Origin: a virus
Lineage: Duplodnaviria > Heunggongvirae > Uroviricota > Caudoviricetes
Strand: one strand, 5' to 3'
Length of the DNA stretch: 64,000 bases
IMG/VR virus record: IMGVR_UViG_3300024268_000040
Notes under the pieces: generated by a model
Told to the model about the DNA's origin: nothing
Database searches by the model: none
Seen by the model: only the letters and a program-made list of their open reading frames with translations
Translations under genes and position numbers: made by a program
Part shown: positions 1-64,000 of the stretch, one piece after another
Layout: each line of letters starts with the position of its first letter
Position numbering within the stretch: position 1 is the stretch's first letter

Positions 1-392
1 AGAAGTACCAGTTCTATCTGAGTCATCATCCTACGATGACTTCCAACCTTGATAAGGCACCTTACCTCAAGATGCATCTTATCAACCTGTTCGGTCATAC
101 ACATCAGCAAAAGATGTTCTATGACGACACTCCTTTTATGTTCCATGTGGGACTTGATTCCAACGGCAATAAGCCAGTTCTTCTGGATGATGCCATTGAA
201 ATTATGAAGCAGGAAACAATTAAGTGCCTAGAGTTCCTTGATGAGGCTCCGGTCACTGTCGATCCCACTGCGTAGGAATAGAAAACCTGCCATCACTGCC
301 TCTATGAATTTACCTGCCACGATCGTCTATTTAGAGATAGACGATGTGAAAAATATAAAAGAGATCCGCCAGATGGCGGATACTACGGGTGA
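1..392 (+). CDS. Metallophosphoesterase-like protein, partial (5' end outside window). Reading through TAGs at 273 and 279 adds a Cys/His-rich tail that ends at TGA 390-392.
   Basis: The ORF is open from base 3. GHTH motif typical of calcineurin-like phosphoesterases. Continuation to TGA checked codon by codon in frame. Confidence 0.45.
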
Positions 393-406
393 AAGGAGGA
401 AGTAAA

Positions 407-676
407 ATGAGTCATTAGATTTAGTATATTGACTATCCCTGCCGAACTAGCGAACACGCAATTCAAAAAGATTTGAATCGTTTCGCTTATGACCCACAAG
501 AGTCAAGTGGCTATCACGGCAACTTGACATTCCACAAAGAGCCTGTGTATAAGAACCGGGCTGAAGCGCTGGCTGCGATTGAAAATATGGATCGCGGTTG
601 GTATGACGATCATGCGGTGAGATATCGTGATGGTCGTAAAATCAATTGGTTAGTTAAGTGCGAATGGCACTGCTAA
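407..676 (+). CDS. Hypothetical protein with TAG codons at positions 4 and 6.
   Basis: ATG 407 sits 7 nt after SD gaaaggagga. It is in frame with the listed ORF 473..676, and only TAGs (416, 422) intervene. Confidence 0.45.
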
Positions 677-721
677 AATATGTACCTTGAAAAAAACAAT
701 AATGAAAAAGGAGAACTGTAA

Positions 722-2242
722 ATGATTCCCACTATTATCACAGCCGGCATTGTGCTGGTCGCAGTCATTTTCGTCATCATCCTCATCAAGTCCTGCTGGA
801 AAGTTGCGGGCACCAACGAGGTTCTGATCGTATCCGGCCTGGGTAAGGTCAAGAAGAAGACCGGCGGCGGTATCTTCGTTATCCCCCTGGTGCAGAAGAC
901 GCAGAAGATGACCTTGGAAAATATCCAGGTTGACTTTACTTCCCGCAATGAAATTCCCACCAAGGACGCTATTCACGTGCTGGTTGACGCAGTTGCGAAC
1001 ATGGCTATCTCCAAGGACCCCGAACGCCAGGCAGTCGCTGCTTCCAAGTTTGCAGGTTACAGCATTCAGCAGATCCGTGACATTGTTATCCCCGTTTTGG
1101 AAGGTAACATCCGTGAAATCATTTCCCAGACCGAGTTCGAAGATCTGATTCGTGGCGATAAGAAAGCATTTGCGGAGAAGATCCAGGAGAACGTTACTCC
1201 CAACTTGGCTGACCTGGGTATCGACCTGACCACCTTCAACATTCAGAACTTCTCTGATAAGAATGGTGTAATTCGTGACCTGGGTATCGAGAACATCGAG
1301 AAGATCAAGAAGGAAGCTCAGATCGCTGCCGCCAAGGCTAAGGCTGAAGTTGCTATCGAGGCTGCAAAGGCTGACAAGGCTGCTAACGACGCCAAGGTTG
1401 AGGCTGCTACCGAGATCGCTCAGAAGCAGACTGAGTTCGCCGTAAAGAAGGCTGCTATGCAGGCCCAGGCTGACACCGAGCAGGCAAAGGCTGACGCTGC
1501 AAAGCAGATCGAGGCTGAGAACCAGCGTAAGGCTCGCGAAATCGCAGAAGCTGAGGCAAACCTGGCTCGTCAGGAGAAGGCAATTGAACTGCAGGAGCGT
1601 GAGGTTGCTATCCAGGAGCGTAAGCTGGAAGCAGAAGTGAAGAAGACTGCTGACGCTAAGAAGTATGCGGAAGCCCAGGCTGCTGATGCTAAGGCCTACG
1701 CCGCACAGAAGGCTGCGGAAGCCGAGCTGTATGAGCGTGAGCGCCAGGCTGAAGCTGCTCGTATCGAAGCTGAGAAGAAGGCTGCGGCCGACCTTGCTCT
1801 GGCAACTGCTGAGGCAGAGGCTCAGAAGCGCCTGGCTGAGGCTATCGAGGCCGAAGGTAAGGCTAAGGCTGCTGCCGCACAGGCCCAGGGTCTGGCAGAA
1901 GCAGAAGCTATCCGTGCTAAGGCTGAGGCTGAAGCAAAGGGTATGCTTGAGAAGGCTGAAGCTCTGAAGCAGTACGGCGACGCCGCTCGTCAGCAGATGG
2001 AGTTGGAAGCCACTAAGGTGTTGTACGAGCAGCTGCCTAAGATTGCTGAGGCAATCGGTCAGGGCTACAACGGCGCTAACATCCACCTGATTGGTAACGA
2101 TTCCGGTCAGCTGGCTGGCAACATGATGGCTAACATCACCCAGATCATCGAAGGCTTCAAGGGTTCCACCGGCATTGATCCCACTTCCGTAATTAGCGGT
2201 ATGTTGGGTGCAAAGTTGGCTGACAACTCTGATAACGTGTAA
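722..2242 (+). CDS. floT: Flotillin-like SPFH/band-7 membrane protein (FloT/YuaG-like), 506 aa.
   Basis: N-terminal membrane hairpin, an SPFH core, then a long Ala/Glu/Lys-rich EA-repeat coiled coil and a C-terminal tail, as in Bacillus FloT. GC ~55%, far above the flanking DNA. No TAG codons. Confidence 0.75.
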   Translation: MIPTIITAGIVLVAVIFVIILIKSCWKVAGTNEVLIVSGLGKVKKKTGGGIFVIPLVQKTQKMTLENIQVDFTSRNEIPTKDAIHVLVDAVANMAISKDPERQAVAASKFAGYSIQQIRDIVIPVLEGNIREIISQTEFEDLIRGDKKAFAEKIQENVTPNLADLGIDLTTFNIQNFSDKNGVIRDLGIENIEKIKKEAQIAAAKAKAEVAIEAAKADKAANDAKVEAATEIAQKQTEFAVKKAAMQAQADTEQAKADAAKQIEAENQRKAREIAEAEANLARQEKAIELQEREVAIQERKLEAEVKKTADAKKYAEAQAADAKAYAAQKAAEAELYERERQAEAARIEAEKKAAADLALATAEAEAQKRLAEAIEAEGKAKAAAAQAQGLAEAEAIRAKAEAEAKGMLEKAEALKQYGDAARQQMELEATKVLYEQLPKIAEAIGQGYNGANIHLIGNDSGQLAGNMMANITQIIEGFKGSTGIDPTSVISGMLGAKLADNSDNV

Positions 2243-2243
2243 T

Positions 2244-2333
2244 ATGATTAGTGCCCTCCATTTATTATGGATTATCCCGCTATCTGCGGGATTGGGCATG
2301 GCTATCATCGCCCTCGTGTCCGCTAACGACTAA
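2244..2333 (+). CDS. Possible 29-aa hydrophobic peptide immediately downstream of the flotillin gene.
   Basis: ATG 2 nt after the floT stop. Fully hydrophobic MISALHLLWIIPLSAGLGMAIIALVSAND. Very short, so speculative. Confidence 0.2.
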   Translation: MISALHLLWIIPLSAGLGMAIIALVSAND

Positions 2334-2351
2334 GTAAATATAGAATCCCAG

Positions 2352-2382
2352 CCCCAGGAAGAAATTCCTGGGGCTATTTGTC
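2352..2382 (+). terminator. Rho-independent terminator after the flotillin cassette.
   Basis: ccccagg-aagaaatt-cctgggg hairpin followed by a T-rich run. Confidence 0.5.
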
Positions 2383-2512
2383 GTTGGTTCTCGTTGTCGG
2401 TCGTTTCTGGGATTCCGATCGCCCATAGGAATTTTTTCTCCAAAATGCTCTAATTTGACTTTTCCTATTTTTTTGGGTATAATAATTATATCTTATAATA
2501 AAGGAGATTTAT

Positions 2513-2941
2513 ATGAAACACGAATATATTGAATTTGCTTTTGATGAAAAGTTGGGATATGCAAGATGTCTGATGATTTGTAATGGATAGGCATTTGAAG
2601 GTGGTGCTAAATGTCACCCCGATGATATGGATATGATTAGCGAGCGTACTGGTTGCTGCATTGCAGAGGCTCGCGCATATATCAAGGCATTGCGCTTCAA
2701 GCGCGACCATGAGATTCAACCTAAGCTCGATGTTTTGCGTCATTTATATAGTAATATGCAAACCAGTAAACATTTCAATCCAAAATCTTACGAAGCGAAA
2801 ATGTTGCGAAGTCAGATTGGGGCGATTGAAAAAGAATTAGCTACAATTAGCTAGGATTTAGCAGAAGAAAAGAAATATCTCAAAGAATATATCGACAAGA
2901 AAGATAAATTTTATCAAAGATTACGGGCCAGAAATCAATAA
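2513..2941 (+). CDS. Hypothetical coiled-coil protein; in-frame TAGs at 2588 and 2852, stop TAA 2939.
   Basis: SD aaggag 7 nt before ATG 2513. Same frame as listed ORF 2627..2854. The sequence past TAG 2852 still reads as protein (DLAEEKKYLKEYIDKKDKFYQRL). Confidence 0.5.
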
Positions 2942-2984
2942 TTATCAACCCCTAATACTCATATAACATAAGGGGGAGATATAT

Positions 2985-3236
2985 ATGGAGTTATTATATT
3001 TTATCCTTGGTATTTTATTTGTATCTTATGCGATACCACTTCTTGATGGGTTGAGCGGATTAGTACTTACCTGGATGGAAGCGAAAAAAGCCAAACAAAG
3101 CGAAATTATCAACCTAACCAATATCAAAATGCGTCAGGCGGCTGCCTCTGCCGAAGATGATACTCCCAAGAGACTGATCGGTTTCTGCCGCGAGGACGAC
3201 TACGAAGAAGAAGAGGACGATGATGATGAAGTATAA
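2985..3236 (+). CDS. Small membrane protein with an acidic C-terminus.
   Basis: 83-aa ORF with an N-terminal TM segment. Overlaps the start of the next gene. Preceded by a TGnTATAAT-type promoter near 2466. Confidence 0.35.
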   Translation: MELLYFILGILFVSYAIPLLDGLSGLVLTWMEAKKAKQSEIINLTNIKMRQAAASAEDDTPKRLIGFCREDDYEEEEDDDDEV

Positions 3237-4482
3237 GTTTTATGATACCTGCTCTTTGTTGATGAAGGCTAATCACTTATGGGACGATGATTCTGAAATA
3301 GTAATTTCTTCAATTACTTTAGAAGAATTAGAACATATTAAGACTTCTGCAAACAAAGATCCCGATGTAAAGTTTGCTGCTCGAAAAGTAGTACATGAAT
3401 TAGATGAACATTATAATAGTTATAAAGTTATGATTTGGAATAATACCCTTACTGATTTCATTGACGAATATCAATTACCCGTAAATGAAGACAGTAAAAT
3501 TCTCGCTTGCGCAGATGCCTTTATGGAGTCGCTAAAGCCAGAAGACGAAATCATATTTGTAACAAATGATTTATGTTGCAAACATTTAGCTCGTGTATGC
3601 TTAAATATGCCTGTTGAATCATATGAAGAAGAATCATATGATTATGATGGTTATAAAGAGGTTTATTTGGATACTGATAAAATGAGCGAGTTTTATTCTA
3701 ATATGGATAAAAATATGTTTGATTTACATATCAATGAATATTTACTCGTTTATAATGCAGATGCTCCAGAAGAACCCGCAGATAGACTATGTTGGACTGG
3801 TTCAGGCTATCGTCGTCTATCTTATGAAAACTTCAACTCCAATTATTTTGGAACTGTCAAACCAATGAAGGGCGATGTATATCAAGCGTTGGCATTTGAT
3901 AGTTTGAATAACAATAAAATCACAATGATAAAAGGTCCTGCGGGAACCGGTAAAACCTACATTAGTCTGGGCTTCCTGTTGCACAAACTCGAGCGCAACC
4001 GCATTGACCGTATTATTGTATTTTGCAACACTGTTGCAACTAAAAACTCTGCAAAACTGGGTTATTATCCTGGTACTCGCGATGAAAAATTACTTGACTC
4101 ACAGATCGGTAATTTGCTAATTAGTAAATTTGGCGGTCGTGTTGCGGTCGAGCAAATGATTGAATAGGAGAAATTAGTTTTATTACCTTTATCTGATATT
4201 CGAGGTTATGACACTTCTGGTATGAATGCTGGTATTTATATTTCAGAAGCTCAAAACTTAGATATTGAATTGATGAAACTAACACTACAACGAATTGGCG
4301 AAGATAGCGTATGCATCATTGATGGTGACTGTAAGGCACAGGTCGATGATATCCATTTCGCTGGTAGTAGTAATGGTATGAAACGAGCCTCTCAAGTATA
4401 TCGCGGAGAAGATGTATATGGTGAAATTACATTGAAAAACATTCACCGTTCTAAAATTGCAAAAATTGCAGAGAAAATGTAA
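3220..4482 (+). CDS. PIN-domain plus PhoH-like ATPase (YlaK-like). One in-frame TAG at 4165-4167.
   Basis: Walker A GPAGTGKT. After the TAG, ...LLPLSDIRGYD...AQNLDIELMKLTLQRIGEDSVCIIDGD aligns to the PhoH core VPLAFMRGRT...DEAQNTT..MKMFLTRIG. The two listed ORFs are in one frame. Confidence 0.8.
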
Positions 4483-4492
4483 TATATGTCAA

Positions 4493-4523
4493 CTAGGGTA
4501 GATTTTTCTACCCTAGTTTTTTC
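4493..4523 (+). terminator. Rho-independent terminator.
   Basis: ctagggtag-atttt-ctaccctag hairpin plus T6. Confidence 0.5.
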
Positions 4524-4553
4524 ATATCAATTTTGAGAGAAGGGAGAATATTT

Positions 4554-7079
4554 ATGGCTGTAAAAACTTACACAAAAGGAATTGCAACTAAATTAAGCAC
4601 AAATTTTAAGTCTACTGAATTTGACTGTCATGGATCTGGTTGCTGTTCTAAAACTTTAGTTGATGACAAATTAGTGGAATATTTACAAAAAATCAGAGAC
4701 CATTTTGGCAAGCCTGTAAATGTAAGTTCTGCTTATCGTTGTACTACACATAATAAAAATGTTGGTGGAGCAACTGGCTCTCGTCATATGAAAGGCCAAG
4801 CTGCAGATATTTATATTACAGGAGTAAAACCTGCCGAAATTGCCAAATATGCTGAATCTATTGGTATTTTAGGCATTGGTTTGTATGAAACTGATAAAGA
4901 TGGTCACTTCGTCCATGTGGATACTAGAACTACTAAATCTTTTTGGTATGGTCAAGCGCAAGCTAAACGCACTACTTTTGGAGGCGCAGTAACAACCGCT
5001 ACTCCTCAAAAAGAATTATACCGAGTAAGAAAAACTTGGGCTGATAGTAAATCTCAATTAGGTGCATATAGCATTTTAGATAATGCAAAGAAGACTTGTG
5101 ATAAAGCTGGTGTTGGTTATTATGTTTTTAATTCAAAGGGGGAAATTGTATATCCAGTAGCAAAAGAAGAGAAAGAAGAAAATGCTATAATCATTGATAC
5201 CTCTAAGGTTAATACAAATGCCATTGATGAAAAAGTAATGTGGAATTATTTTAAATCTAAAGGCTTAAATGATTATGGTATTGCTGGTTTAATGGGAAAT
5301 CTTTTTGCTGAATCTGGTTTACGTCCTTGCAATTTACAGCAGACCTATGAAAAATCTCTTGGTATGAGTGATGCTGAATATACTGCCGCAGTAGATGCAG
5401 GAATTTATACTAACTTTATTAATGATAAAGCTGGTTATGGTTTGGCTCAATGGACCTATTGGAGTTTGAAGCAAGAAATGCTCACTTATTTCCAAGCCAA
5501 TAAAAAATCTATTGGTGATGGTACTACTCAGATGGAATTCCTATGTCACCAATTGTCAACTAGCTACAAATCTGTATGGACTACTTTACAAACAGCAAAA
5601 TCTGTTTTAGAAGCTTCTAATGCAGTATTATTAAAATTTGAGCGTCCCGCCGATCAAAGCGAGGCCGCACAAAACAAGAGAGCAGGATATGGTCAAAAAT
5701 ATTATGACAAATATGCTGTTAAAGAAGAAGTTAAAATTGAAATCCCAAAAGAAGGAGGAAACGGAAAAATGAAGTATTCTGCTTCTAATAAACCCCTTGT
5801 ATGCATGCAAACTCAAAGCACTTGTTATAAAGGAACAAGTAAAATGACTGTTAAAGGCGTTTTATGGCATTCTACTGGTGCTAATAACCCTAATTTAAAG
5901 CGTTATGTGCAACCAAGTGACAATGCTTCTGATAAAGAGGAAATGTTAGCATTATTAGGTATAAATCAATATAAAAATGATTGGAATCATATTGAACGTC
6001 AAGCAGGATTAAATTGTTGGATCGGTAAATTAGCTGATGGAACTGTTGCTACTATATAGACAATGCCTTGGGATTATAAGCCTTGGGGTTGTGGTAGTGG
6101 TTCTAAAGGGTCTTGTAATAGTGGTTGGATTCAGTTTGAAATTTGTGAAGATGGATTAACTGATAAAACCTATTTTGATAAAGTCTATAAAGAGGCATGT
6201 GAAATTACTGCATATTTATGTGATATGTTTGATATTGATCCTTTTGGTACCGTCCGTGTTAATGGTATTGACGTTCCAACTATCTTATGTCATGCAGATT
6301 CTTATAAGTTAGGATTAGGCTCCAATCATGGTGATATTAATCATTGGTTCCCTAAATTTGGTAAATCAATGGAAACTGCTCGTCAAGATGTTGCTGATTT
6401 AATGGGAACTAAAGTATCTGTAATCGAACCAGCTGAGCCCGATAAAAAGGACGATGTACCTGCGGCCGCACCCTCTAATGAAATGTATCGTGTAAGAAAG
6501 TCATGGGAAGATTCAAAAAGTCAAATTGGAGCATATAGTCAATTACAAAATGCAAAAAATGCTTGTGATAAAGCTGGTATTGGATATTATGTCTTCAATT
6601 CCAAAGGAGAAGTTATTTATCCTGAACAGCCAAAGAAAAACGAAGTCATTGAGGCTGTAAATGATTTACAATTAGGTTAGGCAGTATCTTTAAAAAATGG
6701 AGCAAAATATTCTTCTGGTGCTTCCATTCCTTCTTGGTTATTTGGTAAGAAATTATATGTGCGTGAAATCCGTGATGACGGTAAAGTCGTATTTTCTACT
6801 TTAGCTTCTGGAGATATTACTGGTGTGACTTATGCTACTAATTTATTACCTTATAACGGAGATAGTATAGCAGCTCCAAAAGTACCGGAGTTTGAATCTT
6901 ATTTAGTTAAAATTGTTGCTGATGTATTAAATGTTCGTGCGGGAGCAGGCGTTTAGTATCGTATTAATACTCAGGTTAAAAAAGGTCAAGTTTATACTAT
7001 TGTAGGAGAATAGTCTGGTTGGGGCAAATTGAAATCTGGCGCCGGTTGGATTTCACTTAACTATACTAAGAAAATTTAA
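4554..7079 (+). CDS. Giant modular cell-wall hydrolase (endolysin), ~841 codons with 4 in-frame TAGs (6057, 6678, 6954, 7011).
   Basis: N-terminal M15-type peptidase motif (SAYRC..HN..VGGA..SRH..GQAADI), then an Amidase02_C-like wall-binding repeat (YRVRKTWADSKSQLGAYS) and a lysozyme-like domain (GIAGLMGNLFAESGL). After TAG 6057 comes an amidase-like domain with a second wall-binding repeat. After TAG 6678 come two SH3b-like repeats. Listed ORFs 4533, 6063 and 6759 share one frame. SD aagggag before ATG 4554. Confidence 0.7.
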
Positions 7080-7081
7080 TT

Positions 7082-7426
7082 ATGAATAAAAACAAAACTG
7101 CTCAAAAGCCCGCACCTAAAAAAGACACTGAATTCTCTAAAAGATTATTGATTCAAGAGTCACTTCTCTTATGGGTTGTGACTCTTGCATTTATTATACT
7201 CGCTTTTGTATGTATTTCAAATCAATATTTTGGTGAATTACCTTGGTTAACTGCAATGGCTATGGCTCCTTGGGGAGCATATGCTGTCGGCCAAGGCTTC
7301 TATTACCGAAAAGCAGAAAAAGAAAATACTCAAGGCGGTATAAAATATGAAACAGTTATGGCATAGTTGCAAACGAATGATGATGACCCATTAACTGAGT
7401 CATTTAGTGATAACGCTGCAGGATAA
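7082..7426 (+). CDS. Putative holin with two TM segments; in-frame TAG at 7364, stop TAA 7424.
   Basis: Starts 2 nt after the lysin stop. Two hydrophobic helices. Short charged tail after the TAG. Confidence 0.5.
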
Positions 7427-7441
7427 ATTAAACAACAAAAA

Positions 7442-7488
7442 GGCGAGATAGATGATTATTTTCATCTATCTCGCCTTATTTTTTTTTA
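7442..7488. terminator. Bidirectional rho-independent terminator between the convergent holin and tail-fiber genes.
   Basis: 14-bp stem ggcgagatagatga / tcatctatctcgcc, with a T-run on the + strand and an A-run upstream. Confidence 0.6.
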
Positions 7489-7491
7489 GTT

Positions 7492-8928
7492 TTAAGTTTT
7501 ATAAAATATCTCTCCAGTTGCACCAGAAGAAGGGAGAGAGCTACCATAGTTCTGAACAATAACTTTTTGACAATATAATGGAGCATAATTTCCACTCTAC
7601 CAACCACCTCGACTAGCTACTCGAAAAGGTAAAGGGGCATAAGCTGTACTATTACCACTTCTTGGAGTTTCAAAAACTAATCCCCCATTATCAACATACA
7701 TGCATCCCAAAGTAAATGTTTCAGTGCCGGCTCCATAAAAATAAAATGGATCAGTGGAAGTAAAACTGATTGAACCACTCATAGTACCGCCACTTAATGG
7801 TAATACTTGATCTAAATAAGCAATTTGATGATGATGGTTAAAAGTAGTACGATTTGAACCATTCGCAAAATATAATTTATCAAACTAATGACTATAATAA
7901 AAAGCACCAAAAGCAGCATCACTCTAATACCAAGCAATACCTGTCATCCAACCGCTAACATCAGCACCAGCATTAGTAATTTCAGGTAAATTTTTATTAC
8001 CATACAACATTCGCAAATGAAATTTTCCTTCAGCCATGTCATAAAAATTATTATAATCATTAATACTACGAATTTCAACTGTAGCTGTAGTAGCTGACTA
8101 GCCAGACACATTAATATTCCAAGTACCAGAAGCTCCTCCGCCTGTTAGAGTTGGAGAATATGAATTATAATTGCTACTATCTAATACTCTTTTCCAAGGC
8201 TTTCCCACGCAAGCGCTTGAGTTAGTTCTATACCATAATCCGTTACTATCCTATACTCCAAACGCTAATTGACTAATCCAATCAGTATTACTTCCTGCTC
8301 CCCAAGCCATACTTAACCCATGTATCCATCCTGCAGCTCCACGAGGATTATCTTCTGCTGCGTGAATCATAGCAGCAGCAAAACCTTGTTTAGCAAGGTC
8401 ATTAAAAGTTACAGTAGAAGAACCTCCCACATTATTTGAATTATATACTTTAATATAATTATTTGAACCAGATGCAGGACATGCCCAATTACTATAATTT
8501 GCAGAAGTTAAAATTGGTTTCCAATCATTCCATGTTGTAGTATTCTTTCTTGAGCGTACTGCCATTCCGCCACTACCAGCACCATCATCTATCCAAAGCT
8601 ATGCTCCCCATCCTGATCCTTGCCCAATAGAGAGTACGGCACCATCATTTTTAAGTCCAGTAATATCACTTCCAATCCAAGTTAATTGCATTCCATTATT
8701 TAAAAAAGCATCAATATCAGCATCAGTATTTAATTTTGTCGCATTTTTATTTAAAATAGAAGCTCGACCAACATTCATATTTGCTGGAGTAATATAATAT
8801 ATATAATTATCTGATCCAATACAAGCAATTTTATTTACACTTGTTTTTGCCGTTGCTGCTGAAGTATATAGCCATTCTGATTTTAAATATTTTCCTTCAA
8901 TATGGCCATCAACTTTTAACGTTCCCAT
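7492..8928 (-). CDS. Tail fiber paralog 1 (~478 codons, multiple in-frame TAGs).
   Basis: Listed minus-strand ORFs 8599..8928, 8251..8565 and 7597..7782 share one frame, separated by TAG (cta on +). The 3' end was traced to TAA at 7492-7494. N-terminus MGTLKVDG. LPLSGGT-type fiber motif. Region 8110-8190 is ~85% identical to 13455-13540 in paralog 3. Confidence 0.65.
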
Positions 8929-9098
8929 ATATAAAATCTCCTTTCTCTCAAAGAGTATAAATCTATTTCTATATTATATTATTTTTCCTAAAGCATTTTT
9001 TTTCTTCTGGCCAGAAGAAAAAAAAACTCATATATGATTTTTTATATATAATTAGAAATATAACTCTTTTTATTTTGAGAGAAAGGAGATTTTATATA
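8929..9098. promoter_or_regulatory. Divergent late-gene control region. Two copies of the conserved late leader flank a perfect 34-nt palindrome tttttttcttctggccagaagaaaaaaa.
   Basis: Both divergent genes have an identical SD context, gagagaaaggagattttatatATGGG. The same ~95-nt leader recurs at 14330-14440 and 52241-52345. Confidence 0.5.
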
Positions 9099-10886
9099 AT
9101 GGGAAAATTATAGATTAATGGGGATTTGCTTCTTGCAGCTGGTAATGAAGATCGCTTTTTAACATTTAATTACACTGGTGGAACTGGATATGATTGGCGC
9201 ATAGGTTATTTAGGATCTGGTGCAGGTAATGAAAACTTTTTAGTATTTTAGAGCGATAAAGAAGGTAGCACCTTTTATAATGCTTTAAAATTTGGCTTAA
9301 CTACATTAAATGCTGAGTTCGGTGGAACTGTAACTGCTTCATCATTTATTGGTAATTTAAGTGGTAATGCGTCTACTGCTTCCAAGCTATCTGCGGCACG
9401 CACTTTCACTATTGGAGATAGTAGTAAATCTTTTGATGGTAGCGGGAATGTGTCTTGGACATTAGCGGAGATAGGGGCTTCTGATAGGACTTTATTATTA
9501 GGTAATTCTAAAGCGATTTGGATTGATGGAAATGCAAACACTTATTATCCTGTTTATATTAATATGGGGCACGGTGGTATTTTATTTGGATGGGAGACTT
9601 TATCAATATCTCGCCGATATAATGACAGTGCGCCCAATAGCTGGAATACATCTACTCATAGGGGCGGTTTAACTTTTACACTGCGATGGAGTGGTGACTC
9701 AGGATGGGGCGGAAATGATCATAATATTATGGTTGAAGAATTTAGTGAAACTTATTCTACAATGGTTGGTGGTATGACATTATCCGTTGATGGACTAATA
9801 GTTTGGTTGCGCGGCGGCGGAGCAAGATATTACTTGAGTAGTCCATATGGCTTAGCTGCTTATGCAACTGTTTATTATGACGGATATACTGCTGGTGATG
9901 GGCGCACCTATTCTGCACGCAGTTATAATGCAGATACTGTAGCAAGTGAAATTCATTCAAAATGGCTTGTACGACCATGGGGAATATTTGCTGGAACCGC
10001 ATCTAATGCTGATACTATTGATGGACATCACTTTAACTGGGATGGCAAAGGTGGGCAGCCCACTTGGCTATGGGGCGCTAATGAATATGGTAATAGCTAT
10101 GTGTATAATCCAGCTAATTTTAGTGTAAATTATGCTAATAGTGCTGGAAGTGCAGGTAGCTCCACAACTACTTCTTATCCAGCGGGATTTGTTTAGAGGG
10201 CATCCACATCAGATTGGGGTACTGTGCGAACTGGCTTAATTACGGAGTGGGATGCTGGCCCAAACAGTAATAAAGGCGCAGTGGCTTTTATGGCATATCC
10301 GAGTGCGAATGAAGTTAGTGTTAAAATTGATGGTTATTTTTTCTAGAATGAAGGTAATAATAGGGTATTGGATATTGGAGATATTCCTGTTAACAGTGCT
10401 TCAGCATGGTTAAATACTTCTGGGTGGTATAAAATCGCTACAGTAACTAAATACAGCGGAAATACTGGCCCTTTATCTGTATTATTAATTATTGGAAAGA
10501 ACTATTCATATTCAACTAGTGATATGTTTACTATTTTAGTTCAAGGCGGTTATTATAATACATAGTTTATTCCTCTTGGACATTGTGATAATGGCCTTGA
10601 TTGCTTTACTTATATTCGTTCCACTGGAGATGGGGCCGCAACTGGATTTGACATTGAAGTATATTTAAATACTCCTTCTGGAGGTAATAATTTTTATGTT
10701 AAAGCTGTTGCGCTAATCGGTAATGTTTCTTGTCATGCATTTGCCTCACCATCTGGGTCAGTAATGAAAACTTATCAAATTCAAAATTGTACCCATAATG
10801 GAACTTTTGGTACTACTGATCCAGCTTCTAATCCCTCTGCGATTCCTGGCTATGGTGAAACTGGTGCAATTTATTATAAAATTTAA
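9099..10886 (+). CDS. Tail fiber paralog 2 (595 codons; TAGs at 9111, 9249, 10194, 10344, 10563; stop TAA 10884).
   Basis: SD gaaaggag before ATG 9099. Translated codon by codon: MGKL-Q-INGDLLLAAGNEDRF... continues in frame into listed ORFs 9450 and 10368 with no TAA/TGA. C-terminus ...GAIYYKI. Confidence 0.75.
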
Positions 10887-10904
10887 TTAAATAAAAAAAA
10901 TAAA

Positions 10905-10945
10905 GGCGAGATATTGATTAATTTCAATATCTCGCCTTTTTATTG
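10905..10945. terminator. Bidirectional terminator.
   Basis: ggcgagatattga / tcaatatctcgcc hairpin flanked by A- and T-runs. Confidence 0.55.
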
Positions 10946-10950
10946 TTTAA

Positions 10951-11361
10951 TTAACAAACAGGAGTGATTTTATTCAAACTAACTTCTGCTTCAATCTTAT
11001 TAGTGATATAAGCAGTTAAGTCGCCATAAATCTCACTTAAATATTTCTTTGCATCATCAGTTAATACTGTCATAACAGCATTAAATGTCAAATCAAAAGC
11101 TTCTTTTTGAGCTTCTTTAGTAAATGCATTTTCCTTCTTTAATGCGTCAACATATGTCTGAGTAGTAGCAATAACACAAGCACAAATAGTATCATCGAGC
11201 ATTGCGATGTATTTATCCGCAGTATCATTATCAACCTTGTTTTGAATTTCTGCACTTTTTGCATTAATAAACTTTACCACATAGGCAGTTAATACACCTA
11301 ATAGAGGAATAACACATACTTGTAAAATTTCATATAATAATGGTAACCATTCCATAATCAA
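10951..11361 (-). CDS. Membrane protein, possibly a second holin (LLH-like).
   Basis: 136 aa with an N-terminal TM helix (MIMEWLPLLYEILQVCVIPLLGVL) and a charged amphipathic remainder. Last gene of a minus-strand late operon. Confidence 0.35.
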   Translation of the reverse strand: MIMEWLPLLYEILQVCVIPLLGVLTAYVVKFINAKSAEIQNKVDNDTADKYIAMLDDTICACVIATTQTYVDALKKENAFTKEAQKEAFDLTFNAVMTVLTDDAKKYLSEIYGDLTAYITNKIEAEVSLNKITPVC

Positions 11362-11549
11362 TCTTCCTCTCCAGTATGATCAATGCCCATCAACTTATCT
11401 ACACATTCAGTAAGGCTATTAATCATTTCTTGTAACCAATGGTCGCTTAAATCAGACCATTCTTTTACTTTTTTAATATAGGCGTCTTGCTCTTTAATTT
11501 GGCGCTCAAGTACTTCAATACGAGCTAATAATTCTGCATTGGTAGGCAT
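11358..11549 (-). CDS. Small coiled-coil protein.
   Basis: 63 aa. SD (aaggag) upstream on the minus strand. ATGA overlap with the downstream gene. Confidence 0.35.
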   Translation of the reverse strand: MPTNAELLARIEVLERQIKEQDAYIKKVKEWSDLSDHWLQEMINSLTECVDKLMGIDHTGEED

Positions 11550-11646
11550 TTTTAATTCTCCTTTACTTCATTAAAATTCGGATTTTATTCCGTATTATTT
11601 ATAAAATTTTAATATTAAATAACAAATGAGGTTTGACCAATTTAAA

Positions 11647-12240
11647 TTATCCGCCACACTATTTCCAATTAGTACCATCAACGCATATCCAAGGAATGCA
11701 TTGTTTCCAATTAGTACCATCAACACAAATCCAAGGTAATGCTCGTTGCCAGTTTGTCCCATCTGTATTTATCCATACCGTATTACCATCATAAGTTGCA
11801 TAAATGCTACAGCTGGTCATAAGATAACAAGACCATACTGCATCTGGATACCAAATATAAAAATAATAAGTAGTATTAGGTGATAACGATAAATTCTAAA
11901 TATTAAAAGTTACTGTTGAAGTAGCCTAATATACGGTTCTTGGAACAACTACTGTAGTTGTGCGAGTCTATTTTTTTAAAGTGTCAAAACTTGTAATTTT
12001 TGTAGATGTAATAAGTACATTATAAGTTTTCTAAGAAGTTGCTGAGCCGCTATATTTATCATAAGCATCAAAAGTAATGCTTAAGCTTGTTGTTTTGCCA
12101 CTAGACGGAGTTACAAACGGAATACCGCAAGCATAAAAAACAGAGTATTCAGTTTCATATCCGAACCATCGCCGGTCATCTCTGCCATTAGAGTGACATG
12201 GAACATAATTATCTTGTTGTGCTATATTTCCACTTTGCAT
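11647..12240 (-). CDS. Fiber-associated protein with a C-terminal tandem 12-aa repeat (L/I)PWICVDGTNW(K/Q) x3; several in-frame TAGs.
   Basis: Traced in frame from ATG at c(12238..12240) to TAA at c(11647..11649). SD aagggag 8 nt upstream. Starts 13 nt after the fiber-3 stop. The N-terminal ~35 aa of listed ORF 12031..12342 is antisense overlap and was ignored. Confidence 0.45.
11650..11765. repeat. Direct tandem DNA repeat of ~39 nt, about 2.5 copies.
   Basis: tttccaattagtaccatcaacgcatatccaaggaatgca, then ttgtttccaattagtaccatcaacacaaatccaaggtaatgct. Confidence 0.6.
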
Positions 12241-12253
12241 AATATTTACTCCC

Positions 12254-14329
12254 TTATCCAATAGTCTAATAATAAAGCGTGCCAACTCGAGCATTACCAC
12301 TAGGTTGATTTGCACCAAAATTGTGACAAGTATCTCCAGCATTAACTTTAATACCTATTTCGTATCCAACATCAGAAGGAATAGTATCCCAAAATCCATA
12401 ATTCTAAATAGAAGAATACCATTGATAAGATTCTAAAACAGTAATGTTTGCCTAAGAATAATTAACGTATTTCATCCACATGGTAAAATTACCAGTACTC
12501 TCATTATAATAGGCTTTAAAATCATCAATTCCATAAGGGCAAGAGCCATTATAGTTTAAACTTCCAACAAGAGGGGCCAAACCAGCGCTATTAACATCTA
12601 AAGTTAGACTAAAAATTCCAGTGCCCTAATATCTAGATGAAATTGCTAATACTAACCGAGCATTTCGCCATCCCCCAAGAGTCTCTTGGCAAATTTTTAC
12701 CCATTTTCCATTGTGAGTGCCAGGTTCGCCCCACATCGCAGTGGTTGATGTAAGTCTATTAGCTGTAGAAGCCTATCCTGCCGTGGTAGCATAATTTGCG
12801 GTACCTGTAAAATAATTAGCATGAATAGTCGCATCACCATTTGGTCCTCCAAAAACAAATTTAGTTGGAATAGGTCTAGCATCTGTTGCACGATATCCCA
12901 TATAAATTGTTGAATCTATATAGTTATTAGTGCCACCGAAATTAATTTCATTATTTTTCTCTGCTACAATACTCATAGTTCCATCACCTATGTTAATATG
13001 ACTATGAGATTGTGGTTTAAAAGATTCTTCACTTATTTCAGTTGAATCACTTGGTAAAATTGTATTAAATTGTGCAGTATGAACCCAATTATTTACATAT
13101 CTACCATTTAATAAAGAAACATCCCAATAACCATAACTATTTCCACCATATACTGCAACATATAAATATAATCTATTATTTGTAGCATCTTTATATAAAT
13201 AAAATGTTCGTTTTATTTTTCCTCCTATTTGCACTCTAGAAGTAGAATAACCAAAACCACCATTAGTATCACTCTATACTGTAATTAAATCAGATGAAGA
13301 ATGCTAATTTCCCCAAAAAGAACTGCTAACGCATAACACCCAACTCTAAAATTCAGAACCAACTTGAAAATATCCAAGTTCTAAAATATGTGTATCAGCA
13401 TCTGCGTAAAATCCTCCCCATGCTGTTCCATTATAAATAAGAGCTGATGCACCAGTAATGTTAATACCCCAAGTGCCAGAAGCTCCTCCGCCTGTTAAAG
13501 TTGGAGAGTATAAATTATAATTGGCAGAAGTTAGTAAAGTATGCCATGGAATATCAGTTAAAGTAGCATTAGGTTTTTGTATTCCTCTAATTGCAAATCC
13601 GTACTAACTACTTCCTGCAATTTGCATTTTACACACACCATCATGAAAATTTACACATCCGTAATATCCATCCCAGGGTTTTGCACCAGAAACTGTCACT
13701 TCATTTGATGCACGTACTTCAAAAAATCCGTTAAAAGTCAAATTATCAATATTATAAGAATTTCCAACATCTTCCCGAGTGAGTGTGTAGAAACCTCCAT
13801 TATTAGGTGTTAAAATTTTATAATTAGTACCATTTTTACGATGATATATATCAGTGTTATAGGTCTCAAGATAAATACTTTTTCCACTATTACCAGACCC
13901 GTAAACTGCCAAAAACAATCCATCTGATGAATTAGCAGCTAAATATGCATCTGTATTAATGTTTGTAAATCTTAAAGCATATTCAGCTTTTAATATAGCA
14001 GAATCTCCATGAAAATTAATACCATAAACATCAGCCCATCTAACAGTTGGTCCACCTAAATTATAAATGGCATCTCCTATTGGATAAAAAGTATTACTAT
14101 TCATGCGAAAACGAGGTTCTGCCTAAGTGTAAAATACTAAATCATTATTATTCGCATAACCGCTGCTAGCCATTCCACCAATACCAGCCCATTTAACTGA
14201 ACTATCACTAGCATTTAAAAATTTTATGCCTGGACCCCATCCAGTCGAATTGTAATTTAATGTTTGATGAAGTACCAAAGGCCAACTCTAACCATCGAGG
14301 TTAGATACATTAATTTTTAAAGCACCCAT
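12254..14329 (-). CDS. Tail fiber paralog 3 (~691 codons, many TAGs).
   Basis: Start MGALKINVSNLDG-Q-... behind the conserved leader. The frame was followed through listed ORFs 13604..14104 and 12773..13234 and the gaps between them, which contain only TAG. TAA at 12254-12256. Confidence 0.65.
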
Positions 14330-14440
14330 ATAAAATCTTCCTTTCTCTCAAAAATAAAAAGAGTTAAATTCTATTTCTAATAAAATATGAAAAATCTCAT
14401 GTATGTTTTTTTTTTTCTTTGGGCCAAATAAATTTAATTA
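14330..14440 (-). promoter_or_regulatory. Conserved late leader, copy 3.
   Basis: The reverse complement aligns with 9003-9098: ggcccaaagaaaaaaa...attagaaatagaatttaactctttttatttttgagagaaaggaagatttt. Confidence 0.5.
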
Positions 14441-14460
14441 TTCCGATCAGAGAAATTTGA

Positions 14461-14489
14461 GTTGATTTTTCAAAAAAATAATGGTATAA
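14461..14489 (+). promoter_or_regulatory. Sigma-70/sigma-A-type promoter, TTGATT-17-TATAAT with TG extension.
   Basis: ttgatt tttcaaaaaaataatgg tataat. Confidence 0.5.
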
Positions 14490-14533
14490 TATAACTACAA
14501 GAAAAATCTCAAGAAATTTGAAAGGAGAACGAT

Positions 14534-14866
14534 ATGTCAGATTATGGCGTAAAAGACATAAAGACGCTTGAAGGCATCGAAGCGATTAGACTTCGTCCTG
14601 GTATGATAGATTATTGTATTGAGCATCAGTATGAACTTCCACGAAGATTACAATATTATGCTAAATATTATCCAAATGTATCATTTTCCCAAGCATTGGA
14701 GTTATATTCTTTGTCTGTTCGAGAGGTTATTGTTCTTTTCCAAGCCAAACATTTATTTGACGCTTCTTTAAGTTTTGGTCGTGGTCTTATTTATGCAAGA
14801 GACAAATGGCTTGAAAAAATGTCCCAAGCAGAAAAAATTGCGGCCGCATACCTACTGGCGGAATAA
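14534..14866 (+). CDS. Small protein whose first ~25 aa duplicate the N-terminal arm of the topoisomerase B subunit.
   Basis: MSDYGVKDIKTLEGIEAIRLRPGMI matches AEYGVNQIKTLEGIEAIRLRAGMYI at the start of the 15695 gene. The DNA differs almost entirely at synonymous sites. The rest is unrelated sequence. Confidence 0.5.
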   Translation: MSDYGVKDIKTLEGIEAIRLRPGMIDYCIEHQYELPRRLQYYAKYYPNVSFSQALELYSLSVREVIVLFQAKHLFDASLSFGRGLIYARDKWLEKMSQAEKIAAAYLLAE

Positions 14867-14963
14867 GGGTCAGTTTCACCGATTTCGTCCCGGCATTGGT
14901 CCGGAATGGAAAATTGACTTTTATCAATTTTTATGATATAATAGAAAGGTAAGGTGAATTTCT

Positions 14964-15716
14964 ATGTATCAAATTTATAAAATAACTAATCAAAAAAATG
15001 GAATGGTCTATATTGGTTCATCAATTGAAGTTGAACGCAGATGGAGACAACATAAAGAAGCTTCCATTAATGAGAAAGACCATCATTATAATTATCCTTT
15101 AATGATTGCTTTTAGAGAGTTCGGTATTGATAATTTTACTTTTGAGATTATTGAAACTCTACCTTCTTGGGAAGAGATGATTGAAGCCGAACATAATTGG
15201 ATTGTAAAAGAAGATTGTGTAAAACCAAAAGGCTACAATCAGACTGATAAAACTGATAGCCCAATGTTTGATCCCTCTATCGCAAAAAAAATGAGTGATA
15301 CTAAACGAGTTAAATATGGTAAAAAAGTTTGTGAAATCTCTTCTAATAAAGAAATTGTCGGAGCATGGAATTCGTTAGCAGAAGCTGGTGAAAACACGGG
15401 TCTTGACCGATTTAAGATTAGTGATGTGTGCAATGGCCGACGTTTAACCACCGGAGGTAGAGTGTTTAGATTTACTGATGAAGAAGGTAATTTAATTGAA
15501 CCTGAAATAAAAGTAAATAAAACTCAAACCAGTAGAATTACAAAATCCAGTAGGAAAGTTGTAAAAATGAATGATAATAATGAAGAATTACAAGTTTATG
15601 ATAGCGTAGCACGTGCGGCCGCAGATAATAATTGCGACGCAAGTGCCATATCAAAAGTTTGTAACGGTTCAAGAAATAAATGTGGAGGTTTTAAATGGAA
15701 ATACCTAACAATGTAA
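14964..15716 (+). CDS. GIY-YIG homing endonuclease, free-standing, standard alphabet (no TAG).
   Basis: IYKITNQKNGMVYIGSS...RRWRQH motif set, with a C-terminal DNA-binding region. Inserted between the gyrB-arm ORF and the full topoisomerase gene. Confidence 0.85.
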   Translation: MYQIYKITNQKNGMVYIGSSIEVERRWRQHKEASINEKDHHYNYPLMIAFREFGIDNFTFEIIETLPSWEEMIEAEHNWIVKEDCVKPKGYNQTDKTDSPMFDPSIAKKMSDTKRVKYGKKVCEISSNKEIVGAWNSLAEAGENTGLDRFKISDVCNGRRLTTGGRVFRFTDEEGNLIEPEIKVNKTQTSRITKSSRKVVKMNDNNEELQVYDSVARAAADNNCDASAISKVCNGSRNKCGGFKWKYLTM

Positions 15717-17614
15717 ATAATGCTGAATATGGCGTTAATCAAATTAAAACCTTGGAAGGAATTGAAGCAATTCGTCTTCGTGCGGGAATGTATATCGGAA
15801 GTGTTGGACCCGAAGGTGTCAGACACATCACACTCGAAATCATTTCTAATGCAGTTGATGAATATTTAAATGGACATTGTACTCATTGCACCATTGACGT
15901 TGGAGAAGATGGCGTAATTTGTATTCATGACAATGGTCGTGGCGTTCCTTTTGGCAAGGCTGAGGATGGTAGTGAAGTTTTAGTTAATGTTTATACCAAG
16001 CTTCATACTGGTGCAAAGTTTGATAGCTCTGGCAAGACTGGCTATAATACCTCCGGTGGTATGAATGGTGTCGGTGCTAAAGCAACAAATGCATTGTCTG
16101 AAATTTTTACTGTTGTATCTTATCGTGACGGTAAAAAGGCTACAGCCGAATTTGCTCGTGGCGAGTTATTAAAATATAATGAAGTACAAGATCCCAATCA
16201 AAAAGTTACCGGCACAGCTATTATGTTTAAACCAGATGCCACCATTTTTAAAGAAGGCATTATGCTTGAATACGCTCCTCTCAAGAAGCAAATCCAAGAG
16301 TTAGCTTACTTATCTCCTGGCTTAGTATTTGAACTAAACTATAAAGACACTAAAGAAACTATTACTTCTCAAAACGGTATTCGTGATTACATTAATGACC
16401 TAAACGATGGTAAAAATAAAGTAACTTCTGTATTCTATACTGAAAGTATGGAAGATAGAATTGGTGTAAAAATTGCTATGCAATATAATGATACTTATAC
16501 TGATATGTATCGCTTATATACCAACTCCATTCCCAATAGTGCGGGAACCCACTTGACCGGTTTCAGAACCGCGCTCACTTCTACAATCAACGAGTATGCT
16601 CGTGAAAAAAAGCTACTCAAAGAAAAAGATGCCAATATTACTGGTGAAGAATTGAAGGAAGGTTTAGTTCTTGTCCTGTCCTTCATTATGCCTGACCCTG
16701 TTTTCTCCGGTCAGACAAAGGATGTTCTCTCCAGTAGTGAGGCTCGTACCGCAGTACAACGATTGACCGCAAGAGAAATTAAAGTTTGGCTTGATGCAAA
16801 TCCAAAAGATGCCAAAGCAATCGTAGATAAGGCTCTTCTGGCTCGTGCGGCCCGTGAAAAGGCAAAGAAAGCCAAGGAAACCGTGCGGAAGGTCGATAAT
16901 AAGCGGCGTGTACTCTTACCTGATGTATTGAGTGATGCCAACTCTAAGGATCGTCACCTCTGTGAAGTATTCCTCGTTGAGGGTAAATCCGCTGCCGGTA
17001 CTACAATCGAAGCTCGTGACCGCAATACCCAGGCTGTTTTCCAGCTTCGTGGTAAGATTTTGAATGTTTTGAAAACTGATTTACATAAGGCTCTTCAGAA
17101 TAAGGAAATTAGCGGTATGATTGACGCCTTCGGTTTGGAAGTTAAAGATGGTAAGGTTATCGTTGATGAATCTAAGCTGAGATATGGCAAGATTATTATC
17201 ACCGCGGATGCTGATGTCGACGGAAGCCACATTCGAGTCCTGTTCCTTACATTCATTTGGAAATTCTGTCCCGAGCTTATTGAAAAGGGATATATTTATG
17301 CAGCAGTACCTCCTCTATATAAAGCAACATATGGTACCAATATCAAGTATCTCGTAAATGATGCTGCGCTCAATGAATTTAGAGCTGGTATGAAGAGATC
17401 TTTTGAGCTGGGTCGTATGAAAGGCTTAGGTGAGATGGACCCAGATGAAATGGCTGAAACTGTTATGAATGCTAAGACTCGTATTCTTAAACAGATTACT
17501 ATGGAAGACGCAGCAGCAGTCGCGCAGACATTTATGAGTTTAATGGGAGAGTCGGTTACGCCCAGAAAGAAGTTCATTGAAGAGAACTCTTGGAGGGCTA
17601 ATATTGATGTCTGA
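15695..17614 (+). CDS. Type IIA DNA topoisomerase ATPase/TOPRIM subunit (GyrB/ParE/T4 gp39-like), 639 aa, TAG-free.
   Basis: GHKL motifs (EIISNAVDE, DNGRGVP, GG.NGVG). TOPRIM motifs (LVEGKSAAG, ADADVDGSHI). Confidence 0.9.
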   Translation: MEIPNNVNNAEYGVNQIKTLEGIEAIRLRAGMYIGSVGPEGVRHITLEIISNAVDEYLNGHCTHCTIDVGEDGVICIHDNGRGVPFGKAEDGSEVLVNVYTKLHTGAKFDSSGKTGYNTSGGMNGVGAKATNALSEIFTVVSYRDGKKATAEFARGELLKYNEVQDPNQKVTGTAIMFKPDATIFKEGIMLEYAPLKKQIQELAYLSPGLVFELNYKDTKETITSQNGIRDYINDLNDGKNKVTSVFYTESMEDRIGVKIAMQYNDTYTDMYRLYTNSIPNSAGTHLTGFRTALTSTINEYAREKKLLKEKDANITGEELKEGLVLVLSFIMPDPVFSGQTKDVLSSSEARTAVQRLTAREIKVWLDANPKDAKAIVDKALLARAAREKAKKAKETVRKVDNKRRVLLPDVLSDANSKDRHLCEVFLVEGKSAAGTTIEARDRNTQAVFQLRGKILNVLKTDLHKALQNKEISGMIDAFGLEVKDGKVIVDESKLRYGKIIITADADVDGSHIRVLFLTFIWKFCPELIEKGYIYAAVPPLYKATYGTNIKYLVNDAALNEFRAGMKRSFELGRMKGLGEMDPDEMAETVMNAKTRILKQITMEDAAAVAQTFMSLMGESVTPRKKFIEENSWRANIDV

Positions 17615-17837
17615 GTATCATGGATACTGGTTTTATGGGTTGAGAAATGATGAAATTATCCAAGCAAAAGATTTAGCTGAAGAGTATTGTCTTTTGAATT
17701 GTCCCCAGGAATATGATGGGCCATTCACATATGAAGCATAGGTGATTCGTTATCGCCTTGCCAATCCAACCCTAAGTCGCGATTTCAATCAAATGCTAAA
17801 AGATATGGAGAAATTTTATTATGGCGAATGTAATTAA
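17607..17837 (+). CDS. Small hypothetical protein with one TAG (17739).
   Basis: ATG overlaps the topoB stop. 76 codons ending at TAA. Confidence 0.3.
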
Positions 17838-18055
17838 GATCGCACCTTGCGATACAGTTCTCGTCACTATTGGCAATGATGTTGATCTTGATGAATATAG
17901 AGCTATTGCCGATCGCTTCATCGAGAATCTTCACACATAGAATGTAATTCTAATGCCAGAATATGCAGTAAAAGATATTACAGTATTCAAGCGTGAGCTT
18001 ACTGGCACGAGTAATATGTTTTTGAATGGAGGATGCCTATATGAGTAGTCTTACT
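17821..18055 (+). CDS. Small hypothetical protein with internal TAG(s).
   Basis: MANVIKIAPCDTVLVTIGNDVDLDEY... open frame ending at TAA ~18053. Confidence 0.25.
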
Positions 18056-18445
18056 AATGGCGAGTGGTATCCCGACGATCAAATTTATTACTTACCTACA
18101 AATAAAATTGGTATTGGTACAGTAGACTCTACCAAGGCTGTAATTGAACCATTTAAAGGATATGATATTCAAACCATTGAAGTCAAACCCAATGATGTAC
18201 TTTTACTTCGCATTTCTGATAATTTAGATTTGCATACCTGTGAAGAAATCCAGAGAGAGATGAATGAAACATTTCCCAATAATGTAACTTTATTGTGTAA
18301 CGACCACATTTTCAAAGGTTTGACGATTTTGCGAGGCAACACTGCTAAGCGCATTGATGATACTGTGGATATTTACTCTGGAATCAATGTAGATAAATTA
18401 TTTGACCATATAATGAAAGGACACCCCAATGATTTTCTATACTGA
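18041..18445 (+). CDS. Hypothetical protein.
   Basis: SD ggagga 7 nt before ATG 18041 inside listed ORF 18026..18445. Confidence 0.45.
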   Translation: MSSLTNGEWYPDDQIYYLPTNKIGIGTVDSTKAVIEPFKGYDIQTIEVKPNDVLLLRISDNLDLHTCEEIQREMNETFPNNVTLLCNDHIFKGLTILRGNTAKRIDDTVDIYSGINVDKLFDHIMKGHPNDFLY

Positions 18446-18914
18446 TGGAAGTTGTCTTGGAAATGGAAAAGCAAATGCGACTGGTGGATATGGTATTGTT
18501 GGCATTGACGACCAGGGTCAAGTTGCATTTGTCAGATCCAAGAGATCAAATGACACAACCAATAATCGCGAAGAACTCAAAGCAATTTTATATGTAATGC
18601 TCAACTATGGCGAGAAGTGCGATGATTGGGGTCAGCCTCCGATCGTATATAGCGATTCCGCATACTGCGTCAATACATTTAACGAATGGATGTTCGGTTG
18701 GGCGAGAAAAGGCTGGATCAAAAGTGACAAGAAAACCCCTGAGAATTTGGATTTGATTCAGGCTTATTACGATTGGTACAAACAGGGCTATCGTATTGAT
18801 TTGAGAAAAATCAAAGGTCATGCAGGACATGAGTGGAACGAATTGGCAGACCAGTTAGCTACTGGATATATTTCGGAGGAAGAGGCTTATGCCACGTATA
18901 GCAACTTGGGATGA
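18429..18914 (+). CDS. rnhA: Ribonuclease H (RNase HI family).
   Basis: IFYTDGSC...NNREELKA...YSDSAY...KGHAGHEWNELADQLA catalytic motifs. Confidence 0.85.
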   Translation: MIFYTDGSCLGNGKANATGGYGIVGIDDQGQVAFVRSKRSNDTTNNREELKAILYVMLNYGEKCDDWGQPPIVYSDSAYCVNTFNEWMFGWARKGWIKSDKKTPENLDLIQAYYDWYKQGYRIDLRKIKGHAGHEWNELADQLATGYISEEEAYATYSNLG

Positions 18915-19128
18915 GAAACTGCAATATGTCCGTCCCACCTATGATAAACATTTCAATTTTTTGACGCCAGAAGGAATCGAATATGTCGAAACTTCTGGCA
19001 TCGATGCAGAAGAAATGGAAGTTAAAATTGATATTTTGGCTTCAGAATTATGGTTTTGTCAGCATATGACTGACTATATTTCAAATCTTATAAAAGTACA
19101 ACTAGAAGATGTAAAGGAGGATCCCTAA
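18889..19128 (+). CDS. Hypothetical protein.
   Basis: 79-aa ORF bridging rnhA and the topoA gene. Confidence 0.3.
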   Translation: MPRIATWDEKLQYVRPTYDKHFNFLTPEGIEYVETSGIDAEEMEVKIDILASELWFCQHMTDYISNLIKVQLEDVKEDP

Positions 19129-21503
19129 TGGGAGATATACTTCAAACACCTATTATCGAAGAAGTGGAACAAAGCTTCATTGATTATAGTATGAGCGTTA
19201 TTACCGATCGTGCGATCCCCTCCGCAGAAGACGGTTTGAAACCTGTTGCTCGTCGTATCCTTTGGGATATGTTCGACAAAGGTTATATGAATAATAAAAA
19301 GTTTGTCAAGTGCGCGCAGCCGGTTGGCGATACGATGGGTCGCTTTCATCCGCACGGCGATAGCTCCATTTATGGCGCACTTGTATGGTTATCTCAACCT
19401 TGGAATATGAGATATCCTCTCATTACATTCCACGGTAATAATGGTAGCCGAGATGGATATGAGCCTGCTGCATATCGTTATACAGAGTGTAAGTTATCCA
19501 AAGCTGGTGAAGAAATGCTTGCTGACATCAAAAAGAACACTGTTGATTGGCGGTTAGCATATACTGATGTTGAGGACGAGCCTACATATCTCCCTGGTCG
19601 CATCCCCAATTTGATTGTCAATGGTACTTCCGGTATTGCCGTTGCAATGGCTTGTAGCTTTGCACCGCACAATATGAATGAGGTTATGGATGCAGCTTGC
19701 CATGTTTTGAATAACCCTAATTGCGATGTAAAAGACATTTTGAACTTCATCGCAGGACCCGATTTCCCAACCGGTGGCACAATCATTAACAAGGATGAGT
19801 TGCCCGCTGCATATCTGACTGGTAAGGGTCGTGCTCGTATTAGGGGTGAATATGTAGTCGAGTCTTTTAAATCTGGCGACCGTATTGTTTTCACCTCAAT
19901 TCCTTATAAGGTTTCCAAAAAAGACCTAATTGAGGATATTGACAAACTCTGTGAAGAAGGTAAAATTGAAGGTATTGTATCTATTCGTGATGAGAGTAAT
20001 AAAGATGGTGTGCGTTTTGTAATCGAATGCGCCAAAGGTGTATCTACTGAGCCCATTATCGCAAAACTCTTTAAACTCTCTCGCTTAGAGGACACATATA
20101 GCTTCAACCAGGTTGCTCTAGTAGATAAGAAGCCTCGTCTATTGAATATGAAGCAACTTTTGGAAATCTATATTGACCACCAGAAGGATGTTCTGTTGAG
20201 AAAAACTAAATATGAGGCTGATAAGATTGCCGACCGCATTCATATCTTAGAAGGCTTATTGAAGGCTTTAGAAGATATTGATAATGTGATTGCACTTATC
20301 AAGGGTTCAGAGAATGCGGCAGCCGCTAAGGTGGTACTCATGGCTAAGTACGGCCTGTCTGAGGCCCAGGCTAAGGCGATCTTAGACATGAAATTAGCTA
20401 AATTAGCTAAGTTAGAAAAAATTGAGATTGAGAATGAGAAAGCTGAATTAGAAATTGAATTAGCCAGATTGAATACTATCTTGGCTAATCCTGTACCAGA
20501 GCTGGAAAATATTTTCAAATCTCTGAAAAAGACATATGGTGATGCTCGTCGTTCAACCATCACTCAAGTCGCAACCACCAAGGAAGAAAAAGAAATTGAG
20601 TTTGTTGAGCCGGAGAAGTGCGTTGTCATTATGACAGAAGGCGGTCTCGTCAAGAGAATCTCTGCAACGAGCTTCCGCACCCAGAAGAGAAATGGAAAGG
20701 GCGTAAAAACCCAGGATGATATTACTCATGCAGTAATTCGTACCAATACTATTGACTCTCTGATGATTTTCTCTGACAAGGGTAAGATGTATCGTCTACT
20801 TGTCAATGATGTTCCAGTAGGAACAAATGTAAGCAAGGGTACTTCCATCAAGTCACTTATCAATATGGATATGGACGAACAACCTGCGGTCATGTACTCT
20901 ATCTATCGTGATACTGATGCCGCATATGTTTTATTCGTAACTAAAAATGGATTAGTCAAGAAAACTTTTTTGGAAGAGTATATCAAGACTAAGAAAAAGA
21001 CTGGAATTGCAGCTATTACTATCAAAGATGGAGATGAGCTGGCCGCAGTTTCTCTCGTCAAAGACGAACAATTGATTTTGGTTACCAAGAATGGTATGGC
21101 TATTCGTTTCGATTCTAAGGAAGTAAGTCCTACCTCTCGTGCGACTTCTGGTGTAAAGGGTATTAATCTTGCTGAGGATGATACCATCGTAGCCGCATTG
21201 CCCGTACGCAACCAAGAGGACAAGTTGGCAATTTTCGCTTATGGTGGAATGGCAAAGAAAATTCCTCTTAGTGAGCTGCCTCTCCAAAAGAGAGCAGGTA
21301 AGGGCCTAATGTGCTATAAGCCTACTGATTCTACAGGTGATGTGAGTGCGGCCACCCTAGTTGAAGATACTGATAGTGTCTTAATTTTGGGTGATAAGAG
21401 CAGCATCTGTATTGAAGCTGCTGAAATCCCGCTATTAAGTCGTCCTTCTGTGGGTAATTTAGTTATTAAAAATAGTAAAATCTTATCTGTAAGCAAGGTA
21501 TGA
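19128..21503 (+). CDS. Type IIA DNA topoisomerase DNA-cleavage subunit (GyrA/ParC/T4 gp52-like), 791 aa, TAG-free.
   Basis: AIPSAEDGLKPVARRILW and the active-site region AAYRYTECKLS. Confidence 0.9.
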   Translation: MGDILQTPIIEEVEQSFIDYSMSVITDRAIPSAEDGLKPVARRILWDMFDKGYMNNKKFVKCAQPVGDTMGRFHPHGDSSIYGALVWLSQPWNMRYPLITFHGNNGSRDGYEPAAYRYTECKLSKAGEEMLADIKKNTVDWRLAYTDVEDEPTYLPGRIPNLIVNGTSGIAVAMACSFAPHNMNEVMDAACHVLNNPNCDVKDILNFIAGPDFPTGGTIINKDELPAAYLTGKGRARIRGEYVVESFKSGDRIVFTSIPYKVSKKDLIEDIDKLCEEGKIEGIVSIRDESNKDGVRFVIECAKGVSTEPIIAKLFKLSRLEDTYSFNQVALVDKKPRLLNMKQLLEIYIDHQKDVLLRKTKYEADKIADRIHILEGLLKALEDIDNVIALIKGSENAAAAKVVLMAKYGLSEAQAKAILDMKLAKLAKLEKIEIENEKAELEIELARLNTILANPVPELENIFKSLKKTYGDARRSTITQVATTKEEKEIEFVEPEKCVVIMTEGGLVKRISATSFRTQKRNGKGVKTQDDITHAVIRTNTIDSLMIFSDKGKMYRLLVNDVPVGTNVSKGTSIKSLINMDMDEQPAVMYSIYRDTDAAYVLFVTKNGLVKKTFLEEYIKTKKKTGIAAITIKDGDELAAVSLVKDEQLILVTKNGMAIRFDSKEVSPTSRATSGVKGINLAEDDTIVAALPVRNQEDKLAIFAYGGMAKKIPLSELPLQKRAGKGLMCYKPTDSTGDVSAATLVEDTDSVLILGDKSSICIEAAEIPLLSRPSVGNLVIKNSKILSVSKV

Positions 21504-21688
21504 AAACTATTTATTTGAGATTCAATATGCCTAAAGTAGAGTCGGGACTAGAAATGTCTCGACTCTATGAGTGGTTTGGCGAACAGAATGATTGTATTCT
21601 AAAAATGAGCCACACTACTTTCAATTATTTACTGAAAAGACTCAATATCAATCCAGATAGCCGAATACTAACTTTTGATGAACCATAG
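21500..21688 (+). CDS. Hypothetical small protein.
   Basis: 62-aa ORF with ATGA overlap to topoA. Confidence 0.25.
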   Translation: MKTIYLRFNMPKVESGLEMSRLYEWFGEQNDCILKMSHTTFNYLLKRLNINPDSRILTFDEP

Positions 21689-21768
21689 TTCGTGTTTGGG
21701 TATAGAGTAATTATAGACGAAGACATAAGATTTCTATATATTGACGTCTATGATTTCTATGAGTTGAC

Positions 21769-21797
21769 AAAATGAAAAAAATTTTCTATAATATATA
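21769..21797 (+). promoter_or_regulatory. Promoter TTGACA-17-TATAAT.
   Basis: ttgaca aaatgaaaaaaattttc tataat upstream of ligA. Confidence 0.5.
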
Positions 21798-21816
21798 TGT
21801 AATTGAGGAGAAATAA

Positions 21817-23808
21817 ATGGATTGTATTTATGATAAAATTCGTTTTTTAGTACGATATTTAAATGATTGTACTAAAGCCTACGATGAAGGAAATCCAAAA
21901 ATTACAGACGAAGAATGGGATAATAAATATTTTGAGTTGAAATCTTTAGAAGAAGAAACAGGATTAGTTTTATCTAATTCTCCTACTCAAACTATTACTT
22001 ATGAAGTTGTAAATGCTTTATCCAAAAGCGAACATAATCATAAGATGTTATCTCTTGATAAAACCAAATCTCTTGATGAAGTTGCTTCCTTTGTTGGAAA
22101 CAAAGAAATCTTGGCGATGCTAAAAATGGATGGTTTGACCTGTTCCTTGATGTATCGTGATGGAGAATTGGTGTCTGCGGAAACCCGAGGTAACGGTCTT
22201 GTAGGCGAGAACATTCTGCATAATGCACGAGTGCTTCCGTCCGTTCCGTCAAGAATCCCCTATAAGGGCGATTTAGTCATTGATGGCGAGATTATTTGCA
22301 CCTATACTAATTTCGAGCAATTCAGTAATGACTATAAAAATCCTCGAAATTTTGCCGCAGGAAGTATTCGTCTTTTGGACGCTAAGGAGTGCGCCCGCCG
22401 CAATCTAACTTTTGTTGTATGGGATATTATTACCCCTATGTATTTCGACAATGGAAATGAGTACAAACTAAATCAAAAACTTGATTATGTTGGTGCTTTT
22501 GGATTTACTCCAGTTCCATATGTCGGATTACCGGCAAAAGACGCAGATGGTTTTGCTATTTCACTTGATGATGTAGTAGACCATTTGACCGAACAAGCCA
22601 AACAGCTCGGTTATCCGATCGATGGTGCGGTGTTTAAGTTCAATGATTGTGAATATGGTCGCTCTCTTGGTGAAACCGGGCATCATTTCAAAAATGCATT
22701 AGCATACAAATTCTACGATGAAACCTATACTACACGACTTTTGGATATTGAATGGACTATGGGTAGGACCGGAGTCCTTACGCCTGTCGCTGTCTTTGAG
22801 CCAATCGACGTAGATGGCTCTACCGTAGAAAGAGCAAGCCTACACAATATTAATATTATGGATGAAATTTTCGGACCAATGGGAGCATTTAGGTTCCAAG
22901 AGATCGAAGTTTTCAAGGCGAATATGATTATTCCGCAGGTTAAATCTGCTAATCTAAATTGTTGTAGATATGAAGAATATTTACTTCGCATTCCAAAAGT
23001 ATGTCCTGTGTGCGGTGGTGAGGTAAGAGCAAGAGTTACTCTTGATTCTATAATGCTCATATGTGCTAATCCAAGCTGTGATGGTAAACTAATCAATCGT
23101 CTTGATCATTTCTGCGGTAAAAAAGGTCTTGACATTAAGGGTATTTCTAAAGCTACTTTAGAAAAACTGATTGATTGGGGTTGGTTAGATAGTAATGCTG
23201 GTATTTTTGAATTAGCTCAATACAAGGATGAATGGGTCAAAAAGCCTGGATTTGGTATCAAATCCGTCGAGAAGGTTTTGGATGCTATTAGTGCCAGTAG
23301 TGAATGTGAGTTACGTCAATTCATCGCTGCTCTCGGCATTCCGCTGATTGGATCAACGGCATCTAAAGATTTAGCTAAACACTTCAAGGATTGGCAGAGT
23401 TTCATGCAGGCTGTGGAGAGTAAGTTCCCGTTCTATGAACTGCCTAACTTTGGAGCTGAGATGCATTCCAGTATTCTCCATTTCGATTATAGTGAAGCAA
23501 TATTTATTGCTAATAACTATATTCATTTCAAATCAATTGCGGAAGTCGCAGATCCGTCCGCTGGAGCGGATCTAACTGGTAAAGTTTTTGTAATTACTGG
23601 AAAACTCACTCATTTCAAGAATCGTGATGAAATCAAGGCACGAATTGAGGCTCTTGGGGGAAAAGTGACTGGATCTGTTTCCAAGAACACTAATTACCTC
23701 ATCAATAATGATGTGAATTCAACTTCCTCCAAGAACACGACCGCCAAGTCGTTGGGGATTCCAATCCTGTCCGAAGATGACTTCATTCAGACTTTTGGAA
23801 TCATGTAA
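21817..23808 (+). CDS. ligA: NAD-dependent DNA ligase.
   Basis: KxDG adenylation motif (LKMDGLTCSL). Cys4 zinc finger (CPVCGGEV...CANPSC). HhH region and a C-terminal BRCT domain. Confidence 0.9.
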   Translation: MDCIYDKIRFLVRYLNDCTKAYDEGNPKITDEEWDNKYFELKSLEEETGLVLSNSPTQTITYEVVNALSKSEHNHKMLSLDKTKSLDEVASFVGNKEILAMLKMDGLTCSLMYRDGELVSAETRGNGLVGENILHNARVLPSVPSRIPYKGDLVIDGEIICTYTNFEQFSNDYKNPRNFAAGSIRLLDAKECARRNLTFVVWDIITPMYFDNGNEYKLNQKLDYVGAFGFTPVPYVGLPAKDADGFAISLDDVVDHLTEQAKQLGYPIDGAVFKFNDCEYGRSLGETGHHFKNALAYKFYDETYTTRLLDIEWTMGRTGVLTPVAVFEPIDVDGSTVERASLHNINIMDEIFGPMGAFRFQEIEVFKANMIIPQVKSANLNCCRYEEYLLRIPKVCPVCGGEVRARVTLDSIMLICANPSCDGKLINRLDHFCGKKGLDIKGISKATLEKLIDWGWLDSNAGIFELAQYKDEWVKKPGFGIKSVEKVLDAISASSECELRQFIAALGIPLIGSTASKDLAKHFKDWQSFMQAVESKFPFYELPNFGAEMHSSILHFDYSEAIFIANNYIHFKSIAEVADPSAGADLTGKVFVITGKLTHFKNRDEIKARIEALGGKVTGSVSKNTNYLINNDVNSTSSKNTTAKSLGIPILSEDDFIQTFGIM

Positions 23809-23811
23809 TTG

Positions 23812-23840
23812 ACAAAAAGAAAAAAATTTTGTATAATAAA
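23812..23840 (+). promoter_or_regulatory. Promoter TTGACA-17-TATAAT.
   Basis: ttgaca aaaagaaaaaaattttg tataat. Confidence 0.5.
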
Positions 23841-23870
23841 ATCGTAAAGATTAAGGATGAAAATTTTCTG

Positions 23871-24062
23871 ATGAAACAAAAGGAAATCAAGAACCTCGCT
23901 CAGAAGATCGCTAAGTATGAGCGTATCATCCAAACCAGCGATGATAAAAAATAGGTTCGACAAGCAGAAGAAGAAATTATGAAGTTGTCTAGTAGTGTTA
24001 GTAGTCTGGAAGACATGGTCGCTATTGACGAACTCGTAATGGAAATGCTTGAAAAAAATTGA
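23871..24062 (+). CDS. Small coiled-coil protein with one TAG (23952), stop TGA.
   Basis: 63 codons, frame checked base by base. Confidence 0.35.
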
Positions 24063-24071
24063 AAAAATTTC

Positions 24072-24100
24072 TTGACAAAAGAAAAATTTTTTGATATAAT
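24072..24100 (+). promoter_or_regulatory. Promoter TTGACA-17-TATAAT.
   Basis: ttgaca aaagaaaaattttttga tataat. Confidence 0.5.
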
Positions 24101-24167
24101 ATTTACATAACCGAAGAGGTTAGAAAAAAATCCAAACAAAAAAATTTTTAGAAAGAGGTATTTTATT

Positions 24168-24443
24168 ATGGCTATGAAGGAAAATTCTAAGAGAGTTCTG
24201 AATTATTTGAAGGAGATCAACGGCGAGAATGTTACCGCTGCTGACGTTGCTGCTACCCTGGGTCTGGAGAAGCGTTCTGTTGACGGTATCTTCACCAGCG
24301 CTATTCAGCGCAAGGGCTTGGGTGTTCGTACCCCCGCTGAGATCGAGCTGGAGGATGGCACTCACAAGCAGGTCAAGTTCCTGTCTCTGACTCCTGCAGG
24401 CATGGCTTTCGATCCTGACGCAACTGAAGAAGCTGCTGAGTAA
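24168..24443 (+). CDS. Small GC-rich hypothetical protein, possibly a winged-helix DNA binder.
   Basis: 91 aa, no TAG, followed by a strong terminator. Codon usage differs from neighbours. Confidence 0.45.
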   Translation: MAMKENSKRVLNYLKEINGENVTAADVAATLGLEKRSVDGIFTSAIQRKGLGVRTPAEIELEDGTHKQVKFLSLTPAGMAFDPDATEEAAE

Positions 24444-24458
24444 TTTTGACATATACTA

Positions 24459-24497
24459 AGGGGTAAGATTGAAATATATCTTACCCCATTTTTTCCA
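24459..24497 (+). terminator. Rho-independent terminator.
   Basis: ggggtaagat-tgaaat-atcttacccc hairpin plus T6. Confidence 0.6.
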
Positions 24498-24502
24498 TCA
24501 TT

Positions 24503-25492
24503 ATGGAATGGTTGATTTTACTCGCCTCTGTGCTCGTTGCTGCCGGATTAGGCGGCTTTATCACATATCGACTGTTTAGATAGCGGCTATTTGCCGTCCA
24601 GGAGTTCGACAAGTCGATTGCTATGAAAAACGAGCAATTAAGAGAAGAAAATAAGATTTTAGAAGAGAATAATCAAGATTTATTCAATCAAAATGATTAT
24701 CTAAAATCTGAAAAAATCAAGCTGGATATTCAAAACCAATCTGCTAAAGAGTAGTTGGAGAGCCTCAATGGCAGTATCTCAGCTATGGAAAAGTAGGCTC
24801 AAGAGGCCGCTGAACTATTCTATGCGTCTCGTATGTAGGCTGCATAGGAGAAACTCGCGCAATCACTTCAAGAAGAAAACCAAAAATATCAAGATAATAT
24901 AATTGGTTTTTAGACTGAATATGATAAAACTGTTGCTGATATGTTAGAAGCTTTTCAAGAGTTATCTGATAATGTAGCTGTTATGCGAGCTACAAATGAC
25001 GCCGCAGTTGCCGCAGCCAAGAGAGCCGCTGAAATGAAAGATTAGTAGGCTTTTTATCGCATTTAGTTATCTGACGCAGATATTCACGAAATTGAATTAT
25101 TGCGATAGGTTGAACCCTATTTGCGAGATAAGGAGCCTTTGAATAAAGTCATATGGAAATGCTATTACGAAAAACCAACCACCGACCTTATTGGTCGAGT
25201 AATTGGTACAGGAGTAAAAACTGGAATTTATAAAATTACAGAAATTGAAACTGGTAAATGCTATGTTGGTTAGGCTGCTAATTTAGCAGACCGTTGGAAA
25301 TAGCATATTAAGCGTGGTGTAGGCGCAGAAACGCCAACCCGCAACAAACTCTATCCTGCAATGATTGCGGCCGGCCCAGAGAATTTCACTTTTGAGGTCG
25401 TCGAAATCTGCGATCGCTCTGCGCTCGATGCGCGTGAGGACTACTGGCAGGATTATTTCAAGGCGAAAGAATTTGGATACAGTATAAAGTAA
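24503..25492 (+). CDS. Membrane-anchored coiled-coil protein with a C-terminal GIY-YIG nuclease domain; 12 in-frame TAG codons in 330.
   Basis: N-terminal TM MEWLILLASVLVAAGLGGFI, then a long coiled coil, then GIYKITEIETGKCYVG-Q-AANLADRWK-Q-HIKRG...ENFTFEVVEICD...ARE.YW. The TAGs fall where the two other phage GIY-YIG proteins have Gln (YIGQS, RWRQH). Ends at TAA 25490. Confidence 0.7.
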
Positions 25493-25503
25493 GGAGAATA
25501 ATT

Positions 25504-25782
25504 ATGTATAGAATTATTGATAGTCGTGGCTCCGGTAAGACCAGTAGATTGATGCTCTTGGCAAAAGAAACTGGTGCGAAAATCGCTTGTAGTAATCCTT
25601 CTGCTATGCGTCAAAAAGCATATGCATATGGCATTACTGGAATTGATTTTATTCCATATAGCGACCTCTTCAATGGTGCTATCGACCCCGAAGATAAGGT
25701 TATGATTGACGAGATTGAAATTTTCGTTAGAGAATATATTGACGGACGCCTTACTGGATATACTCTGTCAGAGGATGATTGA
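25504..25782 (+). CDS. Small P-loop protein (GSGKTS), function unknown.
   Basis: 92-aa ORF with a Walker-A-like motif. Confidence 0.4.
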   Translation: MYRIIDSRGSGKTSRLMLLAKETGAKIACSNPSAMRQKAYAYGITGIDFIPYSDLFNGAIDPEDKVMIDEIEIFVREYIDGRLTGYTLSEDD

Positions 25783-25783
25783 T

Positions 25784-26674
25784 ATGACAAAAGCAGATAA
25801 ATATATGTATCATATGATTGTAGAAATTATGCGTTATGGATATAAGGATATTAATCCTCGTCCTAAGTACGCAGACGGCACTCCCGCGCATACAATTTCT
25901 GTCAATCACACTTTTCGTAAATACGATTTGAGTAACGGAGAATTTCCGATCTGTACCCTCCGTCCGCAGGCTTGGAAAACTGGTATCAAAGAAATTTTTA
26001 CCATTTACTAGAAGCCAACCAATGATATCGCAACTATGCACGAAATGGGTGTGACTTGGTGGGATGAGTGGGACATCGGCGACGGCACTATCGGTCAGCG
26101 CTATGGTGCTACTGTAAGTCGTTATGACCTTATTAATAATCTTATCAAAGATATTGAGAAAGACCCATATGGTCGTCGCAAAATTGTAAGCCTATGGCAG
26201 GAACAGGATTTACATGAGACTCCTGGCCTCGCCCCATGTGCCTTCCTTACCATTTGGAATGTGCGTGGCGAATATCTTGATATGATGCTGGTTCAGCGTA
26301 GTGGTGATATGCTTACTGCTTCTGGTCCAGGAGGTATCAACGAAATTCAGTATGCGGCATTGCTGATGATGATTGCGCGACACACAGGTTATAAGCCCGG
26401 TGTATTTAGCCATGTCGTTGCAAACGAGCAGATTTACGATCGTCATATGGATGCCGCTAAAGAGATGATGGCGCGTTACAGCGCTCGTGATCTCGAAGAA
26501 CAATATGCTTGGGATGAAGGTTATCAAGATAATACTAATGCTGAAATTTTCCAGCGTCCACGCATGGACCTCAATCCCGCAAAAACCAATTTCTACGATA
26601 TGACTATCGAAGATTTTGAATTGACTGGTTATCATCCCACCAAACCTCAACTGAAACTGGAGCTGGGTATATGA
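25784..26674 (+). CDS. thyA: Thymidylate synthase ThyA with one in-frame TAG (26009).
   Basis: SD gagga before ATG 25784. Listed ORFs 25706 and 26036 share a frame. EIFTIY-Q-KPTNDI aligns with E. coli ELLWFL-Q-GDTNIA. Catalytic LAPCAF (PCHA-like) motif. Confidence 0.9.
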
Positions 26675-27165
26675 TTTCAGCAATTGTTGCAGTTGATAAT
26701 AATTGGGGGATTGGATATAAAGGGGAACTCTTGGAGCATTTACCTCCCGATATGAAGTATTTCAAAGAGCTTACTACTAGCCATGTTGTAGTAATGGGCC
26801 GTAAAACCTGGGATTCCCTACCCAATAAACCACTCAAAGATAGACTCAATCTTGTTATTACTTCTGGTGAGCGCCAATATGCAGAAATGACTTGTTTTAT
26901 TGGAATGGCTGAAGCAATGGCTCGTCTCGCTCATGTTGAAGATGATGAAGAATGGTTTATCATTGGTGGTGGCTCTATTTACGAGCAACTACTTCCTTTG
27001 TGTGACCGTGTTTATGTAACAAAAATTCTAAAAGACCATAAAGATGTAGATACCTATTTCCCAAATTTGGATAAAGATCCTAAATGGGAGGTCAGCACTT
27101 GTACTGAACTAAGAGAATACAAGGATATTTACTATGCATTTCTGACTTATGACAGAATTAGTTGA
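26671..27165 (+). CDS. folA: Dihydrofolate reductase.
   Basis: ISAIVAVDNNWGIG...VVMGRKTW...LVITS motifs. ATGA overlap with thyA. Confidence 0.9.
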   Translation: MISAIVAVDNNWGIGYKGELLEHLPPDMKYFKELTTSHVVVMGRKTWDSLPNKPLKDRLNLVITSGERQYAEMTCFIGMAEAMARLAHVEDDEEWFIIGGGSIYEQLLPLCDRVYVTKILKDHKDVDTYFPNLDKDPKWEVSTCTELREYKDIYYAFLTYDRIS

Positions 27166-27166
27166 T

Positions 27167-27195
27167 TTTTTGAAATAAATTTGTTATAATATATA
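27167..27195 (+). promoter_or_regulatory. Promoter TTGATT-17-TATAAT.
   Basis: ttgatt ttttgaaataaatttgt tataat. Confidence 0.45.
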
Positions 27196-27233
27196 TACAA
27201 GGTAAAAATAAAGAAAGTGAGTTATGAAAAATA

Positions 27234-27596
27234 ATGAGCAAGAAACAAGAATTTATTAAATATGTCAATGAGTTGATGTACTATACGCGCAAGATGGATG
27301 CGCCCGTTATGAATGAAGAAGCAGAACTCTATTGGAATGCCTTCTGCGGCCTGGGCGAAGATGGCGAGAAGCCTATGTTTACCGATAATGGTAAGCTGAT
27401 TATGGTATTCTTGCAGGAGCACCAGGACACTCCTATGTGGAAAGCAAGAGATATTGCCGAAGGACTGTTTATTAGTTCTCGTGCAGTATCCGGTGCGATG
27501 CGTAAACTGGTTACTGATGGCTTCGTTGAGAAGGTCGGCCAGGACCCGGTCATTTATTCACTGACTGAAAATGGAAAGAATATTACTATTGAATAA
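27234..27596 (+). CDS. Winged-helix (MarR-like) DNA-binding protein.
   Basis: C-terminal ARDIAEGLFISSRAVSGAMRKLVTDGFVEK...YSLTENG reads as an HTH followed by a wing. Confidence 0.5.
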   Translation: MSKKQEFIKYVNELMYYTRKMDAPVMNEEAELYWNAFCGLGEDGEKPMFTDNGKLIMVFLQEHQDTPMWKARDIAEGLFISSRAVSGAMRKLVTDGFVEKVGQDPVIYSLTENGKNITIE

Positions 27597-27611
27597 GGAG
27601 ATTTTTGTATA

Positions 27612-28553
27612 ATGAAAAAGACTATGATCAATCAATCCCACATTGAAGGAATTTTATACGAGCACAGCCTGGAGGCCAAGGTTTCTGGCGATACTTCCAA
27701 GAACCCCGGCACTCCCTTCATCACTGGTACTATCAGCATCGCAACTGATGATGCTATGACTAACATTGTGCCCGTTCATTTCACTTATGTGACTGCTACT
27801 TTTGGCTCTGGTAAGCCTAACGATACTTACACCACTCTGAATAACATCGTGAATGGTACTTTCGGTACTTACATGAAGGATGGCGCCGATAAGGCTGTCA
27901 AGCTTCGTGTTGACTCTGCTTTGGGTCTGAACGAGTTCTATACTGACCGCAACGGTAAGGAAGAGCTGGTTTCCGCTAAGCGCAACGAGGGTGGTTTCGT
28001 TCATAAGGTTGATACTTTGGACGAAGACGAGAAGGTTCGTAACACCTTCAAGGCTGATATGGTTATCACCACTGCTACTTTGGTAGAGGGCGATCCCGAG
28101 AAGAATACTGTTGACAAGGTAATTGTCAAGGGTGCTATTTTCGACTTCCGTAAGAGCCTGCTTCCCGTTGAGTTCAGCGCTACTAATAAGAACGCTATGA
28201 ACTACTTCCTTGGTCTGGGAGCTTCCATTAAGAACCCTGTTTTCACCTGCGTATGGGGTCGTCAGGTATCTGAGACCATCGTTCGCCAGATCGTAACTGA
28301 GTCTGCTTTCGGTGAGGACGAAGTTCGTGAAGTAAAGAACACTCGTCGTGATTTCGTTATCACTGGCGCCGCTAAGGAGCCTTATGTATGGGATGACGAG
28401 GGCTCTATCACTGCTGCTGAGCTGAATGAAGCTATCCAGAAGCGTGAGGTTGATTTGGCTGCAATGAAGCAGCGTCAGGATGAGTACCGTGCTTCTAAGA
28501 ACCGTATCACTCCTGCCAATGCAGCTCCCGCACAGGGCGGATTCAATTTCTAA
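27612..28553 (+). CDS. Hypothetical protein, possibly the ssDNA-binding partner of the Sak4-like ATPase.
   Basis: 313 aa. GC-rich, TAG-free. The N-terminal beta-rich region has an OB-fold-like pattern. Sits directly upstream of the Sak4-like gene. No strong motif. Confidence 0.3.
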   Translation: MKKTMINQSHIEGILYEHSLEAKVSGDTSKNPGTPFITGTISIATDDAMTNIVPVHFTYVTATFGSGKPNDTYTTLNNIVNGTFGTYMKDGADKAVKLRVDSALGLNEFYTDRNGKEELVSAKRNEGGFVHKVDTLDEDEKVRNTFKADMVITTATLVEGDPEKNTVDKVIVKGAIFDFRKSLLPVEFSATNKNAMNYFLGLGASIKNPVFTCVWGRQVSETIVRQIVTESAFGEDEVREVKNTRRDFVITGAAKEPYVWDDEGSITAAELNEAIQKREVDLAAMKQRQDEYRASKNRITPANAAPAQGGFNF

Positions 28554-28579
28554 TTTGAATCCAAGAGGAGGACATAAAC

Positions 28580-29551
28580 ATGGCAATTGATTTGTTGGCT
28601 TTACAGCCTCATAAAGTTTCTCGTGACCTTAGTGGTTACATCACATATATCTACGGCGCTCCTAAGTGCGGCAAGACCACTCTTGCCGCCCAGATGGAGA
28701 AGCCTTTGCTTCTCGCCTTCGAGCCTGGTTACCACGCTCTGCCTGGCGTAATGGCACAGGATGTTACTTCCTGGGCTGAAATGAAGCAGGTTTATCGTCA
28801 GTTGAAAATGCCTGAGGTCCAGGCTATGTATCGTTGTGTTATTATCGACACTATCGACATCGCTGCTGACCGTTGCAAGAAGTATATCTGCAATCAGAAT
28901 GGTATCGAGGACTTGGGCGATCTGGGTTATGGTAAGGGTTGGACCAAGTTTAAAGAAGAGTTCAACGAAGTCTTCCGTGGTTTGACTCAGCTCGGCTATG
29001 CTGTGTTCTTTATCGGGCACGAAAAGCTGGAAGTTGTCGACAATCCCGATGGCACTAAGACTACTAAGATTCGTCCTCAGTTGAGCAACTCCACCAAGAC
29101 TGTTATCGCTGGTATGGCTGACATTTATGGTTATGCCCACCAGAAGGCAGCTGGTGAGATGTCTGTTCTGACTCTGCGTGATGGTTCCGGTATCATTGAG
29201 TGCGGCTGCCGCTTCAAGTATATGCCCGTTGAAATTGTTATGAGTTACAAGAACCTCGTCAATGCTTTGAATGAAGCTATTGATAAGGAAGCTGAGGAGA
29301 CTAATAATATGTTCGTTACTAACGAGCGCATTGTGGCTCCTACTGAGATATCTTATGACTATGATGCTCTGATGGCTGAATTCCAGGATCTGGTAGGCCA
29401 GTTGATGAGCCGTGGCACTACCAACGGCCCCAAGATTACTGCTATTGTTGAGAAGTATCTGGGTAAGGGCAAGAAGGTTAGCGACACCATTCCTGAGCAG
29501 GCTGAATTCGTAAGTCTGATCGTAAGCGACATCAAAGCTGACCTCATGTAA
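28580..29551 (+). CDS. Sak4-like RecA-fold ATPase (AAA_24 family), putative recombination/annealing protein.
   Basis: YITYIYGAPKCGKTTLA Walker A, ...CVIIDTID Walker B, FFIGHEK. Confidence 0.7.
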   Translation: MAIDLLALQPHKVSRDLSGYITYIYGAPKCGKTTLAAQMEKPLLLAFEPGYHALPGVMAQDVTSWAEMKQVYRQLKMPEVQAMYRCVIIDTIDIAADRCKKYICNQNGIEDLGDLGYGKGWTKFKEEFNEVFRGLTQLGYAVFFIGHEKLEVVDNPDGTKTTKIRPQLSNSTKTVIAGMADIYGYAHQKAAGEMSVLTLRDGSGIIECGCRFKYMPVEIVMSYKNLVNALNEAIDKEAEETNNMFVTNERIVAPTEISYDYDALMAEFQDLVGQLMSRGTTNGPKITAIVEKYLGKGKKVSDTIPEQAEFVSLIVSDIKADLM

Positions 29552-29560
29552 GAATTTGTA

Positions 29561-29598
29561 TCAGGTCGGGGCGTTCCGCTCCGACTTGATTTTTTTAT
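29561..29598 (+). terminator. Rho-independent terminator.
   Basis: Imperfect GC hairpin gtcggggcg-ttc-cgctccgac followed by T7. Confidence 0.5.
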
Positions 29599-29632
29599 AA
29601 TTTTTTGGTATAATATAGTATAAGAAAATTGA
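29597..29632 (+). promoter_or_regulatory. Promoter with extended -10 and a conserved downstream box tggtataatatagtataagaaa.
   Basis: The same 22-nt box recurs at 39843-39864 upstream of the Pol III gene. Confidence 0.45.
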
Positions 29633-29647
29633 GAAAGGAGCATCATA

Positions 29648-30310
29648 GTGGCACACATAGTAACTTGCCCGTATTGTAAAATAAGATTCGATCGTGATAA
29701 GGAAGAATATGCCCTTGTCTCTGCGCGTCGATACGCCCACGCCGCATGTATGCTTCGTGAAGCAGAAAAAGACCCGAATTATGTAAAGAAAGAAATTATT
29801 GATCCAAACGATAATGTAGTTTGTGCTTATTGTAAAAAGCCAATGTCTAAAAAAGACGAAGATTGTGTTATGGTTGGCAATAATAAGTACGTGCATAAAG
29901 CGTGTCAAGAGTTGGAAGAGCATCGAGAAAAAACAGATAGAGAAAAACTGGAAGAATATATCAAAGAATTATTCCAAGTTTCATATATCGAGCCTCGTGT
30001 CAAAGCACAAATCAAGAAGTATGTAGAAGAATATAATTACACATATTCTGGTATGCAAAAAGCCTTATATTATCACTATGAAATAAAAGGTGGGGATAAA
30101 TCCAAAGCCAATGGTGGCATTGGTATTGTTCCATATGTATATCAAAATGCTTATAACTATTTCTATGAATTGTGGTTAGCTCAACAGAAGAATAAAGATG
30201 TGCAAATTGAATTATATCAGCCGAGAGTCAAGGAAATTGTCATTCCTCGACCCGAGCGTAAAGTAAAAAAACGTCCATTATTTACATTTTTGGACGAGGA
30301 AGGGGAATGA
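29648..30310 (+). CDS. Zinc-finger protein (two CxxC...H..AC/HKAC units), GTG start.
   Basis: SD aaaggag 8 nt before GTG 29648. TGA stop overlaps the dnaB start. Confidence 0.45.
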   Translation: MAHIVTCPYCKIRFDRDKEEYALVSARRYAHAACMLREAEKDPNYVKKEIIDPNDNVVCAYCKKPMSKKDEDCVMVGNNKYVHKACQELEEHREKTDREKLEEYIKELFQVSYIEPRVKAQIKKYVEEYNYTYSGMQKALYYHYEIKGGDKSKANGGIGIVPYVYQNAYNYFYELWLAQQKNKDVQIELYQPRVKEIVIPRPERKVKKRPLFTFLDEEGE

Positions 30311-30313
30311 TGA

Positions 30314-31362
30314 ATGGCGTCTAAATACGTCGATACAACAGCTATAATGTAGGTTATTGGCTGTGTTTTCAATACTCCTCAACTTTTGGAAATTACTGAT
30401 AGGTATTCAATCGTTGATGAAGATTTCGCCGATCCGTTTCACAAAACGATTTTCGGTGCAATTTATAAAATCCATGAGTTAGGTGCGAATAAAATTACAT
30501 TAGAAAGCATTTCTGATTTCTTCGCATCTCGACCCAAGAGCGCGGCTGTATATAAGCAAGGGAAGGGCGAAGAATGGCTACTCAAGGTATCTGAGAGTAG
30601 TATTCCATCAGCCTTCGATTATTATTACGGTCGTTTGAAAAAATTCTCTCTATTGAGAGCATTTGATAACTGCGGCATTGATGTTACTGACATTTATGAC
30701 CCAGATAATATTTTGGATGTAAAGAAGAAACAACTTCAAGAGGATCAATTAGATAATTCTTCACTGGAACAGATTGCTGATATTGTCGATGCGAAGATTG
30801 ATAATATTAGATTGCAATATGTTGATGATGCTTTTGGTGAAGCTCAACAAGCCGGTGAAGGTATTTTTGATTTGATTGAGAAATTCAAACAGCATCCAGA
30901 AGTCGGTGTACCTCTATATGGTCCGCTAATCAATACAGTTACTCGAGGCGCAAGACTGAAGAAATTTTACTTGCGGTCTGCGGCTACTGGTATCGGTAAG
31001 ACCCGTTCAATGATTGCGGATTGCTGCTACATCGGCTGCAATAAGATATATGATGAAACATTTGGTTGGATTGGCAGCGGTCCTGCAGAGCCAGTCTTAT
31101 TTATCACGACCGAGCAGGAGCTTGAAGAAATCCAAACTATGATGTTGGCATTTTTATCAAATGTAAATGAGGAACATATTCTAAATGGTGAGTATGGTGA
31201 GGGTGAGGAAGAGCGTGTTATGCAGGCTGCTAAACTCTTGAAAGAAAGTCCTATTTATGTTGAAGAATTACCAGATTTCTCATTGAAAGATGTAGAAGAT
31301 AAGATAAAGAAAAATATTCGTGAGCACGATGTAAAATATGTGTTCAACCCTATTAAAAGGGT
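30314..31362 (+). CDS. dnaB: DnaB-family replicative helicase, exon 1 (3' boundary approximate, 31347-31362). TAG at codon 13.
   Basis: SD gaggaagggga before ATG 30314. The N-terminal domain, Walker A SAATGIGKT and H1a region run into ...HDVKYVF. The read-through ORF hits TGA at 31373 inside intron sequence. Confidence 0.7.
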
Positions 31363-32435
31363 GTTGGGACAATGAAACACTTTTCCGCTAATCAGCGGGG
31401 TACCTGCGGCGGGCCCGGTCAAAGACCGGCGAACCGAGCAACCGCAAGTGCTAACGGGGAACCCTAAACAGTAATGCATGGGAATCCCGTGGGAAACTTT
31501 GGACGGAACTAGTCAATTGAGCTTTGACTTCTTTCATACTATAATGAAAGGAGTGGTTCTATGGGAATTATTTATTGTTTTACAAATAATGTAAATGGTA
31601 AAAAATATATCGGACAATCCATTAGCAAAGGTAATGCTCGATATAATAATCATAAAAGCAGTTATAAAAATCCAGATGATTGTGAATATGAATCTCCACT
31701 TCATCGAGCATTCCGCAAACACGGATTTGAAAATTTTACTTATGAAGTATTAGCACAAGATGTTGAAAATATTGATTTATTAAATCAATTAGAAATTCAA
31801 TATATTCAACAATATAATTGTCAAATACCAAATGGTTATAATATTGAACCCGGCGGTAAAAATTGTGCTAAACCCAAAACAATAGAGCATAGAAAGAAAG
31901 AAATTTGGGCTCAAGCGAAATTGACAGAAGAAGAAGTTATTGAATTAAGAAAGGCATATCAAAGAAAAGAAAGTCCTACTAAAATATATAAAGAAAAGTA
32001 TGAAGATATAATGCATTATAATTCTTTTCTAAATATTTGGTCTGGACGAAGATATGCTCTTATTATGCCAGAAGTATTTGAAAATGGACGTCATACAAAA
32101 CTCAATGCTGAAACTGTAAAACTTATTAGAAAGGATAGAGAAGAAACAAATCTTTCTTATGATAAGTTAGCAGAGAAGTATGGCATTTCAAAAGGCACTA
32201 TTGCTGACATAATCAAAAAACGAACTTGGAAAGATGTCTAAAGAACCTGTATCGACTATCCCCCAGGCCTTCTGGGCGGGGGAGTAGGGGTGCTATTGAT
32301 ACGCACTTGGATTTTAGGAAACGAAGTCCATTAAATGCCGAAACGGTGTCCTGCGGGACCCGGTCAGCCGTTCGCTGAACCGGGGCGACCGCAGTAAAAG
32401 ATAGTCAGCGCTTATAGAAATATAAGAGTCCGTTG
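31363..32435 (+). mobile_element. Group I intron (td-like core) carrying a GIY-YIG homing endonuclease gene; boundaries approximate.
   Basis: IGS candidate aacac (31376) complements exon gtgtt. aacggggaacc...ggaatcccgtgg resembles the td-intron P4-P6 core. R-like ggtcaaagaccgg and S-like aagatagtcagc elements are present. P9 hairpin cttata-gaaa-tataag before a terminal G. Coding resumes in frame ...DYIHTSLKILEE. Confidence 0.55.
31561..32241 (+). CDS. Intron-encoded GIY-YIG homing endonuclease.
   Basis: GIIYCFTNNVNGKKYIGQS...R..NH motifs. C-terminal HTH-like DNA-binding region. Its own SD aaaggag. Confidence 0.85.
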   Translation: MGIIYCFTNNVNGKKYIGQSISKGNARYNNHKSSYKNPDDCEYESPLHRAFRKHGFENFTYEVLAQDVENIDLLNQLEIQYIQQYNCQIPNGYNIEPGGKNCAKPKTIEHRKKEIWAQAKLTEEEVIELRKAYQRKESPTKIYKEKYEDIMHYNSFLNIWSGRRYALIMPEVFENGRHTKLNAETVKLIRKDREETNLSYDKLAEKYGISKGTIADIIKKRTWKDV

Positions 32436-32946
32436 CCACGATTATATTCATACGAGTTTGAAAATTTTGGAAGAAATCACTAAGCGTTCTGGTGGTGTCA
32501 AACTGAGAGAAGATAATATCTTGTTTATGTTATCTACTCGATTGAAAGATATCTGCAACCAACATGGTGTGTTTATCATGTCAGCCACTCAGTTGAACGG
32601 TGATTACCAGGATAGTAAAACTCCAGACCAGAACTTACTGCGTGGTGCGAAAGCTATCGCAGATAAGATTGACTATGGCTCCATTCTTCTTTCTGTAAAA
32701 GATGATGATTTGGTAGCCTTAGAAAATATATTATCCTCTAATATTTTTGAAAGACCTACAATTAAGATGTCAATTTACAAAAATAGACGAGGTAGATATA
32801 AGGGCGTAATTTTATGGTGTAAGGCAGATTTGGGCGTGTGTCGTATTAAACCAATGTTCTGCACTACCTATGATTATGAAATGGTGAGTATTGACGATGT
32901 TCGTATTAGAATTGACGAAGAATCAGCCTTCGAGTGCGAAGAGTAA
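32436..32946 (+). CDS. dnaB: DnaB-family helicase, exon 2 (5' boundary approximate).
   Basis: NILFMLSTRLKDICNQHGVFIMSATQLN matches the DnaB H3/H4 region EISRSLKALAKELNVPVVALSQLNR. Stop TAA 32944. Confidence 0.7.
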
Positions 32947-33022
32947 TCGAGGGCTGAGAGCAAAAGCTAATTTGTTACATGATTCCGATTTTGGAATTGT
33001 AAATAAGAAGGAGATAAATGAA

Positions 33023-33340
33023 ATGGCTGATTTTGTAAAAAACGATAAGAGAAATAACAACAACGGTAAGAAGAACTTCAATCGCAACAACAACCGCCCC
33101 AATAACAAGCCTAACAATGGTTTTACCGGCAAGAAGCGTGACACTGTGCCCGCTCCCGATGTTTGCGCCGGCACCGTCGAGTACAAGATGGGTAAGCTGA
33201 TGGCTGATGAAATCCTCAAGGCTGCCAAGGGTAAGAGTGGCAAGTTACCCAAGCCCGCACATGAGATTCTGTGCGATTATGTAAATACTCAGATGGGTCT
33301 GAAAGGATACTGCGTCAAGGTTCTTGTTGATATCAACTAA
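33023..33340 (+). CDS. Small basic Asn-rich protein, possibly nucleic-acid binding.
   Basis: SD aaggag before ATG 33023 within listed ORF 32891..33340. Confidence 0.35.
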   Translation: MADFVKNDKRNNNNGKKNFNRNNNRPNNKPNNGFTGKKRDTVPAPDVCAGTVEYKMGKLMADEILKAAKGKSGKLPKPAHEILCDYVNTQMGLKGYCVKVLVDIN

Positions 33341-34443
33341 TGTTGGTATTTGATAAAACCAAAATCCGTGAGGCTCTCACCGACGAAAATGTATTCGATT
33401 TACTTCAAGAATGGGGCGGAGATCCGAGTCGAGACACATTCGGCTTCGTCTCCGCTACCATCTGTCACAACCCTCCTGGTGAAGGTAGTAGAAAGCTATA
33501 TTACTATGAAAACACCGGCTTGTTCCGCTGCTACACTGGCTGCGATAGTTATTTCGATATTTTCGAGTTGACAGCCAAGGTCGCTCAGATTCAATGGCAT
33601 AGAGAGTTCGACCTAAATGACGCAGTAAGGTGGATCGCTCAAAGATTTGGATTTTCTGGCGACCATGAAAATAGACCAGAAGATGAAGATTTAGACGATT
33701 GGAAATACCTAGCTAACTACGAGCGAATTCAAGATATTGAGGTGAAGGATAACTCGGTTATCCTAAAAGAATATGAAAATGGTATATTGGAACGCTTCAA
33801 CTACTCGCTGAAGATAGGTCCCTGGTTGCGAGAGGGTATTACTCAGGCCGCATTAGACCAAGCAAAAATTGGTTTTTATCCAGGAGGCGACCAAATCACA
33901 ATTCCGCATTTCGATAAAGATGGTCGATTTGTGGGACTGCGCGGACGCACCCTGTGTGCGGAAGAGGGCGAGCGTTTTGGTAAGTATAGACCGATGCGTA
34001 TAAACGGACAATTATATAATCATCCTCTTGGAATGAACTTATATAACTTTAATAACAGTCGTAAGAATATTGGTGTTATGAAAAAAGCGATTATTTTTGA
34101 AGGAGAAAAATCTTGTCTGTTATATCAATCATATTTCGGATTAGAAAATGATATATCGGTTGCGTGTTGCGGTTCAAGCGTATCGGCTTGTCAGATTCAA
34201 ATGCTCTTAGACGCTGGCGCAGAAGAGATTATAATTGCGTTTGATCGCCAGTTCCAAGAAATTGGTGATGAAGAATTCAAGCATTTGAAAATGAATTTAT
34301 TGCGATTAAGAACAAAATATAAGAACTATGCAACAATATCTTTTATATTCGATAAAAATAAAATTACAGGATACAAGGACTCGCCGATCGACTGCGGGCC
34401 GCAAGTATTCCTGCAACTATTCAAAGAGAGGATAGTGTTGTAA
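33340..34443 (+). CDS. dnaG: DnaG-like DNA primase (CHC2 zinc finger plus TOPRIM).
   Basis: CHNPPGEGSRKLYYYENTGLFRCYTGC zinc-binding motif. IIFEGEKSCLL and IIAFDRQ TOPRIM motifs. Confidence 0.8.
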   Translation: MLVFDKTKIREALTDENVFDLLQEWGGDPSRDTFGFVSATICHNPPGEGSRKLYYYENTGLFRCYTGCDSYFDIFELTAKVAQIQWHREFDLNDAVRWIAQRFGFSGDHENRPEDEDLDDWKYLANYERIQDIEVKDNSVILKEYENGILERFNYSLKIGPWLREGITQAALDQAKIGFYPGGDQITIPHFDKDGRFVGLRGRTLCAEEGERFGKYRPMRINGQLYNHPLGMNLYNFNNSRKNIGVMKKAIIFEGEKSCLLYQSYFGLENDISVACCGSSVSACQIQMLLDAGAEEIIIAFDRQFQEIGDEEFKHLKMNLLRLRTKYKNYATISFIFDKNKITGYKDSPIDCGPQVFLQLFKERIVL

Positions 34444-34496
34444 TGTACGACCTAAATGAAGTATTCAAAAATGGTCCATAGGACATTCAAGAGCGC

Positions 34497-34763
34497 ATGG
34501 ATGTAATTGCTAATACCATTGACGGTATTATGAAATTGCAAAGTGAGCTTCAAGCGCTAGGCTATTGGTGTCCTCACTGTCAGAGATGGTATTATCAAGA
34601 TGATTGTGGACTTCGAGAAAAAACATATACTAAACTCATTTGTACTAATCCCTTCCAAGGATATTTAGATCCTTATGAGTATGAAGAGCGTACAGTTCAC
34701 GACTGGTATGATATTTGCCCCGAAGGCCATGAAATTAGTAGTAAACCGAGGTTCCAGCTATGA
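34497..34763 (+). CDS. Small zinc-ribbon protein.
   Basis: CPHCQ...C motif in an 88-aa ORF. Confidence 0.35.
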   Translation: MDVIANTIDGIMKLQSELQALGYWCPHCQRWYYQDDCGLREKTYTKLICTNPFQGYLDPYEYEERTVHDWYDICPEGHEISSKPRFQL

Positions 34764-35116
34764 GAGGAATTATTTGGGCCTATGAAAGTGATGGGGCGAA
34801 TGAAAAATTACTTGAAATTGAAGAGCAGTATGCTCGAATGGATATTAAACCAATAAGACGAGTAATTAGTAAATCTGCAGGCTCTTGGATTTTATTCGAT
34901 AATGATGATATTTGGAGAGTTGTGCGCGCCTCGGATAGCGGACGAGGTCACTCGGCAAATGTGTCTTATATCGACCGCCGCATTTCTCAAGAAGCAATCA
35001 ACACCATTATTAAGCCAGCAACTAAGGCTATGCCTTATCAATCATTTCGTTTTTATCTTCCTTCCTCTTATGACTGGACGAGAGAGGATGAAGAAATTGA
35101 AGCAAAATTCATATAA
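34760..35116 (+). CDS. Hypothetical protein.
   Basis: 118-aa ORF with ATGA overlap. Confidence 0.35.
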   Translation: MRGIIWAYESDGANEKLLEIEEQYARMDIKPIRRVISKSAGSWILFDNDDIWRVVRASDSGRGHSANVSYIDRRISQEAINTIIKPATKAMPYQSFRFYLPSSYDWTREDEEIEAKFI

Positions 35117-35157
35117 TAAGTTAGTGGTGATCTACATGAAAGGAGGTTGAATACTTT

Positions 35158-36897
35158 ATGGAGTATCAACTTATTGTACCTAATATCCCGCTGGAGAAAT
35201 AGCTAACAGCGGTCGAATAGGTACTTGCCAACCGGGGCATTGTACCGGCGAATGTAGAACACTATCTACATACTACTGATGCAGATATTTTAGACCCAAA
35301 AATTCTTATGAATATCCAAGAGGGTGTAAAACTTCTCATCAAACATATCGCACAAAATGACAAAGTTCTAATTCAGATTGATAGCGACTGTGATGGTTAT
35401 ACAAGTGCGGCCGCCCTTATCAACTATCTGAATTGTCTATTCCCCGGTTTTGTGTAGAACAATGTATATTATCGTATCCATACGGGGAAACAGCACGGCA
35501 TTATTCTTGATACTGTTCCCGCAGATGTCAAGTTAGTGATTGCGCCCGACTCAAGTTCCAATGATTATGAAGAGCATAAGACATTGGCTGAAAAAGGCGT
35601 GGATGTGCTGGTAATTGACCACCACGAAGCAGATAGTATCTCAGAACACGCCTGTATTATCAACAATCAGCTGTGTGATTATCCCACTAAGTCTTTGTCT
35701 GGTGTCGGAATGGTATATAAATTCTGTTCCTATATCGACGAGCTTATGAATGTTGATTATGCAGATCAGTTTTTAGATTTGGTCGCACTCGGAATGGTGG
35801 CCGACATGATGGATCTACGCGATTTTGAAACGAGACACCTTATCACGCGAGGACTCGAGAATATTCGCAATCCATACTTCAAGGGAATGGTAGACAAACA
35901 AGCATATTCGTTGAAAGACGGTATCAGTCCTATTGGAGTAGCTTTTTATATTGCTCCCTATGTAAATGCCACGATAAGAATGGGAACGCAGGAAGAAAAG
36001 CTCATGCTATTCGAGTCTATGCTTGACTATCGGGGATATGAACTAGTCCCATCAACCAAGAGAGGATGTAAGGGTCAGCAGGAGACGAGAGTAGAACAGG
36101 CTTGTCGTAATTGCACTAACATCAAAAATAGGCAAACAAAAGCAAGAGACGCAGCCTTGGAGACAATTGAACGCATAATCAAAGAGAAAAATCTGTTAGA
36201 GAATAAGATTTTGGCTATCAAATTAGATACTTTTGCGGCCGATAAAAACCTTACTGGTTTGATTGCAAACCAGCTAATGGCGAAATATCAACGCCCAGTA
36301 CTTCTACTTAATAAGACAGAAGATGGCTGGGAGGGTTCAGGAAGAGGATACGATAAATCGAAATTTGATAACCTCCGTGAGTTTTTGAAAGATAGTGAAT
36401 TGGTAATGTATGCAGAAGGTCACGCCAACGCATTGGGTGTTGGTATCACTGATGCAAACTTTACTCAATTTGTAAATTACTCCAATCACGCTTTGGCAGA
36501 TTTTGACTTTACCCCTTGTTATAAGGTTGATTTCATTTTCCACGGTGATGATTTCAGAGGAAAAGACATTGTGGAAATTGCTGAACTCAAATCTTTATGG
36601 GGCCAAGGAGTAGATGAACCTCTGGTTGCCATCGAACATATCAATCTACATAAAGATAATATTGTTCTTATGTCACCAGACAAGAGTCCTACTCTAAAGA
36701 TAACCTTACCAAATGGTACGAGTTTAATCAAATTCAAGTCGTCACAAGAGGAGTATGAAAAATTACACTCTGAAACTGGTTGTATAACCATCAATGTTGT
36801 GGGCAAGTGTGAACGCAACATATGGAATGGTATTGTAAGTCCACAAATTATTATTGAAGATTACGAAATTGTAGGAGAACAGAAATACTATTTCTAA
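35158..36897 (+). CDS. recJ: RecJ-like DHH-family ssDNA exonuclease; three in-frame TAGs in the first 93 codons.
   Basis: SD aaaggagg before ATG 35158. IDSDCDGYTSAAALINYL (DHH motif I) is upstream of the listed ORF. VIDHHE motif III. DHHA1-like C-terminal region. Confidence 0.75.
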
Positions 36898-36930
36898 TTG
36901 ACGGCCTGATAGTAATATTAGGAGGAAATT

Positions 36931-37821
36931 ATGAAACAGAAAATTATCGGTGTATTGTTGATTATAGCCATGTTTATTAGCACTCTAAGTGTTATTGCAT
37001 ATGCAGCAGGTACTGTGGTCGCAGACACCAATCCAGTTGCTACTTTTTCGGAAGATTACATCCCTTCTGAGACTACCACCTTTCCAGTAGATACTGAGTC
37101 TACTGAACCAGAAGAGGTAGTTATTGTATTAGATACCGTGGAGTTCAAGCGTGTTGAACCTACTACATATGATGAAGCTACTTCTCTATTGGAAGAAGCT
37201 ATTGCTCGCCAGGAGCTTACTGAAACCATCTATCAAGGTTTCCTAACTCTCGGTTATGCGGACGACCATCCCGCAGTAGTATTAGCTAAAACCGATATTG
37301 AAAATGCAACAATTGAAGTTGAGTATTACCAAGAGCAATTCTCAATTTGGGAAGAGAAACTCAAATGGGAGAAGCGTGCGGCCGAGTATCCAGTTGCTAC
37401 TCAAGTCTGGCTCTATATGAAGAATGAGCTGGGTTATAGTGATACTGTGTGCGCCGGTATTATGGGTAATATGATGGCTGAGTGCGGCGGTTGCTGGACT
37501 TCCGATCTCGATTGGGACGTACATAGCTCAAGTGGTTTCGGTATGATTCAGTGGCTAGGCGGCCGCAAGCGTCAACTATTTTCAATTTACGGAGAAAATC
37601 CAAGTATTGAAGATCAGCTCAATTTTATGCACGATGAGTTGCACGGCACTGATGGAGTTACCAAACAAGTTACAAATTGGCAACTCGAGCAAATCATGGA
37701 AGCCGACACTCCGGAAGAATGTGCCTACGCCTTCGCTTGTTATTTCGAGCGTTGTGGTGAAGGACATAGAGCGCCTCGTAGAGGATACGCAAGACGAGCT
37801 TACGAGTATTTCGTAGGGTAA
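36931..37821 (+). CDS. Signal-anchored protein with a C-terminal lysozyme-like (tail-lysozyme/ORF14-type) domain.
   Basis: N-terminal signal/TM segment. GIMGNMMAECGG...GFGMIQW is similar to the GLMGNLFAESGL domain of the 4554 lysin. Confidence 0.55.
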   Translation: MKQKIIGVLLIIAMFISTLSVIAYAAGTVVADTNPVATFSEDYIPSETTTFPVDTESTEPEEVVIVLDTVEFKRVEPTTYDEATSLLEEAIARQELTETIYQGFLTLGYADDHPAVVLAKTDIENATIEVEYYQEQFSIWEEKLKWEKRAAEYPVATQVWLYMKNELGYSDTVCAGIMGNMMAECGGCWTSDLDWDVHSSSGFGMIQWLGGRKRQLFSIYGENPSIEDQLNFMHDELHGTDGVTKQVTNWQLEQIMEADTPEECAYAFACYFERCGEGHRAPRRGYARRAYEYFVG

Positions 37822-37828
37822 GTAAATA

Positions 37829-37871
37829 GGTTATATAGGGGTTCGCCCCTATATAACCCTTATTTTTGTTT
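37829..37871 (+). terminator. Strong rho-independent terminator.
   Basis: 13-bp perfect stem ggttatatagggg-ttcg-cccctatataacc plus a T-run. Confidence 0.65.
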
Positions 37872-37886
37872 ATAGGAGATGGAAAG

Positions 37887-38330
37887 ATGGCAGTTTTGAA
37901 ATAGATACAAAATGATATTATGCTAAACTTACCAAGCGTATCAGACGCTACAATAAGTTTGAGTTCAGTGGTGGCCCAAGTCGGCTGTACCACATAGCAA
38001 ATGACAGAAGCTCTGCGTAAGTTATCAGAGTTGATGCAACAGATGGATTGGGCGACTACTGAAATCACTGCCATAAAGGATTCAATGAGTGATTTGAGGT
38101 ATGATGTGGATTGTGCGGATGCCGCTAATAGCGCTCGGACAGACTTGGTAGAAATGCAAATAGACGAGCTCCGATCGGCATTGGACGCCAAGACCGAAAA
38201 CTCAAATCAAAAAGGCGGTTTAGAAATTTCAAATCGAATTGTTCCCAGTGAGGATTTTCTTATTTTGGGAGATATTGGTTGGTCTGATGATATTATAAAC
38301 TTAGACAAGACCAATATGTTTTTGAATTGA
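37887..38330 (+). CDS. Hypothetical protein with TAGs at codons 6 and 37.
   Basis: SD aggag before ATG 37887. In frame with listed ORF 38001..38330. Confidence 0.4.
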
Positions 38331-38378
38331 TTTATATAAAATATTTTGGTATAATAAAAATAAAAAGGTGAGAATAAA

Positions 38379-38666
38379 ATGACGGATTACGCAAAAAGTC
38401 TGAAAGAAAAATTGGATATTGTAAGATTACCAAGAGAAGATTTCGATGAATTGGTAAAAGACCGTTTAGATTTTGGATTTGATAGTATCTATTTTAGATA
38501 TGCCGAAGTCTGTGATGAATTGGCTGCGTATATGTCTAGAGCCGATCATATTGACCCCGTTGACGCGCGTCGGCGTATGAATGGTCGTAAGCAGCATTTT
38601 TATATGACATTAGAACAGCTGGTTCACGCCCATCCAAAGGAGGATGAAAATGGTACTTACTGCTAA
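38379..38666 (+). CDS. Hypothetical protein.
   Basis: 95-aa ORF preceded by a TTGATT-17-TATAAT promoter at 38331-38360. Confidence 0.4.
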   Translation: MTDYAKSLKEKLDIVRLPREDFDELVKDRLDFGFDSIYFRYAEVCDELAAYMSRADHIDPVDARRRMNGRKQHFYMTLEQLVHAHPKEDENGTYC

Positions 38667-39825
38667 ATAGGAAGAGGGATTAAAGATTGCGGTCGCCCGC
38701 TATAAGAACAATGAACCCTGGACCTGTATCGCCGGTTACGCTGGTACTGGTAAGAGTACACTTGTGAAGTTTATCGTTGCAGCGCTGGGTCTATATCCCG
38801 CAGAGGTTTGTTATATCGCATTCACAGGCAAGGCCGCAAAGGTTTTGCGTGAAAAAGGATGCGAGAATGCCATGACCGCACACAGACTGTTATATCAGTC
38901 CTATCCTCGCAATGATGGAACATTCTATCACAAACCTCGTAGACCTCTGGACTATCCATATAAGTTGATTGTTGTCGATGAAATTTCAATGCTTCCAAAA
39001 GAGATTTGGGATTTGTTGACTTCACATCGTATTCATGTTATTGCTCTTGGCGACCCCGGCCAGCTTCCTCCTATTGGTGAGTCTAATGGAGTGCTCGACC
39101 ATCCGCACATTTTCTTGGATGAGATTATGCGCCAAGCCCAGGAGAGTGAAATCATTCGTTTGACTATGGATATTCGAGACGGCAAACCTCTCGAACTCTT
39201 CCGAGGAAACGAAGTGCAAATCATTGATAAGAAAGATGTTGTGTCTGGTATGTATACTTGGGCCGACCAGATCCTTGTAGCAAAGAATGAGACACGCCGT
39301 ACGGTAAATCATCTTATGCGTAAGTATTTACATGACATTGACGATCCGACTCCAATAGTAGGAGATAAGGTTATTTGTTTGCGGAATGACTGGGATCATC
39401 CGAGTGAAGCGGGCGATGTAATGGTGAATGGCACTATTGGCACACTTACTAAGATTGATTTGTTGAATAACAATCCTTATTTGCGGCCGATGATGGTTTG
39501 CGATTTTTGGTCTGATGATTATTCAGACGATGATGTTGAAAACTCTCCACAGGATTTGATTTTCCGTGGTGTAAATATGGATTACAGATTACTCACTACT
39601 GGTGAGCCGACCGTAACCGCGCAGAACTGGAAGCGCTTCCCTAAGATTTGGCGCCCCCGTGAATTCGACTATGGTTATTGTATTACTACCCATAAGGCGC
39701 AGGGTAGTGAATATGATAAAGTTCTTGTTTTTGAAGAATTTTTGCGTGGTGGACACCATGCAGAGTGGCTATATACAGCTGCTACGCGCGCCAAAGAAAA
39801 GCTCGTTATCGTGCGAGATAGTTGA
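38650..39825 (+). CDS. RecD/Dda-like SF1 helicase with TAG at codon 7.
   Basis: SD aaggagg before ATG 38650. Walker A GYAGTGKST lies upstream of listed ORF 38764. VVDEISM Walker B. C-terminal helicase motifs (ITTHKAQGSEYD). Confidence 0.75.
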
Positions 39826-39829
39826 CAAT

Positions 39830-39864
39830 AGAGAAAAAAATTGGTATAATATAGTATAAGAAAT
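39830..39864 (+). promoter_or_regulatory. Promoter TTGACA-17-TATAAT plus the conserved tggtataatatagtataagaaa box.
   Basis: ttgaca atagagaaaaaaattgg tataat. Confidence 0.5.
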
Positions 39865-39885
39865 CAAATTGAAAGGGATAATCGA

Positions 39886-42800
39886 ATGGGAACATATTTC
39901 AATATTCACAACCATACAATGTATTCGAATATCCGCTTACTCGATTGTATCAATAGACCTAAGGACCTCATTGACAAAGCAATTGAATTGGGTCTTTCCG
40001 GCATTGCGATTACAGACCACGAATGTCTATCCGGACATATGGAAGTCAATCAGTATGCTTAGAAGATAAAGGAGAAGTATCCCGATTTTGTAATTGTTTT
40101 AGGCAATGAGGTTTATTTAGTAGATAAACGAGAGAGTGGTATCAAATATTATCACTTTATTCTAACTGCCAAGGATGAAATCGGACACAAGGCTCTGCGT
40201 GAATTGAGCTCAACTGCTTGGTATCATTCCTATGTCGATCGAGGTATGGAGCGCGTGCCCATTACCAAAGACGAATTGGCAACCATTATGGCGAAGTATA
40301 AGGGGCATGTAATTGCTTCAACCGCCTGTATGGGTGGCGAGTTATCCACCGCCGCATACAACATGGCCTGCGCTGAAAATGTCAATGATAAGATTTCCGC
40401 AGGAGTGTTTTATAATCAAATTTGCGATTTCATCAAGTATTGTCTTGATGTGTTCGGTAATGATTTCTATATTGAATGTGCGCCTTCAACCGCTGAGGAT
40501 CAATGTATCACCAACCGCAAGTTATATCGTATTGCAAAAGCATATGATATTCCTTTGATTGTTGGTACTGACTCTCACTATCTCACCAAGGAAGATAGAT
40601 ACGTCCATAAGTCTTATCTAAATTCTAAGGGCGGCGAGCGTGAGGTTGATAGTTTCTATGAGTTTGCTCATTTGATGTCATATGATGAAGTTTATAAACT
40701 ATTGCATCATTGCTTTGGAAATGATTATATTGTCACTGAAATCTTAGAAAACTCTCGTAAATTGGGTGAACAATATACTTCATACTCTTTAGAGCGTAAA
40801 CAGATGATTCCTAAGATTCCTCTGCCAACTCATTCTGAACGAGAAATTCAAGAGTACATTCCATATGAAATCGATTGGAACCTAAATAAGTTCTATCCAT
40901 GTTTAGCGCATTTGTTAGTTGATGGTAACGTCCAAGAGAGATATTGGCTATATGAGTGCGCGAAGAGCCTAAATGAAAAAGGCTTACAAGATAAAGTTGA
41001 ATATTGGCAGAGATTAGAAACCGAAGCTGATGTTATTTTAGATATTGGAGAGAAATTAGATGACTGTCTATTCGCCTATTTCAACACCTTCAAGCATTAC
41101 ATCGACCTATTCTGGGAGTGTGGCTCAATTGTTGGCCCAGGTCGAGGCTCGGCCACAGGATTTTTGTCTAACTACCTCTTGGGCATCACGCAGCTCGACC
41201 CCATCAGATGGAATCTACCTTACTGGCGTTTCCTTAATAAGGAGAGAGCCGAGTTGCCCGATATTGACATTGACCTCGCTCCATCAAAACGACCCGCAAT
41301 TTTTGAAGCAATTCGTAAAGAGCGTGGAGAGTTGGGACTTATCCAGGTCGCAACCTTCGGAACAGAAGGAACGAAATCAGCTGTACTCACGGCTTGCCGC
41401 GGTTATCGAAGCGAGGATTTCCCAGATGGAATCGATGTCGATCAAGCCCAGTACATGTCTTCTCTAATCCCCCAAGAGCGTGGATTCTTATGGCCGATTA
41501 GTGATGTTATCAACGGCAATGAGGAGAAAGATAGAAAACCCGTTGCTCCATTCATTCGAGAAGTAAATAACTATCCTGGTCTATTGGCTATTATTCAGTC
41601 AATTGAAGGACTAGTAAATAAGCGTTCTTCTCACGCTTCGGGTGTTATCTTATATGGTAGTGACCCGTTTGAAACTGCGGCATTTATGAGAACTCCAAGT
41701 GGAGATTTGATTACCTGCTATGACCTGCATAAAGCAGAGGCCGCAGGTGATACCAAGTATGACTTCTTGGTAACTGAAATTTCAGATAAGATTATCAAAT
41801 GTTTTGAATTACTTACCGCAGATAAAGTAATTGAAGATATTGGTTTGCGTAATCTATATAATAAGTATATTCATCCAGAAGTGATTGATACAACTGATCC
41901 CCGCATTTGGGAGCATCTTGCGGCCGGTGATGTTCTGGATGTGTTCCAGTTCAGCACTGGCGTTGGATTAGCTATTGCAAAAAAGTTGAAACCAAAGAAT
42001 CCTATGGAGATGACTGCGGCGAACGCAATGATGAGACTTATGTCTGAAAAAGGCAAGGAATCTCAGCAAGATAGATATGTTCGTATCCAAAAGCGAGGAT
42101 TGGAAGAATTTGATCGAGAAATGCACGAAGCTGGTCTGGATCAAAATATGATTGCGCTAATGCATAAGCATTGTGACCAATACTGGGGTTGTTGTGCTAT
42201 CCAGGAGCAGATGATGGAATTACTTATGGATGTTGCAAATTTCACATTAGGTGAAGCCAATAATGCGAGAAAGATTGTTGGTAAGAAGCAAATGAGTAAG
42301 ATTCCGGAATTGCGCGAACAGGTCTATAGTAAATTTGACCGGGTTCAGTCGGCAAATTATTTCTGGGAAAATGCAATTGCACCCCAGTTAGGATATGCAT
42401 TTAGTCTGAACCACTCTCTGCCTTATTCTTTTGTTGGTATTCAATCAATTTACTTTGTTATGAATTTCAATCCAATTTATTGGAATACTGCTTGTTTGAT
42501 TGTAAACAGTGGTGCAACTGATGAAGAAGCAGGAGGTTCAACTGATTATGGAAAAATTGCCAAAGCAATCGGTGATATCACTGGTGCAGGAATTAAAGTT
42601 AGCTTGGCAAACATTAATAAATCAGATTTTGGATTTGCTCCAGATGTAGAAAATAATCGAATTCTTTTTGGATTGAAAGGTATGTTGAATGTGGGCGATG
42701 ATTTGATTGCCAGCATTATTGAAAACAGACCTTATAGCTCTCCAAAAGATTTCTTGAATAGAGTTAGACCCAGTAAGCAAGCTATGATTGCCCTTATCAA

Positions 42801-43779
42801 GGGTGGCGCATTTGACGATATGGAAGAGCGTCAATTTGTAATGGCTTGGTATATCTGGGAGACTTGTGATAAGAAGAGTCGTATCACCTTACAAAATATG
42901 GGTGGACTTATCAAGCACGGATTATTGCCTGAAAAAACTGAAGAGCAAATTCTCGCTCGTCGAGTATATGAGTTCAATAGATATTTGAAGGCAATTACTA
43001 AGGCTGATAAGTATGCTTATAAGGATATGTATAGTCTTGATACGAGAGCAATCGCTTTCTTGCAGGAGATTGATTGCGAAAATCTTATGACAACAGATAA
43101 TGTGTCTTGGTATATAAAAACTAAGGCTTGGGATAATGTATACCAGAAGCATATGGATGTATTCAGAAAGTGGATCGCCGCAGAAAAAGATACAATCTTA
43201 AATGCGCTGAATACAGAAATCTTCATGGAAGATTGGAATAAATATGCGAAGGGTACTATCTCTGCGTGGGAGATGGAAGTCTTGTGCTTCTATTATCATG
43301 ACCACGAATTGCAAAATGTCAATAATGATAAATATGGCTTTGTTGATTTCAACCTATTGCCAGAAGATCCGATCATTGAAAAGACATTCCATAAGGGAGG
43401 CAAAGACATTCATATCTTTCATTTGAATCGTATTTGCGGAACTTGTATTGCAAAGAATAAGACTAAGAGTACAGTTACCATTTTGACAACAACAGGTGTT
43501 GTAAATGTCAAATTCAGAAAAGAATATTTTGCGATGTTCGATAAGCAGATCTCCGAGCGTGGCGCAGATGGCGTCAAGCACGTCGTTGAGAAGAGTTGGT
43601 TCAACCGCGGTAATATGATCGTCGTAACGGGAATCCGCAGCGGTGATGATTTTGTTTCTAAGAAGTATGCTTCTACTGGCGGACATCAGCTATATCGTAT
43701 CAATGAGATCTTGGATAATGGTGACTTAGTATTACAAGATAGTCGTTATCAAGGAGGCACTGCAGAAGATGTTGACTAA
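39886..43779 (+). CDS. DNA polymerase III alpha subunit (PHP-domain family C polymerase), ~1297 codons with a single TAG at 40060.
   Basis: The N-terminal PHP motif (FNIHNHTMYSN...ITDHE) lies upstream of listed ORF 40204 in the same frame. Polymerase core motifs follow. Confidence 0.8.
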
Positions 43780-43990
43780 GAGATATGTAAAAAAAGCATA
43801 TGTATTAGAAGCGTTCTGCGATAAGTGTGGTAGTAAAATGGTGAGCACGGGGATGGTATATTCTACCTACCCCGAGCAATACCCATTCCGTTGCAGTAAC
43901 CCCGACTGCGATGGTCGTGCTACCTTCTGGGCGCATGAAGTCCCCGGAAAAATTCAATATGAGTTTGAGGAGGACAATGAAAATGTATAA
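43769..43990 (+). CDS. Small zinc-ribbon protein.
   Basis: CDKCG...CSNPDC in a 73-aa ORF. Confidence 0.35.
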   Translation: MLTKRYVKKAYVLEAFCDKCGSKMVSTGMVYSTYPEQYPFRCSNPDCDGRATFWAHEVPGKIQYEFEEDNENV

Positions 43991-44570
43991 AATAGTTCTT
44001 TTTATGGGTAAAGGCGGCGCTGGTAAAGACTCATTGATGAAATAGGTATTAAAATTACTCGCTGAAAAGAAAATTATTTCTGAGGTCCACGAGATCGTAA
44101 GCTGTACCAGTAGACCAATGCGAGAGGGCGAAGCTCACGGCATCAATTACTATTACTATCATCCCGATGATTTTGCAATGAAAATTATGAATGATGAAAT
44201 GTTGGAATTTACTAATTTCAACAATTGGTGGTATGGTACTAGTTATGAGTCTGTACGCAGCGATGGCATTATCAATATCGGTGTTTTCAATCCTGCGGGT
44301 GTGCGGCAGTTGCTTGACCGGCCGGATTGTGAAGTCACTGTTTATTGGGTAACTGTTTCTGATAAACAGCGCTTATATCGTCAGCTTAGTCGAGAGGAAA
44401 ATCCCGACGTTAAAGAGATTGTTCGTCGCTTCAATGCTGATGAAGAAGATTTTGCTGATATTGATTTTGACTACACCGAAGTTGTCAACGAGACTTTTGA
44501 CGATTTCTATGCGAACGCCGAGCAGATTGCAGGCCAGATCGAGGACATGCTCGCGCAAGGACGACATTGA
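43983..44570 (+). CDS. Guanylate/nucleoside-monophosphate kinase-like protein with TAG at codon 21.
   Basis: P-loop GKGGAGKDS lies upstream of listed ORF 44118 in frame. STTR-like CTSRPMREGE. YYY..P..F motif. Confidence 0.65.
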
Positions 44571-44657
44571 TTAATAGATCAAGATAAAACGCTATATTTT
44601 GTAGAGAGTTTTTACGCTCTCCACAAGATATAGTATTTTATAATGGAGGTAATTAGT

Positions 44658-46862
44658 ATGCATGTAATTAAAAGAGATGGTACAAGAGTTCTATTCAATC
44701 CCGATAAGATTGTAAATGCCATCAATAAGGCTATGATTAGCGCATACGGCTCCGTGTATGAATCCGATACTGCTGAAGAAATCGCAGATCTAATTGGTAG
44801 TCGCGGTGTCGATATGTCCGTCGAACAAATTCAAGACTTGGTTGAAGGATATTTGATGAAGAGTGAATATCCAGAAGTTGCCAAGGCTTACATTTTATAT
44901 CGTGACGAGCGCAGTAAGGCTCGTATGCGTCAAAGTAAATTATTAAAGGCAGTTATGCGTAGAACTGAAGCTACTGCTGTTGAAAATTCCAATGCGAATG
45001 TTGATGAGAAGAGCTTCTCCGGTCGTGAGAAGGAAGCTTCCGCAGACATTTAGAAGATAATTGCGTTGGATTATACTCTATCCCCCGAAGTAGCGCAAGC
45101 TCATAAGGATATGTTGTTATATCAACACGATAATGAGAAAACAAATATTGGCGAACATAACTGCTTGTTCGTTGATTTCAAAAAGATTTTTACTGATGGT
45201 TTCGTAACTCGCAACGGCGATGTGCGTCCACCATCAAAATATGATACTGCTTGTCAGCAATATGCAGTTATTTTCCAATGCCAGTCCCAGGTTCAATTTG
45301 GTGGCGTTGGTACAGTCCATGCTGACTATGACTTGGCTCCATATGTTGCCAAGAGCTTCTACAAGCATATGCGTAACTACTTCACTGATGTTGAAGGCTT
45401 GTCTAAGGAAGATGCTGAAATTGTATTAAAGGCTAAGTATGAGCCTTGCGTAATTGACAATGAAGCAATTAAGGATACTCCTGCTTATAAGTTTGCTATG
45501 CGTCAGCTAGAGCGTGAAGGTATCCAGGCAAGTGAAGCTTTGTATCATAACTTAAATACTCTGGAGTCTCGTGCGGGTAGCCAGGTTCCTTTCACTTCTA
45601 TCAACTTCGGTCGTGACACTTCTACCGAGGGTCGTTTTGTAAGTGAGAAGATGTTAAGAGCTTCTTTATCTGGCGTTGGTAAGCACCATTTAACTCCTAT
45701 CTTCCCAATTAGTATTTTCCAGTATAAACAAGGATGTAATGCTAATCCAGAAGATCCAAACTACGATTTGAAGCAATTAGCTATCGAATCTTTGAGTAAG
45801 AGAATTTATCCTAACTTCGTCAACTGCGATTTTTCACAGGCGCACGAAGATCCTAATGATCCCGACACATACTTCGCCACAATGGGCTGCCGCACAATGT
45901 TAGGTTATGACCGTCATACTGATTCCTACAACCGCGTTGGTCGTGGTAACCTGTGCCCCAATACTATGATTTTACCAAAGTTAGGTATCGAATATGGTAT
46001 CTGTTTAGGTAAGCGTGAGACCCCGGATTTAGATGGCTTCTGGTCTGCATTCGAGGATTTATTGATGTTATGCGAACAGGGTCTTTTGGAGCGTTTTGAT
46101 ATTATGGTAAATCAGCCTCCTGAGGCTGGTCCTTTCATGTATCAAAATGGTACTATGAAAGACGCCCAGAAATGCCGAGTATCTAACTACGAAGCATTGA
46201 AGCACGGAACTTTGGCTATGGGTTACATTGGTATTGCCGAAATGTGTCAAGCATTGTTTGGTAAGAATCATGCCGAAGATCCAAAAGTACACGAGTTCGC
46301 TTTGAAGGTTGTAAAGCGTATCAATGAATATGCTAAGGAAGCTTCTGAGCGTCATGATTTGAACTTCTCTTGCTACGCTACCCCCGCGGAAGGTCTATGC
46401 CACACCGCTGCAAAGGCTCTGCGTAAGCAATATGGAGTTATTCCTAATGTTACCGACCATGAGTTCTTAACCAATAGCCACCATGTACCCGTATGGCATG
46501 AGATTAGTATCTTCGATAAGCTTGCGGTTGAGGCTCCATTCTGTAAGTATCCTACTGGTGGATGTATTACTTATGTCGAGCTTGATAGCACTTTCGTAAA
46601 GAATACCAAGGCTATCGAACAGATTATTGATTATGCTTTCAAGGAGTTAGATATTCCTTATTTAGCATTCAATTTCCCCATTGACTCCTGCTTAGATTGC
46701 GGCTTCTAGGGTGAGTTCAATGATGCTTGTCCCGAGTGTGGCAGCCACAATATTCAGCAGTTGCGTCGTGTAACTGGTTATTTGACTACTGACTATCGCC
46801 ATTTCAACAAGGGAAAACAGTCAGAGGTCGAACATAGAGTCAAACATTCACAATTTTCCTAA
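44658..46862 (+). CDS. nrdD: Anaerobic (class III) ribonucleotide reductase NrdD with ATP-cone; TAGs at 45051 and 46707.
   Basis: VIKRDGTRVLFNPDKI ATP-cone. Listed ORFs 44643 and 45066 share a frame. After TAG 46707, CPECG...RRVTGYL is the glycyl-radical motif. Stop TAA 46860. Confidence 0.9.
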
Positions 46863-46911
46863 TTGTAGCTAACTACGAATTAGCTACGCTATTAGAAAGG
46901 AGTAAGTTCGT

Positions 46912-47394
46912 ATGAATTACAGTGGTCTCATTTTGAATGATATTACTGCGGCCCCCGGTCTTTGTGTGAGCTTTTTCGTACAGGGATGTCCCCACAGATG
47001 TAAGGGTTGTCACAACCCAGAGACTTGGGAGTTTGGTCGAGGCAAAGAATTTACTTCTGACACCCTAAATCAAATTATTACCGGCCTCACCGCCCAAGGT
47101 ATCCAGCGTGATCTGTGTATCATGGGCGGCGAGCCTCTTTGTGACGAAAACGCCTTTCTTACCTATTTAGTCATCAAAGAGGTCAAAGATAAGGTGCCAG
47201 GAGTCAAGGTGTATATATGGAGCGGATATACCTATGAAGAATTACAACATCGCAACCATCCGCAAGTGCGCGGAGCGTTAGAATTAGCTGATGTTTTAAT
47301 TGATGGTCCATATATTGAAGAAGAGCGAGATATTACACTGAATATGAGAGGCTCACGAAATCAGCGTATTATTGACTTATCCGAAAAAAAATGA
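46912..47394 (+). CDS. nrdG: Anaerobic RNR activating enzyme (radical SAM).
   Basis: GCPHRCKGCHNPETW CxxxCxxC cluster. Confidence 0.9.
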   Translation: MNYSGLILNDITAAPGLCVSFFVQGCPHRCKGCHNPETWEFGRGKEFTSDTLNQIITGLTAQGIQRDLCIMGGEPLCDENAFLTYLVIKEVKDKVPGVKVYIWSGYTYEELQHRNHPQVRGALELADVLIDGPYIEEERDITLNMRGSRNQRIIDLSEKK

Positions 47395-47433
47395 TATAAT
47401 ATTTATATAAATGAGATAAAGGAGGGTTATAAT

Positions 47434-47928
47434 TTGGGTAAACAAAAAATCAAAAAGATGGATTTGTCTCAAGTGAATTTTATTCCCATTGAAGGTGAAA
47501 TTATGCAAAATGCTACTGATGGCAAATATTACATCTGGCATAATGATAATTGGCATGAATTCAAAATGGAAAGTTCTGGTGTAGAAATGGGACTTTACGA
47601 TATGAATAAGCAAATTATTGCACAGCTACCCGATTTGACCGACTGGGATCGAGTGTCTGAAACTTTGACAAAGTTTGACACTGATTGGCATAATGATTAT
47701 TATATGCTTTACGGTAAGGAGATTTCTTATTTCACTGTATTTAAGATTAAAGAGCATATCGCATTTGCTCGTGAAGTAGTTGATGTAATTCAAAATATTG
47801 GTATAGTGAAAGCGATCGATTTAACTGAAGCTACTGATGCTATTGAAGTTTGGGTTATATATGAGAATGAACCCACTTGCTTATACCTATTCCCCTATGA
47901 CATGGGAATTGTACAGGTTGGTGAGTGA
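47434..47928 (+). CDS. Hypothetical protein (TTG start, or ATG at 47459).
   Basis: SD aaggaggg 7 nt upstream. TGnTATAAT promoter at ~47386. Confidence 0.35.
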   Translation: MGKQKIKKMDLSQVNFIPIEGEIMQNATDGKYYIWHNDNWHEFKMESSGVEMGLYDMNKQIIAQLPDLTDWDRVSETLTKFDTDWHNDYYMLYGKEISYFTVFKIKEHIAFAREVVDVIQNIGIVKAIDLTEATDAIEVWVIYENEPTCLYLFPYDMGIVQVGE

Positions 47929-47930
47929 TT

Positions 47931-48389
47931 GTGGCTGAAACAAAAACAATTACAACTTACGATGGTGTTAAGTATTAGAAAGTAACTCTTGAAGAAATTG
48001 GCAATACTGGACACTATAAAGAAATTAATCGTTCTACTAGTTCAATTTTAGGTCTCTTAGATGATATAAAAGAATTAGAATAGGCAAAGATTAATATTAA
48101 TAATTTTAAAGTTCGAAATGGTACCATATACATTTTAACTGATTCTATTATGACCGGTTTAAATGCAAAATATTATTATATATTTACTTCTATTGCAATA
48201 CATTATCCGAAAGACTATAATACTCTCGCAGATGGTGTTATTAAAGCATTAGAAGAATTAGGATATGTTCGTGAAATTATATATAATAACGAAGAAATTA
48301 TATTTACATTAATTTCTAAACAAGATGAAAAAGAGTTGGTACTTTATTTACGTCCCATTGCAAATGATGTAAAAGTTGTTGGAGGATAA
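47931..48389 (+). CDS. Hypothetical protein with TAGs at codons 16 and 48; GTG start.
   Basis: In frame with listed ORF 48150..48389. Start assignment uncertain. Confidence 0.3.
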
Positions 48390-48660
48390 GATGAAAAAAA
48401 TATATTGTGATTTACATATTTTTGACTTAAGTCAAAAAATTTATGTATATGATACTGAAACTGGTAGTTTAGAATGTGTTGCTATTGCTACTATTGAAGA
48501 GTTACCAGAAGTAATCAATGCGGTATGTGCGGAAACCGGTATTCCGAATGTACATCTAGGCGGCAATCTATCTTACGCTCACATGGTGTCAGAAGACATT
48601 TTGGCGTATTCTAAAATGAATTATAGTCATAAAAATAATATTGTGATTGAGGTAAAATAA
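48376..48660 (+). CDS. Hypothetical protein.
   Basis: 94-aa ORF. Confidence 0.3.
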   Translation: MLEDKMKKIYCDLHIFDLSQKIYVYDTETGSLECVAIATIEELPEVINAVCAETGIPNVHLGGNLSYAHMVSEDILAYSKMNYSHKNNIVIEVK

Positions 48661-48661
48661 T

Positions 48662-48904
48662 ATGAGATATTTATTGAAAGCTGTTGATACTTACAGAGTA
48701 CCCGATGAGGCAGCTGTAGAAGTCCTGCATGAAGAGCTTCTAAACGATCCCGCATTTGATCTTGTTGGCTTCAGTTATAAAGTGAAGTAGATCAAAGCTA
48801 AGGGTGAAGTTATTGAGGAATATATGGTCGTGCAAGCCACCAAGGTTTTTACGGCAGAGAAAGACCCTGAAGATGTCTTCACTGTGAGTTACGAGAGGGG
48901 CTAA
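48662..48904 (+). CDS. Hypothetical protein with one TAG.
   Basis: 81 codons to TAA, read in frame. Confidence 0.3.
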
Positions 48905-48908
48905 GAAT

Positions 48909-49448
48909 ATGGCAAAGTTCGAGAAAGTATCCCGTTATGCAGACAAAGAAATCGTAATGCCCGTGCGCAAGACCAGTCAATCCGCAGGATATGACATGGT
49001 CGCCGCAGAGGATTATATTATTCCTTCCGTATTTCAACTTGCTGGAGAAGCTGAGGAAGTATGGACTGTCGGGGAAGAAGAGTATGTTACTCTCGATCAA
49101 ATGGCTGAGTTTACTAAGTTGACTAAGTATAGACCCACTTTAGTTTCTACTGGAATGAAGTGTAAGCTCGATCCTGGCACCTTCTTGCAGTTGAGTGTAC
49201 GCAGTTCTTCTCCTTTGAAATACTGGCTTATGCTTGCTAATGGAGTTGGCATTATTGATGCTGACTATTATAACAATCCCGATAATGAGGGTGAAATTTT
49301 CTTACAGATTTATAATCTATCTCCCTTCAATATTCAAATCCATGAAGGCGAAGCAATTGGACAGGGTATTATCTTACCCTATGGCGTAACTGAAGACGAT
49401 GTGTCTTCTGGTGAACGCGTCGGCGGCTTCGGATCTACCAATGGCTAA
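48909..49448 (+). CDS. dut: dUTPase.
   Basis: SAGYDM, GIIDADYYN and C-terminal GGFGSTNG motifs. Confidence 0.85.
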   Translation: MAKFEKVSRYADKEIVMPVRKTSQSAGYDMVAAEDYIIPSVFQLAGEAEEVWTVGEEEYVTLDQMAEFTKLTKYRPTLVSTGMKCKLDPGTFLQLSVRSSSPLKYWLMLANGVGIIDADYYNNPDNEGEIFLQIYNLSPFNIQIHEGEAIGQGIILPYGVTEDDVSSGERVGGFGSTNG

Positions 49449-49935
49449 AATTTTAGCATTAGATCAATCTTCCCGCACTACTGGATATACCGTTCTTGAT
49501 GACGGAAAAATTGTAAAGGTTAGTCATTTTGAATGTATCGGTGACGACCTTGGTGATAGATTATTACAGCTAAGAAAAAAAGTGCTTGAATTAATTGATA
49601 CATATGACATTGATGAAGTTGTATTTGAAGATATTCAATTGCAAGATGTAAATGGCAGTAAAGAAAAAGGTGTTAAAACATTTAAAATTTTAGCAGAAGC
49701 TTTCGGAGTAGTTCACGAGACATTAACAGAAATTAAAATGCCATATAGTATCGCTATGCCAATTCAATGGAAGGCTCATTTCAAGATTGCTGGAAAAGGC
49801 CGTCCGCAAGAAAAGAAAATGGCACAAGCATATGTTTTAAAAGAATACGGAATTAAATGCACCGAAGACGAGGCTGACTCACTTTGTATTGCGTTGTATT
49901 ACTATGACATAAGTAATGTCTTCGATTGGTCCTAA
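49441..49935 (+). CDS. RuvC-like Holliday junction resolvase.
   Basis: MAKILALDQSSRTTGYTVLDDGKI. ATG overlaps the dut stop (AATGGCTAA). Confidence 0.75.
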   Translation: MAKILALDQSSRTTGYTVLDDGKIVKVSHFECIGDDLGDRLLQLRKKVLELIDTYDIDEVVFEDIQLQDVNGSKEKGVKTFKILAEAFGVVHETLTEIKMPYSIAMPIQWKAHFKIAGKGRPQEKKMAQAYVLKEYGIKCTEDEADSLCIALYYYDISNVFDWS

Positions 49936-49941
49936 TGAGAT

Positions 49942-50001
49942 AATCCCCCTATCTGCTTCTTTAGTATCGTTAGAGAAGTAGAAAGGGGGATAAAGTTTTT
50001 T
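49942..50001 (+). terminator. Long imperfect hairpin terminator whose 3' arm contains the SD of the next gene.
   Basis: atccccctatctgcttct ... agaagtagaaagggggat, then aaagtttttt. Confidence 0.45.
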
Positions 50002-50442
50002 ATGGAAGCTTTATTAGCAGAATGGGGTTTAGAGATCTTATTTGCTTTGATTAGTGCAGCCGTTATGGGCTGGGCCAAGTGGCATGGTGATAAACTGAAA
50101 AAAGAATTACAAAGTGCCAAAGATTTGGCTGCTGAAAAAGAAAAGAAAGAGATTGAAAACTCTATTGAAATCAAATTAGAACCAATTTATGAAGAGCTGG
50201 AAGAAATCAGAAAGCATATTCGAGATGCAAAGAATATTGAGCAATCTCATATGAATCTAATTATTGCCTCTTATCGTTTCCGTTTAGTTCAGTTATGTAA
50301 AGGATTCTTGGCTCAAGGATATATTACAATGGAGCAAAGAACTCAATTAGATGAATTCTATAAATTATATACCGGATTAGGTGGCAACGGATAGGCAAAG
50401 ATTTATTATGAACAATGTATTCAATTACCTCCCAGACCCTAA
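50002..50442 (+). CDS. Membrane-anchored coiled-coil protein (TAG at 50392).
   Basis: N-terminal TM MEALLAEWGLEILFALISAAVMGW. 16-codon extension after the TAG to TAA 50440. Confidence 0.4.
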
Positions 50443-50452
50443 AATAGCAAAA

Positions 50453-50500
50453 AGGGCGAGACATTGAAATTAATCAATGTCTCGCCCTTATTTTTTTTTA
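50453..50500. terminator. Bidirectional terminator.
   Basis: agggcgagacattga / tcaatgtctcgccct hairpin plus T-run. Confidence 0.55.
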
Positions 50501-50503
50501 TAA

Positions 50504-52240
50504 TTAAATTTTATAATAAATAGTACCGACAGGTAAAGAAGTTGATGTTGGAGCACTAGTACCATAATTTGTTGTAACAACATAGTTAAAATAACCGTAT
50601 GTAGCGAACATCTTCCAAAATAAATAGTCAGAAGCTCCAATTTGATCATAATTACTTTTAGGTGGTCGAATAACAGAACTATCATTACCAGGGGTAATAA
50701 TAGTTCCACTCATTGTACCACCACTCAGCGGAAGATATGAATGAGAATGAGAAGCTAATGCAAAAGCAGAAGCATGGTTTCCATCCAAGGTATCAGCATT
50801 ACCTGCGCCTGAAGCATAATCAACATTACAATACAAATGAGACTTAGATCCGCTATGGAATACAGAAGTGCTCGTTGTAGGTGCCACTGTCTATCCATTA
50901 TAATCTGTTGATGACGTTCTCAACGATATAGATGCATCTGCCCAGTCACAAATAAATCTATAAGATCCTCCACCCCGTACATAAAAAACAGCTAAACTTG
51001 CATTACTTAATTGTCCCGCAAAATAAGCAGGTTTCACATTAGCAAAGCTATAATCATCTTGACGAAGTAAATATCTAAATGGACTAACTGTTCCCCATCC
51101 TGCCTAAATAATTTCTACATCAATATTAGAAGTAAATCCTCTATTGTGCGTACTCCAAGAAGGTCTTGTACTACTATTTAATTGTACTGCCAATTTAATT
51201 CTATTTAAACCATTTGCTGGTAAAGAAATTACTACTGGATAATAAGTATTTACATCCAAACTAGCTGCACTAATCCACATGTCTGTCTACCGAGCCAAAG
51301 AACTTGAAGATGGAAAATTACCGGTGGTTAAAACAGTAGATCCCTACCAAGTAAGGCTAGAAGAGCCGATAGCCAAACCATCACTATTAGAAGAACTTAA
51401 TCCCTTTCCCGCAGTAATGACGACATATTCATCTCCACTATTATCAGTATTTGCGTTAATATATAAAGTACCATAACAAGCTAATCTTCCGTAAGATAAA
51501 GACATTGGAGTGCTTGCGGAAACAGATACTGACCCCGCTGGAAAATTAATCGCTGCAGCTCCAGTTAATGTACCTCCGCTTAATGGTAAATAGCTATGTG
51601 TATGTGATGCAGGGGCGCACCAAGACGCATAATTAGAGCTAGTTAATATAGTCTATTGTTCATAATTACCATACTAGATACCAACATAATAAGGAGTATT
51701 ATAATGAGCTACATAAAAGCCTCCATACGGAGTGGAATCATATCCGCTAATAAAATATCCCATATACATACTACCATTATTATAAGCTGAAGAATAATAT
51801 GTTAAGAACTCATCTTTTGGGGTTGAATTTTTATAAGTATCAAATGCGGCTTTTAAGGCTAAGCTATGGCTATCACCACTAATATTGTATTTATTAAGCA
51901 ATCTGCTTGCAGTATCAGCATTACCACTTAAATTTCCATGAAATGTAGTTGCATATATACTAGACCACTTATGCGTTGAATCACCTAATGTAACGGTGTT
52001 ATTTTTTGTAGGAATTAACGATGTAGTAGAAAGTTCAATGCCATCAGAATAGCCTAAAGTTCCATTGTTTGGTCTAAAATAAATTTTATTACTGGAATAA
52101 ATACCAAAATTTTTTGAACCACAACCAATTCGTACATCAGTTCCAAAAGCAATAGAAGGTGTGGTGTAAGCATCTGTGCCACTTTTTAAAGTAAGTAAAT
52201 CCTAAATATTTACACTACCATTAACTTTCAAAGTTCCCAT
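50504..52240 (-). CDS. Tail fiber paralog 4 (~578 codons, TAG-rich).
   Basis: Start MGTLKVNGSVNI-Q-... behind leader copy 4. Listed ORFs 51674..51901 and 50504..50887 share its frame. LPLSGGT motif. C-terminus ...GTIYYKI, identical in style to paralog 2. Stop TAA 50504. Confidence 0.65.
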
Positions 52241-52345
52241 ATATTAAAATCTCCTTTCTCTCAAAATAAAAAGAGTTATATTTCTATATAATATTAAATT
52301 TTTTATTATTATTCTTTCTTATTTTAGGCCAAAATATAATAATAA
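52241..52345 (-). promoter_or_regulatory. Conserved late leader, copy 4.
   Basis: The reverse complement reads ttttggcctaaaat...atagaaatataactctttttattttgagagaaaggagatttta. Confidence 0.5.
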
Positions 52346-52403
52346 TTTATTTAGATTTTTTATATCTATATAGATAAAATGAGAAAAAGGAGGAAAGATA
52401 TCT

Positions 52404-52985
52404 ATGGGATGGTCTATTGTAAGCACCGAAGGTCACGGTTGTAATTTTAGTTATTGGGTTCCCGCAGCCGGTTCTACCACTCGTGGACAAATGATTGTCT
52501 ATTACAATGACACTGGCAAGCCAGTAAAAATTAATAGTTGTTTTATGTATTTTAGTACTGGTAGCGGCACATATGGAGGTATGACAGGTAATGGTAATAC
52601 ATATTATATCACAGCTTCCATTACGGATAGTACAGGTAAAACTGTTAGCTCTAGTGAAATTACAATAAATAATATTAGTTATAATTCCACTTATGACAAT
52701 ATGAAAAAATGTGAATGGACTTTTAATGATATTGTTTTAGTTAATCCAGGAGCAACTGTATATGTACAAATGACATTTAGAATACCCAATTGGAGTACTG
52801 CTGTTTTGTGCGCCGGTACTTGGGGAACTTCATATTATGGAGGATCAGTGAGCGACGCAGGAGCTGTACGTATTTGGAATGGTTCTTCTTGGGTTAGTGC
52901 AATTCCCTATATTTGGAATGGTTCATCATGGATATAGGCAATGCCCTATGTTTGGAATGGCTCATCGTGGGTGCCTTCATCATAA
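52404..52985 (+). CDS. Structural or fiber-associated protein with C-terminal WNGSSW repeats (TAG at 52935).
   Basis: SD aaggagg. IPYIWNGSSWI-Q-AMPYVWNGSSWV repeats. Confidence 0.45.
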
Positions 52986-52994
52986 AAAAAATAA

Positions 52995-53034
52995 AGGCTA
53001 GTTATGAAATTAATCATAACTAGCCTTTTTTTAT
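52995..53034. terminator. Bidirectional terminator.
   Basis: aggctagttatga / tcataactagcct hairpin plus T-run. Confidence 0.55.
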
Positions 53035-53342
53035 TTCATTTTGATTCCATTATAAATTGCATTCGTTTCTAACAATATATCCTCTCCATACTATGACATC
53101 AATTCTGCCACTAACTCTTCCTCGCTATAGGACAAGTCAATCATGTAACTATACATAAATGCGTGTACGATTTCGTGACATAAGACCTCTTTTAAAAGTT
53201 GAGGGGAAAGGGTCTTATCAACGCAAATAGTCTGAGTGACTTTATCACAGACTCCAAGAGCATGAGTTTTCCACGGAGTTAGTAACAAAGGATGTGCTGG
53301 CGAGACCAATCGGACTCGCCAGACAACTCCATTGATAATCAT
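53031..53342 (-). CDS. SprT-like zinc metallopeptidase-domain protein (HExxH); TAG at 53091.
   Basis: WRVRLVSP...LGVCD...VLCHEIVHA. Continues 19 codons past the TAG to TAA. Confidence 0.45.
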
Positions 53343-53977
53343 TTCATCTGACCGATCTTAGAAGCCAGTGCGGTAATTTTCTTCTCAAGATACTGCTTTT
53401 CTTCTGGAGAGGCATCTGCAATCATTTCAGTAATGTCTTGAGACAACTCCTGCATATACTTCTCCAATTCACGTAATTGAGAAGCTTTATCTCGTTTCAT
53501 TTCCTTGGCTTCCATATACATTCTGCGACTATTGTAACTGCGGCCTTCGCGCTCGTCGCGCCACATAGGCCCGTCATAGTAGTTACGACCATTGGAACTA
53601 TTAGTACCACTCATGTCGCCAGAATCAGCGTAATTCTGGGTACCACCCATATGATTCTGACCACCATCGGCATAGAAAGTGCCATCTGCGCGACGATTAC
53701 GACCGCCATCCGCATACATTGCAGGATAGCCACCACTATAATACATGCGATCATCCTCAGGCTTCTGATGATGGTCGCCATTTTTCATTTTCATTTCTTT
53801 GCCTTGATGATTCATCGCTTCAGTAACAGTGCAATAGTAGATAGCTTCTTCCAAATCCTTAATCATATCAATAGCTTCTCCAAGCTCTTCGGTATCTACT
53901 TCGCTAAGGTTACATAATTGATTTTCAACTACACAAATTAATGAATCTTTCATCCATTTTAATTTTTCATGGCTCAT
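53339..53977 (-). CDS. Hypothetical protein with an acidic coiled coil and a Gly/Tyr/Asp/Arg low-complexity core.
   Basis: 212 aa. SD aaggagg upstream on the minus strand. Confidence 0.4.
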   Translation of the reverse strand: MSHEKLKWMKDSLICVVENQLCNLSEVDTEELGEAIDMIKDLEEAIYYCTVTEAMNHQGKEMKMKNGDHHQKPEDDRMYYSGGYPAMYADGGRNRRADGTFYADGGQNHMGGTQNYADSGDMSGTNSSNGRNYYDGPMWRDEREGRSYNSRRMYMEAKEMKRDKASQLRELEKYMQELSQDITEMIADASPEEKQYLEKKITALASKIGQMK

Positions 53978-53991
53978 ACAGTCACCCCTCC

Positions 53992-54414
53992 TTATGCTTC
54001 ACGAGTAACAATTAAGTTCGCATTTTGAACAACTACTGCGTCAGTAGATGTATTCTTCACGCTAACACTAACGCAACATCCGCGAGGAACGTCAATAAAT
54101 ACACTTGACTTCACATTGAAGAACTGTTCAACTGCGGCGGGGGTAATAATCATAGTAGTAGCAGGAACGGGCTCACCATCAATAGCAATAGCCAAAGAGA
54201 TTGGGCCGACAGTTCCATCTGTGGGAACAGCAATATTGCCGCCAAAAGTCACCATAAAACGAGCGCGGCACTGGGAGTTGGTGACTCCGCGAAGAGTCAC
54301 CAAACCAGAATCGTCTCTATGACCTATGGACATATTGCCACAAATAACGGTGTCTGTGAAATAAACATTTTGATTTGCTGGGACAGTCTATACAGCATTA
54401 GCAATAATTTCCAT
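53992..54414 (-). CDS. Beta-rich hypothetical protein (TAG at codon 9).
   Basis: Extends listed ORF 53992..54333 upstream to the ATG at c(54412..54414), which has SD aaggagg. Confidence 0.4.
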
Positions 54415-54430
54415 AAATCAGACCTCCTTA

Positions 54431-55138
54431 TCAGAATGCGCCGCAGCCACCATAATAGGTATTGCAGCAGTAGGGATTAGGTACAGTATAGGCGGGAACG
54501 GGGCATGGACGCAATTCGTTTACTAAGTAAGCGTTCTGTGCGGCCTGAGATGCGGCAAAGCGCAAGCCCTGATTCTCTGCCTGCAAGGTAGCGATCTTAT
54601 CATTAGTCAAGAAGTCTAAGATAGAGCGTACGCCTGCATTGTTGGCATCAATAATATCACGAGTGCTATCAGCAATAGCGCGACGAGTGTCGCAAGCTTG
54701 AGTTGCTAAATTGTAATTGGTGTCTGCGAAGCCACGCTCAATTGCGCGACCGGTCTCGCAGCAACAATCACTAATCTGATGAGCAATAGTATTGAAACCA
54801 TTCTGCATATTATAGCCAAGAGTGCAAACAGCAGTATCTACGCCATGGAAGCCACTCATAATAGAGTTATTCAAAGCGTAAGTGCTATCTGCCAAGCCAT
54901 AAGTCTGATTATCCAATTTGGAAATCAAAGTCTGCTGATCGACAGCTGCTCTTACATCAGCCTGGGTTGCGGGAACGCCTTCTACGCCTCCGCCAAAGCC
55001 GCCGAATCCACCGCGGCCCCAACCAGCAAATAAGAACAATAAAATGATCCACCAGCCATTATCACCGAACATACCGTCACCATTGCGGCCAGTTACAGCG
55101 GCGATGTCAGATAAATTGTAACCTTTTCCATTAAACAT
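54431..55138 (-). CDS. Gly-rich membrane protein with Cys clusters; GC ~50%.
   Basis: TM WWIILLFLFAGW. GGFGGFGGG. Motifs CCCETG and CPVPAY...YCCNTYYGGCGAF. SD aaggagg. Confidence 0.45.
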   Translation of the reverse strand: MFNGKGYNLSDIAAVTGRNGDGMFGDNGWWIILLFLFAGWGRGGFGGFGGGVEGVPATQADVRAAVDQQTLISKLDNQTYGLADSTYALNNSIMSGFHGVDTAVCTLGYNMQNGFNTIAHQISDCCCETGRAIERGFADTNYNLATQACDTRRAIADSTRDIIDANNAGVRSILDFLTNDKIATLQAENQGLRFAASQAAQNAYLVNELRPCPVPAYTVPNPYCCNTYYGGCGAF

Positions 55139-55158
55139 AATTTTTTCCTCCTTAAATT

Positions 55159-55413
55159 TTAGTTGTTGTAGCCTAATGCACGTTTGAAGGCTTCAAATTC
55201 AGAGTCGAAATCCTAACCGCCCTATTGAGCGTAAATATTGCGAACTACTTTCTCTAGTTCCGCAGTGCGACCCTGTTGAGCTAAACTCAGGAGATTTCTT
55301 CCGAGGGGATTATTGTAGGCCTGACCCTAAAGCACGGATAACATTAACTATTGAGGGTTTTTACCAGACCTAATCATTGAAATTAAAACATTGGGATCTA
55401 CTGGATACATCAT
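55159..55413 (-). CDS. Small protein with 4 in-frame TAGs in 84 codons.
   Basis: SD ctaaggaggtatga-ATG on the minus strand. Read to TAA. Confidence 0.35.
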
Positions 55414-55423
55414 TCATACCTCC

Positions 55424-55867
55424 TTAGAATGATAAAAGTTCTACTTTCTCTTTTTGCGGGGCGGGTGCGGCCGGCTCGGTTGGCTTCTGGGGCAATAATT
55501 GCGCCAGGACCCGCTCAAACTCTTCTCGCGTAACAAATTTCTCAACGGATGGAACTAAGCTGCTTTTTTCTTCTTCAACGGGCATTTCCCTTAATTCATA
55601 TACATATAGTGAAGCAGTGCCATCCATATTTATTTGTTTTGTGTAGATTCGTTTGTTCGCCAAATCTGGGAAGTAGAATACAGAACCATCGAAATCAATA
55701 GAGGTTGCACGGGCCTCTTCCAATGAGCTAACTAATCTACCTTTTAAATTTACTTGCGGCGGCGCCTGCCGTAAGTAATTCGGTACTTGGTACATTGGTT
55801 GCTATTGGGTGATTTGCTGGGTCTGTTGCACGGGTTGCTGTGGATAATAATTATAGTTTGAATACAT
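55424..55867 (-). CDS. Hypothetical protein with a Gln/Tyr-rich N-terminus (one TAG).
   Basis: Listed ORF 55424..55795 extends upstream through TAG 55802 to an ATG with SD ggagaggag. Confidence 0.4.
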
Positions 55868-56032
55868 ATGTAAGGTCTCCTCTCCATACAAAAAATTTTC
55901 TTATCCATCCCCTCATAGTATTATGAAAATTAGGATGGGAAAATTACCCTCTTTTGTCCAAACGTCCACCACTTCGGGACCTTAAGAGGTTTTTTAGGAA
56001 ACCTAAAAAATATGTTTTTAGGTATTTTTAAT

Positions 56033-56073
56033 TAAAACAAAAAAAGCGAGATAGATAAAATATCTATCTCGCT
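56033..56073 (-). terminator. Terminator for the minus-strand fiber gene.
   Basis: agcgagatagata / tatctatctcgct hairpin, with a T-run on the minus strand. Confidence 0.5.
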
Positions 56074-58287
56074 TTAAAAATTATATTAAGGGAAACTAAT
56101 AGTTAAAGTATCTGTACTTGCATCATAAGTAAATGTCGCACAGTCAGTAGTAGAACCAGCAGCAGAAACTTTCATACCATCACCAAAAGTTTTTACACCT
56201 TTAAATGTCTATGTACTTGTAGTTACTGCACCGGAATAACTATAAGAAGCATTTGGAATCTACGCTGCAGTACCAGTAATACCATTAACGGTAGTGCTTA
56301 AAGTGGGACCATTTGTAGTGCCATTTGTCCAAGTATTAGACACTCCGCCAATGATAGTGGCCGTATCTGTGGTACCACCCACAGTAATAGACATTGTATT
56401 ATCACTTGCACTATCAGCACCACTGAATGCGGTCAATAGAGACGAGTAAGCGCCAGCCGCAGTTACCACACCATCAAGTAAATAAACAGGTTGTGTTGCG
56501 CTACCGACATTAGCAGTAGATGGAGTAAGAGTACCATTACTCATATACATTAATTGAGTACTGGTGGCAACACTACTAGTAGAAGCAGTAATAACACCAT
56601 CTAATAAATAAACAGGTCTTGTTCCATTACCCTCATTTGCATCAGAAGCAGTTAATTTACCACTAGCTAAATACATTAGTTGCTTTGAACCAGCAACTCC
56701 TGAAGTAGATTTGGTTAATGTACCACTAGCTAAATATATCAGTTCAGTGCCTGAGGCGACATCAGAAGTTGATTCAGTAATCGCACCGCTAGACAAATGT
56801 ATTAATTTAACGCCAGAACCTTTGGTTGCGGCAGAGGCAGTTAATAAACCATCTTTCAAATACATTAACTTAATATCGCTAGCGATATCAGTTGTAGTAT
56901 CTGCAACAACTTGACCAGCCGCAGATACAGAAATTAGTCGACCAGAACCACCTTGTGCGGAATTTTCAGTATGATAAACTAATTCACCAGAAGCTGCTGG
57001 TAAAGATACGGTGTATGTTGAAGTGCTATTGGACTAATTTGGACGAATAGTAGTTGATCCAGTATTATCTCCGTATAATAAAATACGACCTTCCTTATTC
57101 CCTGCAAGACCGACTTTAGTGCTATTACCTAAATATAAATAAGATTTTCCCGCAGTCGTCGAGGTAGTACCATTCTAATGATATAATCTAAATCCATCAT
57201 TGTAGCCATAAGCCGCGTCAAATACCGACATAGAGGTCTAAAATGGAATATACCAAGTTTGAGCAGTTGTATTATTGACTTCACCGGTTCGTACCATAAT
57301 CATACCACCGCTACTTGGCAATGTATACGTACCAGTGCCAACAGCAGATAATGAAGCATAGCCTGTTCCATATGCTAATCTTAGCATACCATCCTTATCA
57401 CCTAGAGAAGTTCCATCTCCAGTATTACCAATAGTTAGAATAGCGTTTCCTTTATCTTCATAGCTGATATTTGTTTCAGTTTCACTAGACTATATAATTA
57501 ATTTATTTTCTGCCCCATAGACATTTAAATGCTAAACATGAATCTAATTCCAAAGCTTATAATCACTAGAGCTAGTATAATAACCTAAGCTATAACTACC
57601 GCTTGTTCTAGGATAAATGCTAGAAGCATATGTTGTGCTCATAAATGTTTTTTCGCCGGTAAATGTTTGTCCATCAGTAGTAACAATACCAGAAATAGAA
57701 TCACTAGCTTTTGGAATTGCAACGCCAGCAAATTTTACTTCAGCACCTTCTTTAGTATTAAATGTAAAATTAAAAATAGGTCCTGCAGTAGAACCATTAG
57801 TCCAACTCATTGTTGGTTTTACATAAGCTGGAGCTTTATTTGCGCCAGTAGATACAAGAATATAACCATTGGTAGTCGGAGATAATGTAGAAATTGCTCC
57901 TGTCGTACTAGAAACATTACCATATAGAATTGCACCTTTAGGAATAGATGTTACGCCACTACCACCCTAAGCGACGGGTAATATACCAAATTTTGGCTTA
58001 TTGCTTGTAGAATCAGTATAAAATGCACCAGAAGTGGGAGCTGCATAAGTAGTATCGTAACTACCATTACCGCGCAGAAGAACTGAATAAGCCGCGGCAT
58101 TTGTTAAATCAACACCCAATCCACCATTGCGAAGATCAGCTAACTTTGGCACAATATTATTTCCATTTAAATATATATAAGCACGACCATCAGTGTCAGT
58201 CGCAAAATAAATGGTACCATCTTCTTTTGTAGTAATATTATTATAATTACTAATGGTACCAGTTTTTAATTTTAAATCTGTAGCCAT
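56074..58287 (-). CDS. Tail fiber paralog 5 (~737 codons, TAG-rich). The N-terminus MATDLKLKTG differs from paralogs 1-4.
   Basis: Listed ORFs 57967..58287, 57544..57810 and 56260..56865 share a frame. The 679-nt gap 56866-57543 was translated and contains only TAG. Traced to TAA at 56074. Repeated YL(A/L)SG.LT.S units. Confidence 0.6.
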
Positions 58288-58372
58288 TTAAAAATGTTCT
58301 CCTTTCCTCATATATTTTTTTCATCTATACATTATGAAAAACTTCATAGAACATTTATATTATTTTGGCCTC

Positions 58373-58417
58373 AATAAAAAAAATGGAGGATATAATTTTT
58401 ACAATTACATCCTCCAT
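58373..58417 (-). terminator. Terminator (minus strand).
   Basis: atggaggat ... atcctccat stem, with a T8 run on the minus strand. Confidence 0.45.
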
Positions 58418-58422
58418 GTAAA

Positions 58423-59040
58423 TTAATCAAGAATAGTCCAATAGACAGCCTTAACAGGATCTTCTAATCTTTTTAAACGATCATCTAAATCTTGATATTG
58501 ACTAGCATTTAATAAATAGCTACTATCCATTTTTTTAACTTCCATACCTGCTAATATTTCACTACGTGCGGGAATGGTATTTAAACTATAAGTTAAAACT
58601 TTTTTAGTTCCACCATTTTCTTCATCAGGAACTTCTCCAACTTTATAAAATTGAATTGCAAATTCAACTTTACCTTTTTTTACTGCTACATTAGCATCTA
58701 AACACCAAGGAAGTAACATTTTTTGTTCATTGGCATATGTATAGATATCATAAAAAGGTACATGATAAATACGAGAAATCCCTGCTGTAAGATTAGTATA
58801 TGTTACTACACAGCATGTAGTAGCTAAGTCCATATAATCAACAAATCTATCAACAATAAAATATATAGTTTCAGATTTATGGTCTTTTTCTACAGATAAG
58901 AATTTTGGTGCGTCCACCTCACGAGTGGACGCATCAATATTATAAATATTTTCTGCAGAGGGTAGCATGGCATAGATTGGAGGATTAGCATTATTTACTA
59001 AATGAAGATTGCTATTGTACTCTTCATAGGTAGTAATCAT
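58423..59040 (-). CDS. Baseplate/tail structural protein, paralogous to the N-terminal domain of the 59062..60972 gene.
   Basis: Shared blocks PIYAMLP, IYFIVDRFVDYMDLA and VEFAIQFYKVGE, matching PMYMLLP, TFVIDRYFDYKDLA and IKFAIRFFVPSE. TAG-free. SD aggggg. Confidence 0.5.
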   Translation of the reverse strand: MITTYEEYNSNLHLVNNANPPIYAMLPSAENIYNIDASTREVDAPKFLSVEKDHKSETIYFIVDRFVDYMDLATTCCVVTYTNLTAGISRIYHVPFYDIYTYANEQKMLLPWCLDANVAVKKGKVEFAIQFYKVGEVPDEENGGTKKVLTYSLNTIPARSEILAGMEVKKMDSSYLLNASQYQDLDDRLKRLEDPVKAVYWTILD

Positions 59041-59061
59041 ATGATATTACCCCCTATCTTA

Positions 59062-60972
59062 TTAAGCAATAGTAAATGTATTATAAGAAGAACTCTTTAC
59101 TTTGGCAGTTGCTCCCTGAATAGTATTAATAATATCGCAAAAATAAGTATATTTAGCACCATCAGCAACGCATCGAACTTTAATTTCGCCACTATTTAAA
59201 TTAGTTCCAACTTCTAATAAAGTATTAGAGCCAATATCTTTGGCAGTTAATTGACGAGGGTTGGTATCAGGTTCTTGAACATACCAAACATAAGTTAAAC
59301 CTTCAGATAAAAGTCCTAATTCAGCAGCGTTATCTAAATCAGTTTCAACTTTTAAATTAATAATGTTACCGAACTTATATACATCAAACATAGTACCGCC
59401 ATCCGCCAATGATGGTAATTCTGTATAATCAGTTGCAGTTTCTAATTTATAAGACATTTTCTGAATAACGGGTTCAGCAGGCAGCATAGTAACTTTACAA
59501 ATATTACTTTCTTCACTTTCAATCTTACGATTTAAACGAGCAACGGGAACAACTTTATACCAGCCTGCCTCAGCAGCACTATAAGTGGCGCTTTCTGCTC
59601 CAGGGATAGCTTCACCGAAATCGCCATCTGCACCAGCAGTGCTCTTATACCAGGCGTAGGTGATAGTAGGATTATTACCATCTGCTTTTAATTCAATTGC
59701 TAAATCTGCCTTAGGAGCTTGGCCTGCGGCAGGGGCTACTGCGAACTCATGAGCTTTTAAATCTTTTGTATAAACCATAGCATTTGGAGCAGGAACGATA
59801 CAATGAGTGCTGGGAACAGGATTTACAGAGTTAGTACCAATGGTATTTACCGCTTCAACCCAATACTCACCAACTACATCAACTTCGCTATCTTCAAAAG
59901 ATAAAGACGTGACAATTTCATATAGTTCTGCATCTGCGGCAGGTGGCCAATCACCAGTATATAGAGTATAACTTGCAGCTTCATCACTACCAGTTTTTAC
60001 CCAATACTTATCTAAACCTTTTTTGTTAGTAACTACACCGTTTTCATCGGTGATTAAATCAACTTTAACATAGTCAGTTAATTTCACTTCATAAACTCCG
60101 TCTCCACCAACAACCTCTCGCTTTTCAGTAGAGCCAGAAGGAATGTAGAACCACTTATAAGTAATATCGCCTAAATCAGAAGTTACGGCCTAAGCTTCAA
60201 ATTTAAGTTCATTTGTGTCAAGATCAATAGCAGCATATTTATCCAAATCAATGCCACCATTTACTTCTGTAAAAAATGGGGATACAGGAGTAATATAAGC
60301 AGGATTTTGACTGTTTTTAACAAAAGACTTAAATTCATTATAATCATTCTCATGAATATGCTTAGGATTAATAACATTTAAGCCATCCTTAACTGTTAAA
60401 GTAGCTGGTAAAGTGTTTAACAAATAATCAAATTTATTAGCTTCCGTTTCACTTGGAACAAAGAAACGAATAGCGAATTTAATTGGGCCAGGATATTTAG
60501 TAATATTCTCAACTAAAGGCCAACCGAAACGGATTTTACCTTCTTCACTTTCTAAATCAATTAATTGGATATGAGAAATACCTTCTTCATTGTTGGCATT
60601 CACCCATTGAATAGCAATATTAGCTTCTGCCAAATCCTTATAATCAAAATATCTGTCAATTACAAAAGTAGCAATCTCGCAATAATTATCTCCTTTAACG
60701 GCGCCACATTTAGCGAACTCAGCAGGAATAGTAACAGATCTTGCATTTGCATTAACAGCGAAAGGTGCTTCATCCAAAGGTAACAACATATACATTGGCT
60801 TATTAGTTTCTAATAAATCACCCATATGGGCAAAATATTGATCCAAACTGGTAAAACGACCGCCCGCCTCGACCTTGCCTAATTTTACTAAATCATCATA
60901 AGCCTTAGAAAATAACTTGGCATATTTTTCCCATAGTTCAACGGATGAATTTTTATTCAAAATAGTAACCAC
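59062..60972 (-). CDS. Structural protein: the same baseplate-like N-domain fused to C-terminal Ig-like beta domains (one TAG at 60190).
   Basis: Listed ORFs 60190..60972 and 59062..60087 share one frame. The 100-nt gap 60088-60189 was translated with no TAA/TGA. Confidence 0.55.
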
Positions 60973-61000
60973 GTTATATACCTTCCTTTCTATAAATGAA

Positions 61001-61045
61001 ATCCAAGAGGAAGTTTCCTTCCTCTTGGATTATAAAAAATTTTCA
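61001..61045 (-). terminator. Possible terminator hairpin.
   Basis: atccaagaggaag-tttc-cttcctcttggat. The flanking T-run is weak. Confidence 0.3.
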
Positions 61046-61052
61046 AATAAGA

Positions 61053-61265
61053 TTAGTCAACAATACCCCGAACTTCTTCGGTCCAATTATCGACTTCATC
61101 GGCAGGAACAACAATGGAAGACACTTTACGCTCTCCATCTGTTAAATATTTATCGCCATCAGCTCGAAGCTCAATTAATTCCAAATGATCAATTCCAGGC
61201 AATAAGACTGGTGAAGTAATAGTTCCATTATAGCCGATATATTTATATAATTTCTATTTTGTCAT
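61053..61265 (-). CDS. Small protein (TAG at codon 4).
   Basis: SD ggaggtataatct-ATG. Read MTK-Q-KLYKYIGYNGTITSPV...VRGIVD to TAA. Confidence 0.35.
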
Positions 61266-61268
61266 AGA

Positions 61269-64000
61269 TTATACCTCCCCAGTATAATTATACTCAATAT
61301 TAGCCAATCCAAGAGCAGAGGGGCCGTTAATTGCAACATCTGTCCATCCAGTAGGAGCTTCTGCAAATGAAGTATAGGCAGTTATATTAGATCCATAAGA
61401 CATAAAAGCATTTGCTTCAATGGATGTAACAGTATCCCAAATAAAGATACTCTTAATAGAAGAATGAGCACCAGTTAAACCCGCATTAGCGAAAGCATAA
61501 GTACCAATATAACTTAATCCAGAAGAGGATCCAATTTCATTAGCTTGCTTACCAAAATTCGTAATTTGAATATTAGGACATTGCATGAATGCTGCCATTT
61601 CTATTTTTGTAATATTATCTGGTAAGGCAGATAATGTTACATTCTTTCCTGCTCCATAGAAGCTACTATCTTTTACAATAGTCAATTTAGAAGGTAAATT
61701 GGCAACATATAGAGCCTTAGTGTTATAGAAAGCACGCGTTCCAATATACACAAGATTATCACTCAAATGTCCTACGATACCATCTTTCGCATATTGCTCA
61801 CTTACATGTTCCAATCCTTGAACACCATTAAAAGCACTGTCTCTAATATACATAACTGACTCTGGTAAATATACACCTTTTAATTTAATATCAGCGCTAT
61901 GCATATCAGTTTTAAATGCCTCAGTACCAACTTCATAGAAGAAAATGTTATCCATAAAGAAAATACCAGTAGCTCTTAAAGCGCTAGTAAAATATCCCAT
62001 AGAAACAATAGGTAAGCCATTATGGGTTGCAGGAATAGTAATTTTACCCTTTAAATCATAGGCACTACTTGTTCTAATCTAATAACCTTCTACGTTATTT
62101 ACAGTAACAGGTCCAATAAATTCAAAATATTTTTCATCAGTTGCTTTACTATAAACATTCTCTTGAACAAAGACAGCATAGAAGTTTCTATTTTCAATGG
62201 CTTTTACTGCCGTTACATCAATTACCAACTTGGCGGCCGCCTCCTCAGAAGGCGCCACAGGGTTAGTTTGATATTTATCAGACCAGCCATAGAATGCCAA
62301 ACGCTCTGTTAATGGCAATGATTCTTCATCCGCCTCTCTACTTGGTACTTCAGCAGGCTCATAGAAATATTGACCATAAATGACTGTTGGCTTTTCTCCC
62401 AATTCAACATCACCATTATAGAATGTTGCAGTGTAGCTATCCCAATCAAATACTGCATATAAAATATGAGTCATTTTAGAGGTGCTAAATGTTAAAGCTT
62501 CAATTTCTTCATTACTTAAAACTTCTCCATCTTCAGTTAGGCTCCAACCCTTAAAGTAGTGATGTAGTCTAGACGGATTTGCTTTAATATCTGTCACTTT
62601 AATAGGAGTAGTTGAACTCTTATCATACTTTACAGATTGCAATTCAATAGTTTGTTTTGTACCTGCCTCTGCATCAGTAACAATTTCAACCATTTTTAGA
62701 GTATATGCAGGATCAACATTCGCAACAAAAATATTTAAATCGGGATAATAAGTATCCATAATCTATTTAATTTCAAATTCAGAAATTTTTGAAGTACTTG
62801 GGTTATTAATAAAAATATCACCAGATAAATATGGATAAGTTGGACGGTCATCACCATATTCAGTAATATCTCTAAAATAGTTAGTATCACGATTTGCCAA
62901 ATTCTCTTCGCCAATAAATAAGTTAATTAAACTTAAATCAGTTAAGCAATCTTGATCATTTAAAGCATCAGGCAATACTTCATATACCAAAGCATTTAAT
63001 GTATTTTGATCCCAATCAGCATCTGTGGGAGTATAAGGAACAAATGTAGAATTCTCAGTTTTTAAAACATAAGATTTCTCATTATTTTTAGCTACTCCAG
63101 ATTCAACTAATTTATAAGGAGACCATAAAACTTTTTCTAATGCTATAGAAATATTCTTTTGAGCATTGGTAAATTCAGCAGAGGTCTGCATAGTTTTCTT
63201 AATATCAACTAAATTTTTCATTAATTGATAAGAACTATATCCCATATTGCCGCCAACAACTTGCAATTTTTCAATACCAGTAGAAGCATTTAAATTACCT
63301 GTGGAAGTGATACCAGGAATATAAAGACCAGGTACAAAATTACCCTTAGCATCTTTCCAATCGCTCTCACCTTGAATTAAACCTTTTAATTTAATTGGCT
63401 CAATAAATGTCAAGTGTGCGATTGTATTAGGCAAGTGTACAATCTCCATTTGACCACCGTCCGCAAATGATACACCAGTAATAGTTGTTCCAAGAGCACG
63501 GAACTCTTTTAATTTTTCTGCACCAGTAACATCAATAGCGCCAGTTAAAGATTGAACATTGGTTAAAATTACTTGCTCAAGTAGAGCTTTTGTATTCTCG
63601 TTAGGAGTACCATCTGGATTTAAAGCACTAGCACCTAAAGTAAAGACTTTTAAAATACCATTATAAAAACCAGGAGTATCATTACCCACGCGTACGTCTC
63701 TTAAGCGCTTTAAAGCAGTTAAATACAATTCATCAGGATACTTTAAACTCAAATCTCCAAGAGAAGAAATGTATTCGCCACCGCCAATATAGAATAACTG
63801 TTGAGTTAAACCTTTATAAGTTTCAACAGCAGTTTGTTTTTCCGCAGTTAGTTGTAATTTATTTGGATTTTTTCCATCCCACTTCTGTGGGAATGTCATC
63901 ATAGTTTTATCAAACCATAAAGAATTGTACTATTGTAAATATGGAGTAACTTCAAAAGTTAAATCCGCATCAAGTGGATGTGGATAAGTATATTGTTCAA
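61269..64000 (-). CDS. Very large structural protein, partial (5' end beyond the window), with a C-terminal BspA-type leucine-rich-repeat domain.
   Basis: Listed ORFs 62763..63902, 62079..62759 and 61269..62000 share one frame. They are separated only by TAG at 62763 and 62079. The frame stays open to position 64000. The LRR block (IGTRAFYNTKALYV..LPSKLTIVKDSSF...ITKIEMAAF) lies at the C-terminus. Confidence 0.55.

What the first reader, a model, noticed from the sequence alone, without database searches (positions are those of the whole stretch)
30314..44100. TAG codons clustered in the first ~25 codons of many genes, a possible translational gate
The first in-frame TAG lies at codon 4 (gene 407 and gene at c61265), 5 (fiber 2), 6 (37887), 7 (RecD-like), 9 (c54414), 13 (DnaB, fiber 4), 14 (fiber 3), 15 (RecJ), 16 (47931), 21 (GMP kinase), 22 (c55413) and 26 (2513). 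A TAG this early gives a tiny peptide unless it is suppressed. That would make expression depend strictly on the recoding machinery, and on release-factor 1 competition in the host.
Basis: inference. Interest (0 to 1): 0.65.

Follow-up and report, generated by a model that had tools for sequence, protein, structure and literature searches.

The report
Early amber codons in recoded phage
This phage reads the stop codon TAG as glutamine; here TAG falls in the first ~25 codons of about twice as many genes as chance predicts, but related phages barely show this and the early TAGs are not conserved, so a purpose-built "gate" is not supported.

Summary
The window is part of a large SPbeta-like phage of a Shine-Dalgarno-using (Firmicutes-type) host. 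It reads TAG as glutamine (genetic code 15). I curated 66 genes; 33 carry 96 in-frame TAGs. DnaB codon 13, RecD-like codon 7 and gene c54414 codon 9 replace a glutamine that is (near-)invariant in relatives.

The excess is modest. There are 18 TAGs at codon 26 or earlier against 9.6 expected (p about 0.004, cut-off chosen after seeing the data). A test without a cut-off on all TAGs shows nothing (KS p=0.55).

In 103 recoded related loci (2,046 genes) the first-30-codon excess is only 1.07-1.37-fold. It is absent in the first 10 codons. In genes of at least 150 codons, density is flat over the first 150 codons. What does replicate is a slow fall in TAG use beyond about codon 200 in long genes.

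Early TAGs are not conserved at orthologous positions (3%, against 7% for later ones).

Verdict: stop-codon recoding is known. Any in-frame TAG makes a gene depend on suppression. The early clustering is a local fluctuation on a weak 5' bias, best explained by failed read-through being cheaper near the start. It is not a dedicated gate.

The parts
407..676 (+). Small gene (89 codons) with TAG at codons 4 (416-418) and 6 (422-424).
   Evidence: Strong SD (aaaggagg, 7 nt spacer) before the ATG at 407. Found by the automatic caller. No orthologue check.
2513..2941 (+). Gene with TAG at codon 26 (2588-2590) and codon 114.
   Evidence: SD AAGGAG. 26 orthologues align from the N-terminus; the TAG column holds varied residues in them.
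9099..10886 (+). Tail-fibre paralogue 2. TAG at codon 5 (9111-9113) and four later ones.
   Evidence: SD and the N-terminus MGKL#ING shared with three paralogues.
12254..14329 (-). Tail-fibre paralogue 3. TAG at codon 14 (14288-14290) and ten later ones.
   Evidence: SD and the shared N-terminus MGALKIN.
23871..24062 (+). 63-codon gene with its only TAG at codon 28 (23952-23954).
   Evidence: Orthologues align from residue 1; the column is mostly A or E, and one orthologue has TAG.
24503..25492 (+). Densely recoded gene (12 TAGs), the first at codon 27 (24581-24583).
   Evidence: The aligned residue at codon 27 is P in 15 of 18 orthologues. Several later TAGs are shared with relatives.
30314..31375 (+). 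DnaB helicase, N-terminal part of a split gene. Its only TAG is at codon 13 (30350-30352).
   Evidence: Translate. Pfam DnaB_N matches residues 12-102. The PDB DnaB alignment spans the TAG. The column is Gln in 36 of 41 orthologues and TAG in 4.
34443..34763 (+). 106-codon gene with its only TAG at codon 13 (34479-34481).
   Evidence: SD. One orthologue, L038, aligns from residue 1 with D at that column.
35158..36897 (+). RecJ-like exonuclease. TAG at codons 15 (35200-35202), 21 (35218-35220) and 100.
   Evidence: 8-nt SD. PDB RecJ alignment from residue 17. The N-terminus MEYQLI is conserved in about 55 orthologues. Codon 21 is Gln in 23 of 33.
37887..38330 (+). 147-codon gene with TAG at codons 6 (37902-37904) and 37.
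   Evidence: SD AGGAG. Only weak orthologues (39-41% identity), which carry TAGs at other positions.
38650..39825 (+). RecD-like SF1 helicase. Its only TAG is at codon 7 (38668-38670).
   Evidence: Translate. Pfam AAA_30, UvrD_C_2 and PIF1, the last from residue 3. The column is Gln in 34 of 34 orthologues and none has TAG.
43983..44570 (+). Guanylate kinase. Its only TAG is at codon 21 (44043-44045).
   Evidence: Pfam Guanylate_kin residues 3-181. TAG at codon 20 or 21 recurs in three other lineages (L004, L007, L048/L032); it is absent in the rest.
47931..48389 (+). 152-codon gene with TAG at codons 16 (47976-47978) and 51. The start is the least certain of the set.
   Evidence: GTG start overlapping the upstream TGA, no SD match of 4 nt or more, no orthologues found.
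50504..52240 (-). Tail-fibre paralogue 4. TAG at codon 13 (52202-52204) and six later ones.
   Evidence: SD and the shared N-terminus MGTLKVNG.
53992..54414 (-). 140-codon structural-module gene. Its only TAG is at codon 9 (54388-54390).
   Evidence: 8-nt SD. The column is Gln in 21 of 22 orthologues and none has TAG.
55159..55413 (-). 84-codon gene with TAG at codons 22 (55348-55350), 29 (55327-55329), 64 and 67.
   Evidence: SD taaggagg before the ATG at 55413.
55424..55867 (-). 147-codon gene with a Gln-rich N-terminus. TAG at codon 22 (55802-55804).
   Evidence: SD. Orthologues carry TAGs at various positions in the same Gln-rich stretch.
61053..61265 (-). 70-codon gene with its only TAG at codon 4 (61254-61256).
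   Evidence: SD GGAGGT. Two orthologues align from residue 1 with E at that column.
39886..43779 (+). DNA polymerase III alpha-like gene (counter-example). Its only TAG is at codon 59 of 1,297.
   Evidence: The column is K in 28 orthologues, N in 11 and Q in 3.
15695..21503 (+). Block spanning GyrB-like (15695-17614) and GyrA-like (19128-21503) with three small genes between. GyrB, GyrA and two of the small genes are among the 33 TAG-free genes that can be translated in the standard code; the third, 17821-18057, has TAGs at codons 40 and 76.
   Evidence: Pfam; TAG-free list.

Best explanation
The phage translates TAG as glutamine (genetic code 15). Read-through is presumably by a CUA-anticodon suppressor tRNA encoded outside this window. 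TAG is then simply a third Gln codon. It is dense in fibre and structural genes (0.75% of codons), sparse in the replication and nucleotide-metabolism block (0.29%), and absent from half the genes.

The early TAGs are recent, lineage-specific replacements of CAA or CAG, often at conserved Gln residues. They are not maintained sites. Their roughly 1.9-fold excess in the first 26-30 codons of this window is sampling noise on top of a weak family-wide 5'-to-3' decline in TAG use.

I infer that the decline reflects cost. A ribosome that loses the contest with release factor at a TAG wastes little, and leaves only a harmless peptide, when the TAG is near the start. So selection against TAG grows with distance from the start. 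It matters most in sparsely recoded genes, which may be expressed while suppression is still incomplete.

Shown: the recoding, Gln identity, positions, statistics, and lack of conservation. Inferred: the suppressor tRNA, release-factor competition, and the cost argument.
For: Recoding and Gln identity:
- Reading TAG as sense raises ORF coverage from 0.79 to 0.92.
- Window TAGs align mostly with Gln: DnaB-13 in 36 of 41 orthologues, RecD-7 in 34 of 34, c54414-9 in 21 of 22, RecJ-21 in 23 of 33.
- TAG-to-Gln has been shown by proteomics in other gut phages (PMC9523058).

Module contrast: 0.29% against 0.75% of codons, matching the published pattern.

No conservation: early TAGs are shared in 3% of orthologue comparisons, later ones in 7%.

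Weak general bias:
- In relatives the observed-to-expected ratio for codons up to 30 is 1.07-1.37. For codons up to 100 it is 1.10-1.16, with p at or below 0.03 in every setting.
- In genes of at least 300 codons, TAG density is 0.40-0.44% (codons 2-30), 0.53-0.91% (31-100), 0.42-0.68% (101-200) and 0.24-0.32% (201-300), p at or below 0.0004. TAG as a share of Gln codons falls from about 0.15 to about 0.08.
- Genes with four or more TAGs are roughly uniform, whereas single-TAG genes are 5'-skewed.

Artefact control: in loci that look standard-code, the same gene caller yields at most 0.025 spurious early TAGs per gene, against 0.21 in recoded loci.

Theory: selection against premature termination is expected to be weakest at the 5' end (PMC13271495).
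Against: - The window's own excess is nominally significant (p=0.002) and sharper than the family gradient.
- Five to seven TAGs lie at codon 10 or earlier here, where relatives are depleted.
- With the strictest filtering (60% dereplication plus homologue-supported starts) even the single-TAG skew fades (KS p=0.22), so the family gradient itself is weak.
- No suppressor tRNA was found in the window or in 40 related loci, so the read-through machinery is assumed, not seen.
- The cost argument was not tested directly. N-terminal regions may just tolerate substitutions better, although CAA and CAG in the same genes lean slightly 3'.
Confidence: 0.55

Rival explanations
1. A dedicated translational gate. 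Selection places a TAG in the first ~25 codons of chosen genes so that only a tiny peptide is made until the phage's suppressor tRNA appears. This would time the expression of replication, fibre and other genes. Individual sites may turn over as long as one early TAG remains.
For: - Window excess: 16 genes with the first TAG at codon 26 or earlier, against 8.3 expected.
- 8 of 16 single-TAG genes have it in the first 20% of their length.
- Essential replication genes carry a single early TAG at a (near-)invariant Gln (DnaB-13, RecD-7).
- RecJ in lineages with few TAGs has all of them within the first 100 of about 580 codons, at different positions: 15, 20, 34, 47, 55, 72.
- TAG at guanylate kinase codon 20 or 21 recurs in four lineages, counting the window.
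Against: - Early TAGs are less conserved than later ones (3% against 7%).
- No RecD-like orthologue and few DnaB orthologues in recoded relatives carry any early TAG.
- No enrichment in codons 2-10, and flat density over codons 2-150 in 212-430 dereplicated genes.
- Any TAG that removes an essential domain gates equally well, so gating alone does not predict early placement.
Confidence: 0.15
2. Chance and selection after the fact. The reader scanned one window, noticed small first-TAG numbers and chose the cut-off afterwards. First-TAG position is a minimum, so it is small in any gene with several TAGs.
For: - KS on relative position of all 96 TAGs gives p=0.55.
- With the strictest filters, relatives show 61 TAGs observed against 57 expected at codon 30 or earlier.
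- If the family-wide factor of about 1.3 applies, about 14 early TAGs are expected here and 21 is only a mild excess (my approximate Poisson tail is about 0.06).
Against: - Within-gene permutation already allows for the minimum effect and still gives p=0.001-0.004.
- TAG ranks first of all codons for 5' enrichment both here and in the relatives dereplicated at 95% and 80%.
- The excess in the first 100 codons replicates under every filter.
Confidence: 0.2
3. General N-terminal codon bias. Bacterial genes favour A/T-rich and rare codons in the first codons to keep the ribosome-binding region unstructured, and TAG simply shares in that bias relative to CAG.
For: In the window's first 30 codons CAA is 1.44-fold enriched and CAG is depleted to 0.53-fold.
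Against: - In relatives CAA is 1.02-1.14-fold and CAG about 0.8-fold, while TAG is 1.4-1.9-fold when pooled.
- TAG is not enriched in codons 2-10, where a structure effect should be strongest.
- The excess survives shuffling TAG labels among Gln codons in the window (p=0.0006).
Confidence: 0.07
4. Mis-called starts. The true start lies downstream of the TAG, so the early TAGs sit in untranslated leaders.
For: One gene (47931) has a GTG start with no SD and no orthologue. Four more (407, 37887, c55413 and 34443, which has a single orthologue) lack strong orthologue support.
Against: - SD motifs of 4-8 nt (at least 5 nt in 14) at correct spacing precede 17 of the 18 early-TAG genes.
- For about 13 of them, protein similarity to orthologues, paralogues or Pfam and PDB models runs across the TAG.
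- The measured artefact rate is at most 0.025 per gene.
Confidence: 0.03

Closest known systems
Stop-codon-recoded gut phages using TAG as glutamine (genetic code 15): crAss-like, Lak and the Garnet, Jade, Sapphire and Agate clades (Borges et al., bioRxiv 10.1101/2021.08.26.457843; proteomic validation in PMC9523058)
   Same: In-frame TAG restores full-length conserved genes. TAG aligns with Gln. Use is heavy in fibre and structural genes, variable in replication genes, and about half the genes are TAG-free. Relatives include large genomes of 130-200 kb. The SD motifs fit a Firmicutes-type host.
   Different: No suppressor tRNA or release-factor gene lies in this 64-kb window or in 40 related loci. 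Core replication genes here (DnaB, RecJ, RecD-like, Pol III alpha, NrdD) each need read-through, so the code switch would have to precede replication rather than only late lysis. I searched three of these papers for terms about within-gene position (N-terminal, position, truncation) and found no discussion of TAG placement within genes.
Streptomyces bldA / TTA system (a rare Leu codon read by one developmentally regulated tRNA; PMC2000904, PMC10327506)
   Same: Most target genes carry a single such codon, and most of those codons are poorly conserved (PMC10327506). That parallels the 16 single-TAG genes and the low conservation seen here.
   Different: TTA is a sense codon that stalls rather than terminates. 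A few TTA sites (such as adpA) are highly conserved and proven regulatory. No conserved early TAG was found here. Timing of the tRNA is unknown here.
Position-dependent selection against nonsense (premature-termination) errors in codon usage (PMC13271495)
   Same: It predicts that codons prone to premature termination are tolerated near the 5' end and avoided further along. That matches the fall in TAG density, and in TAG's share of Gln codons, beyond about codon 200 in long genes of relatives. It also matches the odd behaviour of the first 10 codons.
   Different: That model was built for ribosome drop-off at ordinary sense codons in yeast. Here the error would be release-factor termination at a reassigned stop codon. 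The effect seen is weak and was not measured as a cost.
SPbeta-like Bacillus phages (YorK RecJ-like exonuclease, YorI/YorL replication module)
   Same: They are the nearest cultured relatives of the RecJ gene (about 38% amino-acid identity over 99% of its length). Genome size and host type are similar.
   Different: SPbeta uses the standard code. No nucleotide-level match to any GenBank phage was found.

Membership tests
TAG-to-Gln recoded phage (genetic code 15) | In-frame TAG inside conserved genes; reading TAG as sense restores full-length ORFs. | tested here: met
   ORF coverage is 0.79 under code 11, 0.92 with TAG as sense and 0.80 with TGA as sense. DnaB, RecJ, RecD-like, Pol III alpha, NrdD and the fibres are full length only with TAG read through.
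TAG-to-Gln recoded phage (genetic code 15) | TAG positions correspond to glutamine in homologues. | tested here: met
   Gln is the commonest aligned residue: DnaB-13 in 36 of 41, RecD-7 in 34 of 34, c54414-9 in 21 of 22, 25784-76 in 7 of 7, 50002-131 in 8 of 9.
TAG-to-Gln recoded phage (genetic code 15) | A phage-encoded suppressor tRNA with a CUA anticodon (and sometimes a release factor). | tested here: inconclusive
   ARAGORN finds no tRNA in the window or in 40 related loci, and Rfam finds nothing in the window. Relatives' contigs reach 200 kb, so most of each genome was not examined.
TAG-to-Gln recoded phage (genetic code 15) | TAG no longer used as a terminator. | tested here: inconclusive
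   All 66 genes were delimited by TAA or TGA by construction (one search gives TAA 45 and TGA 19 for the first 64 genes). Three genes have a TAG 2-4 codons before that stop, which could be old or still-used terminators.
TAG-to-Gln recoded phage (genetic code 15) | Recoding concentrated in structural and lysis genes, with standard-code-compatible genes elsewhere. | tested here: met
   TAG density is 0.75% outside the 14.9-50.4 kb replication block and 0.29% inside it. 33 of 66 genes are TAG-free, including GyrB and GyrA.
tRNA-gated codon regulon (bldA/TTA-like translational gate) | The gating codon is conserved in key target genes. | tested here: not met
   Early TAGs are shared at the same column in 9 of 282 orthologue comparisons. 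None of the RecD-like orthologues has it, and 4 of 41 DnaB orthologues do.
tRNA-gated codon regulon (bldA/TTA-like translational gate) | The codon is placed preferentially near the start across the family. | tested here: not met
   In relatives, codons 2-10 are at 0.75-0.8-fold of expectation. In genes of at least 150 codons density is 0.61-0.70% (codons 2-30), 0.66-0.81% (31-75) and 0.56-0.73% (76-150), not significantly different. In this window alone the criterion is met at about 1.9-fold.
tRNA-gated codon regulon (bldA/TTA-like translational gate) | The decoding tRNA is expressed later than the mRNAs it gates. | not testable with these tools
   No expression data, and the tRNA gene was not located.
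Position-dependent selection against premature termination | Frequency of the termination-prone codon declines from 5' to 3' within genes, relative to its synonyms. | tested here: met
   In relatives' genes of at least 300 codons, TAG as a share of all Gln codons is 0.13-0.15, 0.16-0.22, 0.12-0.16 and 0.07-0.09 over codons 2-30, 31-100, 101-200 and 201-300 (chi-square p at or below 0.003). In the window alone the pattern is too noisy to judge.

The most novel reading that the evidence does not exclude
Early TAGs are gates that turn over. In sparsely recoded middle genes (RecJ, guanylate kinase, DnaB and others), selection keeps at least one TAG near the 5' end so that the protein is made only after the code switch. 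The exact codon drifts among nearby Gln positions, which would explain both the lack of site conservation and the repeated independent early TAGs in RecJ and guanylate kinase.
Probability: 0.12. Interest if true: 0.6.

Novelty: new member of a known kind. Interest (0 to 1): 0.3.

Why it matters
If early TAGs were true gates, stop-codon recoding would be a gene-by-gene timing device with a readable signature, not only a coarse early/late switch. The data argue against that for this phage family.

Two useful points remain. First, core replication genes here need TAG read-through at near-invariant glutamines. So in this lineage the code switch must act before or during DNA replication, earlier than the "late lysis timer" picture.

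Second, the weak 5'-to-3' decline of TAG in long, sparsely recoded genes hints that suppression is incomplete and costly. That is a testable, quantitative handle on how well these phages out-compete host release factor 1.

Practically, the window must be annotated with code 15. Under the standard code, half of its genes are truncated or lose their true N-termini.

Tried and rejected
- Megablast of 20 kb against GenBank phages: no match.
- tRNA search in the window and in 40 related loci, and Rfam on the whole window: nothing. The recoding machinery could not be located, and no group I intron was found at the DnaB split.
- PDB alignments could not identify the amino acid encoded by TAG, because the aligned columns are variable in distant homologues. 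Close orthologues settled it as Gln.
- My first pooled early-versus-late comparison in relatives gave 1.4-1.9-fold. I set it aside as the main measure because short genes are both TAG-richer and over-represented among early codons. Within-gene permutation and fixed gene sets give 1.07-1.37-fold or flat.
- My first rule for calling a locus recoded (coverage gain above 0.08) left out sparsely recoded replication loci of recoded genomes. I replaced it with "at least 3 internal TAGs", which does not depend on early TAGs.
- The mis-called-start explanation was tested with loci that look standard-code and rejected as the main cause: at most 0.025 spurious early TAGs per gene.
- The base after TAG shows no special context: 74% purine, against 66% after CAA or CAG.
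- A literature search found no earlier report of within-gene positional bias of reassigned stops in phages.

Full report
WHAT THE WINDOW IS

The 64-kb window is phage DNA of about 39% G+C. It has no tRNA, no Rfam family and no nucleotide match in GenBank phages. Under the standard code many conserved genes are broken. Reading TAG as sense raises ORF coverage from 0.79 to 0.92, whereas reading TGA as sense gives 0.80. Nearly every gene has a strong Shine-Dalgarno (SD) motif (AAGGAGG-like, 4-12 nt upstream). That allowed starts to be chosen without looking at TAG.

I curated 66 genes with 19,580 codons. Of these, 33 carry 96 in-frame TAGs and 33 carry none. Pfam and PDB identify:
- DnaB, RecJ, a RecD-like SF1 helicase, guanylate kinase, the NrdG activase, GyrB, GyrA and a tail lysozyme;
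- Pol III alpha and NrdD by sequence inspection and orthologues.

The nearest cultured relatives of RecJ are SPbeta-like Bacillus phages (about 38% identity). IMG/VR holds many relatives on contigs of up to about 200 kb.

TAG ENCODES GLUTAMINE

At the window's TAG positions the commonest residue in orthologues is Gln:
- DnaB codon 13: 36 of 41
- RecD-like codon 7: 34 of 34
- c54414 codon 9: 21 of 22
- RecJ codon 21: 23 of 33
- RecJ codon 100: 21 of 33

This is genetic code 15, known from gut phages and validated by proteomics elsewhere (bioRxiv 10.1101/2021.08.26.457843; PMC9523058). TAG density is 0.75% of codons in the fibre, structural and lysis parts and 0.29% in the 14.9-50.4 kb replication block. 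That is the published pattern.

CHECKING THE OBSERVATION

Every first-TAG position in the finding is reproduced.

The TAGs lie in real coding sequence:
- N-terminal peptides containing them are conserved in orthologues (RecJ MEYQLI..., DnaB MASKYVDTTAIM#VIG, RecD MVLTAK#EEGLKIA, c54414 MEIIANAV#TV) or in the four fibre paralogues (MG[TKA]LK[VI]NG).
- Domain models start before or at the TAG.
- Only 47931 (GTG start, no SD, no orthologue) has a doubtful start.

IS IT MORE THAN CHANCE IN THE WINDOW?

I shuffled TAG positions within each gene, which allows for the fact that a "first" position is a minimum:
- TAGs at codon 26 or earlier: 18 against 9.6 expected (p=0.004).
- TAGs at codon 30 or earlier: 21 against 11.1 (p=0.002).
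- Genes with the first TAG at codon 26 or earlier: 16 against 8.3 (p=0.001).
- Shuffling the TAG label only among Gln codons gives 13.1 expected at codon 30 or earlier (p=0.0006).

TAG is the most 5'-enriched of all codons (2.2-fold). However, the cut-off came from the data. A cut-off-free KS test on relative position of all TAGs gives p=0.55. Only single-TAG genes are skewed: 8 of 16 have the TAG in the first 20% of the gene (p=0.007).

INDEPENDENT TEST IN RELATIVES

I fetched 245 loci (about 4 Mb). I called genes with an automatic caller that agrees with my curation for 57 of 64 window genes. I kept the 103 loci with at least 3 internal TAGs, which gave 2,046 genes. Genes were dereplicated at 95, 80 or 60% identity. 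Starts had to be supported either by an SD motif or by a homologue below 90% identity whose alignment begins at both N-termini.

Results:
- Observed against expected for codons up to 30 ranges from 134/97.5 (lenient) to 61/57.0 (strict), that is 1.37- to 1.07-fold.
- For codons up to 10 it is 0.75-0.8-fold, so there is no enrichment.
- For codons up to 100 it is 1.10-1.16-fold, with p at or below 0.03 in all settings.

With fixed gene sets, so that differences between genes cannot mislead:
- Genes of at least 150 codons: 0.61-0.70% TAG in codons 2-30, 0.66-0.81% in 31-75, 0.56-0.73% in 76-150 (not significant).
- Genes of at least 300 codons: 0.40-0.44%, 0.53-0.91%, 0.42-0.68% and 0.24-0.32% over codons 2-30, 31-100, 101-200 and 201-300 (p at or below 0.0004). 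TAG's share of Gln codons roughly halves in the last bin.

Single-TAG genes are 5'-skewed under most filters, while genes with four or more TAGs are close to uniform.

As an artefact control, the same caller on 28 loci that look standard-code yields at most 0.025 spurious early TAGs per gene. Recoded loci give 0.21.

An orthologue-anchored count around RecJ had suggested about two-fold (17 against 8.5 at codon 25 or earlier). It counts distinct positions pooled over lineages, and the broader analyses did not uphold that size.

CONSERVATION

If early TAGs were gates they should be kept. They are not.
- At the window's early TAG columns, orthologues have TAG in 9 of 282 comparisons (3%), against 33 of 457 (7%) at later columns. 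Orthologues at least 80% identical mostly have CAA or CAG.
- No RecD-like orthologue has an early TAG, and most DnaB orthologues have none.
- The one hint in favour is recurrence. RecJ lineages with few TAGs have all of them in the first 100 of about 580 codons, at varying positions. Guanylate kinase has TAG at codon 20 or 21 in four lineages, counting the window.

EXPLANATION

Shown: code 15, TAG as Gln, the positions, a roughly 1.9-fold local excess, a weak and broad 5' bias in the family, and no site conservation.

Inferred: a suppressor tRNA elsewhere in the genome competes with host release factor 1. Failure at an early TAG wastes little and leaves a harmless peptide. So TAG is tolerated near starts and selected against further along, mainly in genes expressed while suppression is incomplete. 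This is the logic of selection against nonsense errors (PMC13271495).

Rivals considered:
- A dedicated gate, possibly with site turnover.
- Chance with a cut-off chosen afterwards.
- General N-terminal A/T-rich codon bias. CAA is 1.44-fold and CAG 0.53-fold here, but CAA is only 1.02-1.14-fold in relatives.
- Mis-called starts.

COMPARISON WITH KNOWN SYSTEMS

The window is a new member of the known class of TAG-to-Gln recoded phages. The defining features of a gate, conserved sites in key targets and family-wide early placement, were tested and not met. I searched three recoding papers for terms about within-gene position and found no discussion of TAG placement within genes. The slow 3' decline is therefore a small new observation. 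It needs a phylogeny-aware test on complete genomes.

VERDICT

The early clustering is not a general or conserved feature. One point is worth keeping: DnaB, RecJ, the RecD-like helicase, Pol III alpha and NrdD all need read-through, so in this lineage the code switch must act by the time of DNA replication.

Noticed in passing
window 30314-32946: The DnaB gene is split. The first ORF (353 aa) ends at 31375 with the DnaB_C domain cut at profile position 134 of 255. A GIY-YIG plus HTH homing-endonuclease ORF follows at 31561-32241 (only 8 related loci have it). The rest of DnaB resumes in ORF 32398-32946 (homologous in 58 loci). Relatives have an uninterrupted DnaB of about 510 aa. Rfam finds no group I intron, so how the halves are joined, or whether they work as two proteins, is open.
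   Followed up: partly
window 7492-8928 (-), 9099-10886 (+), 12254-14329 (-), 50504-52240 (-): Four paralogous tail-fibre-like genes share an almost identical leader and SD (gagagaaaggagattttat) and the N-terminus MG[TKA]LK[VI]NG, then diverge. They also share a C-terminal ...YYK[IT] ending. This looks like a cassette of alternative receptor-binding proteins on both strands.
   Followed up: no
window 722-2242: An SPFH/Band-7 (flotillin-like) gene with a long Ala/Glu/Lys-rich coiled-coil tail has about 50% G+C, against about 39% elsewhere. It carries a stop-free 552-aa antisense ORF (650-2308). It has no TAG. Only 10 related loci carry it.
   Followed up: partly
window 11647-12240 (-), 12254-14329 (-), 17821-18057 (+): Three genes have a TAG only 2-4 codons before the TAA or TGA that ends the ORF (codon 194 of 197, 688 of 691, 76 of 78). 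These may be former TAG terminators now read through to a back-up stop, or TAGs that still terminate part of the time.
   Followed up: no
loci L061 and L065 (also L062-L064), relatives about 88% identical in GyrA: In these close relatives, reading TGA as sense raises ORF coverage by about 10 points (0.81 to 0.92), more than reading TAG as sense does. This may be TGA read-through or recoding, or an interrupted gene, in a close relative of a TAG-recoded phage.
   Followed up: no
103 recoded related loci: Across relatives TAG is under-represented in codons 2-10 (for example 11 observed against 19 expected) and peaks at codons 11-20. This window, by contrast, has 7 TAGs at codon 10 or earlier.
   Followed up: partly
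window 14964-15716, and 24503-25492: A second GIY-YIG/NUMOD homing endonuclease (TAG-free) overlaps the start of gyrB (15695). The 12-TAG gene 24503-25492 also ends in a GIY-YIG-like motif by eye (GIYKITE...YVG). That would be a homing endonuclease written in the alternative code. It was not tested with Pfam.
   Followed up: no
window 61269-63998 (-): An ORF of more than 877 codons runs to the window edge. It appears as three separate standard-code ORFs split at two TAGs (codons 380 and 608). One junction has an ATG two codons after the TAG, so it could be read either as one large structural protein or as three genes. Only two orthologue comparisons were available.
   Followed up: no

Follow-up and report, generated by a model that had tools for sequence, protein, structure and literature searches.

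A probable td-type mobile group I intron with a GIY-YIG endonuclease gene in the Walker B codons of a phage DnaB-family helicase gene

Introduction

The closest described systems to the locus presented here are the group I introns of phage T4. In the td intron, the gene of the GIY-YIG nuclease I-TevI has its ribosome-binding site in a hairpin that is described as holding back translation, and the DNA-binding end of the enzyme is a zinc-finger/minor-groove/helix-turn-helix arrangement. Endonuclease genes can reportedly also leave a phage gene in pieces, as is said of the nrdA gene of Aeromonas phage Aeh1, split by mobE. Concerning replicative helicases, inteins of the DnaB family are reportedly selfish, homing endonuclease-bearing elements that target the most conserved ATPase motifs (PMC4760082).

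The locus lies in a 64,000-nt stretch of DNA, which is called the window as a whole; the phage is uncultivated. As judged from its sequence, the segment at 31345-32435 is very probably a mobile group I intron of the T4 td type (IA2-like), established in the Walker B codons of a DnaB-family replicative helicase gene and carrying a GIY-YIG homing endonuclease gene.

The interrupted helicase gene

The DnaB-like helicase gene is located at 30314-32946 on the + strand and bears a 1,091-nt insertion. Its parts are the following:

30314..31344, + strand: predicted helicase exon 1, 344 codons minus 1 nt; ends ...GTG TT, its last base U31344 being the 5' splice site
31345..32435, + strand: predicted group I intron, td-like, IA2-type, 1,091 nt; limits from homologues and intron-less alleles, covariation and the family covariance model R1
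32436..32946, + strand: predicted helicase exon 2, C CAC GAT TAT ... TAA; starts with the Walker B Asp-Tyr

Translation follows the helicase frame from ATG 30314 through ...REHDVKYVF to a stop (TGA 31373-75); the frame reopens at 32398, reading ...HDYIHTSLKILEE... up to TAA 32944-46. A break after ...HDVKYVF with resumption about 1.1 kb further on had already been described in a sequence-only reading of this DNA, and it is borne out by these coordinates. A start at TTG 30386, as given in the mechanical ORF list, is wrong; the gene starts at 30314, and a TAG at 30350-52 in exon 1 is in frame and aligned to Gln in 120 of 120 homologues. The N-terminal part of the helicase gave Pfam matches to DnaB and DnaB_C. 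Once the exons are joined, a single DnaB_C match spans the junction (residues 206-470, 59 bits), while on the unspliced fragments the N-terminal one alone reached 35 bits and the C-terminal one had no match. The product would then be one protein of 513 aa. Gene callers report instead the helicase as truncated, its C-terminal part as an orphan fragment, and a "hypothetical protein" besides, where the correct annotation would be a 513-aa helicase plus a homing endonuclease.

The sequence-only reading had put the junction in the H3/H4 region of DnaB. By the established motifs of DnaB, it is located in the Walker B/H2 motif (hhhhDY), and the H3-like (SATQLNGD) and H4-like (KNRRGR) motifs are found downstream in exon 2.

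Exact junction and intron-less alleles

Uninterrupted homologues of the helicase number in the thousands, and the junction was counted over the best 120, all of which are uninterrupted proteins of 512-513 aa. At the junction the homologues read ...KYVF|HDYIHTS... (DNA tatgtgtt|ccacgattat); ...Y[VI]xHDYIHTS or the near variant FQDY is present in 119 of the best 120, with exact KYVFHDYIHTS in 87. The helicase is also uninterrupted in all of the best 80 IMG/VR relatives. Three intron-less alleles (L032-L034) carry tatgtgtt|ccacgattat, base for base the same as the spliced junction of the window; in L032 (4000-4060) the surrounding sequence is ...tattcgtgaacatgatgtaaagtatgtgtt|ccacgattatattcat....

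The junction is 31344|32436, with exon 1 ending at U31344 and the intron at G32435. Since C31345 and C32436 are the identical base, the limits have a 1-nt ambiguity, and we placed the intron at 31345-32435 because the canonical U(-1)/G(omega) rule resolves it; introns at the same site in relatives all have the terminal G. The spliced exons read ...GTG TTC CAC GAT... (VFHD). Two splice pairs had been proposed earlier by eye. From the pair 31347/32435 the 3' end is retained, whereas the 5' site is 3 nt off and would give VFNHDY, which occurs in no homologue. The other pair, 31362/32440, does not keep the frame, and the Walker B Asp codon would be lost with it.

The ends can be paired in the manner of a group I intron:

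31341..31371, + strand: P1, exon UGUU (31341-44) with guide GACA (31368-71); U31344·G31368 wobble at the splice site

P1 is lengthened by a hairpin (31345-51/31358-67), and the 3' exon CCAC (32436-39) pairs with 31363-67 as P10. In the same-site intron L009 P1 is changed on both sides (exon UGGU, guide GCCA), and P10 tracks the exon sequence in same-site introns (UCAC/GUGA in L009, CUA/UAG in L089). In the splice-site column of the alignment U·G is the most frequent pair (12/22). AACAC (31376-80) was considered as P1 partner of exon GUGUU and was rejected, as covariation makes it the P3 5' strand and the resulting U-A pair at the splice site is non-canonical.

Structure of the ribozyme

The core elements are all on the + strand of the window:

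31377..31381, + strand: P3 5' strand, ACACU with 32345-49 (GGUGU); 93% of cells pair, 4/5 pairs changed on both sides
31385..31451, + strand: hairpins P3.1 (31385-98) and P3.2 (31400-51), both named here; compensatory changes in both
31454..31490, + strand: P4 (31454-59/31485-90), P5 (31462-64/31480-82) and P5a with a GUAA loop (31469-76)
31497..31504, + strand: P6 5' strand, CUUUGGAC with 32236-43 (GUCUAAAG); 8/8 pairs changed on both sides in relatives
32249..32260, + strand: J6/7 and P7 5' strand, GUAUC (32249-53) with the P7.2a loop (32298-302); GACUA(UC) 32254-58/60
32261..32339, + strand: IA-type extra domain between P7 and P3'; P7.1 32261-82, P7.2 base 32287-88/32338-39, P7.2a 32290-306, P7.2b 32309-29
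32345..32394, + strand: P3 3' strand and P8; P3' 32345-49, P8 32351-56/32389-94 with a GC-rich extension
32400..32435, + strand: P7 3' strand, P9 and omega G; (GA)UAGUC 32400/02-06, P9 32411-26 with a GAAA loop, G32435

P3 and P7 cross as a pseudoknot. P4 is unvarying in 32 sequences and the same as in T4 td, and the P7 core GACUA/UAGUC is likewise unvarying and identical to td; for these two elements there is hence no covariation signal, and their basis is the sequence identity to td. P5 covaries, and J4/5 and J5/4 are A-rich. The pairing of J6/7 with the P7.2a loop is formed in 86% of cases, with one pair changed on both sides, and P7.2, P7.2a and P7.2b are 98-100% paired with compensatory changes. 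P7.1 (32261-82) together with the P7.2 domain (32287-339) between P7 and the P3 3' strand are features of the IA subgroup. Compensatory changes are found in 6/6 pairs of P9. The P6 loop is the site of the endonuclease gene, the stop codon of which lies within the P6 3' strand; ORF-less relatives have the same P6 helix with a short loop.

P3.2 bears a GC-rich extension and is followed by J3/4 (CUAA). The P3.1/P3.2 layout is also present in most relatives, and P3.1 is an optional group I pairing (PMC3873408). The separation of the P3 5' strand from J3/4 by two hairpins is supported by covariation, yet is not the textbook layout. Two layouts occur among relatives, one in which P3 abuts J3/4 and one in which two hairpins come after P3; the automatic P3-partner search, which is noisy, was used solely to see which layouts occur. 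The GC-rich stretches at 31403-47 and 32350-94 were also considered as a small repeat element, of which the window has no other copy. We read them as elaborations of peripheral stems and not as a separate mobile element, since the related introns L079 and L134 have similar extended P8 hairpins.

Covariation and covariance models

In the alignment of 32 relatives, pairing is found in 82.9% of cells and falls to 39-42% once the partners are slid, and 58/84 pairs are changed on both sides, values reached by 0/500 shuffles; as the aligned sequences are mutually related and the window was itself the basis for drawing the structure, these controls overstate the significance somewhat. Compensatory changes are seen in P3, P6, P8, P9, P7.2, P7.2a and P7.2b. 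A family covariance model (R1), built from relatives with the window left out, matched 32244-32429 with 81.6 bits (E-value = 4.5e-20). The same model matched the proven self-splicing introns of T4 td (E-value = 6.8e-10) and T4 nrdB (32.8 bits, E-value = 7.6e-7), to which the intron is homologous. Chance does not account for the element, because intron-less alleles, same-site homologues, covariation and the family model all agree; these, along with Pfam, uphold the proposal of the sequence-only reading that a group I intron with a GIY-YIG gene splits a DnaB-like helicase gene.

That reading had named an Rfam group I search as its check, and formally the outcome went against it: RF00028 had no match in the whole window at the gathering threshold, nor in 31200-32600 at E<=10. 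The ORF-less loci L007, L012, L031 and L003 of the same family gave no match either. We do not consider this a valid refutation, because the positive controls T4 td (40.3 bits) and nrdB (35.7 bits) are also under the gathering score of 50. Concerning other relatives, L091 scored 53.1 bits, which is over gathering, L089 (same helicase site) 32.1 and L005 29.5. Three features explain the missing match, though they do not remove it: an internal ORF of 681 nt, additional hairpins in the form of P7.2b and the extended P8, and a model that is weak on this subgroup. The curated threshold thus misses the window intron together with the archetypal td and nrdB, from which it follows that introns of the td type are systematically missed in phage metagenomes.

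The lack of an Rfam match could also be expected of a decayed intron, non-splicing or dependent on help, with the helicase being a pseudogene or needing a second copy or trans factors. The GC-rich extensions of P3.2 and P8 are unusual, and the P3.2 of the closest relative is without them, which would agree with such decay. However, the extensions are well paired and cap peripheral stems, in positions that tolerate insertions; all 84 modelled pairs of the window are standard pairs, every core helix is intact, and the differences of P1 and P8 from the closest relatives are compensatory. Moreover, both exon frames are open, with 94-95% protein identity to uninterrupted homologues and a full DnaB_C match, and the catalytic residues of the endonuclease are all kept. 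We regard decay as very improbable.

For a functional intron, the general group I mechanism suggests the following course. The helicase gene would be transcribed as a single pre-mRNA, the intron of which would fold to its catalytic core, P3-P9. P7 would bind an external guanosine, and this would attack after U31344, offered by the U31344·G31368 wobble of P1; P10 would then dock the 3' exon, the terminal G32435 would take the place of the guanosine, and the exons would be joined (VFHD).

The internal endonuclease gene

Two features are located in the P6 loop:

31527..31554, + strand: hairpin burying the Shine-Dalgarno sequence; folding -16.3 kcal/mol, z -4.2, with TATAAT (31540-45) in the loop
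31561..32241, + strand: putative homing endonuclease gene, 226 aa; N-terminal GIY-YIG nuclease domain and C-terminal helix-turn-helix domain

The 226-aa ORF matched Pfam GIY-YIG with 24.1 bits (cut-off 22.6) and, at residues 189-222, HTH_3 with 24.7 bits (cut-off 23), and it also matched the PHROG "homing endonuclease" (1.2e-30). Its similarity to I-TevI is low and limited to the catalytic domain (E-value = 0.0016). Aligned to that domain (1MK0), IY(4-5), YIG(16-18), R27 and NGYN(91-94) fall on the I-TevI motifs, and E78 is opposite position 75, which is Ala in 1MK0 (E75A mutant chain). The catalytic positions Tyr, Tyr, Arg, Glu and Asn are thereby all represented, and the protein is predicted to be an active endonuclease.

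The gene has its own Shine-Dalgarno sequence, as had been noticed earlier from the sequence (AAAGGAG, 31547-53, 7 nt upstream of the ATG). Analogous hairpins are found at the endonuclease genes of EF1, L092 and L004, as well as at T4 I-TevI, and by analogy with the latter translation of the endonuclease is probably held back by the burial of its ribosome-binding site. A promoter-like TTGAGC-17-TATAAT is present upstream of the gene, in a scan that overall was not above chance; the same scan gave no terminator-like sites. By the same analogy, the enzyme may recognise helicase alleles that lack the intron, binding around tatgtgtt|ccacgat and cutting close by, and during mixed infection repair from the intron-bearing genome would copy the intron in. 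An I-TevI-style CNNNG cleavage motif was not seen by eye 23-25 bp upstream of the insertion site. The window copy of the endonuclease has no TAG, and the copy of L009 has TAG at two Gln positions. A free-standing GIY-YIG gene is located elsewhere in the window (14964-15716), beside a GyrB-like gene.

An endonuclease gene with its own ribosome-binding site and a promoter-like site upstream could also belong to a free-standing cassette that splits the helicase into two reassembling polypeptides, with no RNA splicing, and the gene at 14964-15716 indicates that such cassettes are active in this genome. This model offers no reason for the ORF-less copies of the structured RNA at the same site, or for the about 410 nt of conserved, covarying ribozyme structure which surround the ORF with canonical group I ends, P1 and P10 pairing included. 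The split would also fall within the Walker B strand, and exon 2 lacks, at the junction, any start codon preceded by a ribosome-binding site; its first in-frame start is TTG 32458, past the Walker B Asp and without a Shine-Dalgarno sequence. A gene in pieces is, to our judgment, hardly credible. An intein and a group II intron were also considered and rejected, given the in-frame stop codons, the separate ORF and the absence of a reverse transcriptase and of a domain V-like element.

Relatives, spread and mobility

A search of phage GenBank sequences with 30300-33000 returned short ribozyme segments only, with no close relative of the helicase or of the whole intron. Unannotated introns of the same family with a colinear ribozyme were identified in Enterococcus phages (the EF1/EF5 group), Lak megaphages and many IMG/VR contigs. 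The family is abundant, as one motif scan yielded more than 120 IMG/VR loci, a figure that is a lower bound. Their 3' segments are 80-93% identical, including an exact 19-mer (GATTTTAGGAAACGAAGTC), and as in the window they have a GIY-YIG/HTH gene in P6 and the P3-P3.1-P3.2 layout. The P7 to P3' domain (32261..32339) presents 80-85% identity to Enterococcus phage EF1 and Lak phages, and the P7.2b 19-mer recurs without any change in 29 IMG/VR loci.

At the same helicase site, ORF-less introns are present in L007, L012, L015 and L089, and introns with an endonuclease gene in L009-11, L022, L052, L079 and L139. In other genes, the family is established in "DNA polymerase III alpha" (EF1), an NrdD-like gene (Lak) and the Toprim motif of GyrB (L004, L006, L028, L029). 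Identity to the nearest copy, L079, is no higher than 79-90% in the 5' part and in the endonuclease gene, but the 3' part of the window intron is closer to L134 and L029, revealing the intron as a mosaic. Presence/absence polymorphism at one exact site, the same family in unrelated genes and phages, and these mosaic relationships make up a footprint of mobility.

The family is marked by an unvarying P7.2b hairpin (GAUUUUAGGAAACGAAGUC) and the P3-P3.1-P3.2 layout, and its carriers are Enterococcus phages, Prevotella Lak megaphages and this TAG-recoded phage. Possibly, although we hold it as doubtful, a single tight td-like lineage may be passing between phages whose bacterial phyla and genetic codes differ, its endonuclease perhaps being TAG-gated in recoded hosts. 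If so, the intron family would serve as a natural marker by which to trace phage gene flow between phyla and the adaptation of selfish genes to recoding. Relatives of the window phage are found on contigs of about 200 kb.

Comparison with known systems

The intron is well supported, but it is an ordinary case of a mobile element whose kind has long been known. It would be one further mobile intron that strikes an essential replication gene where its codons are most conserved, and current understanding is unchallenged by it. Inteins of DnaB-family helicases are spliced in frame at the protein level, whereas the insertion of the window closes the helicase frame with stop codons (31373-75), contains an ORF of its own and has the fold of a ribozyme. 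The T4 nrdB intron (IA2) has the same order of P7, P7.1, P7.2, P3', P8, P7' and P9, and its 3' half is matched by the R1 model. It differs by its classical layout, with P3 abutting J3/4, by an HNH-type endonuclease remnant (I-TevIII remnant) and by its host gene.

Concerning T4 td, the td-like core elements pointed out in the sequence-only reading are real blocks, as alignment to the td sequence shows. The td block ctaaacggggaacct...acaatcccgtgcta corresponds to gctaacggggaaccc...gggaatcccgtggg in the window, P4/P5 (ACGGGGAACC...AAUCCCGUG) are near-identical and P7 (CGACUA/UAGUC) is the same. In the 3' half the window reads cgactatcccc...ggggagtagggg...cgaaac...gatagtc and td cgactatccc...ggggagtaggg...cgaaac...gatatagtc. 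The td intron likewise has P7.1 and P7.2 between P7 and P3', with the joiners GAGUAGGG and CGAAAC, and a GIY-YIG nuclease gene in the P6 loop with its ribosome-binding site in a hairpin; both introns are matched by the R1 model. Unlike td, the window intron has no P2 between P1 and P3, has P3.1 and P3.2 between P3 and J3/4, and bears the extra hairpin P7.2b, the J6/7-to-loop pairing and extended P3.2 and P8. The DNA-binding end of its nuclease is HTH_3 and not the arrangement of I-TevI, and its host gene is a helicase, at Walker B, instead of thymidylate synthase.

Position of the Intron in the Helicase Gene

A group I intron of the td-like (IA2) type, with a gene for a GIY-YIG homing endonuclease, interrupts the phage replicative helicase gene of the window at its Walker B codons. 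A group I intron with such a gene in the helicase had been the central proposal of the sequence-only reading and is now supported by an exact insertion, a covarying core, a covariance model made from the 3′ halves of relatives (R1) and a match to GIY-YIG endonucleases. The intron is real and precisely delimited, its kind is itself well known, and we infer that it splices and homes. The features concerned are the following:

30314-32946 (+), DnaB-like helicase gene, interrupted
31345-32435 (+), intron
31561-32241, endonuclease ORF within the intron, 226 aa

The frame of the DnaB-family helicase starts with ATG at 30314, runs through ...NIREHDVKYVF to a TGA at 31373-75, is open again from 32398 through ...HDYIHTSLKILEE... 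and ends with TAA at 32944-46, confirming the break after ...HDVKYVF and the later resumption noticed by eye. The N-terminal part matches Pfam DnaB and DnaB_C and the C-terminal part on its own has no Pfam match; the joined protein gives a single DnaB_C match spanning the junction (residues 206-470, profile 9-244 of 255, 59 bits). Searching proteins with the two halves joined gave 6,303 relatives; the top 120 are uninterrupted, with 512-513 aa and 89-95% identity, and ...KYVFHDYIHTSLKILEE is present in 87 of them, with a conservatively altered form of it in nearly all others. The 80 best IMG/VR helicase relatives are likewise uninterrupted (80/80). Intron-less alleles in the same gene neighbourhood (loci L032-L034) read tatgtgtt/ccacgattat, identical to window 31337-44 plus 32436-45. 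Judged from these homologues and alleles, the insertion is 31345-32435 (1,091 nt). A one-base ambiguity arises because C31345 and C32436 are identical, and it is settled by the canonical group I rule of U as the last exon base and G as the last intron base. Neither junction suggested earlier holds, as 31347/32435 would read VFNHDY, present in no homologue, and 31362/32440 is out of frame. The interrupted position, placed earlier in the H3/H4 region, is instead, by the established motifs of DnaB, Walker B (H2, hhhhDY), with H3-like and H4-like motifs downstream in exon 2.

Ribozyme Fold

The non-coding flanks of the internal ORF (~200 nt each side) have 51-59% G+C, vs ~30-35% around them. Helices were placed on the window and their pairing was then counted in A1, an alignment of 32 relatives. 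All 84 modelled pairs are standard in the window; in A1, 82.9% of cells pair, vs 39-42% with partners slid by 1-3 columns, both-side changes occur in 58 of the 84 pairs, and 0 of 500 shuffles reached any observed pairing measure.

Helices of the modelled ribozyme, with counts from A1
P3, 31377-81 with 32345-49: 93% paired, 4/5 pairs compensatory
P4, 31454-59/31485-90: invariant
P6, 31497-504 with 32236-43: 8/8 compensatory
P7 core (GACUA/UAGUC), 32254-58/32402-06: invariant
P7.2, P7.2a and P7.2b, inside 32287-339: 98-100% paired, with compensatory changes
P8, 32351-56 with 32389-94: 6/6 compensatory
P9, 32411-26, GAAA loop: 6/6 compensatory

P3 crosses P7, thus forming the group I pseudoknot. 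In P1, exon UGUU (31341-44) pairs with GACA (31368-71), placing U31344·G31368 at the splice site, and in P10 CCAC pairs with 31363-67. The P1 of L009, a same-site intron with an endonuclease gene, has exon UGGU and guide GCCA, and P10 is UCAC/GUGA there and CUA/UAG in L089, an ORF-less intron of the same site; these changes support both splice sites without recourse to the protein alignment.

Similar GC-rich extensions, CCUGCGG..CCCGGUC...ACCGCA(A)G, absent from AT-rich relatives, top P3.2 and P8 (31403-31447 and 32350-32394); no further copy was found in the window. L079, the closest relative, has just the one in P8, and L134 has its own matching pair. The extensions may have arisen by internal duplication, or may act together as a tertiary or protein-binding device.

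Relatives and Probable Mobility

Distant BLAST showed window 32238-32343 to be 80-85% identical to Enterococcus phage EF1 and Prevotella Lak megaphages. In EF1 the match directly follows a 223-aa ORF, itself flanked by pieces with the annotations 'DNA polymerase III alpha subunit' and 'hypothetical protein'; the entire element is colinear with the window intron. The exact 19-mer GATTTTAGGAAACGAAGTC occurs at 29 IMG/VR loci and the P4/P5 motif AACGGGGAA...AATCCCGTG at >120 loci among the matches listed. The same helicase site harbors ORF-less introns in L007, L012, L015 and L089 and introns with an endonuclease gene in L009-11, L022, L052, L079 and L139, and sites in other genes, e.g., the GyrB Toprim motif DADVDG/SHI, are occupied in L004, L006, L028 and L029. 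Nearest relatives show the window intron to be mosaic: L079 is closest for the 5′ part and the endonuclease gene (79-90%), L134 and L029 for the 3′ part (83-93%). Presence or absence at a single site, unrelated host genes and mosaicism are, in combination, what homing introns typically leave behind. Two ORF-less introns of this family, ~500 bp apart, interrupt the helicase in L012 (780-1700) and L015 (1500-2400), the second at codons ...LLRG/(A)KSIADKID..., which are uninterrupted in the window.

A decayed, non-splicing intron is very improbable, as the core pairs are all intact and, where the intron departs from its relatives, the changes are compensatory; the two exons and the endonuclease also appear functional. 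A free-standing endonuclease dividing the helicase into two polypeptides does not explain the locus, leaving the conserved ribozyme and the ORF-less introns of this site unaccounted for and exon 2 without a start signal.

Endonuclease Genes

The ORF of the group I intron is preceded by AAAGGAG and contains Pfam GIY-YIG and, at its C-terminal end, the helix-turn-helix domain HTH_3, in agreement with the earlier suggestion of an internal endonuclease gene with its own Shine-Dalgarno. Aligned to the I-TevI catalytic domain (1MK0), it has the motif residues in place, and it matched PHROG 'homing endonuclease' families at 1e-30. It lies in the P6 loop, like I-TevI in td, with its stop codon (32239-41) within the 3′ strand of P6. 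A hairpin at 31527-54 (-16.3 kcal/mol, z -4.2) ties up the Shine-Dalgarno (31547-53) by pairing, and equivalent hairpins of differing sequence are present ahead of the EF1, L092 and L004 endonuclease genes and of T4 I-TevI, suggesting, by analogy with I-TevI, that translation of the endonuclease is likely delayed. A promoter-like site (31517-31545, TTGAGC-17 nt-TATAAT, 10/12 matches) lies just upstream of the gene; its -10 box lies in the loop of this hairpin, and RNA started at this site would be missing the arm that masks the Shine-Dalgarno. The promoter scan overall was not above chance (9 sites vs 5.1 ± 2.8 expected).

A free-standing GIY-YIG gene (14964-15716), with a GIY-YIG and an I-HmuI NUMOD-like domain, is located just upstream of a GyrB-like gene (15695-17614). 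Ahead of it, the first ~25 residues (DYGVKDIKTLEGIEAIRLRPGM) of a 110-aa ORF (14534-14866) duplicate the GyrB-like N-terminus (EYGVNQIKTLEGIEAIRLRAGM), apparently a scar of recombination driven by an endonuclease. At 14534-17614 no ribozyme was seen.

Probable TAG Recoding

Throughout the window TAG seems to have a sense meaning, probably Gln. Helicase codon 13 is an in-frame TAG (30350-30352), with Q in 120/120 homologues; open frames of ≥100 codons make up 81% of the window with the standard code vs 95% with TAG as sense, many long frames holding several TAGs; and in a lysin-like frame of 841 aa (~4554-7079) the Amidase_2 domain runs across a TAG. The window has no tRNA gene and hence no suppressor tRNA. 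The window endonuclease ORF contains no TAG. That of L009 (2403-3083; also L010, L011 and L022) has in-frame TAGs where the window has Gln (LLNQLE, AYQRKE), placing that copy in a TAG-recoded phage where its translation would depend on suppression; a comparable proposal concerns an intron endonuclease of the TGA-recoded Agate phages (bioRxiv 10.1101/2021.08.26.457843).

Comparison with Known Group I Introns

The window intron has P7.1 and P7.2 between P7 and P3′, the arrangement of subgroup IA. Compared with td, it lacks P2 between P1 and P3, and two hairpins, P3.1 (31385-98) and P3.2 (31400-51), separate its P3 5′ strand from J3/4. This layout is common to most relatives, some having the classical one, and is not regarded as new since P3.1 is already an optional group I pairing (PMC3873408).

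The Rfam Intron_gpI search advised by the sequence-only reading gave no match in the window at gathering, nor on 31200-32600 at E ≤ 10, an outcome that this reading had named as a refutation. In T4 (L153), RF00028 covers only the 3′ halves of td (9594-9826, 40.3 bits) and nrdB (4507-4749, 35.7 bits), both under the gathering score of 50, so default Rfam annotation misses them too. Among relatives, L091 exceeds gathering (53.1 bits), L089 scores 32.1 bits (E 2e-4) and L005 29.5 bits. R1 (124 positions, 28 pairs) was made from 20 relatives without the window and its closest relative; a weak match at 5569-5717, in the lysin-like gene (15.1 bits, E 0.046), is probably chance. The td-like core elements recognized by eye are borne out, P4 and the P7 core being the same as in td and R1 matching window 32244-32429 (81.6 bits, E 4.5e-20), td (44 bits, E 6.8e-10) and nrdB (32.8 bits, E 7.6e-7), so that one model covers the window intron together with two introns whose self-splicing is experimentally proven.
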